Below the pieces are notes generated by a model that saw only the letters and a program-made list of their open reading frames with translations, had not been told where the DNA came from and did not search any database. This document shows, piece after piece, positions 1 to 64,000 of a DNA stretch of 64,000 bases (its first letter is position 1; each line of letters begins with the position of its first letter). This DNA is from a virus. Taxonomy: Duplodnaviria; Heunggongvirae; Uroviricota; Caudoviricetes. Where the stretch lies: IMG/VR virus record IMGVR_UViG_3300047274_000273, positions 55,217 through 119,216 of that record. The stretch is one strand, 5' to 3'. Position numbers and translations under genes: made by a program.

Positions 1-345
1 TTTATCAAGCCCGATGTGGCTACCTACGTCATGGGACAGGCCTGCTCTATGGGATCATTCTTAGCTAATGCAGGAGCAGCAGGTAAGCGATTCATGCTGC
101 CTAATGCCCGTCACATGATCCATCAGCCATCGGGAGGCGCAAGAGGAATGGCATCAGATATCGAGATTTCCTATAAAGAGATCATGCATGTTAAAAAGCG
201 CCTTACGGAGTTGTATGTTAAACACAATACCAAAGGCAAGACCTACGAAGAGTTCGAAAGAGACATGGACCGTGACAAGTTCATGAGCGCAGAAGAAGCT
301 CTTGAATACGGACTCATTGACAAAATTATTGAGAAGCGACCATGA
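1..345 (+). CDS. clpP: ATP-dependent Clp protease proteolytic subunit ClpP, C-terminal part (5' end lies upstream of window)
   Basis: Frame-1 translation from nt 1 reads [21 protein letters not shown]...[17 protein letters not shown]...[13 protein letters not shown]. This matches the bacterial ClpP C-terminal half nearly residue for residue. Confidence 0.9.
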
Positions 346-743
346 CACAGAGATTAGAAGGTAAAGTAGACAAGGGTTGGGGATACGAGATCATTTGGGC
401 TACCAATGACAAATATGCAGGTAAGATCCTAGTATTTGAAAAGGTAGGTGCCAAGTTCAGTATGCATTTTCACAAAGAAAAAGACGAAACATGGTTCGTA
501 AATGCCGGCAGTTTCAAATTAATATATTGTGATACAAAAACAGCGACCTATCATGAAAAGATACTAAATGAAGGAGATGTTTGGAGAAATCCTCCTATGA
601 TGCCACATCAACTTATAGCTTTACAACCTAACTCAATGGTCTTTGAAGTTAGTACGCCCGATTCGGTAGAAGATAATTATCGAATTATTCCAGGAGATAG
701 TCAAAGTGCAACCAGCTCGCCAGAACAATCAACCAACACTTAG
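342..743 (+). CDS. cupin-fold protein (possible sugar-phosphate isomerase or epimerase)
   Basis: ATGA overlap with the clpP stop. Cupin motif G-x5-HxH-x3-E ([18 protein letters not shown]) and a second motif ([13 protein letters not shown]). Confidence 0.5.
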
Positions 744-1320
744 TTGGATAGGGGGAGAATTCCGAACTAAGTGTGTTATAGGTTTAGATCGGGACGGAGT
801 GATCAACAAAGACCTTGGTACATACTGTTATAAACCTGAAGACTTTGAAGCCATAGAAGGCAGTATGGAAGCTGTTGCTACTCTGCGCAGGAAAGGTTAC
901 AAGATAGTTGTGATAACAGATCAGGGCGGTATTGAGAAAGGACTGTATACGATGGAAGATGTAGACAAAGTCCACGAGAAGATGTTTGAGATGCTGGGTC
1001 AGGCCGGTTGCTCTAGTATTGATGCTCTTTACTATTCTGCTAGTAGTCGCAAGGAAGATCCTTTTGCCAAACCTAACACGGGCATGTTCAAACGCTGCGA
1101 AAAAGAAAATCCCGATATCAAATTCAAAGAAGGGTACTATGTAGGCGACAAGATCAAAGATCTTAAAGCCGCAGTCAACATGGGAGCAAAACCTATCCTT
1201 GTTCGAACTGGCTACGGACTAGAAACAGAAAAAGAATTGAATAAGTTTACCTACAGAGATCTTAAGAGACGCACAAAGATCTATGATAATCTTGCGGCCT
1301 TTGTTGAAAGCCTACCATGA
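706..1320 (+). CDS. HAD-superfamily phosphatase, GmhB-like (D,D-heptose 1,7-bisphosphate phosphatase family)
   Basis: N-terminal HAD motif VIGLDRDGVINKD; family IIIA layout (VVITDQGGI, GDKIKDL). The only ATG is at 706, so it overlaps the cupin ORF by 38 nt in another frame. Confidence 0.6.
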   Translation: MQPARQNNQPTLSWIGGEFRTKCVIGLDRDGVINKDLGTYCYKPEDFEAIEGSMEAVATLRRKGYKIVVITDQGGIEKGLYTMEDVDKVHEKMFEMLGQAGCSSIDALYYSASSRKEDPFAKPNTGMFKRCEKENPDIKFKEGYYVGDKIKDLKAAVNMGAKPILVRTGYGLETEKELNKFTYRDLKRRTKIYDNLAAFVESLP

Positions 1321-1721
1321 AGAAAGTAATTGTAAATGGAACTTTTGATATCTTCCACCTCGGGCACCTTAGATTATTGCAATACGCAAGGTCAGTACCT
1401 GACTCTTATGTATATGTTCTCATAGACAGTGACCGTCGAGTTAAACAACTCAAAGGTAATGACAGGCCTATACACAGCGAATACGAACGTGCAAGTTTCT
1501 TAGCAGCATTAAGAGCAGTCGATAGGGTAGATATATTTGACACCGATGACGAACTAATAAACTACATTAAAAACTTTGCTCCAGATATCATGGTCAAGGG
1601 CAGCGACTATAAAGATAAACCTATCATTGGAGCAGAATACTGCAAGAAGATTATATTCTATGACAGACTGGAAAAATACTCAACCACAAACAAAATACAA
1701 GATATTATTAATAGGAGATAA
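1317..1721 (+). CDS. heptose 1-phosphate adenylyltransferase (HldE domain II / HldC-like cytidylyltransferase fold)
   Basis: NGTFDIFHLGHLRLLQYAR (HxGH nucleotidyltransferase motif); RVKQLKGNDRP, VKGSDYK, STTNKIQDI. These align with the RfaE/HldE C-terminal domain. Confidence 0.75.
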   Translation: MKKVIVNGTFDIFHLGHLRLLQYARSVPDSYVYVLIDSDRRVKQLKGNDRPIHSEYERASFLAALRAVDRVDIFDTDDELINYIKNFAPDIMVKGSDYKDKPIIGAEYCKKIIFYDRLEKYSTTNKIQDIINRR

Positions 1722-2421
1722 CTGCGAAGATGTGTACCAATACGGCACTGTAGATCGCATATCACCCGAAGCACCTGTGCCGGTGTTTAAGTTTAGTCAC
1801 GAAGAACGTCGACCCGGTATGGCCGGTAACGTGGCTCGTAATCTAGAAGCACTAGGCTGTGAAGTTAATTACCTCCACGGCGAAACTTCGATCAAAACTA
1901 GATTAATTGATCGACGAAGCAAACAACATATTGTTAGAATCGACAATGATGTTACATCGAAGCCGATCGTCTTTGAAACAGAGATACCTAAAGCCTACGA
2001 CGCTATTGTCATCAGCGACTACAACAAAGGCACAGTTTCCTACGATATCATCGAGGAAGCCATCGCTACTAGAATTCCGGTATTCATAGATACTAAGAAG
2101 CCTGACCTCGAACACATGCAGGGTGCGTGGGTGAAGATCAACGAATTAGAATATAGTAAGATTAAATCAGAATGTTCTGGATTGATCGTTACACAGGGAT
2201 CGAAAGGTGCTCGTGCTGTACATCATGACCTTGAATTGCCTGCACCCAAGGTAGAAGTAGCGGATGTCACAGGTGCAGGTGATACATTTCTCGCAGCATT
2301 TGCCGTAGAGTTCATTAGACATAAAGATCTACGATCTGCCATGGAGTATGCTATACGAGCAGCTAGTATCACGGTACAGCACTTTGGTGTATACGCACCC
2401 ACAACTGAGGAACTTAAATGA
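1660..2421 (+). CDS. D-glycero-beta-D-manno-heptose 7-phosphate kinase (HldE domain I / HldA-like, PfkB family)
   Basis: KILLIGDNCEDVYQYGTVDRISPEAPVPV matches the HldE kinase N-terminus. C-terminal DVTGAGDTFLAAFA is the ribokinase-family anion-hole motif. Start taken at ATG 1660, giving a 62-nt overlap with the upstream gene. Confidence 0.75.
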   Translation: MTDWKNTQPQTKYKILLIGDNCEDVYQYGTVDRISPEAPVPVFKFSHEERRPGMAGNVARNLEALGCEVNYLHGETSIKTRLIDRRSKQHIVRIDNDVTSKPIVFETEIPKAYDAIVISDYNKGTVSYDIIEEAIATRIPVFIDTKKPDLEHMQGAWVKINELEYSKIKSECSGLIVTQGSKGARAVHHDLELPAPKVEVADVTGAGDTFLAAFAVEFIRHKDLRSAMEYAIRAASITVQHFGVYAPTTEELK

Positions 2422-3281
2422 TAGTCTTAACTGGAGCAGGTGGTTTTATTGGTAGTGTGATGTTGGGCTACCTCAACAAACAGGGCCGAGATGACGTTGT
2501 AATTTTCGATGATCTACCGCAGTCCAATCAATTTCAAAATCTAGTTGGCAAGAAGTACACTAACCTCTATAGGACACAGGATACCCCTGATCTAGATAAC
2601 ATAGAATGTGTGATACATCTAGGAGCCAACAGCAATACCCTAGAAAAAGATTGGAGTAGTATCTATAAGACCAACGTAGAATCTACTAGACTTTGGAATG
2701 CATTTTGTCTAGAACGTAACATTCCACTGATCTTTGCATCGTCTGCGGCGGTCTATGGTAATGGTCACGGTCCGATGAACCAATATGCATTTTCTAAACA
2801 TGTCAGTGAAAACGAAATCACTGCGGTGCGTCTTAGGCTGTTCAACGTCTACGGTCCAAACGAGCATCACAAAGGAGTCATGGCCAGTACAATCTACCAT
2901 TGGTATCAGCAGTTACAGTCGTCATCTAATATCAGGATCTTCCAAAATAGTAGACAGTACTTTAGAGATTTTATCTGGGTCGAAGATGTCTGTAAAACTA
3001 TCTATTATTTCATGACTAATTATCAGCCAGGCATCTACGATCTAGGCACAGGGAAACCCCGAGACTTTGAGTCTGTGGCTGATTTGGTCTTAAAGACAGT
3101 TGGACGTGGCGGAAAAACGTTTGTAGACATGTCTGAAGATCTCAAGGCACAGTACCAGACCTACACACGGGCTAACACAGATAGACTAGTTGAAGCAGGC
3201 GTACAGGTTCAAGAGTTCTTGGGCATAGAAGATGGTATTCCTCTATATATAGATTATCTCAAGAATGATTCTTACTATTAA
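2418..3281 (+). CDS. hldD: ADP-L-glycero-D-manno-heptose 6-epimerase-like NAD-dependent epimerase (HldD/RfaD family)
   Basis: [13 protein letters not shown] Rossmann start, short-chain epimerase layout, length 287 aa. Follows the HldE-like genes. Confidence 0.65.
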
Positions 3282-4465
3282 AATATCTGCTTGAGTGCAG
3301 ATACTAGGTCGCTCATCATGGCATCGTCATGATAGGGAGTAGGAGCGAATCTTAGTCTTTCGGTGCCTACCGCCACAGTTGGATAATTTATAGGCTGTAC
3401 ATAGATATTATAATCTGCCAGTAGTTGATCGCTCATGGCCTTGCATTTTTTAGCTTCCCCTACTAGTACAGGAACGATATGAGTAGTGCTGTCCATGACA
3501 GGTAGATCATTCTCTTTCAGCAGTTGTTTGAGCTTGGTAGCCCGCTCTTGATGGCGAACACGTATCTCGTTGTGATCTTTCAGCCATTTGACCGCAGCCA
3601 ATGCTCCTGCACAGGCCACAGGACTCATTGAAGTGGTAAAGATAAAACCAGCAGCTACCGAACGGATAGCATCAACGACATCTGCATCGGCAGCAATATA
3701 GCCACCTTGGACTCCAAAGGCCTTGCCTAGGGTACCATTGATTATATCAATCCTAGACTCTAGTCCGAGTTCTTCTACTTTTCCACCTCCGTGGGTTCCA
3801 TAGAGCCCTACCGCATGTACTTCGTCGATATAGGTAATGGCCTGATACTTGTCTGCGAGATCGCAGATATCTCGTATAGGTGATACATCACCGTCCATTG
3901 AGTAAACTGATTCAAATACTATACAGGGTGTATAGCCTGCGAGCTTTGAGGCTGCGAGTTTATCTTCTAGATCGTTTAGGTCATTGTGTTTGAAAACCTG
4001 TTTGGGGGCCTTAGAATGTTGTATGCCAACGATAAGGCTGTTGTGATTCTTACTGTCGCTGATAAATTGGATGTTATCAATGATCTTGCTCAGGGCAATG
4101 ATAGTCCACTCATTGGCCACATACGCAGAGCTGAACAGTAGAGCCTTGCTCTTATTGTGCAGCATGGCCAGTTCGTGTTCTAGGGCCACATGATAATGGC
4201 TGGTCCCCCCAATGTTACGAGTACCGCCCGAACCCGCGCCTGTTTGATCTAAGGCAGTGTGCATGGCATCTAGAACCACTTTGTGCTGCCCCATGCCTAG
4301 ATAGTCGTTGGAGCACCAATTAACTATAGTTTTAATGTTATAGGGACCGTACCAAATAGCACGAGGAAACTTGCCCGCTTCGCGAACGATGTCGTTAAAC
4401 ACGCGATATTTGCCCGTGTCTTTGAGATCTAGTATGAGTTTTTTAAAGGGTTCTTTGTTTATCAT
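3278..4465 (-). CDS. hemA: 5-aminolevulinate synthase (alpha-oxoamine synthase family, PLP-dependent)
   Basis: [63 protein letters not shown]. Alignable almost end to end with Rhodobacter-type ALAS. Confidence 0.8.
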
Positions 4466-4506
4466 AATCGTATTTAAGCCGATAAATATAGGATAAGGAA
4501 AGAGCC

Positions 4507-4746
4507 ATGGCAGATATTGTTAAATTAGATGTTCCCCTTTTTATTAGGTTACTCGAGCTTGCTAGAGAAGAAATCAAGGACGATGCAGACATCCACGATG
4601 TGGCAGAAATCGTTATCAAGATGAGCAAGGCAGGCCCGGTAACTATGGCCAACTACGATGCCATAGTTGAATTTATGAAAAAACAGGGCAGCGATTCCTC
4701 AGACAACGAATTGTCTAGGATTAAAAAATTAGGCGGTGTAGAATGA
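4507..4746 (+). CDS. hypothetical small acidic protein
   Basis: ORF with SD aaggaaagag upstream; no recognisable motif. Confidence 0.35.
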
Positions 4747-5033
4747 GAGTCACTGAGATCATACGGGGAATACTGGATATCATCGATGGAAAAAATATTC
4801 CACGTCCCGACCAAGAAGTTCCCAACGAACAGTTCTACGATGACGATGTTCGCAGGTTTCGTCAGATCGTAGATCTAAAAGATCAAGGTAATGCCACAGA
4901 ATATTCAAATACTCCCAAAGAAGAATATGCAGGTATTGAAGCAGTTACTACAGCAGCCGGCGGTGGCCCTAACAAACCTAAGCACATAGACGATATTCGA
5001 GGCGACAGTATTAGAGTACACGGAGGTAATTGA
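4743..5033 (+). CDS. hypothetical protein
   Basis: ATGA overlap with the upstream ORF. Confidence 0.35.
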   Translation: MRVTEIIRGILDIIDGKNIPRPDQEVPNEQFYDDDVRRFRQIVDLKDQGNATEYSNTPKEEYAGIEAVTTAAGGGPNKPKHIDDIRGDSIRVHGGN

Positions 5034-5034
5034 A

Positions 5035-5259
5035 ATGTCAGCAAACGGGATTTCAACTTTAGCAAATAAAAAATTAAGACAGGAAGCTAAACTTGCCTTA
5101 GCAGGACAAGATCGTGCAGATCAGAATGTTATCGAACCTGGAAGATACGCAGATACTACGGCAGACATTTCTCAGTTACCTACAAAATACAAAGCAGACA
5201 ACACTGTAGAAGACAATCCAAATGTAGGCGGACTACTACAAAGTCGGCCTTGGGCTTAA
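5035..5259 (+). CDS. hypothetical protein
   Basis: Tightly packed in the same operon. Confidence 0.3.
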   Translation: MSANGISTLANKKLRQEAKLALAGQDRADQNVIEPGRYADTTADISQLPTKYKADNTVEDNPNVGGLLQSRPWA

Positions 5260-5262
5260 TAT

Positions 5263-6597
5263 ATGGCTGAACGTAATCAAAGCAATACCACAAACTACGA
5301 GCATCCTCAGGAGAGTAATCTTCTAAACGTCCATAAGGCTATGGAGTACAATGCTTTAGGGCAACCTGTGCTTCGTACCACACTTAAGGTAGGACAGACA
5401 GATGCGTTTGGTCGTATTCGTATGTCTAGTCCGTTTACCTTAGGTGACTACAAACACTTATATGGATTAGATCCAAACTTTATTGACTATGCAGTTAACG
5501 GTGGTACAGTAGCATTTCAACCTAACAAAGCCTGTGCTAGACTAACAACCTCAAACGATCCTAGCAGTCGAGTAGTGCATCAGACTAAATTCTATCATCA
5601 CTACATGCCAGGCAAGAGTCAACAGATATTAAGTAGTTTTAACTTTTATGCGGCTACACCTAACGTAACTAAGCGTACAGGTTACTTTGACGACAACAAT
5701 GGTATCTACTTTGAACAAGCAGGCGACGGCACTCTATCGTGGGTTATACGCAGTTATACAACTGGAGCACCACAAGAAGTTCGCAAAACACAATCGCAGT
5801 GGAATATTGATCAGTGTAACGGACAAGGCGGCAGTCTGTTTAACTTAGACATAACTAAAACACAACTATCATTTATAGAGTTTCAATGGTTAGGTGTGGG
5901 TTCAGTTACTGTAGGATTTGTACACGAAGGTGCATTTATTCCCTGTCACATATTCCATCACTCTAATGATTTGTCTACTGTGTATATGAGTACACCTAAC
6001 TTGCCTGTACGCTGTGAAATTGTAAACACAGGCGAAACCACAGGTGCTTACTTTGATCAGATATGTTCAACTGTGGCTAGTGAAGGGGGATATGTAGAAG
6101 CAGGTATTGATTGGGCCGTAACTAGTCCTACATTAAAAACGATTGCCTCTGGCGCTACTTTGCCTATCATAGCTATTAGATTGAAAACAGCATTTAGAAC
6201 CTATGCCAATCGTATGATTGTACGCATGGGTAATCTTAAGATGTTTAGTGATGGCGACAGTATCAAGTGGCGTTTGCTAAAACTACCAGACAGTACCTAT
6301 CTCAACGATACCAATTGGGTTGATGTAGATGATGACAGTGGTGTTCAGTATAACGTAGATGCTACTACCTGGACCGACGGTGATGAACTGGACAACGGAT
6401 GGGTTGGTGCTAGTACACAAGGTAGTCAAAAAGCAGGCGGTGCGCCAGCATCTAACCTGCCCAGTGAAGCTAAGAAAAACTACATTGTACAAAACTATGA
6501 CAGTACTAATAGTGAAATCTATTTGGTAGTAGCAACTAATATTGGAGCACAGAGCACCAACGTAGGTGCGGGACTACAGTGGCGGGAGATTTATTAA
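5263..6597 (+). CDS. hypothetical beta-rich 444-aa protein (possibly virion-associated)
   Basis: Long ORF, Gly/Thr/Asn-rich beta-strand-like composition; no catalytic motifs recognised. Confidence 0.4.
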   Translation: MAERNQSNTTNYEHPQESNLLNVHKAMEYNALGQPVLRTTLKVGQTDAFGRIRMSSPFTLGDYKHLYGLDPNFIDYAVNGGTVAFQPNKACARLTTSNDPSSRVVHQTKFYHHYMPGKSQQILSSFNFYAATPNVTKRTGYFDDNNGIYFEQAGDGTLSWVIRSYTTGAPQEVRKTQSQWNIDQCNGQGGSLFNLDITKTQLSFIEFQWLGVGSVTVGFVHEGAFIPCHIFHHSNDLSTVYMSTPNLPVRCEIVNTGETTGAYFDQICSTVASEGGYVEAGIDWAVTSPTLKTIASGATLPIIAIRLKTAFRTYANRMIVRMGNLKMFSDGDSIKWRLLKLPDSTYLNDTNWVDVDDDSGVQYNVDATTWTDGDELDNGWVGASTQGSQKAGGAPASNLPSEAKKNYIVQNYDSTNSEIYLVVATNIGAQSTNVGAGLQWREIY

Positions 6598-7019
6598 TGT
6601 ATCGAAAGTATATCAAAATAGTAGAAGCAGCCAACAAAGGCTGTCCTATAGCGACCTATGACATCGATGTTAATCTAAAGAATCGTCAAAAAGCCATAGA
6701 TGAATATCACTACGGTCCTGCCAATCCCGAAGCACCAGAAAGTTATTGGAAAGATGCTGCCCGCCGTTGGGGTATTACAGAAAAGACTGCTAAGACTATG
6801 AAGTGCGGTAATTGTGCGGCCTTTGATGTTTCAGATAAGATGTGGTCTTGTATCGAGGACGGTATCAAAGGCGACAGCAAAGAAACAGATGCTATGGCCA
6901 CAATATACAAGGCAGATTTGGGCTATTGTAACTTTTTACATTTCAAATGCGCAGGCGATCGAAGTTGTACAGCGTGGGTCACAGGCGGCGCCATAGATAA
7001 CAAAGACCGAACACAATAA
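6579..7019 (+). CDS. hypothetical Cys-containing protein
   Basis: ORF only (KCGNCAAFD, CNFLHFKCAGDRSC). Confidence 0.35.
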   Translation: MAGDLLMYRKYIKIVEAANKGCPIATYDIDVNLKNRQKAIDEYHYGPANPEAPESYWKDAARRWGITEKTAKTMKCGNCAAFDVSDKMWSCIEDGIKGDSKETDAMATIYKADLGYCNFLHFKCAGDRSCTAWVTGGAIDNKDRTQ

Positions 7020-7029
7020 GGAGCGTATT

Positions 7030-7185
7030 ATGGAAAATTTTATAGACGGCGACGATACATATAAAAGATTAAAACTAGAATGCCAGTGCTGGCATACGCA
7101 ACACTGCGGGCATTCTTGTACAGATTCAGAATGCGATTGTAATGAATGTGTCTGTCCGGCATGTATAACTGAAACAGAGAAATAA
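7030..7185 (+). CDS. small Cys-rich protein (51 aa)
   Basis: MENFIDGDDTYKRLKLECQCWHTQHCGHSCTDSECDCNECVCPACITETEK: 10 Cys in 51 aa, below the ORF-track cutoff. Confidence 0.3.
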   Translation: MENFIDGDDTYKRLKLECQCWHTQHCGHSCTDSECDCNECVCPACITETEK

Positions 7186-7187
7186 AA

Positions 7188-7811
7188 ATGTTTCGTAGAC
7201 ATGATGTAACTCTCATGTCAAATCCTAGTTGTAGCAGAGCTGTTGATAATCTAGAAGATCGAGATTTTCGGTATTACGACAAAGACGGATTTGAGCTCAA
7301 TCAAGCAGAGCAGAAGTTTTACTCTGCTATGAGTTATCCTATCCAGTATCCCTGTCTCAATCATACCTGTTGGCAGGAGCCCTGGTTCGAACTAGAAAAG
7401 GGAGTTGATAACTTAATACTAGATCATTCTCTGTTCTTGTGTAGATGTGACTATGATAAAGAAGCCTTAGATCAATTACAGCAGATAAAAAATACTTTCC
7501 CCTTGGCTGACCTATTAATGCGTACAAAACGCAAGTGGGGATTTGATTTTTCATTAGATGCTGTGTCGAGAGAAGGCACAGTCTACGAAGTACTACATAT
7601 AGAGTACGATAACTATGACTACGAAAATTTTAAAAATCGTATGATTAATTTTGAGTGGATCGTCCGCCACACAGATTGGTCAGATGCTGCTCGACGTATA
7701 TGGGCAGAAAGAGAATCTTGGCAGCATCTGCACGGTTTTGATCAGAATAATTGGAAAGCTGAATATCTCTTAGGTTGGAAAAAGGCCGAGTATACTGAAA
7801 AGACCGTATAA
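7188..7811 (+). CDS. hypothetical protein
   Basis: ORF only. Confidence 0.35.
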   Translation: MFRRHDVTLMSNPSCSRAVDNLEDRDFRYYDKDGFELNQAEQKFYSAMSYPIQYPCLNHTCWQEPWFELEKGVDNLILDHSLFLCRCDYDKEALDQLQQIKNTFPLADLLMRTKRKWGFDFSLDAVSREGTVYEVLHIEYDNYDYENFKNRMINFEWIVRHTDWSDAARRIWAERESWQHLHGFDQNNWKAEYLLGWKKAEYTEKTV

Positions 7812-7838
7812 ATATAGTATCTTATTTGGATTCCTTAC

Positions 7839-8273
7839 ATGAAAAAACTGCTACTATTATTACTTGCTGTGCCTGCACTAGTATTCGCACAGAAAGCCCC
7901 ACAGGGTGTGACCTACGATGCTAAAATTCTTCGCGTGAGCGATGGCGATACGGTGGTGATCGCAGCTCCCTTTCTACCCGCACCCCTTAAGCCAGAACTC
8001 GCGATCAGAATTTATGGAGTTGACACTCCAGAAAAAGGACACAGAGCCCAATGTCCGAGTGAAAATCAACGAGGACAAGCTGCTTCTGCCTTTACCAAAA
8101 ACGCAGTCGCCACTACTCAAAAACATCAGGTCACGTTATACGGATGGGATAAGTTCGGTGGTCGTGTATTGGGAGATATCATTTTAAATGGTGTCAGTTT
8201 AAGAGCCGAGTTGATACGCAACGGATTCGCCCGCGAGTATTTCGGCGAAGCAAAGCAATCTTGGTGTAATTAA
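7839..8273 (+). CDS. secreted thermonuclease (staphylococcal nuclease / SNase-like)
   Basis: Signal peptide MKKLLLLLLAVPALVFA; LRVSDGDTVV...IRIYGVDTPEK...WDKFGGRVLGDI, the SNase-fold motifs. Confidence 0.7.
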   Translation: MKKLLLLLLAVPALVFAQKAPQGVTYDAKILRVSDGDTVVIAAPFLPAPLKPELAIRIYGVDTPEKGHRAQCPSENQRGQAASAFTKNAVATTQKHQVTLYGWDKFGGRVLGDIILNGVSLRAELIRNGFAREYFGEAKQSWCN

Positions 8274-8274
8274 A

Positions 8275-9141
8275 ATGCAGACAAAGAACTATCAAATCTT
8301 TGCACAACTTCTAGAAGGGTATGTTGACGAAGCGTCAACCTCCTTGAATCTAATCACAGATAGTCCTGGAGGCAAAGAAGTGGTTATGGCTCTGCACAAA
8401 GACATGCAGTTAGCGCACGATCAAGATTATCGTCAAGTAGATAAGATATCTTGGTCGGAACTCAAAGGCAGCTACAGAGGTGCATGGGTTATTATCAAAG
8501 GCAGCAAAGGTACAGGCGCTATCAAATCTAGAAACGATAACTACGACGCTGTGGCCAGCTCCGGCGGTCCTATACAAACTACCACTGATAGTAGAGGTGG
8601 TAATATTTTAGATTTTCTTAAAGGCGAGATTGGTAAACTACAAAAGTTTTATGTAGGAAAGAATACCACCGCAGTGGCTGACAAGCGTAAGAAACGCAGT
8701 GATAATGCAGCCGGTGCTAGTAACGAAGTCACTGTGGATACACTGACTAAAAAATTCAAACCTCTATGGGTACGAGCCATCACTGCCGCCATAGCAGATA
8801 TCAAAGGACATATCGCTAATCAGATCAAGAACGATGCCTTTGATAAAGCAGAAAAGAAACTTAGCCAAGTTAGAAATCTGCAGAATGCCATAGAAAGCCT
8901 AGAAGCAGGTTCTTCAGATGTACCAGGGTCTGTTGCCACAGCTATCAATACCGCGGTACTGATGGCAGCAAGTCACCATTATCCTGAACAGACAGGGAAT
9001 ATCACACGCGGTTATAATCGAGGCTTCACAGCACAGTTTCCGGAAGGAGCCAGGCAACTGTTACAAGACATTGCCGGTGGCGATCAAAAGAAACTAGGTA
9101 CAGTTCTTGGATTCTTCAAAAGGACTTTGATATCAGGATGA
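8275..9141 (+). CDS. hypothetical protein
   Basis: ORF only. Confidence 0.35.
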   Translation: MQTKNYQIFAQLLEGYVDEASTSLNLITDSPGGKEVVMALHKDMQLAHDQDYRQVDKISWSELKGSYRGAWVIIKGSKGTGAIKSRNDNYDAVASSGGPIQTTTDSRGGNILDFLKGEIGKLQKFYVGKNTTAVADKRKKRSDNAAGASNEVTVDTLTKKFKPLWVRAITAAIADIKGHIANQIKNDAFDKAEKKLSQVRNLQNAIESLEAGSSDVPGSVATAINTAVLMAASHHYPEQTGNITRGYNRGFTAQFPEGARQLLQDIAGGDQKKLGTVLGFFKRTLISG

Positions 9142-10268
9142 AATTAACTCAAATCGTATTAGAGGCCAATATCGCGGCCAAACTCAAAGATCCCAAGACT
9201 ATCAAGATGCTGGCCATCGCCATGCGTCACGATGGTACTTTGCCTAAGAACAGAGTAGCTAAACTAGGAACTAAACCTTCAGACGAGGAAGTGATTAAAC
9301 TATGGAGTGAGTTGTTAGATGACAGTCTTCGCAGCACAGACTACGGCGACCTAAGTGCCGATGGTAAGTTTGATGATTGGCTCACACGTCTTTATACCAA
9401 CGGTGTTGTTGACTACGAAGATATCAACGGAGAAGGCGGTGATGCACTTGGTGCTTGGAAGGCCCTGAGCACACGAGGTAAACTCAAAGAACCTCATCAA
9501 GATTTCAACAGGTTTAAGAGCCTAAAACAGATCCAGCAGATCGTACAAGACAGAGAATATCGAGAAGAACTGCGCAAGATCAAAGATGCAGAAACTATTG
9601 AAAAACACAAGCGTGAAAAGAAAGAAACCACACTGATCGATGATGATCGTTTCCTAGTAACATTGCCTTATAACTACGGCGCATGCTATACTTTCAATAA
9701 TAGCCACGGCTTCAATGCCAGCTTCTGTACAGGATCTAGCTCAGGCATGCGTTGGTTTGAAAGATATGCTCCAGAAGGTCCTATCATCAGTATTTTCGAC
9801 AAACAGAATCCAGACGAGAAGAATGGTAAGTGGCAGATGCATGGTCCAACAGGACAGATGAACAACGGAGATCAAAGTCTTAGTTACAGTAGAGGTGACA
9901 AGGAGTTTGCCGATCTATTCCCGGGACTATTGAAAAAGATTATCGCAGCTCTCAAATCTAAAGCAGAAGAAATCAAGACTAATTCTACAGAGATCGTCAA
10001 AGGGGGCTATGATATTAACAAGGCCATCGCCGATATCAAAGACAAGCTGCCTTATTCCTATGCATCAGAAGCAGCAGCTGAAGAACCAGAAGCTGAAGAG
10101 GATCCCAATGACGGCCCAGGAACTTATTTGGTAACACAGATAGCATCTGGTAGAACTGCACGTATCGAGGGCGAAAGCCGCCAAGACATCGTCACTAAGT
10201 TAACCACACGCTATCCCGATAGTACAGAAGCTGATTATACTATCGAGAAGCAACCTAACACACCTTAG
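9138..10268 (+). CDS. hypothetical protein with acidic C-terminus
   Basis: ATGA overlap with the upstream ORF. Confidence 0.35.
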   Translation: MKLTQIVLEANIAAKLKDPKTIKMLAIAMRHDGTLPKNRVAKLGTKPSDEEVIKLWSELLDDSLRSTDYGDLSADGKFDDWLTRLYTNGVVDYEDINGEGGDALGAWKALSTRGKLKEPHQDFNRFKSLKQIQQIVQDREYREELRKIKDAETIEKHKREKKETTLIDDDRFLVTLPYNYGACYTFNNSHGFNASFCTGSSSGMRWFERYAPEGPIISIFDKQNPDEKNGKWQMHGPTGQMNNGDQSLSYSRGDKEFADLFPGLLKKIIAALKSKAEEIKTNSTEIVKGGYDINKAIADIKDKLPYSYASEAAAEEPEAEEDPNDGPGTYLVTQIASGRTARIEGESRQDIVTKLTTRYPDSTEADYTIEKQPNTP

Positions 10269-10357
10269 GACCCGTTTAATTACGGTGTGTGTGCCCGGCT
10301 GCTGGGCGAGGATGATAGTAGGAGTCGTGCCCGAGGGCATCCTCAAGTGAGCTTTAT

Positions 10358-11005
10358 TTGGGATTTATGAAAACCATTGCTATTTTTGCACACCATCCTT
10401 TGTGTTCGGTGCAATCAGTAAACGGGATTATAGAATCCTTAACTCCCCATTACAAATTTAAAATTTTCACTAGACACGAAATCGAAGATGATTTCTTAGA
10501 TGATGTAGACTGTGTATGCTTTCCAGGCGGTGTCGGTGATTCTGATAGATACGATAATCTTTTAGTAAAACACAGGTCATCGATAAGGAAATTTGTCACC
10601 GGCGGTGGACATTATCTAGGAATTTGCCTAGGTGCTTATTGGGCGGGACATCACTACTTTGATATCCTAGATCCAGGTACACAGGTAATGCAGTATATCA
10701 AACGACCCAATGCCTGCACCAAAAGACCACATGCCAAGGGCATGCAGATCAATTGGCGGGGTACTGAACAGAGGATGTATTTCTATGACGGCTGTGCTAT
10801 TGTTGGTGATAATATGGACGTTGTGGCTACCTACAGCAACCATGATCCTATGGCTATTATACAAGGGAAAGTTGGGTTGATAGGATGCCACCCAGAAAGC
10901 CAAAAAAATTGGTACTCTTACCACTCTTGGATGCCCAAACATTGGCATCATAATACACATCACAAACTACTGTTAGATTTCACAGATTCTCTACTGTCTA
11001 GGTAG
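10358..11005 (+). CDS. hypothetical protein (class I glutamine amidotransferase-like / BPL_N-like fold?)
   Basis: CFPGGVGDSDRY...GGGHYLGICLGAY: weak resemblance only. Confidence 0.3.
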   Translation: MGFMKTIAIFAHHPLCSVQSVNGIIESLTPHYKFKIFTRHEIEDDFLDDVDCVCFPGGVGDSDRYDNLLVKHRSSIRKFVTGGGHYLGICLGAYWAGHHYFDILDPGTQVMQYIKRPNACTKRPHAKGMQINWRGTEQRMYFYDGCAIVGDNMDVVATYSNHDPMAIIQGKVGLIGCHPESQKNWYSYHSWMPKHWHHNTHHKLLLDFTDSLLSR

Positions 11006-11041
11006 TCCCGTATAAATATCTGTACAAGGAGGGGCAAGACC

Positions 11042-11194
11042 ATGAGACAGAAAAAGCTCGTAATGGAACTGTACAAGGCTTGCTTCGACCACGACGCCAA
11101 GAAGATGGCAGAACTCAAAAAGATCGAGTTCCAAAAAATCTTGAAACGCAAGGCCGAAGGTAAGCATTTTACACACCGCTGGACCGTTGTTCAG
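11042..11194 (+). CDS. small basic protein (50 aa)
   Basis: Strong SD (aaggagg) 7 nt upstream; below the ORF-track cutoff. Confidence 0.25.
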
Positions 11195-11244
11195 ATATAA
11201 TCGATCTGTAACATCTTAAAACTGATGCTGCGGTAAATACTGCT

Positions 11245-12075
11245 ATGCAGCGAACTTACCGCAGTATCTTCATCTCGGATGTACACCTTGGCACCAAGGA
11301 CTGTAAGGCCGAGGCGCTGAACAATTTTCTCAAACATCACACCTGCGATACGCTATATCTCGTAGGCGACATTATCGATGCCTGGAAAATACAACAGAAC
11401 AAGTGGCGTTGGAAACAAACACATACAAATGTTGTAAGAAGAATACTAGGACATGCCAAGAGAGGAACTCGTGTGGTCTATGTCGCGGGAAATCACGATG
11501 AGTTTTTAAGACCTATGATCCCATATGATTTCTCATTTGGGCTGGTTGAAATCCACAATCAGATAGAACACATAGGTGCAGATGGTAAACACTATCTAGT
11601 AGTACATGGCGATCTGTTTGACGGTATTACCAGATTGGCACCTTGGTTGAGTTTCTTAGGTGACAAGGCCTACGACTTCGTTCTATATCTAAACAGCAGA
11701 TTTAATTGGATAAGGCATAAGCTAGGTTTTGGATACTGGAGTCTCAGTAAGTATCTTAAACACAAGGTCAAGAAAGCAGTTGATTTTATATTTCAGTTCG
11801 AAATAAATTTAGCTGCCTACTGCAAGAAAAGAGGGTTTGACGGTGTGATCTGCGGACACATACATCACGCAGAGATCAAAGAAGTAGACGGTATTATATA
11901 TATGAATGACGGAGATTGGGTTGAGTCAATGACGGCCTTAGTAGAACACTGGGATGGTCGTTGGGAGATAGTAACTTGGACCAAGGAGCGAGACGATGTG
12001 GTTGCTGATAATACTAGCGGTACACGCAAACAATCCGCAAGACGTGCCGGGAAGAATAGTTCTAAACTTCGATAG
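11245..12075 (+). CDS. LpxH-family calcineurin-like phosphoesterase (UDP-2,3-diacylglucosamine pyrophosphatase-like)
   Basis: IFISDVHLG, LYLVGDIIDAW, VYVAGNHDE, VVHGDLFDG, ICGHIHH. This is the LpxH-type metal-ligand pattern. Confidence 0.6.
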   Translation: MQRTYRSIFISDVHLGTKDCKAEALNNFLKHHTCDTLYLVGDIIDAWKIQQNKWRWKQTHTNVVRRILGHAKRGTRVVYVAGNHDEFLRPMIPYDFSFGLVEIHNQIEHIGADGKHYLVVHGDLFDGITRLAPWLSFLGDKAYDFVLYLNSRFNWIRHKLGFGYWSLSKYLKHKVKKAVDFIFQFEINLAAYCKKRGFDGVICGHIHHAEIKEVDGIIYMNDGDWVESMTALVEHWDGRWEIVTWTKERDDVVADNTSGTRKQSARRAGKNSSKLR

Positions 12076-12150
12076 CCAGGAACAATGCGAAAAGACATTA
12101 TCAACTATGACATATTGGCTTAAATTTGACAGCTTCAGGATCAAGGGTGA

Positions 12151-13161
12151 ATGCATAAAAAAATCTTAATCATAACAGATAACCTACCGGATCAGATAAA
12201 TGGCGTGGTTACGACCTTTAAGAATATTGAGGCACGTGCTTTTCTGGACGGGCATAGCATTCTATACCTTGATCCCAGGCAGTTCTTACATTTTAGTAGC
12301 CCAGGCTACCCTGAAGTTAAACTTAGCCTTCCTTGGAAGATCGGCAAGAAGATTGAGGCGATGGCTCCGGATTATATACACATCGCCACCGAAGGTCCTA
12401 TTGGTCTGTGTGCTAGACTTTATCTTGACCAACGCGGCTATCGTTACAATACTAGTTACCATACTAAGTTCCCTGAATTTCTAAACAAAATCTACAACAT
12501 TCCTGTGGCATGGACCTACGCATATATGAGATGGTTCCATAAACACAGCGGTAGAGTATTGACCACAACGCAGTCTATGGTCGATGAACTTAGAGAACAC
12601 GGATTCAAGGGAGACATACGGCCCTGGACACGCGGAGTAGATCGAGCTAACCTCAAACCTACTAAGATATATTCTCACAGCGCATACCTACACCTGAAGC
12701 CTATAGTTCTTTATGTGGGCAGAGTCAGCAAAGAAAAAGGTCTAGATGATCTGTGTAGATTGCAAGATGAGTTCTCTATAGAAGTCGTGGGTGACGGACC
12801 TTATAGAGAAGAATTGATGAAAATGTATCCCGGGGTAAAGTTTCTAGGATATCAAACAGGTGCAGAATTGGCCAACAGCTATTCTCGAGCAGATGTATTC
12901 TGCTTTCCTAGCCAGACTGATACATTTGGTATCGTTATCATCGAAGCTCTTAGCCTTGGAACCCCAGTGGCTGCTTATCCCGTGCAAGGTCCTATAGATA
13001 TCTTAGAAACAGGTATCACAGGACACATGAGTTGGGATTTGAAGCAGAGTATAGAGATAGCCAAGCTATACCCTAGAGAGCGAGTAGCAGAAGCCAGCAA
13101 GAAATGGTCTTGGGATGCCTGCTGGCAGATCTTCAAAGAAAATCTTATTCCGCTACGATAG
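12151..13161 (+). CDS. glycosyltransferase, GT-B fold (GT4 family)
   Basis: N-terminal ITDNLPDQINGVVTT and C-terminal EALSLGTPVAAYP motifs typical of GT4. Confidence 0.65.
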   Translation: MHKKILIITDNLPDQINGVVTTFKNIEARAFLDGHSILYLDPRQFLHFSSPGYPEVKLSLPWKIGKKIEAMAPDYIHIATEGPIGLCARLYLDQRGYRYNTSYHTKFPEFLNKIYNIPVAWTYAYMRWFHKHSGRVLTTTQSMVDELREHGFKGDIRPWTRGVDRANLKPTKIYSHSAYLHLKPIVLYVGRVSKEKGLDDLCRLQDEFSIEVVGDGPYREELMKMYPGVKFLGYQTGAELANSYSRADVFCFPSQTDTFGIVIIEALSLGTPVAAYPVQGPIDILETGITGHMSWDLKQSIEIAKLYPRERVAEASKKWSWDACWQIFKENLIPLR

Positions 13162-13732
13162 TATCGTAGATTTCTTTCCAGTTCTTGACTTTACGGATAC
13201 CTTCTTGATCGAAGTCCATGTTATGTCCGTGTTCTACGAGCAAGGGTCTAAGACCTACATTTAGACCTGCGACACAATTGGTAAACTTATCTTCAATCCA
13301 CCAATAGTTTTTGCCTCGATACTGCTCAAGAACTTCATCTTTGTCTGCACCTGTTTCTAGGATGATAAATTTGGTAAATGCTGTCTTACCAAATAGCTTA
13401 CAGAGATTCATCTTGCGTAGAGCCTGGGCATTTTCATCTGAACTCATTGATGTGATACAATGGAACACATACCCATGCTCTTCGTGTAGTCTTTTTACAT
13501 AGTACATGGCATCACGCAGAGGGGGCAAGAAACCCATGTGCGCAGATTCATTGAAGATTTTGATTAGTTTTTTTGACTGCTCTTTTTCGATTCCATAGCG
13601 TTTGGCTATGTCATATTTGAACTGCCAATCATCTTGTTTTTGGAAGCCGTGTTGTTCCATCCAAACTGAGAATGCGAACTCCCAATCAAGGAGAACACCG
13701 TCTGCATCGGTTAAAATAATTTTATTTTTCAT
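13145..13732 (-). CDS. HAD hydrolase, 5'(3')-deoxyribonucleotidase-like
   Basis: N-terminal ILTDADGVLLDW (DxDG motif). Served by a consensus promoter that places the TSS on the start codon. Confidence 0.55.
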   Translation of the reverse strand: MKNKIILTDADGVLLDWEFAFSVWMEQHGFQKQDDWQFKYDIAKRYGIEKEQSKKLIKIFNESAHMGFLPPLRDAMYYVKRLHEEHGYVFHCITSMSSDENAQALRKMNLCKLFGKTAFTKFIILETGADKDEVLEQYRGKNYWWIEDKFTNCVAGLNVGLRPLLVEHGHNMDFDQEGIRKVKNWKEIYDTIVAE

Positions 13733-13738
13733 ACTGCT

Positions 13739-13767
13739 ATTATATACTCAGTTAATGATTATGTCAA
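13739..13767 (-). promoter_or_regulatory. consensus sigma70 promoter (TTGACA-17-TATAAT) giving a leaderless transcript for the HAD gene
   Basis: Minus-strand reading: TTGACA (13767-13762), 17-nt spacer, TATAAT (13744-13739). The predicted +1 falls on the ATG at 13732. Confidence 0.6.
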
Positions 13768-13813
13768 CCACTAGGACATTGCCATAAATATTGAACACAG
13801 TAAGGACAGACCA

Positions 13814-14434
13814 ATGTTAGAAACAATATGTGATATACTAGTAGAATCTTATAAACGAAATTGGATTACCAGCAGAGACGGTAATATCAGCATCCGCCAT
13901 CATGATCGAGACCATTTTTACGTAACGCCCAGTGGTGTTCGTAAGCAGACCATGCAGCCCGATCAGTTTAAAAAGATAGCCATAATTAATAGCAAAGATT
14001 GGACTGAATTGCCCTATAGCGATATCAGCATAGGGCTTAGGCCCACAGGAGAAATGCCTCTACATTTTGGCCTCCAGAGAAAAATTCATACGGACGAAGT
14101 TCGTGTCGTAACTCATATCCACCCTACCTATATCGTAGCTGCCATGCATGCTGGTATCGAACTCTGTGAATTAGTCAAAGACTTCCCTGAACTTAGTCGG
14201 TATACTAGAGTAGCACCTAATGTAGGTGATGTACCTCCTATTTCACAAGAACTAGGCGATCAGTGTCACAAAAACCTGGGTTTAAATGAAGAAACTGGAG
14301 AGATTAAGTATGATATCGTAGGAATAAAAGGTCACGGGGTCGTGGCCATAGATTCTACGCCGTGGCGTAGTTTCGAACATATAGAGCGTCTAGAACATAT
14401 CTGTAAGATAGTTTTAGCCTCTGGGAATTATTAA
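13814..14434 (+). CDS. class II aldolase/adducin-family protein
   Basis: SRDGNISIRH, YVTPSGV, VVTHIHPTY. Class II aldolase/epimerase signature. Confidence 0.55.
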   Translation: MLETICDILVESYKRNWITSRDGNISIRHHDRDHFYVTPSGVRKQTMQPDQFKKIAIINSKDWTELPYSDISIGLRPTGEMPLHFGLQRKIHTDEVRVVTHIHPTYIVAAMHAGIELCELVKDFPELSRYTRVAPNVGDVPPISQELGDQCHKNLGLNEETGEIKYDIVGIKGHGVVAIDSTPWRSFEHIERLEHICKIVLASGNY

Positions 14435-15138
14435 TGCTAACAATCTTATATACCCTAGTGATGGTACAAATCACTATTGCTTGTGTTACACTTTATCTAC
14501 ATCGTAGCCAAGCCCATAGATCAGTTCACTTTCATCCAGCGGTCGCACACTTCATGAGATTCTGGTTATGGCTGACCACAGGCATGAATACTCGAGAATG
14601 GGTAGCAGTCCATCGCAAACATCATCAGGCTGCTGATACAAGCGCAGATCCGCACAGCCCAAAAATATACGGTATTTGGCGTGTGTTATTTGGTGGTGCT
14701 CTGTTATATGTCAAGGCCAAGAGAAACAAGATACTTGTCAACGAATTGGGTCATGGCACACCCAGTGATTGGATTGAAGAAAAAGTTTATACTCCCCATC
14801 CTTACTTCGGGATTCTATTGATGTTGGTCATAGACCTTATTCTTTTTGGCCCGGTAGGAATAGTGGTATGGGGAGTTCAAATGCTATGGATACCTTTCTG
14901 GGCTGCAGGTGTAATCAACGGGCTTAGTCATTGGTGGGGTTACAGAGTATCAAATACTAACGATACTTCGAGGAATCTGTGGCCGCTGGCTATATGGATC
15001 GGCGGTGAAGAACTACATAACGGACATCACAGTGACGGAGCGAATGCAAAATTTAGTCAACGATGGTATGAAGTTGACATTGGATGGATATACATTTGTA
15101 TCCTGAGATTTTTTAAGCTAGCTAAAGTTAGGGCATAA
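14434..15138 (+). CDS. membrane fatty-acid desaturase (acyl-CoA/acyl-lipid delta-9 desaturase family)
   Basis: Three His boxes (HRSQAHRS, HRKHH, HNGHH) and hydrophobic spans. Confidence 0.75.
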   Translation: MLTILYTLVMVQITIACVTLYLHRSQAHRSVHFHPAVAHFMRFWLWLTTGMNTREWVAVHRKHHQAADTSADPHSPKIYGIWRVLFGGALLYVKAKRNKILVNELGHGTPSDWIEEKVYTPHPYFGILLMLVIDLILFGPVGIVVWGVQMLWIPFWAAGVINGLSHWWGYRVSNTNDTSRNLWPLAIWIGGEELHNGHHSDGANAKFSQRWYEVDIGWIYICILRFFKLAKVRA

Positions 15139-15140
15139 AG

Positions 15141-15168
15141 AAAGGGCTCCGAAGAGCCCTTTCTTTTA
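15141..15168. terminator. bidirectional rho-independent terminator between convergent genes
   Basis: aagggctc-cgaa-gagccctt: perfect 8-bp stem, flanked by an A-tract upstream and a T-tract downstream. Confidence 0.7.
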
Positions 15169-15217
15169 CCACACTAATATGTATACTTCCGCTATGCGGG
15201 ATATTTGAATAATATAA

Positions 15218-15499
15218 TTATTTCTTTGTACCGTTATTTACAAAAGCGTACATCTTTTCAGCGGTTTCAAGAACCTTGTCTAATCCTGGAAACTCAGGCA
15301 TAGAAACCTTGTTAACGATCTGACCGGTCTTCTCATCACGCTCTGCAGTCATTTCCCAACCTTGGAACTTGACATGGAAATCTTGGGCGACCAGGTCTTT
15401 GGCCATACCAAGGATTTCTGTACGGATTTCATAACCGTTCTTATTAAACTTAACTTCGGGTAATTTCATTTCTGGTAGGTTTAGTCCATTGTTTGACAT
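15218..15499 (-). CDS. hypothetical protein
   Basis: ORF with SD; last gene of a minus-strand operon. Confidence 0.4.
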   Translation of the reverse strand: MSNNGLNLPEMKLPEVKFNKNGYEIRTEILGMAKDLVAQDFHVKFQGWEMTAERDEKTGQIVNKVSMPEFPGLDKVLETAEKMYAFVNNGTKK

Positions 15500-15525
15500 A
15501 ATATTCTCCTTTGTGTGTGTATGTC

Positions 15526-15849
15526 TTATTCGGCTGCTTTGTCTACTTTGTAGGGAGCGGTTGCAGCCTGCTCCTTCTGCGGAAACAGCATCTTAGATAC
15601 TGAATCGACGGAATACTTAGCTAATGCAACAGTATTGTCTGCTAACATTAGAGCGAATTTGGTCTGTGCATCGATGTAGGCATGTGCTGCCTTGTTGAGT
15701 GTGGCGTCCTTAAAAATCTGATTAGCCACTACCTTTTTGGTGTTTTGAAAAGACTCAATATAGAAACTTGGTGAAAACATAACTCCTCCTTGTGTGTTTG
15801 TGTATGTAGTATTATATATCCCTAAGGGAAAGAAATCAAGACCCAACAT
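15526..15849 (-). CDS. hypothetical protein
   Basis: ORF only. Confidence 0.4.
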   Translation of the reverse strand: MLGLDFFPLGIYNTTYTNTQGGVMFSPSFYIESFQNTKKVVANQIFKDATLNKAAHAYIDAQTKFALMLADNTVALAKYSVDSVSKMLFPQKEQAATAPYKVDKAAE

Positions 15850-15852
15850 GAA

Positions 15853-16059
15853 TTAAAATCTCCTATCTGCCTCTAACAGCTCTACTTCCTGCTGACAATC
15901 TTCCCAATCACTGAACCGTTTCACGATCTTAGTTTTGTATGGGGTGATGCTCTTAAGGATTATATCATCATCAGCAAACTGAGCGATGGTAGTTATATAA
16001 CCCCATTGATTTCTCCAAGGACCCCATTGACTAAAAGGAATTTCCTTGAAATTTTGCAT
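15853..16059 (-). CDS. hypothetical protein
   Basis: ORF only. Confidence 0.35.
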   Translation of the reverse strand: MQNFKEIPFSQWGPWRNQWGYITTIAQFADDDIILKSITPYKTKIVKRFSDWEDCQQEVELLEADRRF

Positions 16060-16061
16060 GT

Positions 16062-16184
16062 TCAGTCTCTAAGAATGATATCCCTGGCCAGGTCGTGTCT
16101 GCCCATACGGCTGTAATATGCGGCTGCTCTGGCCTTACCGAAGCTTTCGCAAACTGCGAAGAATGATTTGATGATTTCTTTCAT
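16062..16184 (-). CDS. small protein (40 aa)
   Basis: MKEIIKSFFAVCESFGKARAAAYYSRMGRHDLARDIILRD; below the ORF-track cutoff. Confidence 0.25.
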   Translation of the reverse strand: MKEIIKSFFAVCESFGKARAAAYYSRMGRHDLARDIILRD

Positions 16185-16480
16185 ATGATTTTTCCCTGTA
16201 AGGTTCTGTGCTCGAACTCTTTAGTATAATGTTCGACATCTGCGGCGTTTTGGGGGTATTTTGATGCGATGTAGCGTTCTAGATCGCTGTGATATTGCTG
16301 CTTGGGGAACATTTCGGATAATCGTTCCAGGATACCAAGCATTTTGGCTGATAGTTGTTTCATTGTGGTCCTCTGTAAGTGTGTGTAGACTCTGTATATC
16401 AGTGTTTCTACTGATTTATTTATGTCACGATGCTGATGTGCAAAAGTATATAGAAAATCGTTAAATTTAATATCGAACAC
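16181..16480 (-). CDS. hypothetical protein
   Basis: ORF only. Confidence 0.35.
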   Translation of the reverse strand: MFDIKFNDFLYTFAHQHRDINKSVETLIYRVYTHLQRTTMKQLSAKMLGILERLSEMFPKQQYHSDLERYIASKYPQNAADVEHYTKEFEHRTLQGKII

Positions 16481-16515
16481 ATTTGAGTTAAATATACTCA
16501 GTACACGGGTAAATT

Positions 16516-16794
16516 ATGAAATTACGCACAAGATCTATCCTACAGGAACTTAATGAAATCGCAGAAGTCCGTAACAAGGACTCGCTGTTTGAAAGCCGCG
16601 CCACTAATATTATCAACTCGGCTATAAATCTACTAGAAAGTCTGCACAAGAACTACACGCCCGAGCAGGCAGATGAACTAGAGCGCAGATTTGTAAATGC
16701 TATCAGAGGACAGGATCCTGCCAAGTTCGTACGAGGTATACGCAAGATAGCAGAATCTCGTAGACAGAAGAGACCGTTAAATGAATCAGAGTAA
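16516..16794 (+). CDS. hypothetical protein
   Basis: ORF only. Confidence 0.35.
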   Translation: MKLRTRSILQELNEIAEVRNKDSLFESRATNIINSAINLLESLHKNYTPEQADELERRFVNAIRGQDPAKFVRGIRKIAESRRQKRPLNESE

Positions 16795-17572
16795 GCTATT
16801 AGAGGGCGGTAATGTATTCAAAGGCCCAGATAAAGAACCGTTGACACGCAGAATTAAGCGTGAGGAAATACCTACCACTATAGGATTCTTAGAGAAAGAA
16901 ACTGGCGTAGACTTTACGATGGACAAGGACGAAGAAGGTGTACCTATTAAGTGGCTAGGTACCACCGGACGTAAAGCTGATTCTGGCGACCTTGATCTTT
17001 CTGTTGATGCCAATGAAGTTGATAAAAAAGAATTTGCAGCCAAACTGATTTCCGTATTCGGCAAAGAATCAGTTAAACTCAGCGGAGACAGTGTTCACCT
17101 AAAAACTCCCATCAACGGAGATCCCAGTAACGGATTCGCTCAAACAGATTTTATGTTCAGCACTAATCCCAAGTTCCAACAGGGAAGCATGCTAGGAGGC
17201 GGCGCCGACAGCCCCTATAGAGGAGAGCATAGACACATCTTATTGAGCAGTATAGCTCGTGCTAGAGGTCTTAAATACTCCCCTAAGTTCGGACTTGTTG
17301 ATCCAGAAACCAACGAGCCAGTACCCGGCGGTGATGATTGGAATACCATAGCCAAACAACTGCTAGGACAGACCGCCACAGTCAAAGACATTCGTTCTGT
17401 AGAAAGCATCACGAACTACATCAAGAAGCTGCCTAACTATGAAGAGCTGATCGCAGCCGCTCAAGAAACACTTGGCAAGTCGGGCATCGAACTTCCTAAA
17501 AAAGAAGCACTAGAACATTATACACCTAATAGTCCGTCCTGGATGCGTAGGATTATTGACATCGTAAAATGA
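16781..17572 (+). CDS. Pol-beta-superfamily nucleotidyltransferase
   Basis: WLGTTGRKADSGDLDLSVD fits the G[ST]...SDLDL minimal NTase signature. Confidence 0.5.
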   Translation: MNQSKLLEGGNVFKGPDKEPLTRRIKREEIPTTIGFLEKETGVDFTMDKDEEGVPIKWLGTTGRKADSGDLDLSVDANEVDKKEFAAKLISVFGKESVKLSGDSVHLKTPINGDPSNGFAQTDFMFSTNPKFQQGSMLGGGADSPYRGEHRHILLSSIARARGLKYSPKFGLVDPETNEPVPGGDDWNTIAKQLLGQTATVKDIRSVESITNYIKKLPNYEELIAAAQETLGKSGIELPKKEALEHYTPNSPSWMRRIIDIVK

Positions 17573-18783
17573 GAGCATTTGAATTTTTAACAGAAGAATG
17601 GAGCCAGAAGTACAAACGCTCTATAAACTGCTCAAACCCCAAGGGTTTCAGCCAGAAGGCTCATTGTGCAGGCCGCAAGAAAAACGAAAGTGTTAATGAA
17701 GCAGAAGCTCCTGCTCCTAAAAAAGTAGGTCGTGAATTTAACCATCTAGAAGATCTAGTGTTCACAGAACCCAAAGGTGCTTTAAAAGCAGTATCTGTTC
17801 TAAAATCAATGAGCCAGGATTCGTCAGATGTTGCTATCAAATGGGACGGTAACCCCACAGTGTATTGGGGTCGCGACGAGGACGGTACCTTCCGTATGGT
17901 AGGTAAGAACAATTGGGGTCGTGAAGAAGGCAAGAGTTCTAGTCCAGAAGAGCTAAAACAGTTTATCAACAGTCGTGGCAAGGGCGAAGAGTGGCGTGCC
18001 AAGTTTGCTGGAGACATGGCAGCGATGTGGTCTGTGTTTGAAAAGGCGACCCCTGCAGATTTCCGTGGTTATGTCTACGGTGATATCTTGTTCCATCCAG
18101 GTAAGCCCTATGAAGGTGCCGATGGACGCATGACCTTCACGCCAAATCAAACCACATATTCAGTAAACGGAAATTCTCAGGTAGGTAGAAAGATAGCCAA
18201 GGCCAAGATAGCTGTGGCTGCACATCAACAGTACAGTTACTTCGGAGATAAGAGTGGAGAGCCGTTCGAGAATCCAGAAATATTTGCAGGCAATCCAGAG
18301 CTGATAGTCTTTGGACAGACCTATGTTAGCCATGTGCCTGCGGTCAATGCAGATAATCTTGGAGCCATAGAAAAAGTAGCTAACAAGAGCAGTTCTAAAA
18401 TCGATCAGTTCCTTGCTCCTATAGCAGGACTCAGCGATCTACAGAACATCATATACACTTATGTAAATGCCAGAGCCAAGGATAAAGCACTAGACAGCAT
18501 AGACAGCAAGGACTTTTTCAATTGGTTAAAGACCAGCAAAGTAAGTCCGGGCAAACAACAGAAAATAATAGATCATCCTCATGCAGAAGCCATGGCTGAT
18601 CTTTTCTACCTAGTCAAAGAGTTAATGAAAGCCAAAAACGAAGTCATCGCTGAGCTCGATCAAGCAGAAGGTGACATCACAGCTACCACGGGCGGTAAGC
18701 CTGGCGGAGAAGGCTATGTCAAGGGCAAAGACAGCGTAAAACTAGTGCCCAGAGATCGTTGGACACCATATCGAGCCGATTAA
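17569..18783 (+). CDS. hypothetical protein with MRAFEF N-terminus (possible nucleotidyltransferase/ligase-like KxDG motif)
   Basis: AIKWDGNP motif; N-terminal MRAFEFL shared with the ORFs at 21901 and 51051. Confidence 0.35.
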   Translation: MRAFEFLTEEWSQKYKRSINCSNPKGFSQKAHCAGRKKNESVNEAEAPAPKKVGREFNHLEDLVFTEPKGALKAVSVLKSMSQDSSDVAIKWDGNPTVYWGRDEDGTFRMVGKNNWGREEGKSSSPEELKQFINSRGKGEEWRAKFAGDMAAMWSVFEKATPADFRGYVYGDILFHPGKPYEGADGRMTFTPNQTTYSVNGNSQVGRKIAKAKIAVAAHQQYSYFGDKSGEPFENPEIFAGNPELIVFGQTYVSHVPAVNADNLGAIEKVANKSSSKIDQFLAPIAGLSDLQNIIYTYVNARAKDKALDSIDSKDFFNWLKTSKVSPGKQQKIIDHPHAEAMADLFYLVKELMKAKNEVIAELDQAEGDITATTGGKPGGEGYVKGKDSVKLVPRDRWTPYRAD

Positions 18784-18870
18784 GGCACCTATAACCATAT
18801 TTTTCTCCAAAATCAATAAATAAGATTGCCAGTCCCGGAGCGGGACTATAGATAAAGAGGAGAAAATATC

Positions 18871-19293
18871 ATGGCAGCATTTACAAGAGTAAATCCGAAC
18901 CCAACTACTACAGTTGACGTTCTATACGATACACTACAAATCCGTGCATTCAGAGTAGAAGCCCCTGGTGTAGACCTAGAGTCTGGTGTTATTGGTGGTA
19001 AGATGGAGCGTCTAGCTCAGGAGTTTGGTACAACCGGTGCGATCATCGAGTTCGATGCAGACGCCTTCGTTGTTATTGGCGATAGCCACGCCCTAAGCAG
19101 CAATATCATTGCTCGTCGTGCAGACAAAGTTCTAGGCGGTACAGGCGCATTGGTTAACTACGTTGCTGAAAACGGTAACCTAGGCACAGTAGGTTCAGGC
19201 TCCGCAGTAGCAGGTACAGTTGCAGCTCCAGTTACAACAGCTATCGTTGAAGTTGGTTCTGTAACATCACTATTTGGTCTAAGCTCAACCTAA
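18871..19293 (+). CDS. hypothetical small protein, probably highly expressed
   Basis: Strong SD (aaagaggag) and a strong terminator directly downstream. Confidence 0.45.
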   Translation: MAAFTRVNPNPTTTVDVLYDTLQIRAFRVEAPGVDLESGVIGGKMERLAQEFGTTGAIIEFDADAFVVIGDSHALSSNIIARRADKVLGGTGALVNYVAENGNLGTVGSGSAVAGTVAAPVTTAIVEVGSVTSLFGLSST

Positions 19294-19323
19294 TAGCGTA
19301 TTTTCCTAGGGATGGGAAGATGA

Positions 19324-19349
19324 GGGCGGATTTATTCCGCCCTTTTTTT
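19324..19349 (+). terminator. rho-independent terminator
   Basis: gggcgga-tttat-tccgccc followed by ttttttt. Confidence 0.8.
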
Positions 19350-19372
19350 ATCTGCGTAAATAGTAGCATATT

Positions 19373-19768
19373 ATGCCAAGATACCAGATAATTACCTTAG
19401 TTGACATCACACGCAGTCAAGCCCATCGATCTGAGACCGATCGGATCAAAGTTGGTCAGCAGGCGAATTTCAATTCTCTAATACAGGCCATCGGTATACG
19501 AGCCAATCCTTCTTGGTATCAAGATCCTAAGATGCATACCGGCAGATTACCCTTACCTCTTACCGGCAAATGCAATCATTGGACCTGGGAGTTTGACATT
19601 GAGCGAGATGATATATACAAAAAAGACGACGATCCAGTAGCATTGCTCAAAGAAGATCTCCATGGCGTACCGATAATAGATCAACTAAATAATTCAGCAG
19701 ACATACATCCTTCGGCGTTTCAAACAGAAGGTAAAAATCCTAATACCTGGATATGTATTTTGGAATAA
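19373..19768 (+). CDS. hypothetical protein
   Basis: ORF only. Confidence 0.35.
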   Translation: MPRYQIITLVDITRSQAHRSETDRIKVGQQANFNSLIQAIGIRANPSWYQDPKMHTGRLPLPLTGKCNHWTWEFDIERDDIYKKDDDPVALLKEDLHGVPIIDQLNNSADIHPSAFQTEGKNPNTWICILE

Positions 19769-19864
19769 CTCTGCTAAATACGATATCAAAGGCAAATCAC
19801 TAGGCATTCTTCATTAGGCACATGTCCTTAACGGGAACTTGACTTAACCAAGGAGACGGCTTAG

Positions 19865-20185
19865 ATGGCCACAGTAGCAGAACGAGTCAGTGTAGTAGAA
19901 GTAAAAGTCACTAACCTAGACGAAAAACTCGACGACCTAAAAGTAGATGTAAAAGAACTGCACGATTGTTTAGATCGTACAGGCGATAATCTATCTAGAA
20001 CTCTATCAGATATGAGAGCAGAAGCTACCAGTCAGCACGATCAGCTAGCCGGAAAGATCCAAGAATTAGAAAAATCCAAAGACAAGTTAATGATGTATGG
20101 AATGATTGGATTAGCATTCATAGCAGGTCTAGGCTGGACAGGACAGGTTAATATACAGACGATCTTCAGGTTTTTTGGTATTTAA
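19865..20185 (+). CDS. hypothetical coiled-coil protein with C-terminal TM helix
   Basis: SD aaggagacgg; C-terminal MMYGMIGLAFIAGLGW hydrophobic span. Confidence 0.4.
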   Translation: MATVAERVSVVEVKVTNLDEKLDDLKVDVKELHDCLDRTGDNLSRTLSDMRAEATSQHDQLAGKIQELEKSKDKLMMYGMIGLAFIAGLGWTGQVNIQTIFRFFGI

Positions 20186-20202
20186 AATATACCCACTTAA
20201 AT

Positions 20203-20224
20203 AAGGACCATAGGTCCTTTTTTT
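20203..20224 (+). terminator. rho-independent terminator
   Basis: aaggacc-ata-ggtcctt followed by ttttt. Confidence 0.75.
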
Positions 20225-20644
20225 ATGACACAACTTTCTAAGAAATTAGAATCACTGATCAAGAATTCCAAAGAGATTTTGCCTGTAAAAACAGAGCAGG
20301 GAATTCTGGTAGGCAGTATTTTAATTGTCAGCAAAGGACCTTTGAAAGATTTATATCATGATCAGAACTGTATCTACAGTGATGTTAGTCTAAACAAGAT
20401 AGCTATTAGGTTAGCCAACATGCTGGCCAGAAGCGGACAAACATATCAGACTGATAAAATTTACAGGGCCGATCAAGAATATGGACGATGGTTTGCCGAC
20501 AGCCAGATGCTGAGGAATCAGTATCAGCGAGCTGTAAATATTGGTAACTTTGAAAAATCAGATACACTATGGGCTAGATACTGTGAAAGCAGGAGCAAAA
20601 CCGTAGCAGCTAAAAACCTAGCTGAATTTTTGGCCAACGTTTGA
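20225..20644 (+). CDS. hypothetical protein
   Basis: ORF only. Confidence 0.35.
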   Translation: MTQLSKKLESLIKNSKEILPVKTEQGILVGSILIVSKGPLKDLYHDQNCIYSDVSLNKIAIRLANMLARSGQTYQTDKIYRADQEYGRWFADSQMLRNQYQRAVNIGNFEKSDTLWARYCESRSKTVAAKNLAEFLANV

Positions 20645-20675
20645 ATAAATATAGTATCAATCTGGACCCTTTATT

Positions 20676-21626
20676 ATGAAAACCACTGACTTATTTGCAA
20701 ATAACAGATCTTCTAAGAAACTTAACGAATCCCTACAAAAGGCCTTCGGAAAAAGTATTGATCTAGAAAAGTTCACCACTGAGCAGCTAGAAGATGCTAG
20801 GAATAAACTACGCACCCAGATACACGATGTGCGTTCTAACAGCAACTTCAACGAAACTGTAGAAAACGAAACTCTAACACAAGCCCAGTGGATGTTGGAT
20901 GCTATCGTTTCTGAACTAGCAGAACGTCAAGAATTTATCGTAGATAAGACCGGTGAACAAGTTGATGAAGTAAGTCCTCCGGGATTTGCAGGCACAGTGA
21001 AAGCTATGAAGAAACACAAGGAAGTTGATAATCCTTTTGCACTAGCATGGCACATGAAAAACAAAGGTTACAAGAGTCATAAAAAAGCAGATGGCTCTGA
21101 CAAGAAAGAATCAGTCGAAACAGGAGAAGAAATGACTAAAGTCACAGAAGGTGAGATCCAGCAAGCGTCTGCGATCGTTACCGCAAAAACAATGGTTGAC
21201 AGAGTAGGTCGTTGGATTGAAGAACTAAGTGGCATGGAGAACGACACACTCCTACAGTTAGGCGATTCTATCCGTGATGAGATGGGCTCAGAGCAGGCAA
21301 AGAATTTTATCTCTGCTGTAGCTCCAGCGATCCAGCAAGCTCTAGAAAATCTAAAGACCACACGCGAAACTCTAGCCACAGGTGTTCGCACACTCACAGG
21401 TGAAGAACAGGGTGCTGAGATGTTGGGTTCGGAACCCGGAGCCGAAGAAGGCGGTGATGATATGGCCGCAGCAGCTCCCGATGAAATGAACATGCCTGCT
21501 GAAGAGCCAGCAGCAGACGATTTTGCCGCAGCGGAACCGGCAGCAGGCGGAATGGGCGATGCTGGCAGAGAACAGCGTGAAAGCATTCAATTTGAAAATC
21601 GTCTACTGAAAGTTCTAGCAGGATGA
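20676..21626 (+). CDS. hypothetical acidic helical protein (scaffold-like composition)
   Basis: Highly acidic, low-complexity A/E/G-rich C-terminus. Confidence 0.35.
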   Translation: MKTTDLFANNRSSKKLNESLQKAFGKSIDLEKFTTEQLEDARNKLRTQIHDVRSNSNFNETVENETLTQAQWMLDAIVSELAERQEFIVDKTGEQVDEVSPPGFAGTVKAMKKHKEVDNPFALAWHMKNKGYKSHKKADGSDKKESVETGEEMTKVTEGEIQQASAIVTAKTMVDRVGRWIEELSGMENDTLLQLGDSIRDEMGSEQAKNFISAVAPAIQQALENLKTTRETLATGVRTLTGEEQGAEMLGSEPGAEEGGDDMAAAAPDEMNMPAEEPAADDFAAAEPAAGGMGDAGREQRESIQFENRLLKVLAG

Positions 21627-21904
21627 GATTCCAAGACGTTGCATACGAGGGCGACTTTTTAAAGATTAAAGAGCTTGCCCCGACTGTCGGAGCACCTGCA
21701 CCCGGTGCAGCACCTGCTCCCGGACAGCCAGCTCCACAGCAGGCTAAACCCGCAGCAGGATTACCTGGAGGACAGATGGATCCGGCCCAGGCTGCACAGG
21801 CGGTTAAAGATCGTGCTGAACAGAAAAAGCAACTACAAGATCAGATCAAACAATTAGAGCAGCAGATAGCTGACGCAAGAAAAAGATTAGCGAGCCTAGG
21901 ATGA
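21623..21904 (+). CDS. hypothetical Pro/Ala/Gln-rich protein (MRFQDV N-terminus)
   Basis: ATGA overlap with the upstream gene; low-complexity PAPGAAPAPGQPAP followed by a coiled coil. Confidence 0.35.
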   Translation: MRFQDVAYEGDFLKIKELAPTVGAPAPGAAPAPGQPAPQQAKPAAGLPGGQMDPAQAAQAVKDRAEQKKQLQDQIKQLEQQIADARKRLASLG

Positions 21905-22275
21905 GATTTTTTGAATTTGCCGGCGACGGCGACACTGGCGATAAGTTTGTAATGGTTCTTAGGAACTATATTGGTCGTGCTGCCAGCAAAAAATCTCCAG
22001 CCAAACTGAATTGGAACGGACTAAATCAAGTCCTTAAAACCAACGGCTTTGAATTAACCGCTGACTATGAAACTTTCAAGGCTATCTACGATTCAAATCC
22101 TGCCATACAATCAATGGTCAAAAATTTCAATGACGACGGAATAGAACTCAATGTTCCGGGCGCACCAGAAGAACAGCCCAAGGGTGACGGAACACAGACA
22201 CCCCAGGACAGTCAAGCAGCCGTAGATAAAATAGCCGCTTCAGCTGCTCCCCAACAATTAGCCACTCAGGCTTGA
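21901..22275 (+). CDS. hypothetical protein with MRFFEF N-terminus
   Basis: ATGA overlap with the upstream gene; N-terminal 18 nt identical to the ORF at 51051. Confidence 0.4.
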   Translation: MRFFEFAGDGDTGDKFVMVLRNYIGRAASKKSPAKLNWNGLNQVLKTNGFELTADYETFKAIYDSNPAIQSMVKNFNDDGIELNVPGAPEEQPKGDGTQTPQDSQAAVDKIAASAAPQQLATQA

Positions 22276-22307
22276 CACGATGAAAATTCTGTAGTAATAT
22301 ATACAGA

Positions 22308-23009
22308 ATGACTAATCAATTTACACCGCCTCCATTCGTTGAACGGTTCCAATATAAGAACTGTACTCAGATCAACGACCCTGTAACCAAAAAACGAGTT
22401 TACCTTACTCCCGACGGAGAAAGTCTTCCTTCAGTGACCACTATCCTTTCGGCTACAAAGGATATGACACACCTAAACGAATGGAAGAAGCGTATAGGTG
22501 AAGAAAAAGCCAAACAGATTACCACAGAAGCCGCAGGAGTGGGCACAGCCATGCACAGTAATCTAGAAAGGTTTATCGCAGGCATGCAGAGACAACCAGG
22601 CAATAATCCTGTACATGTGCAGGCCAATGCCATGGCTGATCAAATAATAATTAATGGACTTGTCCATGTTAACGAAGTTTGGGCCATGGAACAGAGTTTA
22701 TATTTTCCTGGACTGTACTCGGGAACCACCGACCTAGTAGCAGTGTATAAAGATAATCCTAGCGTCTGCGACTACAAGCAGACCAATAAGCCTAAGAAAG
22801 AAGAGTGGGTCGAAGATTATAAAATTCAGCTGATCGCTTATATATTAGCACATAATGAAGTCTACAGCACAGACATCCGTGAAGGCCACGTGTTTATGTG
22901 CAGTCGTAACTGTGAATATCAGCAGTTTGATTTATGGCCCTCAGACTTCAACAAATATCAAGATCTGTGGCTGGGCAAAGTAGAAGAATACTACAACAGT
23001 TTAAGATAA
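22308..23009 (+). CDS. PD-(D/E)XK family nuclease (phage recombination-exonuclease-like)
   Basis: GTAMH...E, GTTDLV, CDYK. D..E.K catalytic triad arrangement. Confidence 0.5.
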   Translation: MTNQFTPPPFVERFQYKNCTQINDPVTKKRVYLTPDGESLPSVTTILSATKDMTHLNEWKKRIGEEKAKQITTEAAGVGTAMHSNLERFIAGMQRQPGNNPVHVQANAMADQIIINGLVHVNEVWAMEQSLYFPGLYSGTTDLVAVYKDNPSVCDYKQTNKPKKEEWVEDYKIQLIAYILAHNEVYSTDIREGHVFMCSRNCEYQQFDLWPSDFNKYQDLWLGKVEEYYNSLR

Positions 23010-23034
23010 ATACCCTATAACGGGAAATTTATCT

Positions 23035-24624
23035 ATGGCTGTCGTACAGATCTCTAAAATACAAGTCCGCAGAGGACAGAAATTATCAGGTATAGGCATA
23101 CCTCAATTAAGTTCGGCCGAATTTGCATGGGCTGTTGACACGCAGGAATTATACATCGGCAACGGCAGTGTTGCTGAGGGCGCACCTTATGTGGGCAACA
23201 CCAAGGTCCTAACCGAACACGACAATATTCTAGAACTAGCATCTAGCTATAGATTCGCTAGTGTAGATCCTAGCATTTCTCTCAGCATTTCTCGTACCCT
23301 ACAGAGTAAACTAGATGAGTATGTGAGTATATTAGATTTCGGAGCAGTACCAGACGGCTCTACAGATTGTTTGGCCAGCTTCCAGAATGCGCTAAATCAG
23401 CTGTTTAGAAATCCCGATGACAAGTTTAAGAAAACACTGTTGATACCAAACGGTGTATATCTACTCACAGGAAACCTAAATGTTCCTAGCACCGCTAAGA
23501 TCGCAGGAGAAACCAGAGATGGTGCTGTATTAGAAATAGGTGACAACAACATTCTTTTTGTGACCGAAGACGGCGAAGGTGTGGCAAATTTCAACAGCAG
23601 CAACAGACCAAGAAATGTTTCTATTTCAAACCTAACCATCAGCCATAATCTAGGCGAGCTAGTACTCACTGGCTTGGCCGATAGTTCTGTTACCGGAGTT
23701 AGATTTAAATCTAGCTATGTGCTTGGCGACTCCATTGGAGCAGTTGAATCTCATCCTGCTTCTATATTCTGGGAAAATTCTTTACCGGGAACTAAAGTAA
23801 CAGACATTCGCATCGACGATTGTTTATTCGAAAGCACAGCATTGGCTATTAGGAGTGATCAGATCACTGTTGACTCTAGTTCTCCTCCTAATTTTGAAAC
23901 ACATATAGATATTACCAACTGTAAGTTCTACGTCTGTGATTCTGCTATCGTGATCAACGGCATAGCATCACAGGGCAATAAGTGGCATGTTGATCATTGC
24001 CATTTCGAAGAGATATCTCAATACGCTTTTAGAGCATCAAACGGTCGAGGAACGTTGATCAGATACTGTACACTGACCAACTGCGGCAACTTAACCAACA
24101 CAGCAGCATACCCAGTCAGCGAAATGATCTACTTTGGCGAAAGCGAAGGTAACAGAGTCATAGAGTGTTCGACTAACAGACACCAGTCGGGCGGTATCGT
24201 GTCTGTGAGCACTGTTGATGCTAAAGTAGAAGTATATAACTCTAGTCTAACATCACTGAATGATCAATACTATTCTGATATCTTTTTATCAGACAGTTTT
24301 AGACCGTTGGCCGTATTATCAGCTTTCAATAGGTTTACATATGTAGACTATACTCTTAGATTGAACAATCATGTTAGAGCCGGTAGACTTACTATCATGG
24401 TTGATGCTACACTAGGAGAATATAGTTTCGCAGATAATTATACCTATTCAACACCTTTCGCAACATCCCCAGGAGGAGTTCTAATGACAAACTTTGAATT
24501 TCAAGCAGAATTAAAAGACAATGACCTAGACAGCGGTATAGAAACCCTATTATTGTCATACCAGAACCCTATTAGTACTGGCGCTATCGGAACGATTTCC
24601 TACTCTGTGACCTACGGTGTTTGA
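23035..24624 (+). CDS. right-handed beta-helix (pectate-lyase-like) fiber or tailspike protein
   Basis: N-terminal IQVRRG...ELYIGNG motif seen in phage fiber proteins; repetitive N/S/T-rich beta-helix-like body. Confidence 0.45.
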   Translation: MAVVQISKIQVRRGQKLSGIGIPQLSSAEFAWAVDTQELYIGNGSVAEGAPYVGNTKVLTEHDNILELASSYRFASVDPSISLSISRTLQSKLDEYVSILDFGAVPDGSTDCLASFQNALNQLFRNPDDKFKKTLLIPNGVYLLTGNLNVPSTAKIAGETRDGAVLEIGDNNILFVTEDGEGVANFNSSNRPRNVSISNLTISHNLGELVLTGLADSSVTGVRFKSSYVLGDSIGAVESHPASIFWENSLPGTKVTDIRIDDCLFESTALAIRSDQITVDSSSPPNFETHIDITNCKFYVCDSAIVINGIASQGNKWHVDHCHFEEISQYAFRASNGRGTLIRYCTLTNCGNLTNTAAYPVSEMIYFGESEGNRVIECSTNRHQSGGIVSVSTVDAKVEVYNSSLTSLNDQYYSDIFLSDSFRPLAVLSAFNRFTYVDYTLRLNNHVRAGRLTIMVDATLGEYSFADNYTYSTPFATSPGGVLMTNFEFQAELKDNDLDSGIETLLLSYQNPISTGAIGTISYSVTYGV

Positions 24625-25039
24625 TCTATTTGGTAATAATAGATTAACCAAATGGAAAGAAATACGCGATGAGATCGAAACAGCCACTGACCCTTTGACG
24701 TTGGTAGCTGAACTCTGGGCGAGAGCGCCTTTGGTTAATCCTTTTCTAGAACCTACGAATCCAGATTCATGGCCGGACCCATGGCATTTGGTATTAGATG
24801 ATAGGTATGATGACCTTGCAATCGTAATAGGGATGCTGTATACTATAAAGTTAACACAGCGGTTTATGGACAGCGATTGCGAGATACATATGTCTGTACG
24901 TGACGAAAAGTTAGATCCAGAATTCTTTTTGATCGTAGATGGCAGGCTAGTATTGAACATAGAGCCAAGAAAAGTCGTTGATAAGAGCCAATTAAACTAC
25001 GATTCAAAGATAATTTGGTCCGGGAAAGCTATACAATAA
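24617..25039 (+). CDS. hypothetical protein
   Basis: ORF only. Confidence 0.35.
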   Translation: MFDLFGNNRLTKWKEIRDEIETATDPLTLVAELWARAPLVNPFLEPTNPDSWPDPWHLVLDDRYDDLAIVIGMLYTIKLTQRFMDSDCEIHMSVRDEKLDPEFFLIVDGRLVLNIEPRKVVDKSQLNYDSKIIWSGKAIQ

Positions 25040-25061
25040 ATATCAGACCAAGGTAAAAAAA

Positions 25062-27395
25062 ATGAGCATAACAGTAATTAAAAGAAACGGAACGAAAGAA
25101 CTATTAACGATTGAAAAATGGCAGGCTCAGGTAAACAAGGTCTGTAAAGGTATAGCTGACGTAAGTCAGTCAATGATTGAAATCAAAGCGCAGGTAAATT
25201 TTTACGATGGTATCACTACAAAAGAAATCGATGAGATAACTCTTCGAGCCATCGTCGATCTCATCGATGTAGAACATAATCCAGATGTTGGTCATACCAA
25301 CTATCAATACGTGGCAGGCAAGCAAAGACTCAGCATGCTACGAAAAGATGTATATGGTTCCTACGAACCGCCCCATCTATACGAACTAGTCAAAAAAAAT
25401 GTAGCCGTGGGACTGTACACTCCTGAACTACTAGAGTGGTACAGTGAAGATGATTGGAATCGCATGAACGACATCATCGACCACAGCAAAGACGAAGACT
25501 ATTCTTATGCAGCCATTGAGCAGTTAATTGAAAAATATCTAGTACGTAATCGCGCTACTAAAGAAATTTATGAAACACCCCAGGTCAGATACATGATAGC
25601 GGCTGCTACGGTATTTCACAAAGAAGAGCCCAACACAGCTCGTATGCGTTACATCAAGGAGTATTATAATGCAGCTTCAGACGGTCTATTTACTCTCGCT
25701 ACTCCTGTTCTTGCTGGCCTTGGCACTCCCACTAAGCAGTTCAGTAGTTGTGTGCTCATTCGCAGTGATGATGATCTTGACTCCATTTTTGCTAGTGGCG
25801 AAATGATGGCCAAATATGCCAGCAAACGTGCTGGTATTGGTCTGGAGATTGGACGTCTAAGATCGCTAGGTAGCCCCATCAGAGGCGGCGAAATCATGCA
25901 CACCGGCATGATTCCCTTTTTGAAGAAATGGTTTGGTGATTTAAGGAGTTGCAGTCAAGGTGGTATTAGAAACGCATCTGCTACAGTTTTTTATCCTATT
26001 TGGCATCATCAGTTTGACGACCTCATCGTTCTTAAGAACAATCAAGGAACTGAAGAAACTCGCGTTCGACACATGGACTACGGAGTTGTACTATCAGCGT
26101 TCTTTTGGCGTAGGTTTAAAAATAAAGAAAATATTACTTTCTTTGATCCTAATGAAGTGCCTGATCTCTACGAAGCATTTTACAAAGACACAAAATTATT
26201 TGAAGAATTATATGTAAAATATGAAAAGCGCCGCGACCTACGTAAGAAAGTCATGGGTGCTGAAGAAGTTTTCAAGGGTGGTATACTGAAAGAACGCACA
26301 GACACGGGTCGCATCTATTTGGTGTTTATTGATAATGTAATGAATCAAGGACCATTCGATCCTGAATATCATACGATATATCAGAGTAACCTGTGCTGTG
26401 AGATCCTATTACCCACACGTCCATTCAAACGACTCGACGACGACAGTGGTCGCATAGCGTTATGTACACTGGGATCTATCAACTGGGGTGCGTTCCGAAA
26501 TCCAGAGGATATGCGTAGAGCCTGTAGGATTCTACAGCGTAGCCTGTGTAACATCCTTGATTACCAGGATTTCTTATCGATACAGAGCAAGCTGTCAAAC
26601 GATGAAATCCAACCGCTGGGCATCGGTGTTACTAACCTAGCCTATTGGCATGCGAAGAGGAGTATCAAATATGGCGACAAGGACGCATTGGCAGAAGTTA
26701 AAAGTTGGATGGAGCATCAGGCCTTTTACCTTACGGAAGCGACCGTTGAACTCGCAAAAGAAAGAGGCAGATGCAAAGACTCAGACAAAATCTGGTACGG
26801 AAGAGGAATCTTCCCCTGGGAAAGAAGATCGCAAGGTGTTAACGAGCTCGCTGATTTTTCGCCCGAACTCGATTGGGAATCACTGAGACAGGAGATGAAA
26901 ACTCATGGTGTACGAAATGCTACTCTTATGGCTATTGCTCCAGTTGAGTCTAGCTCTGTTGTTATTAATAGCACAAATGGAATAGAAATGCCCATGAGTC
27001 TGATCTCAACTAAAGAAAGCAAAGCAGGATCGTTTACACAGGTCGTGCCTGAGTACCACAAGTTGAAGAACAAATATCAGTTGATGTGGGATCAAAAAGA
27101 CTGTTCAGGATATCTCAAGACTGCGGCAGTATTAGCGGCCTATGTTGATCAGAGCATTTCAACAAATACATTTTATAATCCGGCACACTTCCCGGATCGC
27201 AAAGTACCAACTACATTGATCGCTAAAAATCTAATGCAGGCTCAACTATGGGGTATTAAAACGTTCTACTATAGTTTAATTAACAAAGCAGGTAGTAAGA
27301 GTCAAGATCTTACACCCGAAGTACACTACAATGGTTTTCATAATGAAAGAGAACTAATCGAAGACGATGCCGACTGCGAATCTTGCAAGTTGTAA
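25062..27395 (+). CDS. nrdA: ribonucleoside-diphosphate reductase large subunit (class Ia, with ATP cone)
   Basis: N-terminal ATP-cone (VIKRNGTKE); active-site NLCCEI and C-terminal CESCKL thiol pair. Confidence 0.9.
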   Translation: MSITVIKRNGTKELLTIEKWQAQVNKVCKGIADVSQSMIEIKAQVNFYDGITTKEIDEITLRAIVDLIDVEHNPDVGHTNYQYVAGKQRLSMLRKDVYGSYEPPHLYELVKKNVAVGLYTPELLEWYSEDDWNRMNDIIDHSKDEDYSYAAIEQLIEKYLVRNRATKEIYETPQVRYMIAAATVFHKEEPNTARMRYIKEYYNAASDGLFTLATPVLAGLGTPTKQFSSCVLIRSDDDLDSIFASGEMMAKYASKRAGIGLEIGRLRSLGSPIRGGEIMHTGMIPFLKKWFGDLRSCSQGGIRNASATVFYPIWHHQFDDLIVLKNNQGTEETRVRHMDYGVVLSAFFWRRFKNKENITFFDPNEVPDLYEAFYKDTKLFEELYVKYEKRRDLRKKVMGAEEVFKGGILKERTDTGRIYLVFIDNVMNQGPFDPEYHTIYQSNLCCEILLPTRPFKRLDDDSGRIALCTLGSINWGAFRNPEDMRRACRILQRSLCNILDYQDFLSIQSKLSNDEIQPLGIGVTNLAYWHAKRSIKYGDKDALAEVKSWMEHQAFYLTEATVELAKERGRCKDSDKIWYGRGIFPWERRSQGVNELADFSPELDWESLRQEMKTHGVRNATLMAIAPVESSSVVINSTNGIEMPMSLISTKESKAGSFTQVVPEYHKLKNKYQLMWDQKDCSGYLKTAAVLAAYVDQSISTNTFYNPAHFPDRKVPTTLIAKNLMQAQLWGIKTFYYSLINKAGSKSQDLTPEVHYNGFHNERELIEDDADCESCKL

Positions 27396-27457
27396 ACTAT
27401 AAGTTTTCTGTAAAAATGGATGGATCCCAACACAAGATATCGAATGGAAAAATATAA

Positions 27458-28567
27458 ATGAGCAAACAACAATATAATTTACAAACAAAGACAGATTATC
27501 TTAACCGTAAGATGTTCCTAGATCCAGCGGGTCCAGTTACCATCCAACGATTCGAAGAAGTCAAGTATAACAAGATTGCAGACTTTGAAAAAACTGCACG
27601 TGGTTTCTTTTGGGTTCCTGAAGAAATTTCGTTAACCAAAGACGCACAAGATTTCAAGGATGCATCAGATGCGGTCAAACATATCTTCACTAGCAATCTG
27701 CTTAGGCAAACTGCTCTTGACAGTCTGCAAGGTCGCGGCCCAAGTCAAATCTTTACTCCGGTCGTAAGCCTCCCTGAGTTAGAAAGTCTTGTCTACAATT
27801 GGACATTCTTTGAAACTAATATTCATAGTCGTTCATACAGCCACATCATTCGTAACATCTACAACGTGCCTAAGGAAGTGTTTAACACTATCCATGACAC
27901 TAAAGAAATTGTTGACATGGCAAGTAGTGTTGGCAAGTACTATGATTATCTACATAGATTAAACTGCCGGAAAGAACTCAATGACAATGGTATCGCAGTC
28001 AGCGAAGAAGAACATATCAAATCTATTTGGCTGGCATTGAACGCTAGTTATGCCTTAGAAGCGTTCCGTTTTATGGTATCATTCGCTACAAGCCTAGCCA
28101 TGGTAGAGAATAAGATCTTTATTGGTAACGGTAATATCATCAGCCTAATCCTACAAGACGAGCTACTACACAAAGGCTGGACTGCCTGGTTGATCAATCA
28201 AGTAGTTAAGGAAGACCCGCGTTTTGCTCGAGCTAAACAAGAGTGTGAAGCTGAAGTCTATGAACTGTACATGGATGTGATCCGTGAGGAAAAACAGTGG
28301 GCAGATTATCTGTTCAAGAAAGGTCCTGTGATCGGTCTGAACGCTAACATCCTAAAAGATTTTGTCGACTATACCGCAGCCACCGGATTAAAAGAAATTG
28401 GTATTCGTTATCAACAGGCTGCTCCAAAATCAACTCCGATTCCTTGGTTTAACAAGCATAGCGACACCAGCAAAAAGCAGACCGCTCTACAGGAAAGCGA
28501 AAGTACCAATTATGTAATCGGTGTGATGAGTGAAAAAATCGACTACGAAGAATTACCGGCTATATAA
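27458..28567 (+). CDS. nrdB: ribonucleoside-diphosphate reductase small subunit
   Basis: Di-iron / tyrosyl-radical ligand pattern (E..H...E, ESxxxNYV C-terminus). Confidence 0.85.
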   Translation: MSKQQYNLQTKTDYLNRKMFLDPAGPVTIQRFEEVKYNKIADFEKTARGFFWVPEEISLTKDAQDFKDASDAVKHIFTSNLLRQTALDSLQGRGPSQIFTPVVSLPELESLVYNWTFFETNIHSRSYSHIIRNIYNVPKEVFNTIHDTKEIVDMASSVGKYYDYLHRLNCRKELNDNGIAVSEEEHIKSIWLALNASYALEAFRFMVSFATSLAMVENKIFIGNGNIISLILQDELLHKGWTAWLINQVVKEDPRFARAKQECEAEVYELYMDVIREEKQWADYLFKKGPVIGLNANILKDFVDYTAATGLKEIGIRYQQAAPKSTPIPWFNKHSDTSKKQTALQESESTNYVIGVMSEKIDYEELPAI

Positions 28568-28584
28568 GAAGAAAGGAAACAGAC

Positions 28585-28815
28585 ATGAAGGCAATAGTAT
28601 GGAGCAAGTACAACTGCCCATTTTGTGATCAGGCCAAGATGCTATTGAACCAAAAGGGTATCGCATTTGAAGAGCGTAAAATTGGTGATGGTTATACCAA
28701 AGAAGATTTACTAGAAGCAGTACCAACAGCAAGAACAGTGCCACAGATTTTTCTAGGAGAAGAATTAATTGGTGGATTCACAGAATTAAAGAAAAGGTTA
28801 GAAAATGTTAATTGA
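28585..28815 (+). CDS. glutaredoxin (NrdC/GrxC-like)
   Basis: CPFC active site, TVPQIF, GGF(T)E. Placed directly after nrdAB, as in T4-like phages. Confidence 0.8.
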   Translation: MKAIVWSKYNCPFCDQAKMLLNQKGIAFEERKIGDGYTKEDLLEAVPTARTVPQIFLGEELIGGFTELKKRLENVN

Positions 28816-29098
28816 TAAAGGTGTGGCAGCAGGAGAAGTAATCACGTTGAAATTGACCAGCGGCGAAGAATTAATCGGCAAGCTAGTAGAAGACAGCCCT
28901 ATGCACTATAAGATTTCAAAGCCAATGGTGTTGACAGCTGGACAACAGGGCCTAGGCATGGCTCCTTATCTGTTTACGGTCAATCCAGACAAAGACATCA
29001 AGATTTCTAAGAGTAATGTTACGGTTTGTGAAGCCACAGACAAACAGTTCGCTGATTCTTATATTTCAGGTACTACAGGTATCGCGATGGCGAGATAA
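28805..29098 (+). CDS. hypothetical protein
   Basis: ORF only. Confidence 0.35.
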   Translation: MLIDKGVAAGEVITLKLTSGEELIGKLVEDSPMHYKISKPMVLTAGQQGLGMAPYLFTVNPDKDIKISKSNVTVCEATDKQFADSYISGTTGIAMAR

Positions 29099-29101
29099 TA
29101 G

Positions 29102-29542
29102 ATGGCTCTGCAAGATAGAATACAATCAAGCACTGTTGTCGGGGAAGATTCGTCGAACCCCGTGACAGTGATCTATGATGATGTATCCGGCCACTTACAA
29201 ATAGATTATTCTTCTTATTATAATAGAATCGCAGCATCGTTAGAAACACTAGCAGCTAATTCTGCAGGTATTAAATCATCATTGCAGACCATAGAAGAAA
29301 AACAAACTGCGATGGAGTCCTATCAAAAGAAAATAAAAGAGTTGGCAGAGGGTGAAGGAATACACTTTTTGAGTCCTCTAGAGTACGTTGGATTCATAAC
29401 CACATATCGACTTTTGATCGAAGAAGGTAAGATTCTAAGTTGGAGAGATCTCCAGCCCACAGATAAAGAATTAAGTAAATCTCTCAATGATCTTGGCAAG
29501 TACATAGACAAGATCAGACAGAACATTCCAAAGGCCTTTTAA
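29102..29542 (+). CDS. hypothetical protein
   Basis: ORF only. Confidence 0.35.
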   Translation: MALQDRIQSSTVVGEDSSNPVTVIYDDVSGHLQIDYSSYYNRIAASLETLAANSAGIKSSLQTIEEKQTAMESYQKKIKELAEGEGIHFLSPLEYVGFITTYRLLIEEGKILSWRDLQPTDKELSKSLNDLGKYIDKIRQNIPKAF

Positions 29543-29543
29543 T

Positions 29544-29804
29544 ATGCCAGGCGCAGCGAGACAAGGACAAGATACAGCAGGCGGAGTTATAATCGGCGGA
29601 TCACCGAACGTATTTGTTAACCTCTCTCCTGTAGCAAGAATTGGCGACCCAGTTGTGCCTCACGGCAAAGGTCCTCATGCCGGACCAGTGATGGCGGCAG
29701 GCAGCGGAAATGTCTTTGCTAACAATATTCCTGTGTGCAGAGCAGGTGACACAGCTACCTGTGGTCATGCAGCTTCCGGTTCAGGAAATGTAATCGTAAA
29801 TTAA
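29544..29804 (+). CDS. PAAR-repeat protein (spike-tip, gp5.4-like)
   Basis: Repeated GDxxxCGH/PAAR-like segments: IGDPVVPHGKGPHAGP and RAGDTATCGHAASG. Confidence 0.7.
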   Translation: MPGAARQGQDTAGGVIIGGSPNVFVNLSPVARIGDPVVPHGKGPHAGPVMAAGSGNVFANNIPVCRAGDTATCGHAASGSGNVIVN

Positions 29805-29805
29805 T

Positions 29806-30216
29806 ATGAAAAAATTATTTTGGAACATCTTAGGATTTTTAAGTCTAGGTCTAGCCTATATAGGTTTGATCACCCCGGGTATCCCATACAGTCCGTTTAT
29901 CGTATTCTCTGCTTACTGCTTCAGCAAAGGCAGCGAACGTATGCATCGATGGATCTATAATCACAAGATCTTTGGGCCTTTCCTCACTAACTGGAACGAA
30001 AAGCGTGTATTCCCAACCAAACTAAGATATCTGATGTTGTTTATGATGAGCCTAAGTTTGGTACTAATGTACACAGGGGGAGTCAAACCCATAGGTATCG
30101 CCAGCACTGCTGTATTCATGGCCTTGGTTGCAGTCTGGGCATGGAGATATCCTGCTACCCCCGAAGAGCATGACCAACGTAAACTAGAAGGCAAGAAAAT
30201 TGGCTGGTGGAAATGA
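29806..30216 (+). CDS. inner-membrane protein, YbaN/DUF454-like
   Basis: Two TM pairs and the GIPYSPF motif. Confidence 0.5.
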   Translation: MKKLFWNILGFLSLGLAYIGLITPGIPYSPFIVFSAYCFSKGSERMHRWIYNHKIFGPFLTNWNEKRVFPTKLRYLMLFMMSLSLVLMYTGGVKPIGIASTAVFMALVAVWAWRYPATPEEHDQRKLEGKKIGWWK

Positions 30217-30953
30217 ACCTAGGCTTCTACGGTCACAGTGCCTGTAGATCAAAAAAAGAAAACAGTCACACTAGTTTATTAGCTGATAGATTATCGGCCA
30301 ATATAGTCAATATTGGTGTATCACACGGCAGCGAAGAGCGTATACTCCACGAACTAAAAAAGACCAAAAAGATCGACTTTGCTGTCATATTCCATTCGTA
30401 TCCCTGGTACGTTTACATACTGGATGTAGATCGTGATATCGACATTACGAAAAATATAGAGGAAAAAGCCGAATATTTGTATCCAAGACATTATCGAGAT
30501 TTCGAGAATCCCGAACTCATAGATAAAGACAAACATCCAAAATTTTACAAAAAATATTCAACTGCTATTGAGTTCCAGAATGTAATACAAAACTATAAAC
30601 AAAATTTTTACGATCCAGACCTTTTCAAATATAGATTCGAAGGTGCTGTAATCTCTATAGATTATTATCTCAAATTTAAAAATCTTCCCTGTTATCATAT
30701 TGTCGATCCGGATAAAAATTTCCTACCTTCGTGGTATAAGATACAATCCGGCCCGGTTGACTACGAATTAATGACCTACATCAAATCCAAACAATCTCGG
30801 GGCCCTAATCTAATAAGCAAAGAAGCCAATCAATATGTAGCAGACTATCTTTATGATAAAATTGCGGCCAGTGGTAGAGTGGTGCATACGCCAAATGTCC
30901 AATTTGGAGACGGAGGTTCGAATCCCCCGGCCGCTCCAGCTAACAATGTTTGA
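30207..30953 (+). CDS. hypothetical protein (3' end overlaps a tRNA-Gly-like element)
   Basis: ORF only. Confidence 0.35.
   Translation: MEMNLGFYGHSACRSKKENSHTSLLADRLSANIVNIGVSHGSEERILHELKKTKKIDFAVIFHSYPWYVYILDVDRDIDITKNIEEKAEYLYPRHYRDFENPELIDKDKHPKFYKKYSTAIEFQNVIQNYKQNFYDPDLFKYRFEGAVISIDYYLKFKNLPCYHIVDPDKNFLPSWYKIQSGPVDYELMTYIKSKQSRGPNLISKEANQYVADYLYDKIAASGRVVHTPNVQFGDGGSNPPAAPANNV
30864..30938 (+). pseudogene. degenerate tRNA-Gly(UCC)-like element embedded in a CDS 3' end
   Basis: Canonical T-arm GGAGGTTCGAATCCCCC; acceptor GCGGCC/GGCCGC with discriminator U and CCA; perfect 5-bp anticodon stem around tgTCCaa. The 5' D-stem strand is missing, position 33 is G, and there are A-C mismatches. 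Confidence 0.4.
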
Positions 30954-31377
30954 ATATCTTGATCATTTGCCTAAAATACCCGAACATCTAATAGCGCAGG
31001 TCTATGAATGTTTAGAATCGGATAATCTTTTTTCGAATAAAAAAATACACGGCAAATATGGAACCTATGCTATCACTAACGATCTAGCAGATTGGTTGTC
31101 TACTTTCTTTTCTCGTGAATACATGTTTAAGGTACAGAGAGTGGAAAATGGACTACATGCACACATAGACAAATCTAGACTAGAAGCCTTCAATTATCTA
31201 ATCGATACGGGTGGCCCTGAAGCTGCTCTGTGTTACTATGACAATCTCGGAAATATCACAGCCCAATTTCAAATCGAAGCACACCGCTGGCACAGAATCG
31301 ATGTCACACATCTGCATACTGTAAAACATATCAAAACAACTAGGATAGCCATAACTGTATTCAAACCTCTTGACTAA
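30946..31377 (+). CDS. hypothetical protein
   Basis: ATGTTTGA overlap with the upstream stop. Confidence 0.35.
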   Translation: MFEYLDHLPKIPEHLIAQVYECLESDNLFSNKKIHGKYGTYAITNDLADWLSTFFSREYMFKVQRVENGLHAHIDKSRLEAFNYLIDTGGPEAALCYYDNLGNITAQFQIEAHRWHRIDVTHLHTVKHIKTTRIAITVFKPLD

Positions 31378-31613
31378 TTTCTAAAAAGATTGTATAGTTA
31401 TCTATATCACTTTTGGAAGGTAACCTATGGCCAAGATCTTTTTGACATTTTTTCTTTTAGTAGTAATCTTTTATTTTTCCATTAATGCCGTACGGACATT
31501 GAATAAAAAGGAAAAATGGGCATTGACCAAGACCGTAGGCTATGCTATACTATGCGCATCGCTGGCTGTTCTAGCGATGATTTCTATCGTAATTCTCTTT
31601 TAAGGACACAGAC

Positions 31614-32411
31614 ATGAAACGTATTTTCACTCTCTCTATTCTCGCCGCCGCCGTCCTGGCCACTGGCTGCACTCGTATCGAAACCGGTGAGGTCGGTGTT
31701 CGAGTTGGTTTCGACAAGCAGGTCAAGCCCGGCGAACTCTTGCCCGGCTCATTCAACCAAACTATCATCGGTGATGTGCTTACATTTCCGATCAAGGATG
31801 TTAATGTTGTTCTTGAGAACATGACTCCTGTGGCCAAAGACAACAGCACTATGAAAGACTTTGATGCTGTGGTAGTCTACAACATCAATCCACAGAGCGT
31901 AGCTGAACTCTACAGCACCAAGAACAAGGCATTCCACGCAGAGTTCAAAGGTGACACCTACGTGATGTATAACTATGTTGTACAGAATGCTCGTAACGCT
32001 ATCTACAAGGCAGCACGTAAGTATGAAGCCTTGGACATGGCAGACAATCGCGAGCCTATGGAAAAGTACATCCAGGAAGAAATCACTCGTAATCTTGCCG
32101 AAGAAAAACTAGACGGCACTATCATCATTAGCCAAGTTCTAATCCGTAATGTAGTGCCTGCTGATTCAGTTGTTGAATCCGCTAATGCTCTTGTTCGTGC
32201 CAAGAACGAATACAAGCAGAAGGAAGTCGAAGTGCAAACTGCCAAGAAAGAAGCAGAACGTATGGCCGCATTGGCTAACAATTCAGCAAGTTCTATCGCA
32301 TTCATGAACGCACAGGCCGCACTTAATATTTCCGAAGGTATTAAGAACGGTAAAGTCCAGACTATCGTTGTTCCTGCTAACTTTAATGCTTTGATGTTAC
32401 CTAAGCAGTAA
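31614..32411 (+). CDS. SPFH/Band-7 domain lipoprotein
   Basis: Lipobox LATGC; ETGEVGVRVGF...FDAVVVYNINP SPFH core; C-terminal coiled coil. Confidence 0.65.
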   Translation: MKRIFTLSILAAAVLATGCTRIETGEVGVRVGFDKQVKPGELLPGSFNQTIIGDVLTFPIKDVNVVLENMTPVAKDNSTMKDFDAVVVYNINPQSVAELYSTKNKAFHAEFKGDTYVMYNYVVQNARNAIYKAARKYEALDMADNREPMEKYIQEEITRNLAEEKLDGTIIISQVLIRNVVPADSVVESANALVRAKNEYKQKEVEVQTAKKEAERMAALANNSASSIAFMNAQAALNISEGIKNGKVQTIVVPANFNALMLPKQ

Positions 32412-32412
32412 T

Positions 32413-32604
32413 ATGGCTCTGAGAATGATCAAGAAACTTTTCAGACCTCATCCTAATAATAGATATCCCGTGACACGGGATCCCAAACGGAATCCTAGGT
32501 GCTATGAACTCACTGATAAAGAGCGTGAAGAAGCTATTCAACGAGTGGATCGAATCTTACGAGAACGAACTGCTGAACACGAACACGGATACTACGGAGC
32601 CTAA
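32413..32604 (+). CDS. small basic protein
   Basis: ORF only. Confidence 0.3.
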   Translation: MALRMIKKLFRPHPNNRYPVTRDPKRNPRCYELTDKEREEAIQRVDRILRERTAEHEHGYYGA

Positions 32605-32720
32605 ATGACCAGGATTAGGATAGCCCTCGCTCGCTGGATTTTGGGTCGCCATTGTCCCTGCTACAAGATGGGCTATCATAATCTCTGCGATTTTCGTAAT
32701 CATAAGATCGGAAACAAAAA

Positions 32721-33065
32721 ATGAGTTTTCTAAGTTTTTTAGGATTTGGTAAAATGGTCAAAGATGGTGCAGAAGTTTTAGAGTTTCCAAAACCCAAGGC
32801 AGTTCCTAAGATGCCCGAAGTTCCACCACCTCCACCAAAAGAAGAGCCTGCTAAAATCTTTTATCGACTAGGAATAACCGATAACAACCGTGTTGCTTTT
32901 AGTATGGGCTACAGTGAAATACTAATGAATAAAGCGGGTTGTCAGCAAATGATTGATCAGATCGCCTTCTTTCAAAGTCAGTTACATGACGAAGGCGGCC
33001 CCTCTGATGATCCCGATGGTGGTTTGCCATTACCGGAAGAAGTTGAACAAGCAAAGGCAGCATGA
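32721..33065 (+). CDS. hypothetical Pro-rich protein
   Basis: ORF only. Confidence 0.35.
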   Translation: MSFLSFLGFGKMVKDGAEVLEFPKPKAVPKMPEVPPPPPKEEPAKIFYRLGITDNNRVAFSMGYSEILMNKAGCQQMIDQIAFFQSQLHDEGGPSDDPDGGLPLPEEVEQAKAA

Positions 33066-33736
33066 TGGGATCTATACTCAGTGACATCTTCGAAAGGATC
33101 GGAGATCTTGAAACGAAACCCCTACATAAGAATCACGGCAAGGCCGTAGATGTTGTAGAGTTTCCTTGTGTACATCGAGATGACAGCGAACCCCTGAGTA
33201 TAATTTGGCCTGATCTTAAACAAGGTCCTTGGCTCGCTGGCGGCGCCTGCCTGCGTTGGTATCAAGGACAGCCTGTGGGAGAAAATGACATTGATATATT
33301 CTGCTCCAGTGCAGAACAGGCACAGAACATCATCGATGATATCAAGAGCTATGGTAGATATTCTATAAAGTATGAAAGCGAAAATGCTACGACGTTGAGT
33401 TACTACAGTAAAGATTCTAATAAGACTTGGACATTACAGATCATCAAGCGTAGATATTTTACCAGCCTAAAAGACATCATCGATAACTTTGATATCTCTG
33501 TCTGCCAAATCGGAACTGCGGGCAATGATTGGTTATTAGGAAAGAATACCGCTCGCGATATTCGTGAGAGAAATCTGCGTATGAACATGCCTTTGCAGCC
33601 TGATGCTGTGAAAAGATTAGCGAAATACTGGACTTATGGTTATCGTCCAGTAGACGGGCTGTTAGATGCTGTTAGGGTGAATCCCATAGGAAAGAAAATG
33701 TTCCAAAGTAACGAGGACTATGAAAATGCGTTCTGA
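33062..33736 (+). CDS. nucleotidyltransferase with CCA-adding/poly(A)-polymerase-type head motif
   Basis: WLAGGACLRWYQGQPVGENDIDIF matches the GGxxR...G...DxDh head motif of class II tRNA nucleotidyltransferases and PAP. Confidence 0.45.
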   Translation: MMGSILSDIFERIGDLETKPLHKNHGKAVDVVEFPCVHRDDSEPLSIIWPDLKQGPWLAGGACLRWYQGQPVGENDIDIFCSSAEQAQNIIDDIKSYGRYSIKYESENATTLSYYSKDSNKTWTLQIIKRRYFTSLKDIIDNFDISVCQIGTAGNDWLLGKNTARDIRERNLRMNMPLQPDAVKRLAKYWTYGYRPVDGLLDAVRVNPIGKKMFQSNEDYENAF

Positions 33737-34115
33737 ACAATCATGGAGCCTTCTAGATCCGAAACCAGTGATGCTGTATCTTTCCAATCTAGATGAATAC
33801 ATCGTATATTGGAACGGTATCGCCACTACACATCTAATGGCTTTAAATTTAGCCATGGAGTATTATGGTATCTTTCCTACCCCTGAAATGAAATCAGCTA
33901 TGGAGCAAAACTACAGCAAGATTTACTATGCGAATGGTTTCAATACAAGAGCATGGGATCTTAAAGTATCCAGTTCGCCAATTTATCCCTATGTGAAAAG
34001 GCTGTTGGCAGAACACTGTAAAAAAGTGATTGACGAATCGGGTCGAGATATTTCTGAAGTTTTAGGCTGGTTCGATTACAGTCGAGCAAGAAAAGAACAA
34101 TGCGCTGATAGCTAA
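33720..34115 (+). CDS. hypothetical protein (3' end overlaps the tRNA by 14 nt)
   Basis: ORF only. Confidence 0.35.
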   Translation: MKMRSEQSWSLLDPKPVMLYLSNLDEYIVYWNGIATTHLMALNLAMEYYGIFPTPEMKSAMEQNYSKIYYANGFNTRAWDLKVSSSPIYPYVKRLLAEHCKKVIDESGRDISEVLGWFDYSRARKEQCADS

Positions 34116-34177
34116 ATGGAACAGCAGGAGCCTCTAAAACTCCAGATGCGTGGGTTCGATTCCCACTCAGCGCACCA
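34102..34177 (+). tRNA. tRNA with anticodon CUA (candidate amber suppressor), CCA encoded
   Basis: 76 nt. 7-bp acceptor stem GCGCUGA/UCAGCGC; U8; A14, G18, G19, A21; anticodon loop cuCUAaa with U33 and A37; T-arm GTGGG-TTCGATT-CCCAC; discriminator A; 3' CCA. One mismatch each in the D and anticodon stems; 6-nt variable loop. Confidence 0.6.
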
Positions 34178-34298
34178 GAGCAGCGAGACTATCACAACCT
34201 CAGTATGAGTCGCTAAGGTAGGCGCCTAATCCTTAGGGCAAGCAACAGTACGAAATTGTGAGTGGCACCTCGGAACTAGACGGGGCATAGGATTTAAA

Positions 34299-34550
34299 AT
34301 GGCAGCATTAATGTTTAAAACTAAAGAAGAAGCGCAGGCCTGGATCCGTTCAATTATGGGTCCTCCTAAGCGTATTCTCCATGGCGAAGAACACGATCGG
34401 GTTTGGTTGATGTTGCAGATGACAGAACCTGTTAGAGAAACTAACAATCAGCATAGTTGGTGTGCTGAATACAACGTTGGCGGAATTATGTATGATGTAC
34501 ATTATTTCCCAAACGAAGAACCTTTTATTGAGCAGTATCTAAATGATTGA
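34299..34550 (+). CDS. hypothetical protein
   Basis: ORF only. Confidence 0.35.
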   Translation: MAALMFKTKEEAQAWIRSIMGPPKRILHGEEHDRVWLMLQMTEPVRETNNQHSWCAEYNVGGIMYDVHYFPNEEPFIEQYLND

Positions 34551-34848
34551 TTATCACGAAGCACTTAAAGAAATGCATCAGGGCAAAGTAGTCAAATATG
34601 TTGGCACTGTGAATGGCAATGTAATGACTAACAAAGGTGCTAGTTTCTGTATGTGTCGCGGGTGTATCTTTCTTTTTGATAGTGGTGTAATCAAATGGAA
34701 CAAATTAGGCTATATGGTCTATGACCCAGACTTTCGTTATGAGCCAACAGGCGAAACAGTTGACCCTAGGGCTTGGAAACCAGAAAAGAAAAGTAAAGAA
34801 ATCAAATCAAAGTTAGGATACAGTCGTATTGGATTAAGCAATGTATAA
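34543..34848 (+). CDS. hypothetical protein
   Basis: ORF only. Confidence 0.35.
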   Translation: MIDYHEALKEMHQGKVVKYVGTVNGNVMTNKGASFCMCRGCIFLFDSGVIKWNKLGYMVYDPDFRYEPTGETVDPRAWKPEKKSKEIKSKLGYSRIGLSNV

Positions 34849-35026
34849 CGAACATTTTAAAAATCAAATAGAGCAAGGTGCTAGAGAAATGTTTTTCTAC
34901 GCACTTGAAAATGCAGATCAATCTAGGGTAGAAATAAAAAGTCACAAAGGTACAATTGATACTTTTCCTGAACTAGAATACATCCGCCATTTAAGCGATG
35001 GCGTTCCTTTATTCAAGAATAAATAG
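34841..35026 (+). CDS. hypothetical protein
   Basis: ORF only. Confidence 0.3.
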   Translation: MYNEHFKNQIEQGAREMFFYALENADQSRVEIKSHKGTIDTFPELEYIRHLSDGVPLFKNK

Positions 35027-35104
35027 AATTTGTAGGGTGGTCCTACAAACCAACACTCTTTAAACACTAGGTACTTAGAGTGTGTACCGTAACAAGGAGA
35101 AATC

Positions 35105-35839
35105 ATGATGTATGAATCAAAGCTCGCCGCGGCAATCAAAGTAGACGGTAAAGTCCTAAGAGAATTCAAGGACACAGTACATATCCCATTTGGCAGTGAA
35201 TATACAATCCTACTTAAGAACCTTAATACGACCCGTGCTGTCGTTAATGTTTTTATCGATGGTAACGATATGGTCCCTGGTGGACTTGTACTGGATCCTG
35301 GCAGAGAAGTCGACCTCGAACGATCGGTCAAGAACGGCAATCTCACAGAAGGCAATCGATTCAAGTTTATCGAACGCACAGGGAGTGTGGAAAAGCACAG
35401 GGGAATCGGTATTGAGGACGGACTGGTAAGAATCGAGTTCCAGTTCGAACAACCACCACGTCCTATCCTTTGGAATACTTCTAATATCAACAGTATCTAT
35501 CCGCAGGGCGGAATCCTTCGCGGTGTGAACGATGTTCATTACGGTGTGACTTGTTCTACAGCCAGCTATGATGCTACTTCTGTGAACAGCAGCCACTCGT
35601 TGTTAAACGATGTTGGTATCACTGTTCCCGGTAGTCACAGCACACAGAAGTTTTCAACTGCCTATGTTGGCGTACTAGAAAGTGTCAAACACTCAATGGT
35701 GTTCAAACTTTTCGGTGGTACTATGCCAAAACCGATTACAGTTAAGCACAAACCAAAATGTGTGACCTGCGGCAAGCAGAACAAAGCTACCAGCAAGTTT
35801 TGCCAAGAGTGCGGTACTGCTCTTGAAATATTCGCATAA
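35105..35839 (+). CDS. hypothetical protein with C-terminal zinc-ribbon
   Basis: SD aaggag; C-terminal CVTCG...CQECG double Cys pair. Confidence 0.4.
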   Translation: MMYESKLAAAIKVDGKVLREFKDTVHIPFGSEYTILLKNLNTTRAVVNVFIDGNDMVPGGLVLDPGREVDLERSVKNGNLTEGNRFKFIERTGSVEKHRGIGIEDGLVRIEFQFEQPPRPILWNTSNINSIYPQGGILRGVNDVHYGVTCSTASYDATSVNSSHSLLNDVGITVPGSHSTQKFSTAYVGVLESVKHSMVFKLFGGTMPKPITVKHKPKCVTCGKQNKATSKFCQECGTALEIFA

Positions 35840-36030
35840 GTAGTATATAATGAAAAGCATACGACACGGCACAGCAGCAGCCAACTCAAAGTTGCGTGGT
35901 CGTAAGACCGCGATGCTAACCTGCCGTTGTTGTATGCTGATTAATTTCAAACACGAAGAACGTGTAAAAGAAGCCAAAACTGACATAAGGAGATATCAAA
36001 ATGGCCTAGATTGAATATGCTTGTAAGGAC

Positions 36031-36561
36031 GTGGTGTTCCATTTCAACAAAAAACACCTAGAGGACCAAACCATACCTATGTGGGTCCTAAAAACACATG
36101 GGGAATCATTTTACGTCAATCACGTGACCTGCGAGATACCTTGGACTACCAAGGAAACGCCAGACAACTCGCATACCAAAGGCAGTATCAAAGTCAAAGA
36201 TTGTCTATTGACAATTGACGAAGAAAACTCTGCTACTATCAGTAATCTTTCAGTATTTGATAAAATCCGCTTACGCAACCAAAAGTTGGGTATCACTAGG
36301 ATAATCTTCTCTTGGGGATCCAAGATGCATACAGCTCTAGCCGGAAACGAGTTCAAACACAGTCCTTTCAAGAATGTTGAAGGAGGCTGTGGAACTAGTT
36401 TCGTTATCTGCGATCTACTAAAGAAAGAAGAAGCTACATTAGCAGCGTTGAAATATCCAAACTGTTGGCGTGTTCTCAAACCAAATGAGGCCTACTATCA
36501 GCGATACGATCAGAAAGGCACGATTTGGGAAGATGAAGATCTTGACGAGGATGACGAATGA
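36031..36561 (+). CDS. hypothetical protein
   Basis: ORF only. Confidence 0.35.
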   Translation: MVFHFNKKHLEDQTIPMWVLKTHGESFYVNHVTCEIPWTTKETPDNSHTKGSIKVKDCLLTIDEENSATISNLSVFDKIRLRNQKLGITRIIFSWGSKMHTALAGNEFKHSPFKNVEGGCGTSFVICDLLKKEEATLAALKYPNCWRVLKPNEAYYQRYDQKGTIWEDEDLDEDDE

Positions 36562-36587
36562 GTGTTAAATAACTGTATTGCTGTATG

Positions 36588-36899
36588 AAGCAAAGAGAAA
36601 AGTGTTCTGGACGCGGGTTCGATTCCCGCCCGGTCCACCAGAAAGAATTCTTCACCCTGTATAGAGACAGACAAGTGCTATAGACTATACTAAAGAGTTC
36701 TTTCTAATGGGCCGGACCTGGTTTCGACAGGGCAAAGAGTAACAGAGTGGACAGCAGGGTAGGCGATGACCCTAAATCAAGCAAAACTATAACTGCAAAC
36801 GCAGCTAATGACGAGGTTTACGCTCTAGCAGCCTAAACTTCCGGGGCAGGTATGCCTTGTAACCAAAAATACCAAAGCGGCTCTTGTGGCCGCTTTTTC
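36588..36899 (+). ncRNA. ssrA: two-piece (circularly permuted) tmRNA: acceptor piece upstream, coding piece with tag ORF downstream, intrinsic terminator
   Basis: 36607-36640 GGACGCGGGTTCGATTCCCGCCCGGTCCACCA is nearly identical to the E. coli tmRNA 3' end (T-arm, 3' acceptor, CCA). 36709 GGGCCGGACCTGGTTTCGACAGGG is the tmRNA 5' end-like, forming G3:U70 with the upstream acceptor strand. Tag reading frame 36795-36836 reads GCAAACGCAGCUAAUGACGAGGUUUACGCUCUAGCAGCCUAA (..ANDEVYALAA stop). Terminator at 36876-36899. Confidence 0.8.
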
Positions 36900-36927
36900 T
36901 TGACTTTTACTGATAGTTTGTTATATA
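36900..36927 (+). promoter_or_regulatory. sigma70-like promoter TTGACT-16-TATATA
   Basis: Sits directly after the tmRNA terminator in a 200-nt AT-rich region upstream of ahpC. Confidence 0.45.
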
Positions 36928-37020
36928 CTTGTCCTAGATAAAGGTTATTTTTGTACGACCGTTATTAATTTTTTATATTATCCTCATTGAAAAATACAAT
37001 AAAAAATCTATTAAAATTAG

Positions 37021-37049
37021 TTGATTAATAGGATAATTAAATGTATAGT
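37021..37049 (+). promoter_or_regulatory. sigma70-like promoter TTGATT-17-TATAGT upstream of ahpC
   Basis: Near-consensus hexamers with a 17-nt spacer, about 58 nt upstream of the ahpC ATG. Confidence 0.55.
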
Positions 37050-37106
37050 AATTACATAGGACATGGAGTTCTAAAGTTTTTCAAACACACACAAAGGAGA
37101 TTGTAA

Positions 37107-37658
37107 ATGAAAACAGTTGGTAATAAATTAGAAAAATTTGCAGTAACAGGAGTTAACCCAGGTAAGGATGATTTCTTTACTATCGATGAAAATAGTTTTT
37201 CAGGCAAGTGGAAGGTAATCGTTTACTATCCTAAGGACTTTACATTTGTTTGTCCCACAGAAATCGTTGCCTATGACAAATTGTTTCAAGACTTTGCTGA
37301 TCGTGACGCAGTATTGCTCACTGGTAGCACAGACAACGAATTCTGCAAACTAGCATGGCAGGCCGCACACGAAGATCTCAAGAAAATCAAGCACATCCAA
37401 TTTGCCGATACACAGCGTTGGAATGATGAGACTATGGAAGATTTAAGCCTAATTAATCAGTTAGGTGTGTTCTATGCTCCAGCAGGTGCCGCACTCCGTG
37501 CGACATTCATCGTCGATCCGGATAATGTTATCCAACACGTCACTGTCAACAACTTGAATGTTGGTCGCTCACCAGAAGAAACACTTCGTGTTCTTGATGC
37601 ATTACAGACTGGCGAACTTTGTGCTTGTAACCGCACAGTAGGCGGAGAAACACTATAA
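37107..37658 (+). CDS. ahpC: peroxiredoxin AhpC (typical 2-Cys, mycobacterial type)
   Basis: FTFVCPTEI peroxidatic Cys motif; C-terminal ELCACN; close alignment to actinobacterial-type AhpC. Confidence 0.85.
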   Translation: MKTVGNKLEKFAVTGVNPGKDDFFTIDENSFSGKWKVIVYYPKDFTFVCPTEIVAYDKLFQDFADRDAVLLTGSTDNEFCKLAWQAAHEDLKKIKHIQFADTQRWNDETMEDLSLINQLGVFYAPAGAALRATFIVDPDNVIQHVTVNNLNVGRSPEETLRVLDALQTGELCACNRTVGGETL

Positions 37659-38164
37659 TGGCATTCATTGACGCAATTAAAACTGCGTTGCCAGAATACG
37701 CAAAGGACACCAAGTTAAACTTGGACGCTGTCCTTTTGCGTTCAACATTAGATGCTGATGTGGCTATGGGATGTGCTGTGGCCGCCTTGGCCGCAACTGG
37801 TAACGGTAAGGTACTTGCTGTTATGCTGGCCGATGCACCTGTTCACGCAGAGTCGGCGATGACTGCTGCCAGCATCATGGCACAGAACAACGTTTGGTAC
37901 CCATATGTTGAAATGGCAGACGATGAAAGCCTAAAAGGATTGCCAGCACAGTTACGCATGAACGCTATTGCAAGTCATGGCGGAACTACAAAGGCAAACT
38001 TTGAAGCGTTTAGTCTTGCCGCAAGCATTGTGGGCAAATGTCATTTCTGTGTTAAGGCACACTACGACACATTGAAGAAGGAAGGCTACACAGTAGAACA
38101 ACTTCGTGACATTGGACGTATCGCCGCAGTAATGAACTCAGTGGCAAAGGTATTGAACTCTTAA
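37658..38164 (+). CDS. ahpD: alkylhydroperoxidase AhpD (CMD family)
   Basis: ALPEYAKDTKLNL N-terminus; GKCHFCVKAH (CxxCxxxH) catalytic motif; overall alignment to M. tuberculosis AhpD. TAATG overlap with ahpC. Confidence 0.75.
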   Translation: MAFIDAIKTALPEYAKDTKLNLDAVLLRSTLDADVAMGCAVAALAATGNGKVLAVMLADAPVHAESAMTAASIMAQNNVWYPYVEMADDESLKGLPAQLRMNAIASHGGTTKANFEAFSLAASIVGKCHFCVKAHYDTLKKEGYTVEQLRDIGRIAAVMNSVAKVLNS

Positions 38165-38167
38165 GAA

Positions 38168-38190
38168 AAACCCACCATTGGTGGGTTTTT
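38168..38190 (+). terminator. rho-independent terminator
   Basis: aaacccacc-att-ggtgggttt followed by tt. Confidence 0.8.
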
Positions 38191-38216
38191 AAATTATCTA
38201 TTAAAGAGAGAATAAA

Positions 38217-38630
38217 ATGTTAGAGTGTTTGATCTTAGGTGATAGTCTTGCAGTGGGCATAGGACAGATCCGCAAAGAATGTACGACCTATGCCGTCAGT
38301 GGTATCAGTAGCTATAACTATGTTAATAGACATATCTTATACACTGGTTCTAATAACAAAGAAGCCAAGACAGTGATAATCAGCTTAGGATCAAACGATC
38401 TCAAGAACATCAATACCTACGAAGAATTAGACACTTTGAGACAACTAGTCAAAGCAGATCGAGTTTATTGGATCTTGCCTGCTATCAAAGAAAATAAACG
38501 GGAAGCAGTCCAAAAAATTTCTCAAAAATACAATGATGTTGTCATTGACGCAAGACAGCATTCTATGAGTCCTGATGGGGTACATCCTACCTACAAAGGC
38601 TACAAAGAAATTTCTGCCAAAACCAAATAA
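38217..38630 (+). CDS. SGNH/GDSL-family hydrolase
   Basis: ILGDSLAVG (GDS block), GSND, DGVHP (DxxH block). Confidence 0.55.
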   Translation: MLECLILGDSLAVGIGQIRKECTTYAVSGISSYNYVNRHILYTGSNNKEAKTVIISLGSNDLKNINTYEELDTLRQLVKADRVYWILPAIKENKREAVQKISQKYNDVVIDARQHSMSPDGVHPTYKGYKEISAKTK

Positions 38631-38650
38631 ACTATAAAGTGCAGTAATAT

Positions 38651-38854
38651 ATGCAAGAATCATCACTACGCAGTCTGGCCAAAACACTTAGTTGGCGGGT
38701 CACAGGTAGTGCTTCTACATTCATTATCGTTTATCTTGTCACGGGTAGTGCAGGTGTAAGTTCGGGAGTGGCTGTTATACAGATGATCGTCAATACTTTC
38801 TTGTATTGGTTTCACGAACGAGTATGGAATCGTATCAAGTGGGGCAAAGACTAA
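38651..38854 (+). CDS. small membrane protein (DUF2061-like)
   Basis: Two TM spans. Confidence 0.35.
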   Translation: MQESSLRSLAKTLSWRVTGSASTFIIVYLVTGSAGVSSGVAVIQMIVNTFLYWFHERVWNRIKWGKD

Positions 38855-39711
38855 TTTTTGAGAAATAGTTTTTTTTCTACGATTTCTTTAAGAGGTATTC
38901 CGTGTAGTTTCGATTTTGTGTAACAGTCAGCATAGGGATCATAATCGATCCATGTGCCTAGACCTAAGACAATATGGATTCTATCTTCTGGAAATTCGCA
39001 GCGCCTGTTAACAGTGACCTTATGCGGAATCCTAGTATTCCAGATATAAGCCTTCCCTAATTCAAGATGTTTTCTTATAGATAATTCGTTTCCGTATTCA
39101 TCGCGACCATCGATTTCTATTATATATTCTCGAGATGTCTGCAATGGAATATTGATCCTCAGTAAGTGTGTAGGCGGCTCGTCTACGTGAGGATCACTGT
39201 CGTTACGAGATTTTCCGAACATATTTAAAAAAGCCACTCGACTGCGAAATATAGGCATACTCAATTTTGAAAATAAACTACCAAACGATCGTTCTATTAT
39301 GGGATCGATTTTTCTAAATGCAAATGTATCATAATAGGTATTTCTAATCTTATCATGCTCGCCCATGCCCGCAGACCTTCCATAGTTCTGGAGCAAATTA
39401 CCAGAACCCCAGGTCTGATGAAATTTAGAAGAGCCAGTATCTTTATAGTCAGGATTATAGGTGAGAGAAAATCCCGAATATTTTCTGCTCTTACCAAATT
39501 TAGTAGTCCATGGCTGTAGTCCTATTTGATTCTTAACAGCCATAGTTGACTCTAGTAGCTCGGTATGGCTAGGCAAGCCTAGCTCTCTCAAATCGAACTC
39601 ATAAAATAAAAAGTTCTGCAATGAATCCGAAATCATCTGCTCGGAGTAAAAACCGGCACTGGTTAGGTGTGCGATAATTTCTTTAGAATCATCGAGATCG
39701 GATATGTTCAT
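38851..39711 (-). CDS. hypothetical protein, possible 2OG-Fe(II) oxygenase / cupin-type HxD...H fold
   Basis: PHVDEPP...IPHKV, a possible facial-triad arrangement. Weak call. Confidence 0.3.
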   Translation of the reverse strand: MNISDLDDSKEIIAHLTSAGFYSEQMISDSLQNFLFYEFDLRELGLPSHTELLESTMAVKNQIGLQPWTTKFGKSRKYSGFSLTYNPDYKDTGSSKFHQTWGSGNLLQNYGRSAGMGEHDKIRNTYYDTFAFRKIDPIIERSFGSLFSKLSMPIFRSRVAFLNMFGKSRNDSDPHVDEPPTHLLRINIPLQTSREYIIEIDGRDEYGNELSIRKHLELGKAYIWNTRIPHKVTVNRRCEFPEDRIHIVLGLGTWIDYDPYADCYTKSKLHGIPLKEIVEKKLFLKN

Positions 39712-39843
39712 TAGTGTATTTATGGGCCGTATTCATTAGTCATCTTTAATGATTTAACGTATGTTTTTTCCGGTGATTTTACCGTATTATAATGATACAT
39801 ACTGATGCAATAGAAGTATGTTTTTATAAAAAGGAGACACATT

Positions 39844-39915
39844 ATGTGGACCAAACCTGAAGCAACCGAAATGCGTTTTGGCTTTGAAGTAACAATGTAC
39901 GTAGCTAATCGCTAA
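39844..39915 (+). CDS. pqqA: PqqA-like peptide (coenzyme PQQ precursor peptide, 23 aa)
   Basis: [23 protein letters not shown] versus Klebsiella PqqA [23 protein letters not shown]: same length, and the conserved MW.KP, G.EVT.Y..NR residues are kept, including the Glu and Tyr that become PQQ. Strong SD aaggag; terminator directly downstream. Confidence 0.6.
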
Positions 39916-39924
39916 TCCAAAAGA

Positions 39925-39945
39925 GCCCACTTCGGTGGGCTTTTT
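39925..39945 (+). terminator. rho-independent terminator
   Basis: gcccac-ttcg-gtgggc followed by ttttt. Confidence 0.8.
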
Positions 39946-40005
39946 CTTGACTTTTTTTCCTACCGGTGTTATAATAATATCAACAGTAACGACTGGAGAA
40001 CAATT

Positions 40006-40401
40006 TTGAGTATGCATTTGGAAGGCCCGTGGCTCAGCACCACAGGCAAAAAGAAAGGCAAACGCAAATTTCGAAACGCTGATGAAGCGAGAAAGGCTAG
40101 ACAGTTGAAAGAAGAATGGGAAGATCTTCTCAAACGTCACGGTATTGAGCAAGAACAGCGCCGTAAGAATCGAGCTCTAGCTGTCCCTACTTATACGCCA
40201 ATTAAGGCCGAACCTTATAGGCGAGATACAGGTCCAAGGATTCCTAGTTTGAATCCCACCGATATGGCTCCTTGCCTTAAGACTCCAGACAAGGTCTATA
40301 CAGGAACTGCTATCAAAGGTATTGGTACTATGCATAAATCTAACGCTGTACCTATCTTTTCGGACGAAGAAGCGATAGATATCGCCAAAATGCGTCGATA
40401 A
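40006..40401 (+). CDS. hypothetical basic protein
   Basis: ORF only; Lys/Arg-rich N-terminus. Confidence 0.35.
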   Translation: MSMHLEGPWLSTTGKKKGKRKFRNADEARKARQLKEEWEDLLKRHGIEQEQRRKNRALAVPTYTPIKAEPYRRDTGPRIPSLNPTDMAPCLKTPDKVYTGTAIKGIGTMHKSNAVPIFSDEEAIDIAKMRR

Positions 40402-40667
40402 TCACCGGTTTACAACTAGAATATTTGATGTTATGCTATATATAACTACGTTTCGCAAAGAAACTGAGATAGTAGAACCGAAGTATGTCAAAAGCTGAAA
40501 AGGTTCCGCGAGTCTTGGCCTATGAGAAACCCGTGAGATTCGGGCGGTCAAGGCTCCAAAGGCACATGAGTTATGAGATCATGCGTCCAATGGAGACAAC
40601 TACACGAACCCAGGGTTCTTTCAAGAGCCTCGTGAAGTTTACTCCCTTAATGTAATGTCGTGAAGTA

Positions 40668-41252
40668 TTGCGACACCAAGTGAAAGGAGGACTTATGGAA
40701 AAGTCAATTCGTTTTATCTGTTGCCTTCTCGGCTTTTTGGCCGTGGTAACTGTTATCCAATCTTTGGTTAACAAAAAGTTTGAAAATCTCAAACAAGTCA
40801 ATGGCTACTATAGCCAAGATGTAATTTCTATCAAAACCCGTGAAACTCAACTAGACTGTCTGGCCATGAATATCTATCGTGAAGCCGGATATGAAAATTT
40901 TGAGGGCAAGGTCGCAGTCGCACAAGTGACTATGAATCGTGTCAAGGACGGTAGGTTTGGAGAAGATGTCTGTGGAGTGATCTACAAGAAAAATGTCGTG
41001 ATGGACAAGGTCGTTTGCCAATTCTCATGGGCTTGCGATCATGCAGCCAGAACTAGACCTGTGAATCCCACAGCCTACAAAGAAAGTTACGAAGTAGCTA
41101 AGAAAGTTCTTTTGGAAGGTTTCCAATTGAGTGTTCTCAAAGATGCATTATACTATCATGCAAACTATGTGAACCCTCGTTGGCCCTTAGAAAAGATTGG
41201 ATCAATCGGTAATCACATTTTCTACAGAGGAAAGAAAGGCAACAATGTTTAA
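40668..41252 (+). CDS. SleB-type cell-wall hydrolase (endolysin candidate) with N-terminal signal-anchor
   Basis: LDCLAMNIYREAGYE...GKVAVAQVTMNRV...VCQFSWACD: the Hydrolase_2/SleB signature. SD aaaggagg. Confidence 0.65.
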   Translation: MRHQVKGGLMEKSIRFICCLLGFLAVVTVIQSLVNKKFENLKQVNGYYSQDVISIKTRETQLDCLAMNIYREAGYENFEGKVAVAQVTMNRVKDGRFGEDVCGVIYKKNVVMDKVVCQFSWACDHAARTRPVNPTAYKESYEVAKKVLLEGFQLSVLKDALYYHANYVNPRWPLEKIGSIGNHIFYRGKKGNNV

Positions 41253-41574
41253 TAAATTTAACATCCTACCACATTTTGAATCCATGGAAGAATTTAAATC
41301 TTGGGCAGTGGCCAAGGTTAGTTCGATTTCTTCTGAAACATTCGGATGGCTAGCTGTTATCGTTCTTCACGCAGCCACTATTCCTAGTATGCTAGCAGTA
41401 ATGAGCGGTCTAACCGATCGACTACCTGCGGTAGACCTAGTCTTATTGGTTTGGGGAGGACTCGGACTGTTGTTCGTCAAGGCCGCGGTGCAGAAAGACA
41501 TGCTGAACGTTGTCACGATTGGTTTGGGATTCATCCTACAGGCTGTATTAATGGCTCTGATATTTTTCAAGTAA
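41245..41574 (+). CDS. three-TM small membrane protein (holin candidate)
   Basis: ATGTTTAATAA overlap with the lysin stop; three hydrophobic helices. Confidence 0.45.
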   Translation: MFNKFNILPHFESMEEFKSWAVAKVSSISSETFGWLAVIVLHAATIPSMLAVMSGLTDRLPAVDLVLLVWGGLGLLFVKAAVQKDMLNVVTIGLGFILQAVLMALIFFK

Positions 41575-41653
41575 TTTGGTAAACGCCATAGTTGACTTTT
41601 GTCGGCTATGGTGTTACTATATGTAAGTCGTAACTACTCATAGAGAGGCACAC

Positions 41654-42253
41654 ATGAAAAAGGCATTTGTTGTTGTACCGTTGGTAATTGCTCTTACCGC
41701 CTGCGGTTCGATGACCACACTTCAAACTGAAAATCTAGAAAAGAAAACAGTCCCCACTTGGTATCTTGATCATGCAGATAAAGGCAGTGAATCAAAATCA
41801 TGGTACAAGCCCTGGGACCGTGATGGCATGTATTATGCTGTCGCAGAAGATGTTAGCCCTTCGATGGAAATGGCGCTGAAAAAGGCCACACTCAAAGCCA
41901 AGGCCAAGATCGCTGATAGGGTCAACGGTGAGATGAACAACCGTACTACTATCAAATATGACGAATCTGGTCCTCCGTCCAATCCGATCGGAACAGGTGG
42001 CGCACAGGATGTGATCGTTAATCTTATCGCCGAAAGCGTACTTCGTACCTACGGTGTTGAAAAGAAAATGATCATCTATAATCCAGAACTTCGAAATTAT
42101 AGAGCATTCGTGATGTTGAAGATCAGCCAGCAAGATGTGCAGGCATTGGCTGCAACTTTCGATCAAAACAAACAGGTCAAGCTTCAAGGCAGAGTCGCTG
42201 GCAAGACTCTAGATGAAACAGCCAAAGAAGTTCTTGAGCAATCACGTCGATGA
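41654..42253 (+). CDS. lipoprotein, hypothetical
   Basis: Lipobox LTAC. Confidence 0.45.
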   Translation: MKKAFVVVPLVIALTACGSMTTLQTENLEKKTVPTWYLDHADKGSESKSWYKPWDRDGMYYAVAEDVSPSMEMALKKATLKAKAKIADRVNGEMNNRTTIKYDESGPPSNPIGTGGAQDVIVNLIAESVLRTYGVEKKMIIYNPELRNYRAFVMLKISQQDVQALAATFDQNKQVKLQGRVAGKTLDETAKEVLEQSRR

Positions 42254-42609
42254 AAACACTATATCCAAAAACAGCACGGATCTTAACCTGCTCCGTGTTG
42301 ATTTTGGCCTTGTCGGCCTGTGCATCTAAGCCCGCGATCAAGGCCAAGTCAGAACAGTACTGCGATCTCAAATCAACGACTGTTGTGGTGAAAAATCAAC
42401 ACGGTGTTTTGGAAGAGCAAACAGTTGAGATTTTAAAGTGCAACGACAACGAAATTGACAGACTATTCTTGGCTCAATCCGGAATGGCTGCTAACTGCGG
42501 TGAATTCACTTATTGGATGAAGATTGGAGACAGGGATGTTAGACGTAAGGGCGTCAGCTGCCAAAAGTTGGATGGTAATTGGGAAATTGTTAATACTGGT
42601 CGCAACTAG
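42250..42609 (+). CDS. lipoprotein, hypothetical
   Basis: Lipobox LSAC. Confidence 0.4.
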   Translation: MKTLYPKTARILTCSVLILALSACASKPAIKAKSEQYCDLKSTTVVVKNQHGVLEEQTVEILKCNDNEIDRLFLAQSGMAANCGEFTYWMKIGDRDVRRKGVSCQKLDGNWEIVNTGRN

Positions 42610-42967
42610 TCCTGCACTGGCCAACGATATTAATAATCCTAGATTTTTTAATTATAGAGGTGAGTCTTTCGTTAACGATCTAGTCATTGGCGGGTTTGGT
42701 TGGTTTCGAACACTTAATGACGATCAGAAAGATGCTTACACACAGGCCGTGACTCATGCGGTAATGTACGCAGAAAATGGGCAAGCAGTTGAATGGTTTA
42801 AGGGCACAGCCAGCGGTATGGCAGTGCCTGTTATGACCTGGCCCACGGGTTCTGGCTACTGTAGAAGAATACATGCACAGGCCATTGCCTACGGTGTAGA
42901 AAAAACAATGAGTAAGACTGCCTGCTATTCAAATGCTAGCAGTAATTGGAGATGGATGGATAACTAA
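42572..42967 (+). CDS. secreted hypothetical protein
   Basis: Signal peptide MVIGKLLILVATSPALA; the start is uncertain and could be 42536. Confidence 0.35.
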   Translation: MVIGKLLILVATSPALANDINNPRFFNYRGESFVNDLVIGGFGWFRTLNDDQKDAYTQAVTHAVMYAENGQAVEWFKGTASGMAVPVMTWPTGSGYCRRIHAQAIAYGVEKTMSKTACYSNASSNWRWMDN

Positions 42968-42977
42968 ATAATTTTTC

Positions 42978-44438
42978 ATGAAAATCAATATTAGCGATCG
43001 TATCATTGCCTATTTGGCCCTAGTCAGCGGTTTATCAATATCCGCAGTGGCTATCTATTACTCTGTTGCAGGCCTAGTGTCTATCTTTGCCGCGGCAGTG
43101 ATTCCTATCACGGTTATGGGTGTGGTCTTAGAAGTAGGCAAGCTATCGGCCACTGTTTGGTTGAAGCAAAATTGGTCTGTGGCACCTAGGTTCCTTAAGG
43201 CCTACCTAATGATCGCTATCACGGTGCTGATGTTGATTACCAGCATGGGTATATTTGGTTATCTTTCTAAGGCGCATTTAGATCAAGCAGTACCTACAGG
43301 AGATGTAGCTGCCAAGGTCGCTCTCCTAGACGAAAAGATAAAAACAGAAAGAGACAATATCGAAACAGCCCGTGCCGCTATAAAACAAATGGATGCACAG
43401 GTCGAAGCGAGATTAAGTCGCAGTGATGACGAAAAAGGTGCAGAACGTGCTGTGCAAATACGTCGTCAACAACAGACAGAGCGCGGCCGCTTACAAAAAG
43501 AAATTGGCGATGCTCAGGCACGTATCGCAAAGCTAAATGAAGAACGAGCTCCAATCGCCAGCGAGCTTCGTAAAGTAGAAGCCGAAGTTGGACCTATCAA
43601 ATATATCGCTGCATTGATGTACGGTGATAATCCAGATCAAAATCTTTTAGAAGCTGCGGTAAGATGGGTCATCATTATCATAGTTTTTGTATTTGATCCG
43701 TTAGCAGTGATTCTGTTATTGGCCAGTCAGTATAGTTTCTCTTGGTTCCGCAAGCAGGAAGAAGAAAACCAATTACCTCCAGAGAACGTCGAAGAGGCAC
43801 CAATCGAAGAAGCAGTAGTCGAAGAAGAAAAAGAGGACGACTTTAAATTCTTGGCCGAAGATGAGGATCTTTATCCAGAAGGAAAACCTTGGGAAGAAAA
43901 AGAAAAAGAAAACGAATACAAGATCACTCCCGAAACTCACTCTTATCTTTTCAAACCATGGGTAAGCCGTGTGCCGGGAGTTGAACCTGTAGGCCCATTG
44001 GTTTATAAACCAGAAACTGATACAGTGATCACTCCTGAATCTGCGGTTGAAGAAGAACTAGACACAGACGACGAGGATGAATTAAATCATCCTGACGATT
44101 CGGCAGAAATGAAAGCAGCCAAATCTTCATGGAAACATGATCATCCTAATGACTCGTTGAAGCGTCATCGAAAGCTATTCGAAAAAGGCATCATCTCAAA
44201 ATTACCTTGGGAAAGTTATCTAAAACCTCAGGCAGATTTCAGCGACGACGAAGCAGCCGAGGAAGCAGCCAAGTGGGCCGCTGAACAACTCGAAGCCAAA
44301 AAAAAAGGCAGTGACTTGGATAGAGAGAGTGGGCAAGGAACAGATAACCAAAACCAAAGATTGATAGAAAACTACGAACAGAATGCTGAACAAAGTGAAT
44401 CCACTCTTTGGAAAAAGATAAAAGATGCTAAAAGATGA
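42978..44438 (+). CDS. membrane protein with coiled-coil and acidic C-terminal region
   Basis: Three N-terminal TM helices, a long coiled coil, a further TM helix and an E/D-rich tail. Confidence 0.4.
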   Translation: MKINISDRIIAYLALVSGLSISAVAIYYSVAGLVSIFAAAVIPITVMGVVLEVGKLSATVWLKQNWSVAPRFLKAYLMIAITVLMLITSMGIFGYLSKAHLDQAVPTGDVAAKVALLDEKIKTERDNIETARAAIKQMDAQVEARLSRSDDEKGAERAVQIRRQQQTERGRLQKEIGDAQARIAKLNEERAPIASELRKVEAEVGPIKYIAALMYGDNPDQNLLEAAVRWVIIIIVFVFDPLAVILLLASQYSFSWFRKQEEENQLPPENVEEAPIEEAVVEEEKEDDFKFLAEDEDLYPEGKPWEEKEKENEYKITPETHSYLFKPWVSRVPGVEPVGPLVYKPETDTVITPESAVEEELDTDDEDELNHPDDSAEMKAAKSSWKHDHPNDSLKRHRKLFEKGIISKLPWESYLKPQADFSDDEAAEEAAKWAAEQLEAKKKGSDLDRESGQGTDNQNQRLIENYEQNAEQSESTLWKKIKDAKR

Positions 44439-44812
44439 CTGATAAGATCATTATAGCAACACCGCCCGACGACTGCTATCTGGATGCTGTAAGAATCCTA
44501 ACAGTAAATCTCACACACGATCAGTCTAATACGATCTCCCAAGCACTGATGAATCTAGACACAGATGTCAACGTCGTCTGCTATGTCTGGAAAACAGGTG
44601 ATCCCATACAATGGTTACTAGATAAAAAGGTCAAAGCCGACTGCACGTTTTTTAATGCAGACACTGTGATATCGGAATTAGTCACAGGTTATATAGCAGC
44701 CCAATCTAGATCTTATTATTTTGGTAATCTCAGAGATTTACAAGAAGCTAATAGAAATGTTATATATACTAAAGATGATGTTTTATCAATTCTAGGAAAG
44801 ATCACAATTTAA
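44435..44812 (+). CDS. hypothetical protein
   Basis: ORF only. Confidence 0.35.
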   Translation: MTDKIIIATPPDDCYLDAVRILTVNLTHDQSNTISQALMNLDTDVNVVCYVWKTGDPIQWLLDKKVKADCTFFNADTVISELVTGYIAAQSRSYYFGNLRDLQEANRNVIYTKDDVLSILGKITI

Positions 44813-44813
44813 T

Positions 44814-45053
44814 ATGAAAAAACTCTACGAAGACAGAAAAGGTACAGGTGTTACTGTAAAAGAACACGAGAATATCAATCAAGCTCTACGCCGTTTTAAG
44901 AAGAAAGTAGAAGAGTCTGGCACACTAGAAGCTCTTAGAAAAAAAGAGTTTTATGAAAAGCCTACGACTGTAAAAAAGAGAAAAGCGGGTGCTGCTAAGG
45001 CTCGTTGGCAAAAGAAACTCAGAGATCAACAACTACCTCCCAAACTATTCTAA
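44814..45053 (+). CDS. rpsU: ribosomal protein bS21
   Basis: ALRRFKKKVEESGTLEALRKKEFYEKPTTVKKRK aligns with bacterial S21 (ALRRFKR...EFYEKPT..RKR). Confidence 0.85.
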   Translation: MKKLYEDRKGTGVTVKEHENINQALRRFKKKVEESGTLEALRKKEFYEKPTTVKKRKAGAAKARWQKKLRDQQLPPKLF

Positions 45054-45065
45054 GAAAGGTATTCT

Positions 45066-46100
45066 ATGCGTATCGAAGACGAAGTCAAGCTAGACTTCCG
45101 TGATGTGCTGATCCGTCCTAAGCGTTCTACGCTGTCAAGTCGCAAAGAAGTAGATCTCAATCGTACTTATAAGTTTAAGCATAGCGGTGCAGAATGGACC
45201 GGTGTTCCAATCATGGCCTCTAACATGGATGGAGTTGGTACACTTTCCATGGCATCAACTTTATACGATCATCGTATGTTTACCTGTTTGGTCAAATCAT
45301 ATGAGGAAGACGATCTCTTCGAAATCACAGGAAAGATTGGTGGAAATTATTTTGCGGTCAGTACCGGCACCAGCGAAAATGATTTTAGAAGATTAAGTCG
45401 GATCATCAATTCTTACCCCGAAATCCATTTTATCTGCATCGATGTGGCCAACGGGTATTCGGAAAGATTCGGAGATTATGTAGCGGATGTTAGAGATGCA
45501 TTTCCGCATTGTACAATTATCGCTGGTAACGTTGTTACCGCAGACATGACACAGGAGTTAATTTTACGTGGCGCGGACATTATTAAAGTGGGTATTGGCC
45601 CTGGTAGCGTTTGTACTACTCGTATCCAAACTGGTGTGGGCTACCCACAGCTTAGTGCTATTATTGAGTGTGCCGATGCCGCTCATGGTCTTGGCGCTCA
45701 TATTATTGCTGATGGTGGATGTGTTTGCCCTGGTGATGTTGCTAAGGCTTTCGGCGCTGGTGCGGACTTTGTGATGCTGGGCGGTATGCTGGCCGGACAT
45801 GATGAAGGTGGTGGTACCATTGTTTCTGAAGACGGATACAATCCTAGGGTAATCTTCTATGGAATGAGTTCAGATACCGCTATGAACAAACATCATGGTG
45901 GTGTCGCGGAATATCGATCATCTGAAGGTAGGACAGTAGAAGTAAAATACAAGGGTTCAGTTAATGGCACAGTGTTAGATCTCCTGGGAGGTTTGAGATC
46001 TGCATGTACCTATGTCGGAGCTCCGACTCTAAAGCAGCTATCTAAGTGTACTACATTTATTAGAGTGAATAGACAAATCAACGATGTGTTTTTAAAATAA
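45066..46100 (+). CDS. guaC: GMP reductase
   Basis: [23 protein letters not shown]...[11 protein letters not shown]...GGMLAG...[12 protein letters not shown]. Near co-linear with E. coli GuaC. Confidence 0.9.
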
Positions 46101-46723
46101 TGCTTGACTTTTATAACAAAAAACAATATAATAATACTATGAACACTGACGTAATGATTGATTTAGAAACACTAGATGTACGACCCTCAGCAACAGTATT
46201 GACTATCGGCGCTGTAAAATTTGATCCTTTTGGTTCTGATATTGAAGAACCCTCAATGGAAAAATTTTATGTTAGAGTCGATGTTGATAGCTGTGATCGA
46301 CTAGGCTGCACAGTTAGCCAATCTACTCTAGATTGGTGGGCCGGCCAAGATAAGGCTGCACAGGACGAAGCATTTGATCCTAATGGTAGGATTGACATTG
46401 TTGATGCAATGAATCAACTTTACAAATTCTGCTGGGGAGCCAAGCGTGTATGGAGTCATGGCGCAGGTTTTGATATTATTATCTGCGAAACATTATTCCA
46501 TAAAATTGGAAAAGCAGTTCCTTGGAGTTTTTGGGAAGTACGAGATACACGTACTTTGTTTGATTTAGGTATCGACTCTCATCGTCCGCCTGTACTAAAG
46601 CATCATGCCCTAGAAGATGCTTGGAACCAGGCTGTGGGAGTTCAAAATGTTTTTAAAATTTTAAGGACATCGAGCTCTAGTCTTAACGGAAAATTGATTA
46701 TGCCCTTGGCTAATCAGAGATAA
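46100..46723 (+). CDS. DEDD-family 3'-5' exonuclease (DnaQ-like)
   Basis: IDLETLD (Exo I) and HGAGFD (Exo III-like). The start could be 46139. Confidence 0.5.
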   Translation: MLDFYNKKQYNNTMNTDVMIDLETLDVRPSATVLTIGAVKFDPFGSDIEEPSMEKFYVRVDVDSCDRLGCTVSQSTLDWWAGQDKAAQDEAFDPNGRIDIVDAMNQLYKFCWGAKRVWSHGAGFDIIICETLFHKIGKAVPWSFWEVRDTRTLFDLGIDSHRPPVLKHHALEDAWNQAVGVQNVFKILRTSSSSLNGKLIMPLANQR

Positions 46724-46755
46724 ATAAAATTTATAAACTGTACCAATATGTGGGC

Positions 46756-46801
46756 AGTTTATAGGGCATAGTGCCCAAATAGATCTTACTTTACAAGGAG
46801 A
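46756..46801 (+). promoter_or_regulatory. conserved heat-shock-type promoter/leader cassette upstream of dnaK
   Basis: AGTTTA-N11-GCCCAAAT-N4-CTTACTTTACAAGGAGA; the same cassette precedes hsp20. Confidence 0.45.
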
Positions 46802-46805
46802 TATT

Positions 46806-48695
46806 ATGTCTAAGATCATCGGTATTGACCTCGGCACCACCAACTCATGCGTGGCTATCGTCGAGAACGGAACTTCCAAAGTTATTGAAAATTCAGAAGG
46901 TGCAAGAACTACACCTAGTATCGTTGCCTATGCTAATGATGAAATCCTCGTAGGCGCATCAGCCAAGCGTCAAGCAGTAACTAATCCTAAAAATACAATC
47001 TATGCGGCCAAGCGACTAATTGGTCGTAAGTTCAAAGAACAGGCTGTACAAAAAGATATCGATCTCATGCCATATGAAATCATGGAAGCCAAGAATGGCG
47101 ATGCATGGGTTAGAGCACAGGGCAAAGAACTAGCCCCTCCACAGATTTCCGCAGAAGTCCTTCGCAAGATGAAGAAGACCGCAGAAGATTATCTTGGTAC
47201 TACAGTTACTCAAGCAGTCATTACTGTTCCTGCGTACTTTAATGATCAACAACGTCAGGCGACCAAAGATGCAGGACAGATCGCAGGATTAGAAGTACTG
47301 CGTATCATCAACGAGCCAACCGCGGCCGCTCTAGCTTACGGTGTTGATAAGGAATCAAAAGGCGATCGCAAGATCGCAGTCTATGACCTAGGTGGTGGTA
47401 CATTTGACGTTTCGATTATTGAAATCGCGAATGTTGATGGTGATAAGCAAATCGAAGTATTGTCTACAAACGGTGACACTTTCCTGGGCGGTGAAGACTT
47501 TGACCAACGTATCATGGACTACTTGGTCGACGAATTCCGTAAAGAGCAGGGAGTGGATCTAACCAAGGACATGTTAGCTTTACAACGACTCAAAGATGCT
47601 GCTGAAAAAGCTAAGATTGAATTATCTAGCAGCACACAAACAGAAGTTAATCTTCCATATATCACAGCAGATGCCAACGGTCCTAAGCACTTAGTAGTCA
47701 AGTTGTCCAAAGCTAAACTAGAAAGCCTAGTTGACGATCTAATCCAACGCTCATTAGAGCCTTGCCGCATCGCTATGAAAGATGCAGGTGTTACTGCCGC
47801 TGACATCGACGAAGTTATTCTTGTTGGCGGTCAGACACGTATGCCTAAGGTACAAGAAGAAGTTGAGAAGTTATTTGGTAAAGCACCACGTAAAGATGTG
47901 AATCCAGACGAAGCAGTGGCTGCGGGCGCTGCTATCCAAGGTGCTGTTCTTGGCGGTGACCGCAATGATGTTCTATTACTAGATGTTACACCATTGAGCC
48001 TAGGTATTGAAACACTGGGCGGTGTAATGGCTAAGATCATCCAGAAGAATACAACTATTCCTACTAAGGGACAACAAACATTTTCTACAGCAGAAGATAA
48101 TCAACCTGCGGTAACTATCAAGGTTTTCCAGGGTGAACGTGAACTCTGTCAGCACAATAAGCTCTTGGGCGAATTTAATCTAGAAGGCATCGCTCCGGCA
48201 CGTCGCGGCCAGCCTCAGATCGAGGTTGCTTTTGATATCGATGCCAATGGTATCATGAATATCAGTGCCAAGGACAAGAGCACAGGTAAAGAAAATAAGA
48301 TCACTATCAAGAGCGACAGCGGTCTGAGCAAAGAACAGATCGAGCAGATGATTCGCGATGCTGAAGCTAATGCAGAAGCAGATAAGAAATCCAGAGAGCT
48401 TATTGAAGCTAAAAATCAAGCAGAGTCTACAGTTCACGAAGTGAAGCGTGATATGGAAGAACTCAAGGATGATCTCAGTGATGCCGAAAAGGCTGAAATT
48501 GAATCTGCGATCGCAGCCGTTCAAGAAGCAGCCAAGACAGACGACACAGACAAGATCAAATCCGAGCTTGAAAAAGTTTATCCGGCAATGAAAACATTGT
48601 TGGAAAAAAAGCAGGCCAAAGAGCAATCACAGGCTCAACCTGCTGGTACAGATGATAATGTAGTCGATGCTACCTTTACGGAGAAAAAAGACTAA
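46806..48695 (+). CDS. dnaK: chaperone DnaK (Hsp70)
   Basis: [21 protein letters not shown], full-length 629 aa with C-terminal lid. Confidence 0.95.
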
Positions 48696-48701
48696 TTATC
48701 A

Positions 48702-48750
48702 TGTTTAGGGGTACCTACGGGGCCCTAATTGTTCTTACTTTATAAGGAGA
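48702..48750 (+). promoter_or_regulatory. conserved heat-shock-type promoter/leader cassette upstream of hsp20
   Basis: TGTTTA-N14-GCCCTAAT-N4-CTTACTTTATAAGGAGA. Confidence 0.45.
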
Positions 48751-48755
48751 CTATT

Positions 48756-49190
48756 ATGAACAATCAACTCGCAAGACTAGATGCTCTGAACAGAGCTCTT
48801 ATTGGTTTCGACACCATGTTCGACCAAATGGAACGCCGTTTCGCTAACAGCGTTAATAATAACTATCCCCCACACAACATCCTACGTTTGGCTGACAATG
48901 AATATGCCATTCAACTGGCTGTCACGGGCTTTGATAAAAGCGAAATTTCAGTGACTATTGAAAACAACGTTCTAGTTGTCAAGGGTGAAAGCATGACCAC
49001 TGATTATGCTGCTGAACAATATCTACACCGTGGACTAGCTACCCGAGACTTTGTCAAGGAATTTTCTCTTGCAGAGCACATCGAAGTAGCAGGCGCAGAA
49101 ACTAAGAACGGTATGCTAACCATTAAGTTGATTAGAAACATTCCAGAATCTGCCAAACCGCGTGTCGTTGATATCGTAGAGGTTAAGTAA
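48756..49190 (+). CDS. small heat-shock protein (Hsp20/IbpA family)
   Basis: Alpha-crystallin domain (YAIQLAVTGFDKSEISV...LLVVKGE). Start moved to 48756 to sit behind the SD. Confidence 0.8.
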   Translation: MNNQLARLDALNRALIGFDTMFDQMERRFANSVNNNYPPHNILRLADNEYAIQLAVTGFDKSEISVTIENNVLVVKGESMTTDYAAEQYLHRGLATRDFVKEFSLAEHIEVAGAETKNGMLTIKLIRNIPESAKPRVVDIVEVK

Positions 49191-49194
49191 ATAT

Positions 49195-49216
49195 ATATGG
49201 GGGCAAAGCCCCCATA
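49195..49216 (+). terminator. GC-rich hairpin between hsp20 and clpS (possible attenuator or weak terminator)
   Basis: atgggggc-aaa-gcccccat, but with a poor U-tract. Confidence 0.35.
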
Positions 49217-49233
49217 TCATCGAAGGAGAACTT

Positions 49234-49536
49234 ATGAGCACTGAAATCCAATTTGATGAAAAGGTAAAGGTTGGTCTTCAACCGCCTAAGATGTGGAAGG
49301 TCATTTTTCTTAATGACGATCACACTCCCATGGAATTTGTCATGGAATTGCTAACTTCTATTTTCAGACACAGTGAAGAAGAAGCTAGGACGATAACTCT
49401 AGAAATCCACAATTCGGGCAGCGCAGTTGTTGGAGTTTATACTCACGAGATTGCTGAGCAGCGAGGTCTTGAATCTACACAATTAGCTAGAAGTAATGGA
49501 TTTCCGTTGAGAATCACTCTTGAACAAGAGCAATGA
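49234..49536 (+). CDS. clpS: ATP-dependent Clp protease adaptor ClpS
   Basis: PKMWKVIFLNDDHTPMEFVMELL...AEQ aligns with ClpS (P.MYKV.L.NDD.TPM.FV). Confidence 0.85.
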   Translation: MSTEIQFDEKVKVGLQPPKMWKVIFLNDDHTPMEFVMELLTSIFRHSEEEARTITLEIHNSGSAVVGVYTHEIAEQRGLESTQLARSNGFPLRITLEQEQ

Positions 49537-49793
49537 CCTTTGACGATGTAAAACTTATTAAACATCAAAGCACAGGCGCAAGAAAATTTGGTTACTGGGT
49601 TCATTTTAGAGACCAACGCCCGCATCATCTATCTGTGGGTGTAGCCGGAAAAAAATCAATCAGAAAATTTTTAGAGACAAGCCTTGGTCCTATGGGACAA
49701 AAATGGCAGTATGAAAAGTTCAATCAATTTGATTATTTTATCAAATTAGACAACGAAAAAGATCTCTTATTTCTCATCCTCAAGTTTAAGTGA
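49533..49793 (+). CDS. hypothetical protein
   Basis: ATGA overlap with the upstream gene. Confidence 0.35.
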   Translation: MTFDDVKLIKHQSTGARKFGYWVHFRDQRPHHLSVGVAGKKSIRKFLETSLGPMGQKWQYEKFNQFDYFIKLDNEKDLLFLILKFK

Positions 49794-49809
49794 TAGTAAA
49801 TAACTCACT

Positions 49810-50367
49810 ATGAATCTAAAAGAACTCACTCACGAACAACACAGAAGGGCCGAAACTCGTCCTTTTGTCAAGGTACTATTTTCAGGTAATGTAAATCCTA
49901 AGATTTATGCGACCTATCTAAAAAATCAGCATCCTATGTACGAAATCTTAGAAGTCTGTGCCATGCCGCATGGACTACTAAATGGACTATCCGAAATACG
50001 CAGAGCACCGGCGATACTCGAGGATTTCTCCGAACTATGGGGAGATTCAGATGAAAAGCCATATATGTGTCCTGTAGTAGATGATTATATCAAATACATT
50101 CTCGGTATCAAGGATAACCCAGAAAAATTAATGGCACATATCTATGTTCGTCATATGGGAGATCTCAGCGGCGGACAGATGATAGCTAAACGTGTTCCCG
50201 GTACCGGTAAGTATTATCAATTCGGCGATTCTCCGGAAAAGATCAAAGAAGCTATCAGATCAAAACTAGATGATAGTATGGCTGAAGAAGCCAAAGTCTG
50301 CTTTGATTTTGCCGCTAGATTTTTCGACGAAATGATGGAAGTGGTAAAATTATATGACACAGAGTAA
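49810..50367 (+). CDS. heme oxygenase
   Basis: LKELTHEQHRRAETRPFVK...NPKIYATYL: the heme-oxygenase N-terminal proximal helix with conserved His. Confidence 0.7.
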   Translation: MNLKELTHEQHRRAETRPFVKVLFSGNVNPKIYATYLKNQHPMYEILEVCAMPHGLLNGLSEIRRAPAILEDFSELWGDSDEKPYMCPVVDDYIKYILGIKDNPEKLMAHIYVRHMGDLSGGQMIAKRVPGTGKYYQFGDSPEKIKEAIRSKLDDSMAEEAKVCFDFAARFFDEMMEVVKLYDTE

Positions 50368-51040
50368 GGTCTGGGATACACTGATAGAAATACAAACTCT
50401 ATTAGAAGATTCTTTTAACCGCACAGGTAAAGAAGTATTCGAGCCAGGAATGGATCGTTTCAATCAGCCGGGTTGGGTAAATCGTGTCTGGACCAGTGAC
50501 AGTTATCGTAGAGCTCATATCGATGTAGTCGATGCCCGATCCACAAAGGGCCTTTGGATGATGCACTGCTGTATCTTCCCACATATCCATAACCCGGCAC
50601 CCATATTTGGTTTTGATGTTATCGCAGGTAAGAACAAAATCACAGGTTGTTTTCATGATTTTAGTCCCGCAGGTGATAGCGAGCATCACCTAATCGATTG
50701 GTTCGCAGATGAAGCCAGTAGATTAGAGTGGAATAAAACCCGTAAACTTCCCGAGTGGGCGGAGCGTATTTTTACAGGTAGTATGATAGCTGCCGGTAAT
50801 GTACAAGATGAAGCTGAACTAGAACAGCTCACAGATCTTGTAAAATTAACCACTAAAGTCTATCTACAGCACGTGGGCGATACGAATCATACTGCAAAGA
50901 ATACTACCTTTAATCAAAATTTCTACGCCCAAAATCAAAAAATGAATCCTCATACTCCTAAAGTAATGGCTAGCCTAGGCCTGAACGAAGAGGATGTACA
51001 GGTGTTTATACAGGATTGTCTGTTCCCAGAGATCCGATAA
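50354..51040 (+). CDS. ferredoxin-dependent bilin reductase (PcyA/PebS/PcyX family)
   Basis: FDBR family layout with central GFDVIAG and conserved His/Asp positions (HIDVVDA, HDFSPAGD). Overlaps the ho gene by 14 nt. Confidence 0.7.
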   Translation: MTQSKVWDTLIEIQTLLEDSFNRTGKEVFEPGMDRFNQPGWVNRVWTSDSYRRAHIDVVDARSTKGLWMMHCCIFPHIHNPAPIFGFDVIAGKNKITGCFHDFSPAGDSEHHLIDWFADEASRLEWNKTRKLPEWAERIFTGSMIAAGNVQDEAELEQLTDLVKLTTKVYLQHVGDTNHTAKNTTFNQNFYAQNQKMNPHTPKVMASLGLNEEDVQVFIQDCLFPEIR

Positions 51041-51050
51041 ATACTCTGTT

Positions 51051-52427
51051 ATGAGATTTTTTGAATTTAATCTACACGAGTCATCTAGAGGAATCCTATT
51101 TCGTACAGTAGGAGATCCCTTTAAATCCACTGCGGACCCTAATAAAACACTGACCTATGCAGGATCGCAGACATTTCCCGCCCCAGTTCCGGGCCAAGGT
51201 GCAGCTCAATTTCCCGATCCTGAAACATTTAATCAAGAAGTCGCTGCTGCTGAAAAAAAGTTTCCGGGGATCACATGGACTAATAAATCAAATGCTTCGA
51301 TGCGAGCATTTGCTGTGGTTACCTTAGACGATCCTGTCGCAAAGAAGAAGGTACATTTTGGTAGATTTTTCAAAGAAATATCACCGGACATGGCAGGTAA
51401 ATGGAAAAATGACGGTATACCCGGATATAGTCTAGAAATTAAATCTTCAAAGAAATCTAGATCGGGTCTTAAGCCCAACGATCTAATTCCATTAGGGCAG
51501 CAATTTCCAAACCCACAGGCACTTATAGAAGCTCTAAAACCAGATTTAGATCCTGCTATCAAAGCAGGATTGACAATGATAGTTGAAAAGAAACTACCAG
51601 TGTTTAATGTTGATGCTAGCATGGAAGCAGCTATTAGAGATGACCTAGGGGAAATAATCGCTCCCATGGCACTATGGCAAGGCATGATATCTGCAGAAGC
51701 AGAGTCAGCTAGAAAGTTTTTGTTGAAAACAACACCATGGAGTGCCTGTGCTATAACATTTTCATCAACTAAGAATGCAGGCTTGATTGATAGCTATGTT
51801 AAACCTCCAAAAGGCGTAGCTGTTGGTATTTCTAGTAAGGGTGCAGAAGGAGCTAAGGCATCTGCATCGAACATATGGGCAGGTGTTGAATTGCTACGTT
51901 CTACAGGACAACAAGATGTTGTCGATCAATACCCAGAAGCTGTTCATGTATTAGAAATGATCAAGCGAGAATCTCAATACCGAGGACCTATGGTACTAGG
52001 TACAGAATATGGTTTTCTTACTGGTCAAGACGAAACATTGATCAACCAGGCAATCAAGCAGGGAATGCAAAAACTACCTCCAGGACCAGAATGGGAAAAC
52101 ATAGGTGCATTAATGAAAAAATTTGCTCCTAGAGACATGTCTAAATCTAACTATAACATAGGGTATCATGCTCTTGCCGGATTGGCAAAAATGGTACAAG
52201 AAAAAGTCAACAGTAGTGTTCCAAAGTTTAGTGAAGCGTGTATAACATTCCTAAATAGTTCTCCATTATTACAGATACATCTGTATACCAAAGCATCCGG
52301 TAATACTGTTTCAGTAACCGGTTTCAAAACAATATGGCCTCCACAGTTCAAAGGATCCGTATCTCTCAATGCCGGCAAGAGTTATTATGCTACCGGTGTC
52401 ATAAACAAGTTCGCGTTTAGTTGGTAG
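51051..52427 (+). CDS. hypothetical protein with MRFFEF N-terminus
   Basis: Start chosen at ATGAGATTTTTTGAATTT, identical to the start of the ORF at 21901. Confidence 0.4.
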   Translation: MRFFEFNLHESSRGILFRTVGDPFKSTADPNKTLTYAGSQTFPAPVPGQGAAQFPDPETFNQEVAAAEKKFPGITWTNKSNASMRAFAVVTLDDPVAKKKVHFGRFFKEISPDMAGKWKNDGIPGYSLEIKSSKKSRSGLKPNDLIPLGQQFPNPQALIEALKPDLDPAIKAGLTMIVEKKLPVFNVDASMEAAIRDDLGEIIAPMALWQGMISAEAESARKFLLKTTPWSACAITFSSTKNAGLIDSYVKPPKGVAVGISSKGAEGAKASASNIWAGVELLRSTGQQDVVDQYPEAVHVLEMIKRESQYRGPMVLGTEYGFLTGQDETLINQAIKQGMQKLPPGPEWENIGALMKKFAPRDMSKSNYNIGYHALAGLAKMVQEKVNSSVPKFSEACITFLNSSPLLQIHLYTKASGNTVSVTGFKTIWPPQFKGSVSLNAGKSYYATGVINKFAFSW

Positions 52428-52497
52428 TCTATATCTAGTGTTATAATTTTTTCAACCCGCTCAGTAAATACTAATACCGTTTACCGGGAGCGAAAAG

Positions 52498-52953
52498 ATG
52501 AAAAAATTGATAGCTGTGGCCATGGTTGCCTCTATGGCCGTTTCTGCACACGGAGCAGAAATAGTACATCAGTTCAATAGCCCTTCTTTTTCTGGAATAG
52601 GCTTCTCTAGTCATACGTTGACAATCTATTCCCAGGAACTAAGTAGAAAATTAGCTATTGCCGCTGAAAAAAAGGCAGAAGAGTTAAAAGCAGAGCAAGA
52701 TGCTAAAAATACCACACAGGCCAAGTTTATTGCGAACTTAGAAAGTAGGGTATACAACGAACTTGCACGTCAAATCACAGAAAAACTGTTCGAAGGAACA
52801 GGCACACAAGTCACTGGAACCTTCGCGTTCAACGGTGGCACCATTCGTTATACAAAAACAGGTAACGAAATAACCATAACAATAACAGGTGCAGACGGAA
52901 GTGTAACTACCATGACTGTGCCAGTAGGAGACTTCGGATGGCTAGCACCTTAA
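52498..52953 (+). CDS. csgF: CsgF-like curli assembly protein
   Basis: Signal peptide; mature N-terminus IVHQFNSPSFSG versus E. coli CsgF TMTFQFRNPNFGG; similar length. Confidence 0.55.
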   Translation: MKKLIAVAMVASMAVSAHGAEIVHQFNSPSFSGIGFSSHTLTIYSQELSRKLAIAAEKKAEELKAEQDAKNTTQAKFIANLESRVYNELARQITEKLFEGTGTQVTGTFAFNGGTIRYTKTGNEITITITGADGSVTTMTVPVGDFGWLAP

Positions 52954-54149
52954 TGAAACTTACACCGATAGCACTGGCTATCACACTAACTGGCTGTGGA
53001 ACAATAGGCAATGCTGTCCGATCATTTGACGAGCCTACTGTAACTAAACCTACACTAAAAGTAGAATCAACCTTAAAAGAACCGGCTGCTGGGGCTATCG
53101 CCATAGCTGTCTACAACTTCCGTGATATGACTGGCCAGCGTAAGGCCAGCCAAAACATTGCCAGCCTTAGTTCGGCTGTAACACAAGGTGCAGATGCTTA
53201 CCTTGTTAAGAGCCTACAAGAAGTAGGTGGCGGTCGTTGGTTCAAAGTATTAGAAAGAGGTGGATTAGATAATCTGGTCAAAGAACGTCAGCTTATCCGT
53301 CAAATGCGCGAACTGTATCAAGGTAAAGATGCACAGCCTTTACCTCCTATGCTGTTCGCTGGAATCATATTAGAAGGCGGTATTATCGGCTATGATTCTA
53401 ACACAATGAGCGGCGGATCCGGTGCTAGATTCCTAGGCATTGGCGCTTCTACAGAATATCGACAGGACGAAGTTACTATCAGCCTACGAGCAGTTTCAGT
53501 AGCCACTGGAGAAGTTCTAGTGACTGTGAACACAAACAAAAAAGTCTACAGTTTTCAAGACAAGCTAGGAGTTTTGCGTTTTGTAGATGCCGGAACACAA
53601 GCACTGGAGTTAGAAACAGGTTCTGCTACTAACGAATCTATGAACAAAGCGGTACAATTAGCCATACATGCTGCGGTCATAGAACTTATTAACTCTGGAG
53701 CAGGAAAAGGTCATTGGGCATTTAAATCCGATGTTGCTGCGGCACCTCAGCCAAGACCAGAACCTGTGGTTGTAAAAGAGGAGGAGGTAAAGAAAGATGA
53801 GTTGGTTCAAAAGGACTCCGCACCTAAAGAAGAAAAAATTGAAGCACCTGCGACACCCGCAGTACCACAACCCGATGACAGAAAAACTGTTACAGAAGAG
53901 CCAGCAAGAACAGAATCAAAAAACACAGACACAAACACAGTAATAACCGTGCAGCCTAAAGTTACTTTAGGAAATGTCACAGATTGGGTAAACGTAAGAA
54001 AAGAACGCGATATAAACAGCGAAAAGTTAGCCAATCTTAGGCCTGGAACGCAAGTAGAAGTACTTGATACTAAAGGCGATCACTACGTTGTTAGAGTCAA
54101 CGGAAAGGAAGGTTATGTAGTAAGAAAATTTATTAAGGTACAAAAATAA
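52938..54149 (+). CDS. csgG: CsgG-like curli secretion channel lipoprotein with C-terminal SH3b domain
   Basis: Lipobox LTGCG. IAVYNFRDMTGQ, LERGGLDNLVKERQLIR, GGIIGYDSNTMSGGSGARFLGIGAS and ISLRAVSVATGEVL align with E. coli CsgG. C-terminal VNVRKERD...GTQVEVL...YVVR is SH3_3-like. Confidence 0.8.
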   Translation: MASTLMKLTPIALAITLTGCGTIGNAVRSFDEPTVTKPTLKVESTLKEPAAGAIAIAVYNFRDMTGQRKASQNIASLSSAVTQGADAYLVKSLQEVGGGRWFKVLERGGLDNLVKERQLIRQMRELYQGKDAQPLPPMLFAGIILEGGIIGYDSNTMSGGSGARFLGIGASTEYRQDEVTISLRAVSVATGEVLVTVNTNKKVYSFQDKLGVLRFVDAGTQALELETGSATNESMNKAVQLAIHAAVIELINSGAGKGHWAFKSDVAAAPQPRPEPVVVKEEEVKKDELVQKDSAPKEEKIEAPATPAVPQPDDRKTVTEEPARTESKNTDTNTVITVQPKVTLGNVTDWVNVRKERDINSEKLANLRPGTQVEVLDTKGDHYVVRVNGKEGYVVRKFIKVQK

Positions 54150-54176
54150 CAATAACAGTACCACGGAGCGAAGAAA

Positions 54177-54860
54177 ATGATCAAAAATAATTATAAAATG
54201 GCTTTCATTATGGCGGCCATATTTGCCGGTTCAGGATCAGTTCAGGCAAACAACGGAGTCTATATTGAACAAGTAGGTTCCACAAACACAGTTACTATCA
54301 CTCAAATAGGCGCTAATAATAGAGTGGGTAACAGCGGTTTAAATCAACAGAGTAAAATTACAGGCAGCAACAACACATTGACTGCTAGCCAAACAGGCGA
54401 CGGAAATATCATAGACTACACAGTAATAGGCAGCGGCAACACTATTACTAAAACTGTAGCAGGAGATACCAATCAAATCACCTTTATCTGCGGCGATGGA
54501 ACAACCAGCTGTAGTAATGTGACCAGCACCATGACACTCACTGGTAATCAAAATACTGTTACTAGTACGATCAAAGGTTCTTCGATCACTAACATGTTGT
54601 CTATCACCGGTGACAGCAATACTGTAACACAGACTATCACTACCAACAATAGCACTAGTTCTATTACTATCCTAGGCGACAGTAATACCTTTACTAGTTC
54701 GATGACTGGTGCCAGCGCAGGCGCAGGACATCATTTGCTGGCGTCTGTTACAGGTACCAGCAATACCCATACTATTACACAGAGCGGTACCGTGAATACC
54801 ACGGTTAATGTTACCACCAATGGTAACAGCAATAATGTAACTGTAAGTACTGGAAACTAA
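54177..54860 (+). CDS. curlin-repeat protein (CsgA/CsgB-like amyloid subunit candidate)
   Basis: Signal peptide, then repeats of T-x-T-Q-x-G-x-x-N type (VTITQIGANN, LTASQTGDGN, HTITQSGTVN). Confidence 0.55.
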   Translation: MIKNNYKMAFIMAAIFAGSGSVQANNGVYIEQVGSTNTVTITQIGANNRVGNSGLNQQSKITGSNNTLTASQTGDGNIIDYTVIGSGNTITKTVAGDTNQITFICGDGTTSCSNVTSTMTLTGNQNTVTSTIKGSSITNMLSITGDSNTVTQTITTNNSTSSITILGDSNTFTSSMTGASAGAGHHLLASVTGTSNTHTITQSGTVNTTVNVTTNGNSNNVTVSTGN

Positions 54861-55939
54861 TGAAATATGCATGGCTACTATTGACCGTATTTGCCCTGGA
54901 CGCTAATGCCGCAATTGGCACGATGAGCGAAGTCCAGGGCACAGCCATTGAAATCAAAAGAAACAAATCTGCCATCGTAGGCAAAACAAATTCAGAAGTA
55001 GAATCTATGGATGCAGTAACCGTAGGTTCAAAATCACAGGTCGGAATTATTTTCAAAGATAGTACCAAAGTAAAGATCACAGAAAATTCTAGACTGGTCA
55101 TAGACGATTTCGTCTTCGACCCTAAGAAATCAGATGCTGGTAAACTAGGCATGAAAGTGGCTCTAGGCACCGTACGTTACGCATCTGGGCAGGTAGCTAA
55201 AAATAATCCTCAAAATGTAAACATAAAAACCCCTACAGCTTCTATCGCTGTACGTGGAACAGACTTTGCCATGACTGTAGATGAAGTTGGACGTAGTCTT
55301 GTTGTATTGTTACCTAGCTGCGATGATCCCACCAAACTAAACAACTACCAGATACAAGGTAACTGCGTGGTAGGGGCTATCGATGTTATTACAGATGCAG
55401 GTCTAGTCAGCCTCAATCAAGCCTATACAGCGACTTATGTAACTGATGCACAACAGCCTCCACTGCCCCCAGTAAAGGTCGATCCTGTGGCTGTTAGCAA
55501 TGACAGCAATCTTAAAAAACCGGAAAACATCGCTCGGGCAGAAACTGATAGAGAAGAGAAGAAAGACGCAGCAAGAGATAAATCAAAGTTCGGTGATGAC
55601 GAACGTAAAAAGGCCGGCGAATCTAATGAAAGATCTCTGTCGGAAAAGAAAGCTCAAGAAGAAGAAGGTACGAAACTCATAGGATTGAATGGTAATAATA
55701 ATGGTGCATTAGGTAATCCTGCATCTAATCCCTGTTGGCCTTTCAATGACTGTGGTAATGAAAAAGGACTGAACTGGTACTATCGCAAAGATGACGATCG
55801 CGGCAATACTATCTTTATTAGGTCCGGAGAAAAGTTCGATAATACTACCTATAATATTTCTATCAACAGCAACGACATAGAAACTCGCGTCAACGGAGAT
55901 GGCAGTAATAAAGTTACAGTAAGGATATGGAACAAATGA
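54860..55939 (+). CDS. secreted FecR-domain protein
   Basis: Signal peptide; IAVRGTDFAMTV FecR-like core. Confidence 0.45.
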   Translation: MKYAWLLLTVFALDANAAIGTMSEVQGTAIEIKRNKSAIVGKTNSEVESMDAVTVGSKSQVGIIFKDSTKVKITENSRLVIDDFVFDPKKSDAGKLGMKVALGTVRYASGQVAKNNPQNVNIKTPTASIAVRGTDFAMTVDEVGRSLVVLLPSCDDPTKLNNYQIQGNCVVGAIDVITDAGLVSLNQAYTATYVTDAQQPPLPPVKVDPVAVSNDSNLKKPENIARAETDREEKKDAARDKSKFGDDERKKAGESNERSLSEKKAQEEEGTKLIGLNGNNNGALGNPASNPCWPFNDCGNEKGLNWYYRKDDDRGNTIFIRSGEKFDNTTYNISINSNDIETRVNGDGSNKVTVRIWNK

Positions 55940-57858
55940 GAAATCTGTTGATTTTTTTGTTCGGTGTTATGTCTGTATTGAATTCTGCGATAGCTAATGC
56001 TAACTACGGATTTGAAGGCGGCCTAGGAGCTGAATGGCAGATCGGAGGTACTACCGGCACACAATCTGCAACTGCCTGGAATGATACAGGAGTTGGTGTA
56101 AGTATAGTTACTGGTGTTACAAACTACAGTCCTGGCGGTGGTAATACTTGGAACATAACTCCCTATGGTACTAAAATGGCCAGTATACAAGGCGGTGGTT
56201 TAGCCTTTGATCAGATCACTTCGGGACTAGGGCTGTCGGGAGTAGAGAACACTGCGATCAAAAATATGTTGACCTATCAGTCACAGAATGGTGGCGGTGG
56301 CAATCCAACACCTACCACAGGTTCCTATATGAAACGGGAAGTCACACTGCAAGCAGGTCAGACCTATACCATGGCCTGGCAGTATCTTTCCACAGACTAT
56401 ACTCCGTTCAATGATGGTTCTATCATGACTTTGGTTCATAGCAGTGACGGAAACATTACTCCTACACTAAACAATAAACAACAGAGATATTCTTTACTAG
56501 GTTTTACCAATCCCGGAACGGGTAACTATGCCACAGGCAGCTACGGTGCCACAGGTTGGCAGGTAGCTACATTTACTGTGCCGGTGTCGGGCACATATGT
56601 TCTAGGTTTTACATCATTTAACCTAGGTGATACAGCATTGAGTCCTATCCTACTAGTTGACGAAGTACAGGGAACAACTACACTAAACGGACAGACATTT
56701 ACTCCAGTTAATCCTAATCCGGGATCAGATGCACCTCCACCTCCTACACCGTCTGTGCCCACAGCCGTGTATAACTCGGGCATCAGTCAAAATGTTTGGA
56801 TAACTAATCACTATCCTACATCAAATAATTCACCTGCAGGAGAAGGTGCTGCTAATGCCTTTGACAATAATCCCGATACCAAATATTTGAACTTTGATAA
56901 GAAGAATGCAGGTGTTACGGTCAAACTAAACGTTGGTAAAGTCATAACAGGATTTACATTGACCACTGCCAACGACTTTCCGGGACGAGATCCAACCAGT
57001 TACAAACTATATGCGTCTAACGACGGCGTCACTTGGACACTGATCAGTGAAGGTAGTCTTTCATTGACTGACAGTAGAAAAACAACCAGCAGTATGATCT
57101 CAGTGACCAATACCAACCCTTATGTCTACTACTACATTTTCTTTCCTACAACCAAAGCAGGTGAGGGTTGCGGATTAAACTGTGACAGTATGCAGATCGC
57201 TGAAATCACTTTTTATTACGAATCTGGTAATACAGCAACTTCAACTGCCACAGGATCGGGATCGGTGTCAAACCCTAGTGATCTTTGTTGCGGCGGAGTT
57301 AGCACTCCATTCAATGCTAACACAGGATTCGCTACTAGAGCAGGAGTATTTTCTGCCGCAGGAGACAGCCGTGTTATCATAGAACAGATAGGTAACTATA
57401 ACACAGCTAACATTACACAGTCAGGCAGCAAAAACTATCTCGAAGCTAATTTCACAGGCAACAATAACTCATTGACTGCTAATCAAACTACTGCTAACTC
57501 GTCTACAAACTACACAGAGTTAAACGTTACAGGAAACAGTAATACTCTTAACATCACACAGAATAATACAGGTGGTTCCAAAGGCATAATGGCTACTGTG
57601 GATAATTCTTCTAACTCTGTAACTGTTAATCAATCTGGTACGGGCAATCATTATTCAGAAATAAACCTCACTGGTGGTAACAAGACCGTGAATGTAACAC
57701 AGAGTGGATCAGCAGCACACATGGCCAAGATTGAACTCAGCGGTGGTGCTACATCGATCACTACCACACAGACTGGTGCTACACAGCAGCACTATTCAAT
57801 CACTCATAACTGCGCTCAAGCTAGTTGTGCAGCAATCACTGTAACACAAGGGCAATAA
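55927..57858 (+). CDS. large secreted protein: F5/8-type-C (discoidin) domain fused to C-terminal curlin repeats
   Basis: Signal peptide; AFDNNPDTKYLNF...YKLYASNDGVTWTLI discoidin-like segment; C-terminal approximately 200 aa of ITQSGSKN / VNQSGTGN / VTQSGSAA repeats. Confidence 0.55.
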   Translation: MEQMRNLLIFLFGVMSVLNSAIANANYGFEGGLGAEWQIGGTTGTQSATAWNDTGVGVSIVTGVTNYSPGGGNTWNITPYGTKMASIQGGGLAFDQITSGLGLSGVENTAIKNMLTYQSQNGGGGNPTPTTGSYMKREVTLQAGQTYTMAWQYLSTDYTPFNDGSIMTLVHSSDGNITPTLNNKQQRYSLLGFTNPGTGNYATGSYGATGWQVATFTVPVSGTYVLGFTSFNLGDTALSPILLVDEVQGTTTLNGQTFTPVNPNPGSDAPPPPTPSVPTAVYNSGISQNVWITNHYPTSNNSPAGEGAANAFDNNPDTKYLNFDKKNAGVTVKLNVGKVITGFTLTTANDFPGRDPTSYKLYASNDGVTWTLISEGSLSLTDSRKTTSSMISVTNTNPYVYYYIFFPTTKAGEGCGLNCDSMQIAEITFYYESGNTATSTATGSGSVSNPSDLCCGGVSTPFNANTGFATRAGVFSAAGDSRVIIEQIGNYNTANITQSGSKNYLEANFTGNNNSLTANQTTANSSTNYTELNVTGNSNTLNITQNNTGGSKGIMATVDNSSNSVTVNQSGTGNHYSEINLTGGNKTVNVTQSGSAAHMAKIELSGGATSITTTQTGATQQHYSITHNCAQASCAAITVTQGQ

Positions 57859-57974
57859 TCCTCTAACTAAATAGCTGTGTTTTTTTAAGGACAAGCTATG
57901 ATTTTAGAAATAATGATGTGGGGATTTTTCTCTGCGTGGGGCTGGTTTGGTGCTAGTTATATCAAAGATAAAGT

Positions 57975-58283
57975 TTGGCCCGAAACTCCCCCGGCACAGT
58001 CACAGCCCGAAACGCAACACAGAAAAGACAGCTGATGTTAACATATCTTATAACTTTTATTGCGATTTTTGTAACAGATATAATTTATGTTTGTTTTGTA
58101 AATTCTATACAACAAAATCAACCAATGACTGCTAGCTTCTGGTCGGCGTTCGTTACCTTCACCGCCAGTATCGCAGTGATTAATTATACCCAGGATAACT
58201 GGGCATTGATACCTGCGTTACTGGGCGCATTCTGCGGAACCTATGCAGGCATGCTTATAAAGGATAGGATTAAAACTAAATAG
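57975..58283 (+). CDS. small membrane protein
   Basis: Three hydrophobic spans. Confidence 0.35.
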   Translation: MARNSPGTVTARNATQKRQLMLTYLITFIAIFVTDIIYVCFVNSIQQNQPMTASFWSAFVTFTASIAVINYTQDNWALIPALLGAFCGTYAGMLIKDRIKTK

Positions 58284-58301
58284 TGTTTTAAGGAGTGAGC
58301 C

Positions 58302-58598
58302 ATGCGTTTTTTAACCGTGGCGTTCCTATTCTGCCTATCCGGCACCGTAGCCAACGCCCAGCCATTTGAGAGCCGTAAACCTGTGCTCTGCGATGATACC
58401 AAAACTCTAATCAAGAGCCTTACGGAAAACTATAACGAAAAACCCATTTGGACAGCTCGCAATCCCGTAGACCATACAAGATTTGGGTTATTCGTTAATT
58501 CTAAAACCGGATCTTGGACACTTTTACAAATGACTCCGGACATAGCCTGTATTCTCGGCGTTGGCGAAGAATCTAGTTCGATTGGCGATTCGACCTAA
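58302..58598 (+). CDS. small secreted protein
   Basis: Signal peptide MRFLTVAFLFCLSGTVANA. Confidence 0.4.
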   Translation: MRFLTVAFLFCLSGTVANAQPFESRKPVLCDDTKTLIKSLTENYNEKPIWTARNPVDHTRFGLFVNSKTGSWTLLQMTPDIACILGVGEESSSIGDST

Positions 58599-58733
58599 AA
58601 AGAAATTTCTTATGTAGGTGTAGTCTTGTCTTGTTGTATTGAACAGCAATAACGACTAATGCATCTAATCAAGGTAGTGTTTTTGCTACCAATAGTGCCA
58701 TACCTGCCCACTATGCATTTAGTTAAATATAAA

Positions 58734-60788
58734 ATGATGAAAAAAATACTTTTAAGTCCTTGGACTGCCTTGATCACATTAGTACTTGTTACAAGTATAA
58801 GAATAGCCGATCCTGTACTTGTAGAAAGTATAAGATTACGTTATTTCGACACGCTGATCACTAGTAAAGCACCTACAGAAAATAACATCGTTACTGTAAA
58901 CATAGATGAGTCGGCCTTAGAGAAATACGGCCAGTGGCCATTTAAGCGAGACATTTATGCCGATCTAATCGAAGATCTTTATAAAAGAAAAGCAGGTCTA
59001 GTAGTTTTCAACGTGCTGATGACCGAACCAGATCGACAAGGTGGTGACGGAGCTCTAGCAGCCACACTTAATGAGTTTCCTGTGGTGTTGCCTAACATGC
59101 CCGCAGATCGAAATAAAAATATGCCTCGACAACCAGGTACGGCTGTGATAGGTGCAGACTTCCAGGATATGATAGTGCAGTATCCCGGTATCATAGCTAA
59201 TGTTCCGGATTTAGAAAGCAGAGCAGTAGGAGTAGGTACGGTCAACACACTACCAGAAGTAGATGGAGTTAATCGTCGCATGCCACTGATAGTGTCTGTC
59301 GACGGCAAAGTATATCCTAGCCTATCTATGGAGATACTAAGAGTGGCATCTGGGGATACTACTACACAGATCAAACTGTTTGAAGGTGGTGTTGAAAAGA
59401 TGCGTATACCTGCCTACGGTCCTGTGTCTACAGATCCTCTAGGCCGTGTGTGGATTGATTGGAGCCAGAAGAGTCGCTCAGTGTCTATGACAGATCTTCC
59501 TAAAGACTTAAATGGTGCTGTAGTTATCGTAGGAGTAGCCGCAGCCGGTCTAGGTAATCCTGTGCCCACAGCAGTCGGCAGCATATGGCCGCACGAAGCA
59601 CAGGCTGCGGTAGTTGGAACGATGTTCAACAATGTCACTATTCAACGCCCTGATTATGCCGACGGTGCTGAAATCTTAACACTGGCTCTAGCAGGTATAT
59701 TATTGATATTTTTAACGAGGTATGTATATGCAGGTTTGGCAACGACGATTATTCTTATCTCTGGCACTGCTGTTGGCAGTTGGATTGTGTTCGATCTCTA
59801 TCTATGGTTATTTGACGCTACTGCCCCTGGAGTTGGCCTACTCATGGTCGCTCTGCATGCCTATGGCGTCAAGTTTGTAAGTGAGTTCTTACAGAAGCAG
59901 GCAATCAAGAAACAGTTCGCTGGCTACTGCTCACCTGAAGTTGTTAGACTTCTACAAGAAAATCCAGACTTAATCAAGAAAGGTGTTAAGAAAGATGTGT
60001 CAGTTATGTTCAGTGACCTGCGTGGATTTACTCCTATCGGTGAACACTTTGACAAGCCAGGCAATGGCGGGCCTGAAGGTCTGGCCAAGTATATGAACGG
60101 ATATATGGATGCTATTACTATTCCTATCATTGATGCCAACGGTATGGTGCTCAAGTATGTAGGTGATGCATCAATGCACATACATGGTGCTCCTTTAGAA
60201 GATCCTAACCATGCACATACTATTGTAAGGGTAGGACTAGAGATGTTAGATCGAGTAGACGCTTATACAAAAGAAATGGAAGCAAAAGGTCTACCACCTG
60301 CCGCAATGGGGTGGGGTTGCAATACAGGAGACGGATATATCGGTGAGATGGGATCAACTGCAAGACACGGCTACGACATCCTAGGTGATATGGTTTCAAC
60401 TGCGGCTCGTCTAGAAGCACGTTGTAAGGCCTACGGTGTGTTGTGTATCATTGGTGCTGAAACTTATAAGCGTACCAAGGATGATTTCTTTTATTTGCTA
60501 CTAGACAACCTACAACCAAAAGGTAAGAGTGTAGCAGATCTGATCTATACTGTGTTGCGCACTCATGGTGAAGATTATACAAAAGATCGAGAACAACATG
60601 ATAGGATGCATGCCTTGTACAAGGCCAAGAAGTTTGACGAAGCAGCCGCTATGTGCGAAAAACTAAAGGGTAACTTCGGTGGACAAATGGACAAGTACTA
60701 CGATATCTGGATTGACCGTTGTAGTTTTATGAAACAGCAAGATCTAGGCGATAATTGGAATGGCGAATTTATCGCCCACGAAAAATGA
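58734..60788 (+). CDS. CHASE2-sensor membrane class III adenylate/guanylate cyclase
   Basis: CHASE2 segment (IVTVNIDESALEKYGQWPFKRDIYADLIEDL...VVFNVLMTEPD), TM cluster, then CYCc domain (VSVMFSDLRGFTP, KYVGDASM, MVSTAARLE). Confidence 0.7.
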   Translation: MMKKILLSPWTALITLVLVTSIRIADPVLVESIRLRYFDTLITSKAPTENNIVTVNIDESALEKYGQWPFKRDIYADLIEDLYKRKAGLVVFNVLMTEPDRQGGDGALAATLNEFPVVLPNMPADRNKNMPRQPGTAVIGADFQDMIVQYPGIIANVPDLESRAVGVGTVNTLPEVDGVNRRMPLIVSVDGKVYPSLSMEILRVASGDTTTQIKLFEGGVEKMRIPAYGPVSTDPLGRVWIDWSQKSRSVSMTDLPKDLNGAVVIVGVAAAGLGNPVPTAVGSIWPHEAQAAVVGTMFNNVTIQRPDYADGAEILTLALAGILLIFLTRYVYAGLATTIILISGTAVGSWIVFDLYLWLFDATAPGVGLLMVALHAYGVKFVSEFLQKQAIKKQFAGYCSPEVVRLLQENPDLIKKGVKKDVSVMFSDLRGFTPIGEHFDKPGNGGPEGLAKYMNGYMDAITIPIIDANGMVLKYVGDASMHIHGAPLEDPNHAHTIVRVGLEMLDRVDAYTKEMEAKGLPPAAMGWGCNTGDGYIGEMGSTARHGYDILGDMVSTAARLEARCKAYGVLCIIGAETYKRTKDDFFYLLLDNLQPKGKSVADLIYTVLRTHGEDYTKDREQHDRMHALYKAKKFDEAAAMCEKLKGNFGGQMDKYYDIWIDRCSFMKQQDLGDNWNGEFIAHEK

Positions 60789-60939
60789 TGTATACTCCAC
60801 TGGATTGGTGGTTTGACTATTCTGTATGGTTGATGCTACAATATAAGTTTATATATCCAGCTAAGTTGATCAGTGTCAACGAAGACATGGAAAACTTCTT
60901 AAAACAATTTAGTCTTAACGGAATCAAAACCGTTAACAT

Positions 60940-61659
60940 TTGCAGACCATGGTAAAAATAACTTTATTTCTATTTACGATATTGTTATCAGTACAGAGCT
61001 ATGCTAAAGATATCACTGCTACAGCTTGGTTAGTAGCCAACGGTGATGGGGATATCATTCAGAGTGAAAACATGCATGAACGCAGAAGCATAGCCAGTAT
61101 TACAAAACTGATGACTGTCATGGTGGTACTTGATGCTCATCAAGATCTAGATCAATACTTCCGACCCTATACTAGAAAAGAACTGATACAACTGGCTATC
61201 GTTCATTCTGATAATAGAGCTTCGGAAAAACTGTGCAATCATTATCCGGGAGGAAGACCCGCCTGTGTCTCGGCTATGAATGCTAAGGCCAGATATCTGG
61301 GCATGATTGATACCAACTTTGTCGACCCCACTGGTCTGGGAGTAATGAATTCTAGCACAGCCTACGATCTAATTAAATTGGTCAGAGCAGCAGAGCATTA
61401 TAGTGAAATCGTAGAAGCCAGCAATATGTCTGCGGTTAAGATACAGAACAAGAAAAAATTCCTAGTGTTTAAGAATACTAATCCGTTAGTCGCTCAAAAT
61501 GATTTTATCATTAGCAAAACTGGTTATATCAGAGCATCAGGGGGCTGTATAGTTATGATGCTAGATACAAAAATAGGACGACGCATAGTCGTCCTATTGA
61601 ATTCAAAGAATACTAGAACTCGTATTCCTGAAGCCTATAAGCTAGCCAGTAGCTATTAA
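60940..61659 (+). CDS. secreted D-alanyl-D-alanine carboxypeptidase/endopeptidase (peptidase S11, PBP7-like)
   Basis: Signal peptide; SIASITK (SxxK), HSDN (SxN), SKTGY (KTG). Confidence 0.65.
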   Translation: MQTMVKITLFLFTILLSVQSYAKDITATAWLVANGDGDIIQSENMHERRSIASITKLMTVMVVLDAHQDLDQYFRPYTRKELIQLAIVHSDNRASEKLCNHYPGGRPACVSAMNAKARYLGMIDTNFVDPTGLGVMNSSTAYDLIKLVRAAEHYSEIVEASNMSAVKIQNKKKFLVFKNTNPLVAQNDFIISKTGYIRASGGCIVMMLDTKIGRRIVVLLNSKNTRTRIPEAYKLASSY

Positions 61660-62000
61660 CCTTCTCCGCTGGCCGCTGACTTTTTATCATCTATGTGAGC
61701 AGCTTCGTCAAATTTTTGATTGGCTTCTTTGTCTACCTTGACCTGTTCAAGCACACGTTCGCTTTCAATAATCTTGCCTCTTAGATGCAGAGTAGTATTA
61801 ACCTTCTGTTGAAGCCTTATAAGATCATTATCAAGCATACGAATACGATCAATAAGCGCGATTAAGGTAGTATTAGCTTCGCTGAGCACAGGTTTGATTT
61901 CAGTAGTGGCCCACTTCCATACGTAGAAAATAAGATATCCCATACCGCCGGCAGCGACGATAGGAAAACCGTATTTGTTAACTAATTCTACTGGATCCAT
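61656..62000 (-). CDS. single-TM coiled-coil protein, paralog of the ORF at 62761..63042
   Basis: YGFPIVAAGGMGYLIFYV TM, then a coiled coil. Confidence 0.4.
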   Translation of the reverse strand: MDPVELVNKYGFPIVAAGGMGYLIFYVWKWATTEIKPVLSEANTTLIALIDRIRMLDNDLIRLQQKVNTTLHLRGKIIESERVLEQVKVDKEANQKFDEAAHIDDKKSAASGEG

Positions 62001-62009
62001 TTATTTCTC

Positions 62010-62225
62010 CTAGATATTGTTGAATGGTGTATTTGGATTTTTTTTCACGGGTTTTTCTTTGGCTTTGTCGTGATAATAATTCCATGCACTCATTGACTGC
62101 CTTTTTTTAGTATCATTAAGTTCTTTTTCTATCTCTTTATAAGACATACAGGCATAGACGGCAAATACCAGAGCGATCGTAGCCAAAATGTAAGTTATTC
62201 CGAATAATATGATCGTCGAGTCCAT
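62010..62225 (-). CDS. small N-terminal-TM protein
   Basis: ORF only. Confidence 0.3.
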   Translation of the reverse strand: MDSTIILFGITYILATIALVFAVYACMSYKEIEKELNDTKKRQSMSAWNYYHDKAKEKPVKKNPNTPFNNI

Positions 62226-62461
62226 TATCCGATCAAAGGTCTAAAAGATTGTTCAACTGGTCTCCATGCCCATTCATAGCCTACTACGAGACCAACTAAA
62301 AATCCTATGACCACTCCTATGGCTAGAGATTTATACAAATCTTTGTCGCGCCAAACCGGTTGCTCCTTGATATACTTCTGCATCTGTGGAGATAAAGAAT
62401 CCCACCATACTTCATACTTGTTCATTTTTTTCCGCTCCTTTGAGTATGAACTGCTGTACAT
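62225..62461 (-). CDS. small C-terminal-TM protein
   Basis: ORF only. Confidence 0.3.
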   Translation of the reverse strand: MYSSSYSKERKKMNKYEVWWDSLSPQMQKYIKEQPVWRDKDLYKSLAIGVVIGFLVGLVVGYEWAWRPVEQSFRPLIG

Positions 62462-62642
62462 CTCCTACCTTTCTTAAAATTTGCCTTCCGTTAATATTGA
62501 TGAGTTGGAAATAATCACCGCCTTTCCAACCTAGTCTATCACTGTTAAATTCCTCGTCTAGGATGATGCCTCTTTCGCTACAATCCCAGGTATAATCAAT
62601 GTATAACATTTTTATTCCTTCCAAAATCCCCACGGATCCCAA
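62412..62642 (-). CDS. hypothetical protein
   Basis: ORF only. Confidence 0.25.
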   Translation of the reverse strand: MGSVGILEGIKMLYIDYTWDCSERGIILDEEFNSDRLGWKGGDYFQLININGRQILRKVGDVQQFILKGAEKNEQV

Positions 62643-62760
62643 ATTTTCCTAGGTTGCATTTTGGGTTCGTGATAATAGTATAATGCTGCTCCAACCAATA
62701 CCAAGCATTCGAGGAGATAAAAAACCAAAAAGGATTCGAACAGCAGGCTAAGTTCCATGC

Positions 62761-63042
62761 TTAATCTCTTCTAGCATCATTCTTTCCATCTGCACGAGCG
62801 ATACGTTCTACATCGGGTCTAAGACCCAATGCATTCGAAACCACTGTGTCGATTCGAATCACATCGTGATTCATGGTTTTGACTCTGTTATCCAATGCAC
62901 CAATGATACCTTTGATACCATTAACACTAGATGTAACACCAGCCAAAATAAATTTGAGCGTTAGGAATACGAAGTATCCTGCTCCCATTGCAGCCGCGAT
63001 TGGAAATCCCAATTCCGCGACCAGTTTGAAAAAATCTCCCAT
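62761..63042 (-). CDS. single-TM coiled-coil protein, paralog of the ORF at 61656..62000
   Basis: LGFPIAAAMGAGYFVF TM; ALDNRVKTMNHDVIRI parallels LIDRIRMLDNDLIRL in the paralog. Confidence 0.4.
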   Translation of the reverse strand: MGDFFKLVAELGFPIAAAMGAGYFVFLTLKFILAGVTSSVNGIKGIIGALDNRVKTMNHDVIRIDTVVSNALGLRPDVERIARADGKNDARRD

Positions 63043-63079
63043 CGTTTCGCTCCCGGGTTATGTACGTGTATTTAACTGA

Positions 63080-63108
63080 TTGACAGGATCTTTAACTGGT
63101 GCTATAAT
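63080..63108 (+). promoter_or_regulatory. perfect consensus sigma70 promoter TTGACA-17-TATAAT
   Basis: Exact consensus hexamers and a 17-nt spacer, about 30 nt upstream of the phosphoesterase ATG. Confidence 0.7.
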
Positions 63109-63137
63109 ATACACATATTTCTAACAAAGTGAGCAAA

Positions 63138-63983
63138 ATGCGTATCCAAATCGTATCAGATCTGCATCTAGAATTCGCAGATATCAACATCCAAAATGCA
63201 GGCGACACTGATGTGTTGATCCTGTCCGGAGACATCATGGTCGCTCAAGATCTCCATGATCATCCTACGGTTGATAGCCTTTGGGATCCACCAAATGCCC
63301 AGGGCATAGGACGTCGACAAGAAACTGCTCTTCGCTTTCGCGACTTCCTCAAGCGTTGTAGTTTTCAGTTCCCTCACGTTATCTATGTTGCCGGCAACCA
63401 CGAATTTTATCATGGTAAGTTTTTTGCCAGTCTTGATTATCTACGTGAAGAATGTGCCAAGTTCGATAATGTGTATTTTCTAGAACAAGATGTTAAGACC
63501 ATAGATGGTATTATGTTTATGGGTGCTACTCTGTGGACTGACTGTAACAAACATGATCCGTTTACACTTCATGCTCTAGCAGATATGATGAACGATTTTA
63601 GAATCATTCGACATGACTATGCCGGATTCCGTAAACTTAAACCTGCTGATATCGCAGAACGACATCGCAAGACTCTAGACTACTTTAAGACTGTTCTAGA
63701 TACACAGGCTCCTGAACAAAAGTTTGTGGTGGTGGGACATCACACCCCGAGTCACTTGAGCTGTCATCCGCAGTATGCACATGATTATATCATGAACGGT
63801 GGTTATCACAGCGATCTAAGTGAGTTCATACTAGATCATCCTAACATCGTTCTTTGGACTCATGGTCATACACATCATCCTTTTGACTATGTCATAGGCA
63901 GTACTAGGATCGTGTGTAATCCCAGAGGCTATGATGGCTATGAGGATACTGGTTGGGACATGATGAAAGTCATAGAAATATGA
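63138..63983 (+). CDS. calcineurin-like metallophosphoesterase
   Basis: IVSDLHLEF, LSGDI, VAGNHE, GHHTP, THGHTH. Start taken at ATG 63138 rather than the GTG at 63129. Confidence 0.6.
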   Translation: MRIQIVSDLHLEFADINIQNAGDTDVLILSGDIMVAQDLHDHPTVDSLWDPPNAQGIGRRQETALRFRDFLKRCSFQFPHVIYVAGNHEFYHGKFFASLDYLREECAKFDNVYFLEQDVKTIDGIMFMGATLWTDCNKHDPFTLHALADMMNDFRIIRHDYAGFRKLKPADIAERHRKTLDYFKTVLDTQAPEQKFVVVGHHTPSHLSCHPQYAHDYIMNGGYHSDLSEFILDHPNIVLWTHGHTHHPFDYVIGSTRIVCNPRGYDGYEDTGWDMMKVIEI

Positions 63984-64000
63984 TCGATGTGTATCTAAAT

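Follow-up and report, generated by a model that had tools for sequence, protein, structure and literature searches.

What would a phage-encoded receptor cyclase sense when its gene closes a run of curli-secretion genes, and which nucleotide would it make? The question is raised by a 64,000-nucleotide stretch of a Caudoviricetes genome (positions 55,217 to 119,216 of IMG/VR record IMGVR_UViG_3300047274_000273; hereafter the window). An earlier note, made from the sequence alone, had read the gene as one for a class III cyclase of the receptor type, encoded by the phage and bearing its CHASE2 domain outside the cytoplasm; this reading is borne out by the profile matches (Table 1), the fold of an AlphaFold2 (AF2) model and the phage genes that the window carries. 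The gene family and its cassette context have already been described, and the cyclase is not new. As to function, the enzyme is probably a cAMP-producing envelope sensor, the output end of a phage curli-FecR cassette.

The open reading frame spans 58659-60788 on the plus strand. The start at 58734 (MMKKIL...) fits the way in which most close homologues begin (MLKKIL, MMKKIL, MKKILL), and an in-frame upstream ATG at 58659 is, on sequence grounds, unlikely to be the start of the gene. The earlier note had the same start, and its length of 685 residues included the stop codon. Both Pfam profiles score far above their gathering scores: CHASE2 (PF05226) reaches 136.8 bits against a cut-off of 26.3, and Guanylate_cyc (PF00211) covers aa 419-582 with 49.5 bits (E 5.1e-13). 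PHROG 35576 matches the protein over its full length at 6e-185, and an NCBIfam search matched no model to it. In the AF2 model (mean pLDDT 91.5), an N-terminal helix leads into a domain of mixed alpha/beta structure, which is followed by three long helices (aa 309-395) and then a cyclase fold. Pfam, a Kyte-Doolittle scan and the model thus agree on the layout of a CHASE2 receptor, in which an N-terminal transmembrane helix, the CHASE2 domain and three transmembrane helices precede the output domain.

In the model the third transmembrane helix runs on as a cytoplasmic helix. The linker that follows, with helices at 363-395 and 401-409, has ten invariant columns in the homologue alignment (K388, I391, K393, Q394, F395, Y398, P401, V404, L407 and P411). 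It resembles the cyclase-transducer element of class III cyclases. Beyond the catalytic domain, the tail forms three helices in the model (616-667) and ends in a conserved motif, W675-x-G-x-[FY]-x-A-x-x-K684, which is common to alphaproteobacterial CHASE2 cyclases and missing from the homologue of phage HTVC008M.

Table 1. Features of the curli-FecR cassette and of the cyclase, in window coordinates
Feature	Nucleotides	Residues	Strand	Basis
CsgF homologue (type VIII secretion)	52498..52953		+	Pfam CsgF 6.8e-16; PHROG 35372
CsgG outer-membrane channel homologue	52938..54149		+	Pfam CsgG 6.4e-52; NCBIfam CsgG 2e-50
Curlin-repeat protein, signal peptide	54177..54860	227 aa	+	Pfam Curlin_rpt 3.2e-5, above gathering score
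Secreted FecR-domain protein	54860..55939	359 aa	+	Pfam FecR 1.3e-10; PHROG 37870 at 4e-70
Secreted protein, F5/8 type C (discoidin) domain and C-terminal curlin-like repeats	55927..57858	643 aa	+	Pfam F5_F8_type_C 1.4e-10
Small protein, signal peptide	58302..58598	98 aa	+	ORF
CHASE2-sensor class III cyclase gene	58734..60788	684 aa plus stop	+	
TM1 of cyclase	58758-58808	9-25	+	hydrophobic segment and model helix
Predicted periplasmic CHASE2 domain	58776..59699	15-322	+	Pfam E 1.3e-39; TM1 precedes
Three transmembrane helices	59658..59888	309-385	+	Kyte-Doolittle scan; AF2 helices 309-329, 331-356, 363-395
Conserved helix-Pro-helix linker, directly N-terminal to catalytic domain	59889..59966	386-411	+	alignment and model
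Class III cyclase catalytic domain	59982..60557	417-608	+	profile and fold
Metal Asp	60015-60017	D428	+	in FSDLRGFT
Phosphate-binding Arg		R430	+	alignment
Adenine Lys	60153-60155	K474	+	alignment to solved cyclases
Metal Asp	60165-60167	D478	+	in KYVGDASM
Second specificity residue	60375-60377	D548	+	alignment to solved cyclases
Ser at transition-state Asn position	60396-60398	S555	+	alignment
Transition-state Arg	60408-60410	R559	+	alignment
Lys residues of catalytic domain		K596/K598	+	alignment
C-terminal helical tail	60558..60785	609-684	+	alignments; tails of 78 viral homologues; model

Is the catalytic domain equipped for catalysis, and on which substrate? The metal-binding Asp that the earlier note had placed in FSDLRGFT is present as D428; it and D478 line up with the metal Asp pair in solved cyclases, and both are invariant in 40 diverse homologues. 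At the position of K474, the phytochrome-regulated cyclase fusion 6fht has Lys and the guanylyl cyclase Cya2 (2w01) has Glu; at that of D548, Asp is found in 4p2m, a solved adenylate cyclase, and Thr in CyaB. Inspection of the specificity residues, as the earlier note had proposed, thus gives an ATP-type pair, Lys474/Asp548, and predicts ATP as the substrate. Class IIIb cyclases are recognised by a second specificity residue that is Thr or Ser; the window enzyme has Asp548 there.

The transition-state Asn-Arg pair is incomplete: R559 is kept, and the Asn is replaced by Ser555 (VSTAAR versus VNxAxR). The loss of catalytic residues, named beforehand as the finding that would point to a pseudo-cyclase, is therefore confined to one of six, with the other five present, and strict conservation in the homologues argues against a dead enzyme. 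Among the 120 closest homologues (76-90% identity), FSDLRGFT, YDILGDMVSTAARLE and LQPKGK are identical in every one, and KYVGDASM was found by regular expression in 119; in the one remaining protein the first match of the expression was another, non-catalytic segment (RFGGDGAL). The transition-state Asn is dispensable in one natural enzyme, the active cyclase Ma1120, whose Ala at this position cannot be changed back to Asn without loss of activity (PMC4215837).

Ser555 belongs to a larger set of changes. Positions 548 and 555 co-vary perfectly among 78 viral homologues (Asp/Ser in 55, Thr/Asn in 22, Ser/Asn in one), and the Asp548/Ser555 pair is retained in all 55 homologues of that type, down to 42% identity. 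Thr or Ser stands at 548 in the sister viral clade (22 loci), in HTVC008M and in bacterial homologues. A plain neighbour-joining tree, computed without support values, indicates that the Asp/Ser variant arose once, from within the viral Thr/Asn clade. Ser555 is one of about nine changes fixed in the clade; others, T471M, D473I, A482H, W484H, N538E, F545H and L556T, fall at sites nearly invariant elsewhere and bring in new His residues at 482, 484 and 545 and a Glu at 538. Because Ser555 is joined by changes at near-invariant positions, activity or substrate may differ from those of canonical enzymes. The fixed Asn-to-Ser and Thr-to-Asp variant is also a natural experiment on class III cyclase catalysis.

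How far might such divergence go? One speculative proposal, which we consider rather unlikely, is that the Asp548/Ser555 clade, to which the window and Methylophilales phage Melnitz belong, is a phage-born, functionally diverged cyclase. Its roughly nine substitutions, with the three new histidines among them, would have altered substrate, product or allosteric control, and the enzyme, the secreted FecR-domain protein and the CsgG/CsgF channel would jointly make up a virus-built, envelope-spanning sensor of the cell surface or of the state of curli secretion. If this were true, the sensor could inform the infected cell or the phage programme, for example in lysis timing or the detection of neighbouring cells. 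An active cyclase of changed specificity or regulation, making cGMP, cCMP or cUMP or answering to a cytoplasmic effector unlike that of its Thr/Asn relatives, is an unlikely alternative to cAMP production. The perfect co-variation, the new His and Glu residues and the single origin of the clade speak for it, as does a moderate match to Pycsar cyclase models (8.6e-12); however, Lys474 with Asp548 is the classical ATP pair, and the PycC score of 42.8 bits is no better than that of the generic Pfam profile.

It is also conceivable, if quite improbable, that the protein is a pseudo-cyclase, in which the CHASE2-transmembrane scaffold survives because it serves the curli module structurally or as a regulator, and the catalytic domain binds a nucleotide or a partner and makes no cyclic nucleotide (cNMP). 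Against this, the enzyme and its 120 closest homologues all keep both metal Asp residues, the Lys/Asp pair, the Arg of the transition state and the Arg and Lys that bind phosphate, the Asp548/Ser555 motif persists across the whole range of viral loci that carry it, and Ma1120 is active only without the Asn. Decay, moreover, would not yield a fixed, co-varying set of substitutions.

The setting of the gene bears on the reading of the enzyme as a cAMP-producing sensor. At 52498-60788, on the plus strand, the cassette runs in the order CsgF, CsgG, curlin-repeat protein, FecR-domain protein, 643-aa curlin-like protein and, last, the cyclase; the order is identical in Melnitz, HTVC008M and close relatives. 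CsgF, CsgG, curlin and FecR genes accompany the cyclase in 52 of the 55 IMG/VR loci with at least 7 kb of upstream sequence. The CsgG homologue carries a C-terminal SH3_3 domain (Pfam 9.5e-11). The 643-aa protein shows weak CsgA/CsgB matches at 2e-4, and by synteny its gene corresponds in position to the second gene for a curlin-repeat protein in Melnitz and HTVC008M. The 98-aa gene that separates it from the cyclase also occurs in three close relatives (L011, L012, L013) and in three viral loci that are less closely related (L021, L051, L056); its product has no Pfam or NCBIfam match. Promoter and terminator consensus scans of 49500-63200 gave counts at or below shuffled expectation, and the T4 late-promoter motif TATAAATA was not enriched in that region; the operon-like grouping of the cassette is taken from gene order and spacing and not from such signals.

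What, then, does the CHASE2 domain sense? A generic external or periplasmic cue had been suggested, and this gives way to something more specific, the cyclase being the last gene of a conserved curli/type VIII secretion (T8SS)-FecR cassette (PMC9599517). Because it ends that cassette, the likely cue relates to the envelope module and to the secreted FecR-domain partner. The latter begins with a cleavable-looking signal peptide, MKYAWLLLTVFALDANA, and its FecR domain (aa 52-148, PF04773) is the sole match. A FecR anti-sigma regulator of ferric citrate transport was considered and rejected, as the protein has neither an anti-sigma domain nor a transmembrane helix; no sigma factor or FecA-like gene lies within the cassette. 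By blastp it matches bacterial FecR proteins encoded beside CHASE2 cyclases (3e-14, 8e-14 and 3e-8).

In bacteria the two genes go together. A FecR-domain gene adjoins the CHASE2 cyclase in all five alphaproteobacterial loci inspected, the bacterial context having been drawn from a plasmid collection, and the two form a pre-existing alphaproteobacterial signalling pair. In Sinorhizobium meliloti, nsrA lies directly upstream of cyaK, and the FecR domain of NsrA is found at 2.3e-15. There, cAMP from the CHASE2 cyclases CyaD1, CyaD2 and CyaK is read by Clr, and NsrA is required (PMC7529298, PMC13001267); CyaD1 deleted for CHASE2 is constitutive (PMC5498481). The gene smc02177, which has been named with smc02178 as a Clr target (PMC5498481), itself encodes a FecR-domain protein. 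CHASE2 histidine kinases of Burkholderia are likewise paired with LysM-FecR proteins (PMC5192318). By analogy, the secreted FecR-domain protein of the phage is proposed to be the periplasmic partner of the CHASE2 sensor. Reading FecR as the usual partner of CHASE2, and not as an iron regulator, gives a testable model that leads from the FecR protein to CHASE2 to cAMP.

For the phage system, we infer cyclase activity, ATP specificity, a FecR-CHASE2 interaction, the nature of the signal and the reader of the cAMP, and the steps would be as follows. The phage would express an inner-membrane receptor cyclase in the infected cell. The enzyme would be a homodimer with CHASE2 on the periplasmic side and a pair of class III catalytic sites on the cytoplasmic side. 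To each site one chain would presumably contribute D428 and D478, and its partner K474, D548, S555 and R559. The predicted reaction, from Lys474 and Asp548, is that of ATP to 3',5'-cAMP. The secreted FecR-domain protein would act as periplasmic co-sensor of the CHASE2 domain, a role that would parallel the activation of CyaK, CyaD1 and CyaD2 by the FecR-containing outer-membrane protein NsrA in S. meliloti. The module may thus translate the condition of the envelope, or that of the curli apparatus built by the phage, into a cytoplasmic cAMP level.

The role of the phage curli module has been called a mystery in the literature. Wittmers et al. (PMC9599517) report transcripts of phage curli components and of the affiliated FecR in ocean metatranscriptomes. 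Related phages infect some of the most abundant marine bacteria, and since their known hosts (SAR11, OM43) lack curli genes in published accounts, the whole cassette would be a virus-imported function. The receptor cyclase at its end implies that the phage brings in a signalling line of its own as well, from envelope to cytoplasm. No cNMP receptor was found at E <= 0.01 by phmmer among all ORFs of the window and the flanks of 87 related phage or metagenome loci, a search of limited sensitivity that covered part of each phage genome and used three queries, E. coli CRP and two cNMP-binding proteins of the Ensifer and Paracoccus loci. A metallophosphoesterase at 63129 was considered as a cAMP phosphodiesterase and is unsupported; NCBIfam gave no model for it.

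Could the enzyme serve defence or counter-defence instead, as the earlier note had also suggested? A cyclic-nucleotide device of this kind, such as a Pycsar- or CBASS-like signal generator or a decoy, is very unlikely. It has in its favour a common class III fold and the weak PycC match, and nothing else; by contrast, no effector gene lies adjacent, the window and the flanks of the 87 loci yielded no cNMP-binding protein, the conserved neighbours are curli/T8SS and FecR genes and not defence genes, and the closest bacterial relatives are envelope-signalling cyclases. Membership in Pycsar was likewise set aside, PADLOC having returned generic PycC matches only and no effector with a cNMP-binding domain lying next to the cyclase.

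The cyclase gene is phage-encoded. The window carries a virion structural protein closest to those of T4-like cyanomyoviruses, together with ribonucleotide reductase (RNR) genes and a tail-spike-like gene, and full-length cyclase homologues are found in two cultured phages, HTVC008M and Melnitz. A megablast of 52000-64000 against cultured phages gave no match; the relatives are visible at the protein level only. When a bacterial and archaeal genome collection was scanned with the cyclase protein, all five matches were contigs of metagenome-assembled genomes (MAGs), labelled Chitinophagaceae, Rhodobacteraceae, Bacteroidetes and Pirellulales, and these look like phage DNA. That the gene is bacterial, from a host contig or a mis-binned fragment, is an extremely improbable reading of these five matches, given that their labels are mutually inconsistent and the contigs short, that the cultured Melnitz and HTVC008M have the gene in the same context, that T4-like structural and replication genes lie in the window, and that at least 581 IMG/VR viral stretches encode relatives.

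How does the system compare with those already known? The window shares a T4-like marine myovirus background with Methylophilales phage Melnitz and Pelagibacter phage HTVC008M, whose cyclases are 44.5% (QZI94833, over 99% of the length) and 35% (AGE60353) identical to its own. The Asp/Ser variant is common to the window and Melnitz, whereas HTVC008M has a canonical Ser/Asn site and no C-terminal tail. Compared with both cassettes, the window replaces the second curlin gene of roughly 340-440 aa with the 643-aa discoidin/curlin-like protein, has two additions ahead of the cyclase, the conserved secreted protein of 98 aa and a small membrane ORF, and carries the SH3 domain on CsgG.

Among solved enzymes, Pseudomonas aeruginosa CyaB (3r5g) and Spirulina CyaC (1wc0) have Thr and Asn where the window has Asp548 and Ser555, and Synechocystis Cya2 has Gly in place of that Thr and likewise has the Asn. 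The sensor domain of CyaB is MASE2, and CyaC and Cya2 have no sensor domain or have other domains instead of CHASE2. Wittmers et al. (2022) described the cyclase within a phage curli (type VIII secretion)-FecR-cyclase module (PMC9599517); their passages on the module do not mention CHASE2 and treat FecR as an iron regulator.

The closest parallel in layout comes from S. meliloti, where CyaK, CyaD1 and CyaD2 share with the window enzyme a transmembrane helix, CHASE2, three transmembrane helices, a class III domain and a C-terminal tail. CyaK has the same two Pfam domains and aligns to aa 332-664 at about 31% identity, and a FecR-domain protein is encoded upstream there too, NsrA immediately before CyaK. 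These cyclases make cAMP, and their CHASE2 domain is inhibitory (PMC5498481, PMC7529298, PMC13001267). The systems also differ. CyaK is typed Ser/Asn, and in the Ensifer, Paracoccus and Ruegeria homologues residue 548 is Ser or Thr and residue 555 is Asn; the S. meliloti system is bacterial, not viral, and its cognate receptor of the CRP type, Clr, is known. According to the literature, NsrA combines FecR, TPRs and an outer-membrane barrel in one 1200-aa protein, whereas the phage has a soluble FecR protein plus a separate CsgG channel; the fusion of FecR to the barrel in S. meliloti counts against the parallel.

A further likeness is found in the BiofilmReg operon of Burkholderia, where a periplasmic FecR-domain protein is again encoded beside a CHASE2 sensor, although the output there runs through a histidine kinase and a response regulator and there is no linkage to curli (PMC5192318). 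Because Burkholderia pairs FecR with a CHASE2 histidine kinase, FecR-CHASE2 is a reusable input module, whatever the output domain.

The existence of the cyclase as described in the earlier note is confirmed. Its open reading frame spans 58659-60788 on the plus strand, and the ATG at 58734, the start chosen in that note, gives 684 residues and an N-terminus (MLKKIL, MMKKIL or MKKILL) common to most close homologues. Pfam places CHASE2 (PF05226, E 1.3e-39) at residues 15-322 and the adenylate/guanylate cyclase catalytic domain (PF00211, E 5.1e-13) at residues 419-582, both far over the gathering score; the identification as a phage membrane protein with a CHASE2 sensor and a class III cyclase was right. 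The layout listed in the table follows from a hydrophobicity scan together with an AlphaFold2 model (mean pLDDT 91.5, pTM 0.73). In the alignment of cyclase homologues, ten columns of the linker that precedes the catalytic domain, P401 among them, are invariant; this linker resembles the cyclase-transducer element known from other class III enzymes and may tentatively carry that name. The tail (residues 609-684) is helical, and W-x-G-x-[FY]-x-A-x-x-K stands at the extreme C-terminus of almost all viral and bacterial homologues. In contrast to the window cyclase, the homologue from the cultured Pelagibacter phage HTVC008M has no such tail.

Is the enzyme active, and on which substrate? Catalytic residues were assigned by alignment to solved cyclases and homologues. 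The earlier note left ATP and GTP open and proposed inspecting the specificity residues. The position of K474 is occupied by Glu in Cya2, a guanylyl cyclase, and by Lys in 6fht, a cyclase fusion regulated by phytochrome; the pair of K474 and D548 therefore predicts ATP as the substrate, a reading that is probably right. The metal-binding Asp D428 and the specificity residues are present, as had been claimed, and so is the second metal-binding Asp, D478, but it had been overlooked that Ser555 stands in place of the canonical transition-state Asn (VSTAAR versus VNxAxR). Judged from the alignments, Ser555 is a character of the whole clade and no accident of the window sequence, because YDILGDMVSTAARLE is present in all 120 closest homologues, positions 548 and 555 co-vary perfectly among 78 viral homologues (Asp/Ser in 55, Thr/Asn in 22, Ser/Asn in 1), and the HTVC008M and bacterial homologues, unlike the window, pair Ser or Thr with Asn. 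The changes T471M, D473I, A482H, W484H, N538E, F545H and L556T are fixed in the Asp/Ser clade, while another residue is near-invariant elsewhere. By neighbour-joining, without support values, the Asp/Ser sequences form one clade inside a viral Thr/Asn clade, itself nested among the remaining sequences.

An unlikely reading is that the cyclase has changed in specificity or regulation. Quite unlikely, too, is a pseudo-cyclase: the strict conservation of the catalytic residues speaks against decay and argues for a remodelled yet working enzyme. Yan et al. reportedly found in 1997 that the transition-state Asn of mammalian cyclases contributes to kcat, so a lower turnover of the Ser555 enzyme is plausible. 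A further point against a pseudo-cyclase is Ma1120, which has Ala at this position and is naturally active, whereas introducing Asn abolishes its activity (PMC4215837).

A role in cyclic-nucleotide defence or counter-defence, also raised in the earlier note, is very unlikely. PADLOC gives the cyclase a generic PycC match only and finds no effector gene beside it, and a low-sensitivity search of the window and the flanks of 87 related phage and metagenome loci (parts of genomes) found no cyclic-nucleotide-binding protein; the idea therefore carries little weight. Genes for cNMP-binding proteins do lie near the cyclase in two bacterial loci, those of Ensifer and Paracoccus (a cNMP-binding patatin). 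In the alphaproteobacterial loci L008 (1819-2349) and L009 (3215-5041), such proteins are encoded near the FecR/CHASE2-cyclase pair, one fused to a patatin-like phospholipase. A calcineurin-like metallophosphoesterase in the window (63129-63983, +; PHROG 1649, 1.6e-53; PADLOC candidate PDC-S10, 6.8e-11) is kept a few kb downstream of the cyclase in relatives and has no similarity to the cAMP phosphodiesterase models of NCBIfam.

That the cyclase gene is not a phage gene is scarcely credible. The source of the window is a phage: the protein encoded at 5263-6597, a structural protein of the virion, has its closest matches in T4-like cyanomyoviruses (S-RIM32 best, 50% identity; 173 phage records match), and the window also encodes a class I ribonucleotide reductase, a tail-spike-like gene, many small co-oriented ORFs, tRNA-Gly, a CUA-anticodon tRNA and a permuted tmRNA. 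Among cultured phages, tblastn finds full-length homologues in four genomes of the Methylophilales phage Melnitz (44.5% identity, 99% coverage) and another in HTVC008M (35%, 82%), all annotated as adenylate/guanylate cyclase. PHROG 35576 covers the entire cyclase (6e-185). In a word-indexed search 7930 of 8000 scored candidates reached E <= 1e-10, the best 120 of the 8000 all being full-length and 76-90% identical; an exhaustive search of 50%-identity representatives gave 4009 clusters at E <= 1e-30. At least 581 IMG/VR stretches (of 600 candidates) are confirmed relatives. Five matches in the bacterial/archaeal genome collection look like mis-binned phage DNA, since they are short MAG contigs with labels from four unrelated phyla.

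Several related contigs (those of the homologues P0059 and P0118 and the loci L017 and L054) measure 357-364 kb, which would make them either jumbo-sized phages or head-to-tail dimers of ~180 kb genomes; others end at ~130-167 kb. The tmRNA gene of the window is permuted and two-piece (36528-36898, +; Rfam beta_tmRNA 134 bits, tmRNA_permuted 138 bits), with the tag ANAANDEVYALAA predicted by ARAGORN. Melnitz has a two-piece tmRNA of alphaproteobacterial type with a glutamine riboswitch, whereas that of the window matches the betaproteobacterial type and no riboswitch there reached the gathering score, which may point to a host resembling Burkholderiales or OM43. The CUA-anticodon tRNA (34102-34177, +; Rfam tRNA 59 bits), called Pyl by ARAGORN, would read the amber stop; tRNA-Gly(UCC) lies at 30864-30938 (+). 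Full-length Hsp70/DnaK (46806-48695, +; Pfam 1e-256) and an IMPDH/GMP-reductase family protein (45066-46100, +) are encoded as well, and the contig of the close relative L011 (1-1690, 21812-22043) adds Cpn60, Hsp20, ClpS and ClpP, a proteostasis set unusually rich for a phage.

The earlier note treated the cyclase without a conserved module, yet it is the last gene of a curli array. In Melnitz and HTVC008M, CsgF, CsgG, a curlin-repeat protein, a FecR-domain protein, a second curlin-like protein and finally the cyclase are co-oriented, and the window carries the same array.

Features of the curli array and of the cyclase (aa, residues of the cyclase)
Feature	Position	Strand	Basis
CsgF	52498-52953	+	Pfam 6.8e-16
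CsgG with C-terminal SH3_3 domain	52938-54149	+	Pfam 6.4e-52 and 9.5e-11
Curlin-repeat protein	54177-54860	+	Pfam 3.2e-5
FecR-domain protein	54860-55939	+	Pfam 1.3e-10
643-aa protein, discoidin domain and C-terminal repeats	55927-57858	+	Pfam 1.4e-10; weak CsgA/CsgB matches
Small membrane ORF	57975-58283	+	ORF only
98-aa secreted protein	58302-58598	+	kept in relatives
Cyclase	58734-60788	+	ORF and Pfam
N-terminal helix	aa 9-25		scan and AlphaFold2
Alpha/beta domain	between N-terminal helix and aa 309 helices		scan and AlphaFold2
Three long helices	aa 309-395		scan and AlphaFold2
Short helix-Pro-helix linker	after aa 309-395 helices		scan and AlphaFold2
Cyclase fold	after linker, before tail		scan and AlphaFold2
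Three-helix tail	C-terminal		scan and AlphaFold2
Metal-binding Asp	D428 and D478		alignment
Phosphate-binding Arg	R430		alignment
Adenine-specifying Lys	K474		alignment
Second specificity residue	D548		alignment
Transition-state Arg	R559		alignment
KGK motif	K596, K598		alignment

Gene order is retained in close relatives on long contigs, which also share an S11 peptidase downstream and genes for heme oxygenase and bilin reductase upstream. Linkage was examined by local tblastn on 80 fetched viral loci, counting the 55 in which 7 kb or more precede the cyclase; CsgF, CsgG, a curlin gene and FecR were all found in 52 of these. Wherever a locus has FecR as well as the cyclase, FecR precedes the cyclase on the same strand in 55 cases, and in 6 the cassette is rearranged yet adjacent.

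Individual members of the array have features of their own. The CsgG of the window has a long low-complexity linker and an SH3_3 domain (residues 351-399) absent in canonical CsgG; the extension is variable, as CsgG of relatives spans 308-392 aa. The secreted 643-aa protein joins an F5/8 type C domain (discoidin, of carbohydrate-binding type) to C-terminal curlin-like repeats, which would make it a candidate for a lectin-headed fibre subunit. Just upstream of the cassette, heme oxygenase and ferredoxin-dependent bilin reductase stand in tandem (49810-51040, +), a pairing found in the close relatives L011 and L012 and in 16 of the 55 loci. Directly downstream of the cyclase, a 239-aa S11 peptidase (60940-61659, +; Pfam 2.5e-39; NCBIfam PRK11669 6.5e-49, under its cut-off) resembles D-alanyl-D-alanine endopeptidase/carboxypeptidase and recurs in L011, L012, L013 and several IMG/VR loci; a functional link is conceivable between an envelope module and a phage peptidoglycan-trimming enzyme encoded beside it.

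The cyclase belongs to a described family and is no new kind of thing, given a literature on the module that the earlier note had missed. Zaragoza-Solas et al. 2020 reported the pelagimyophage curli operon and termed its function unclear (PMC7029224). In its accessible text, Buchholz et al. 2022 discusses CsgGF of Melnitz and does not use the word "cyclase" (PMC9004378). The accessible text of Wittmers et al. 2022 describes a T8SS cluster with FecR and adenylate cyclase in myo- and podo-pelagiphages, reports that it arose in Alphaproteobacteria and has been transferred from one virus family to another, finds transcripts of curli components, and of the FecR affiliated with them, in metatranscriptomes of the ocean, and regards FecR as an iron-dependent regulator, without the word CHASE2 (PMC9599517). 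To this are added two modest points: the reading of FecR as a partner of CHASE2, and an active-site variant specific to phages.

What does the FecR-domain protein do? A FecR-type anti-sigma factor is ruled out, because the phage protein consists of a signal peptide and a PF04773 domain only, both the cytoplasmic anti-sigma domain and the transmembrane helix being absent. The best explanation, which we hold with moderate confidence, is a predicted cAMP-producing inner-membrane sensor acting with the secreted FecR-domain protein in the phage curli module.

The nearest bacterial relatives are alphaproteobacterial CHASE2 cyclases (25-30% identity), many of them full-length including the C-terminal tail. 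A FecR-domain gene directly adjoins the cyclase in all five loci inspected (Ensifer, Paracoccus, Ruegeria, Shinella and Methylosinus), and csgG was found near the cyclase in none of them. By blastp, three of the bacterial partners match the phage FecR protein (3e-14, 8e-14 and 3e-8). In Ensifer and Shinella, the pair adjoins NHLP-type bacteriocin export genes. The S. meliloti gene nsrA directly precedes cyaK, and NsrA (1200 aa) carries a FecR domain at its N-terminus (2.3e-15), with TPRs after it. NsrA is an outer-membrane-associated receptor needed for signalling to the CHASE2 cyclases CyaK, CyaD1 and CyaD2, and the cAMP made by these cyclases is sensed by Clr, a regulator of the CRP family (PMC7529298, PMC13001267). 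Without CHASE2, CyaD1 produces cAMP constitutively, and smc02177, whose product is a FecR-domain protein, is named with smc02178 as a Clr target (PMC5498481). In Burkholderia, too, CHASE2 histidine kinases have LysM-FecR proteins as partners (PMC5192318). We read the FecR-domain protein and CHASE2 sensor as an input pair that can be reused; on this reading, the phage cassette would combine two units known from bacteria, one a minimal system for curli secretion and the other a signalling pair of FecR and CHASE2 cyclase.
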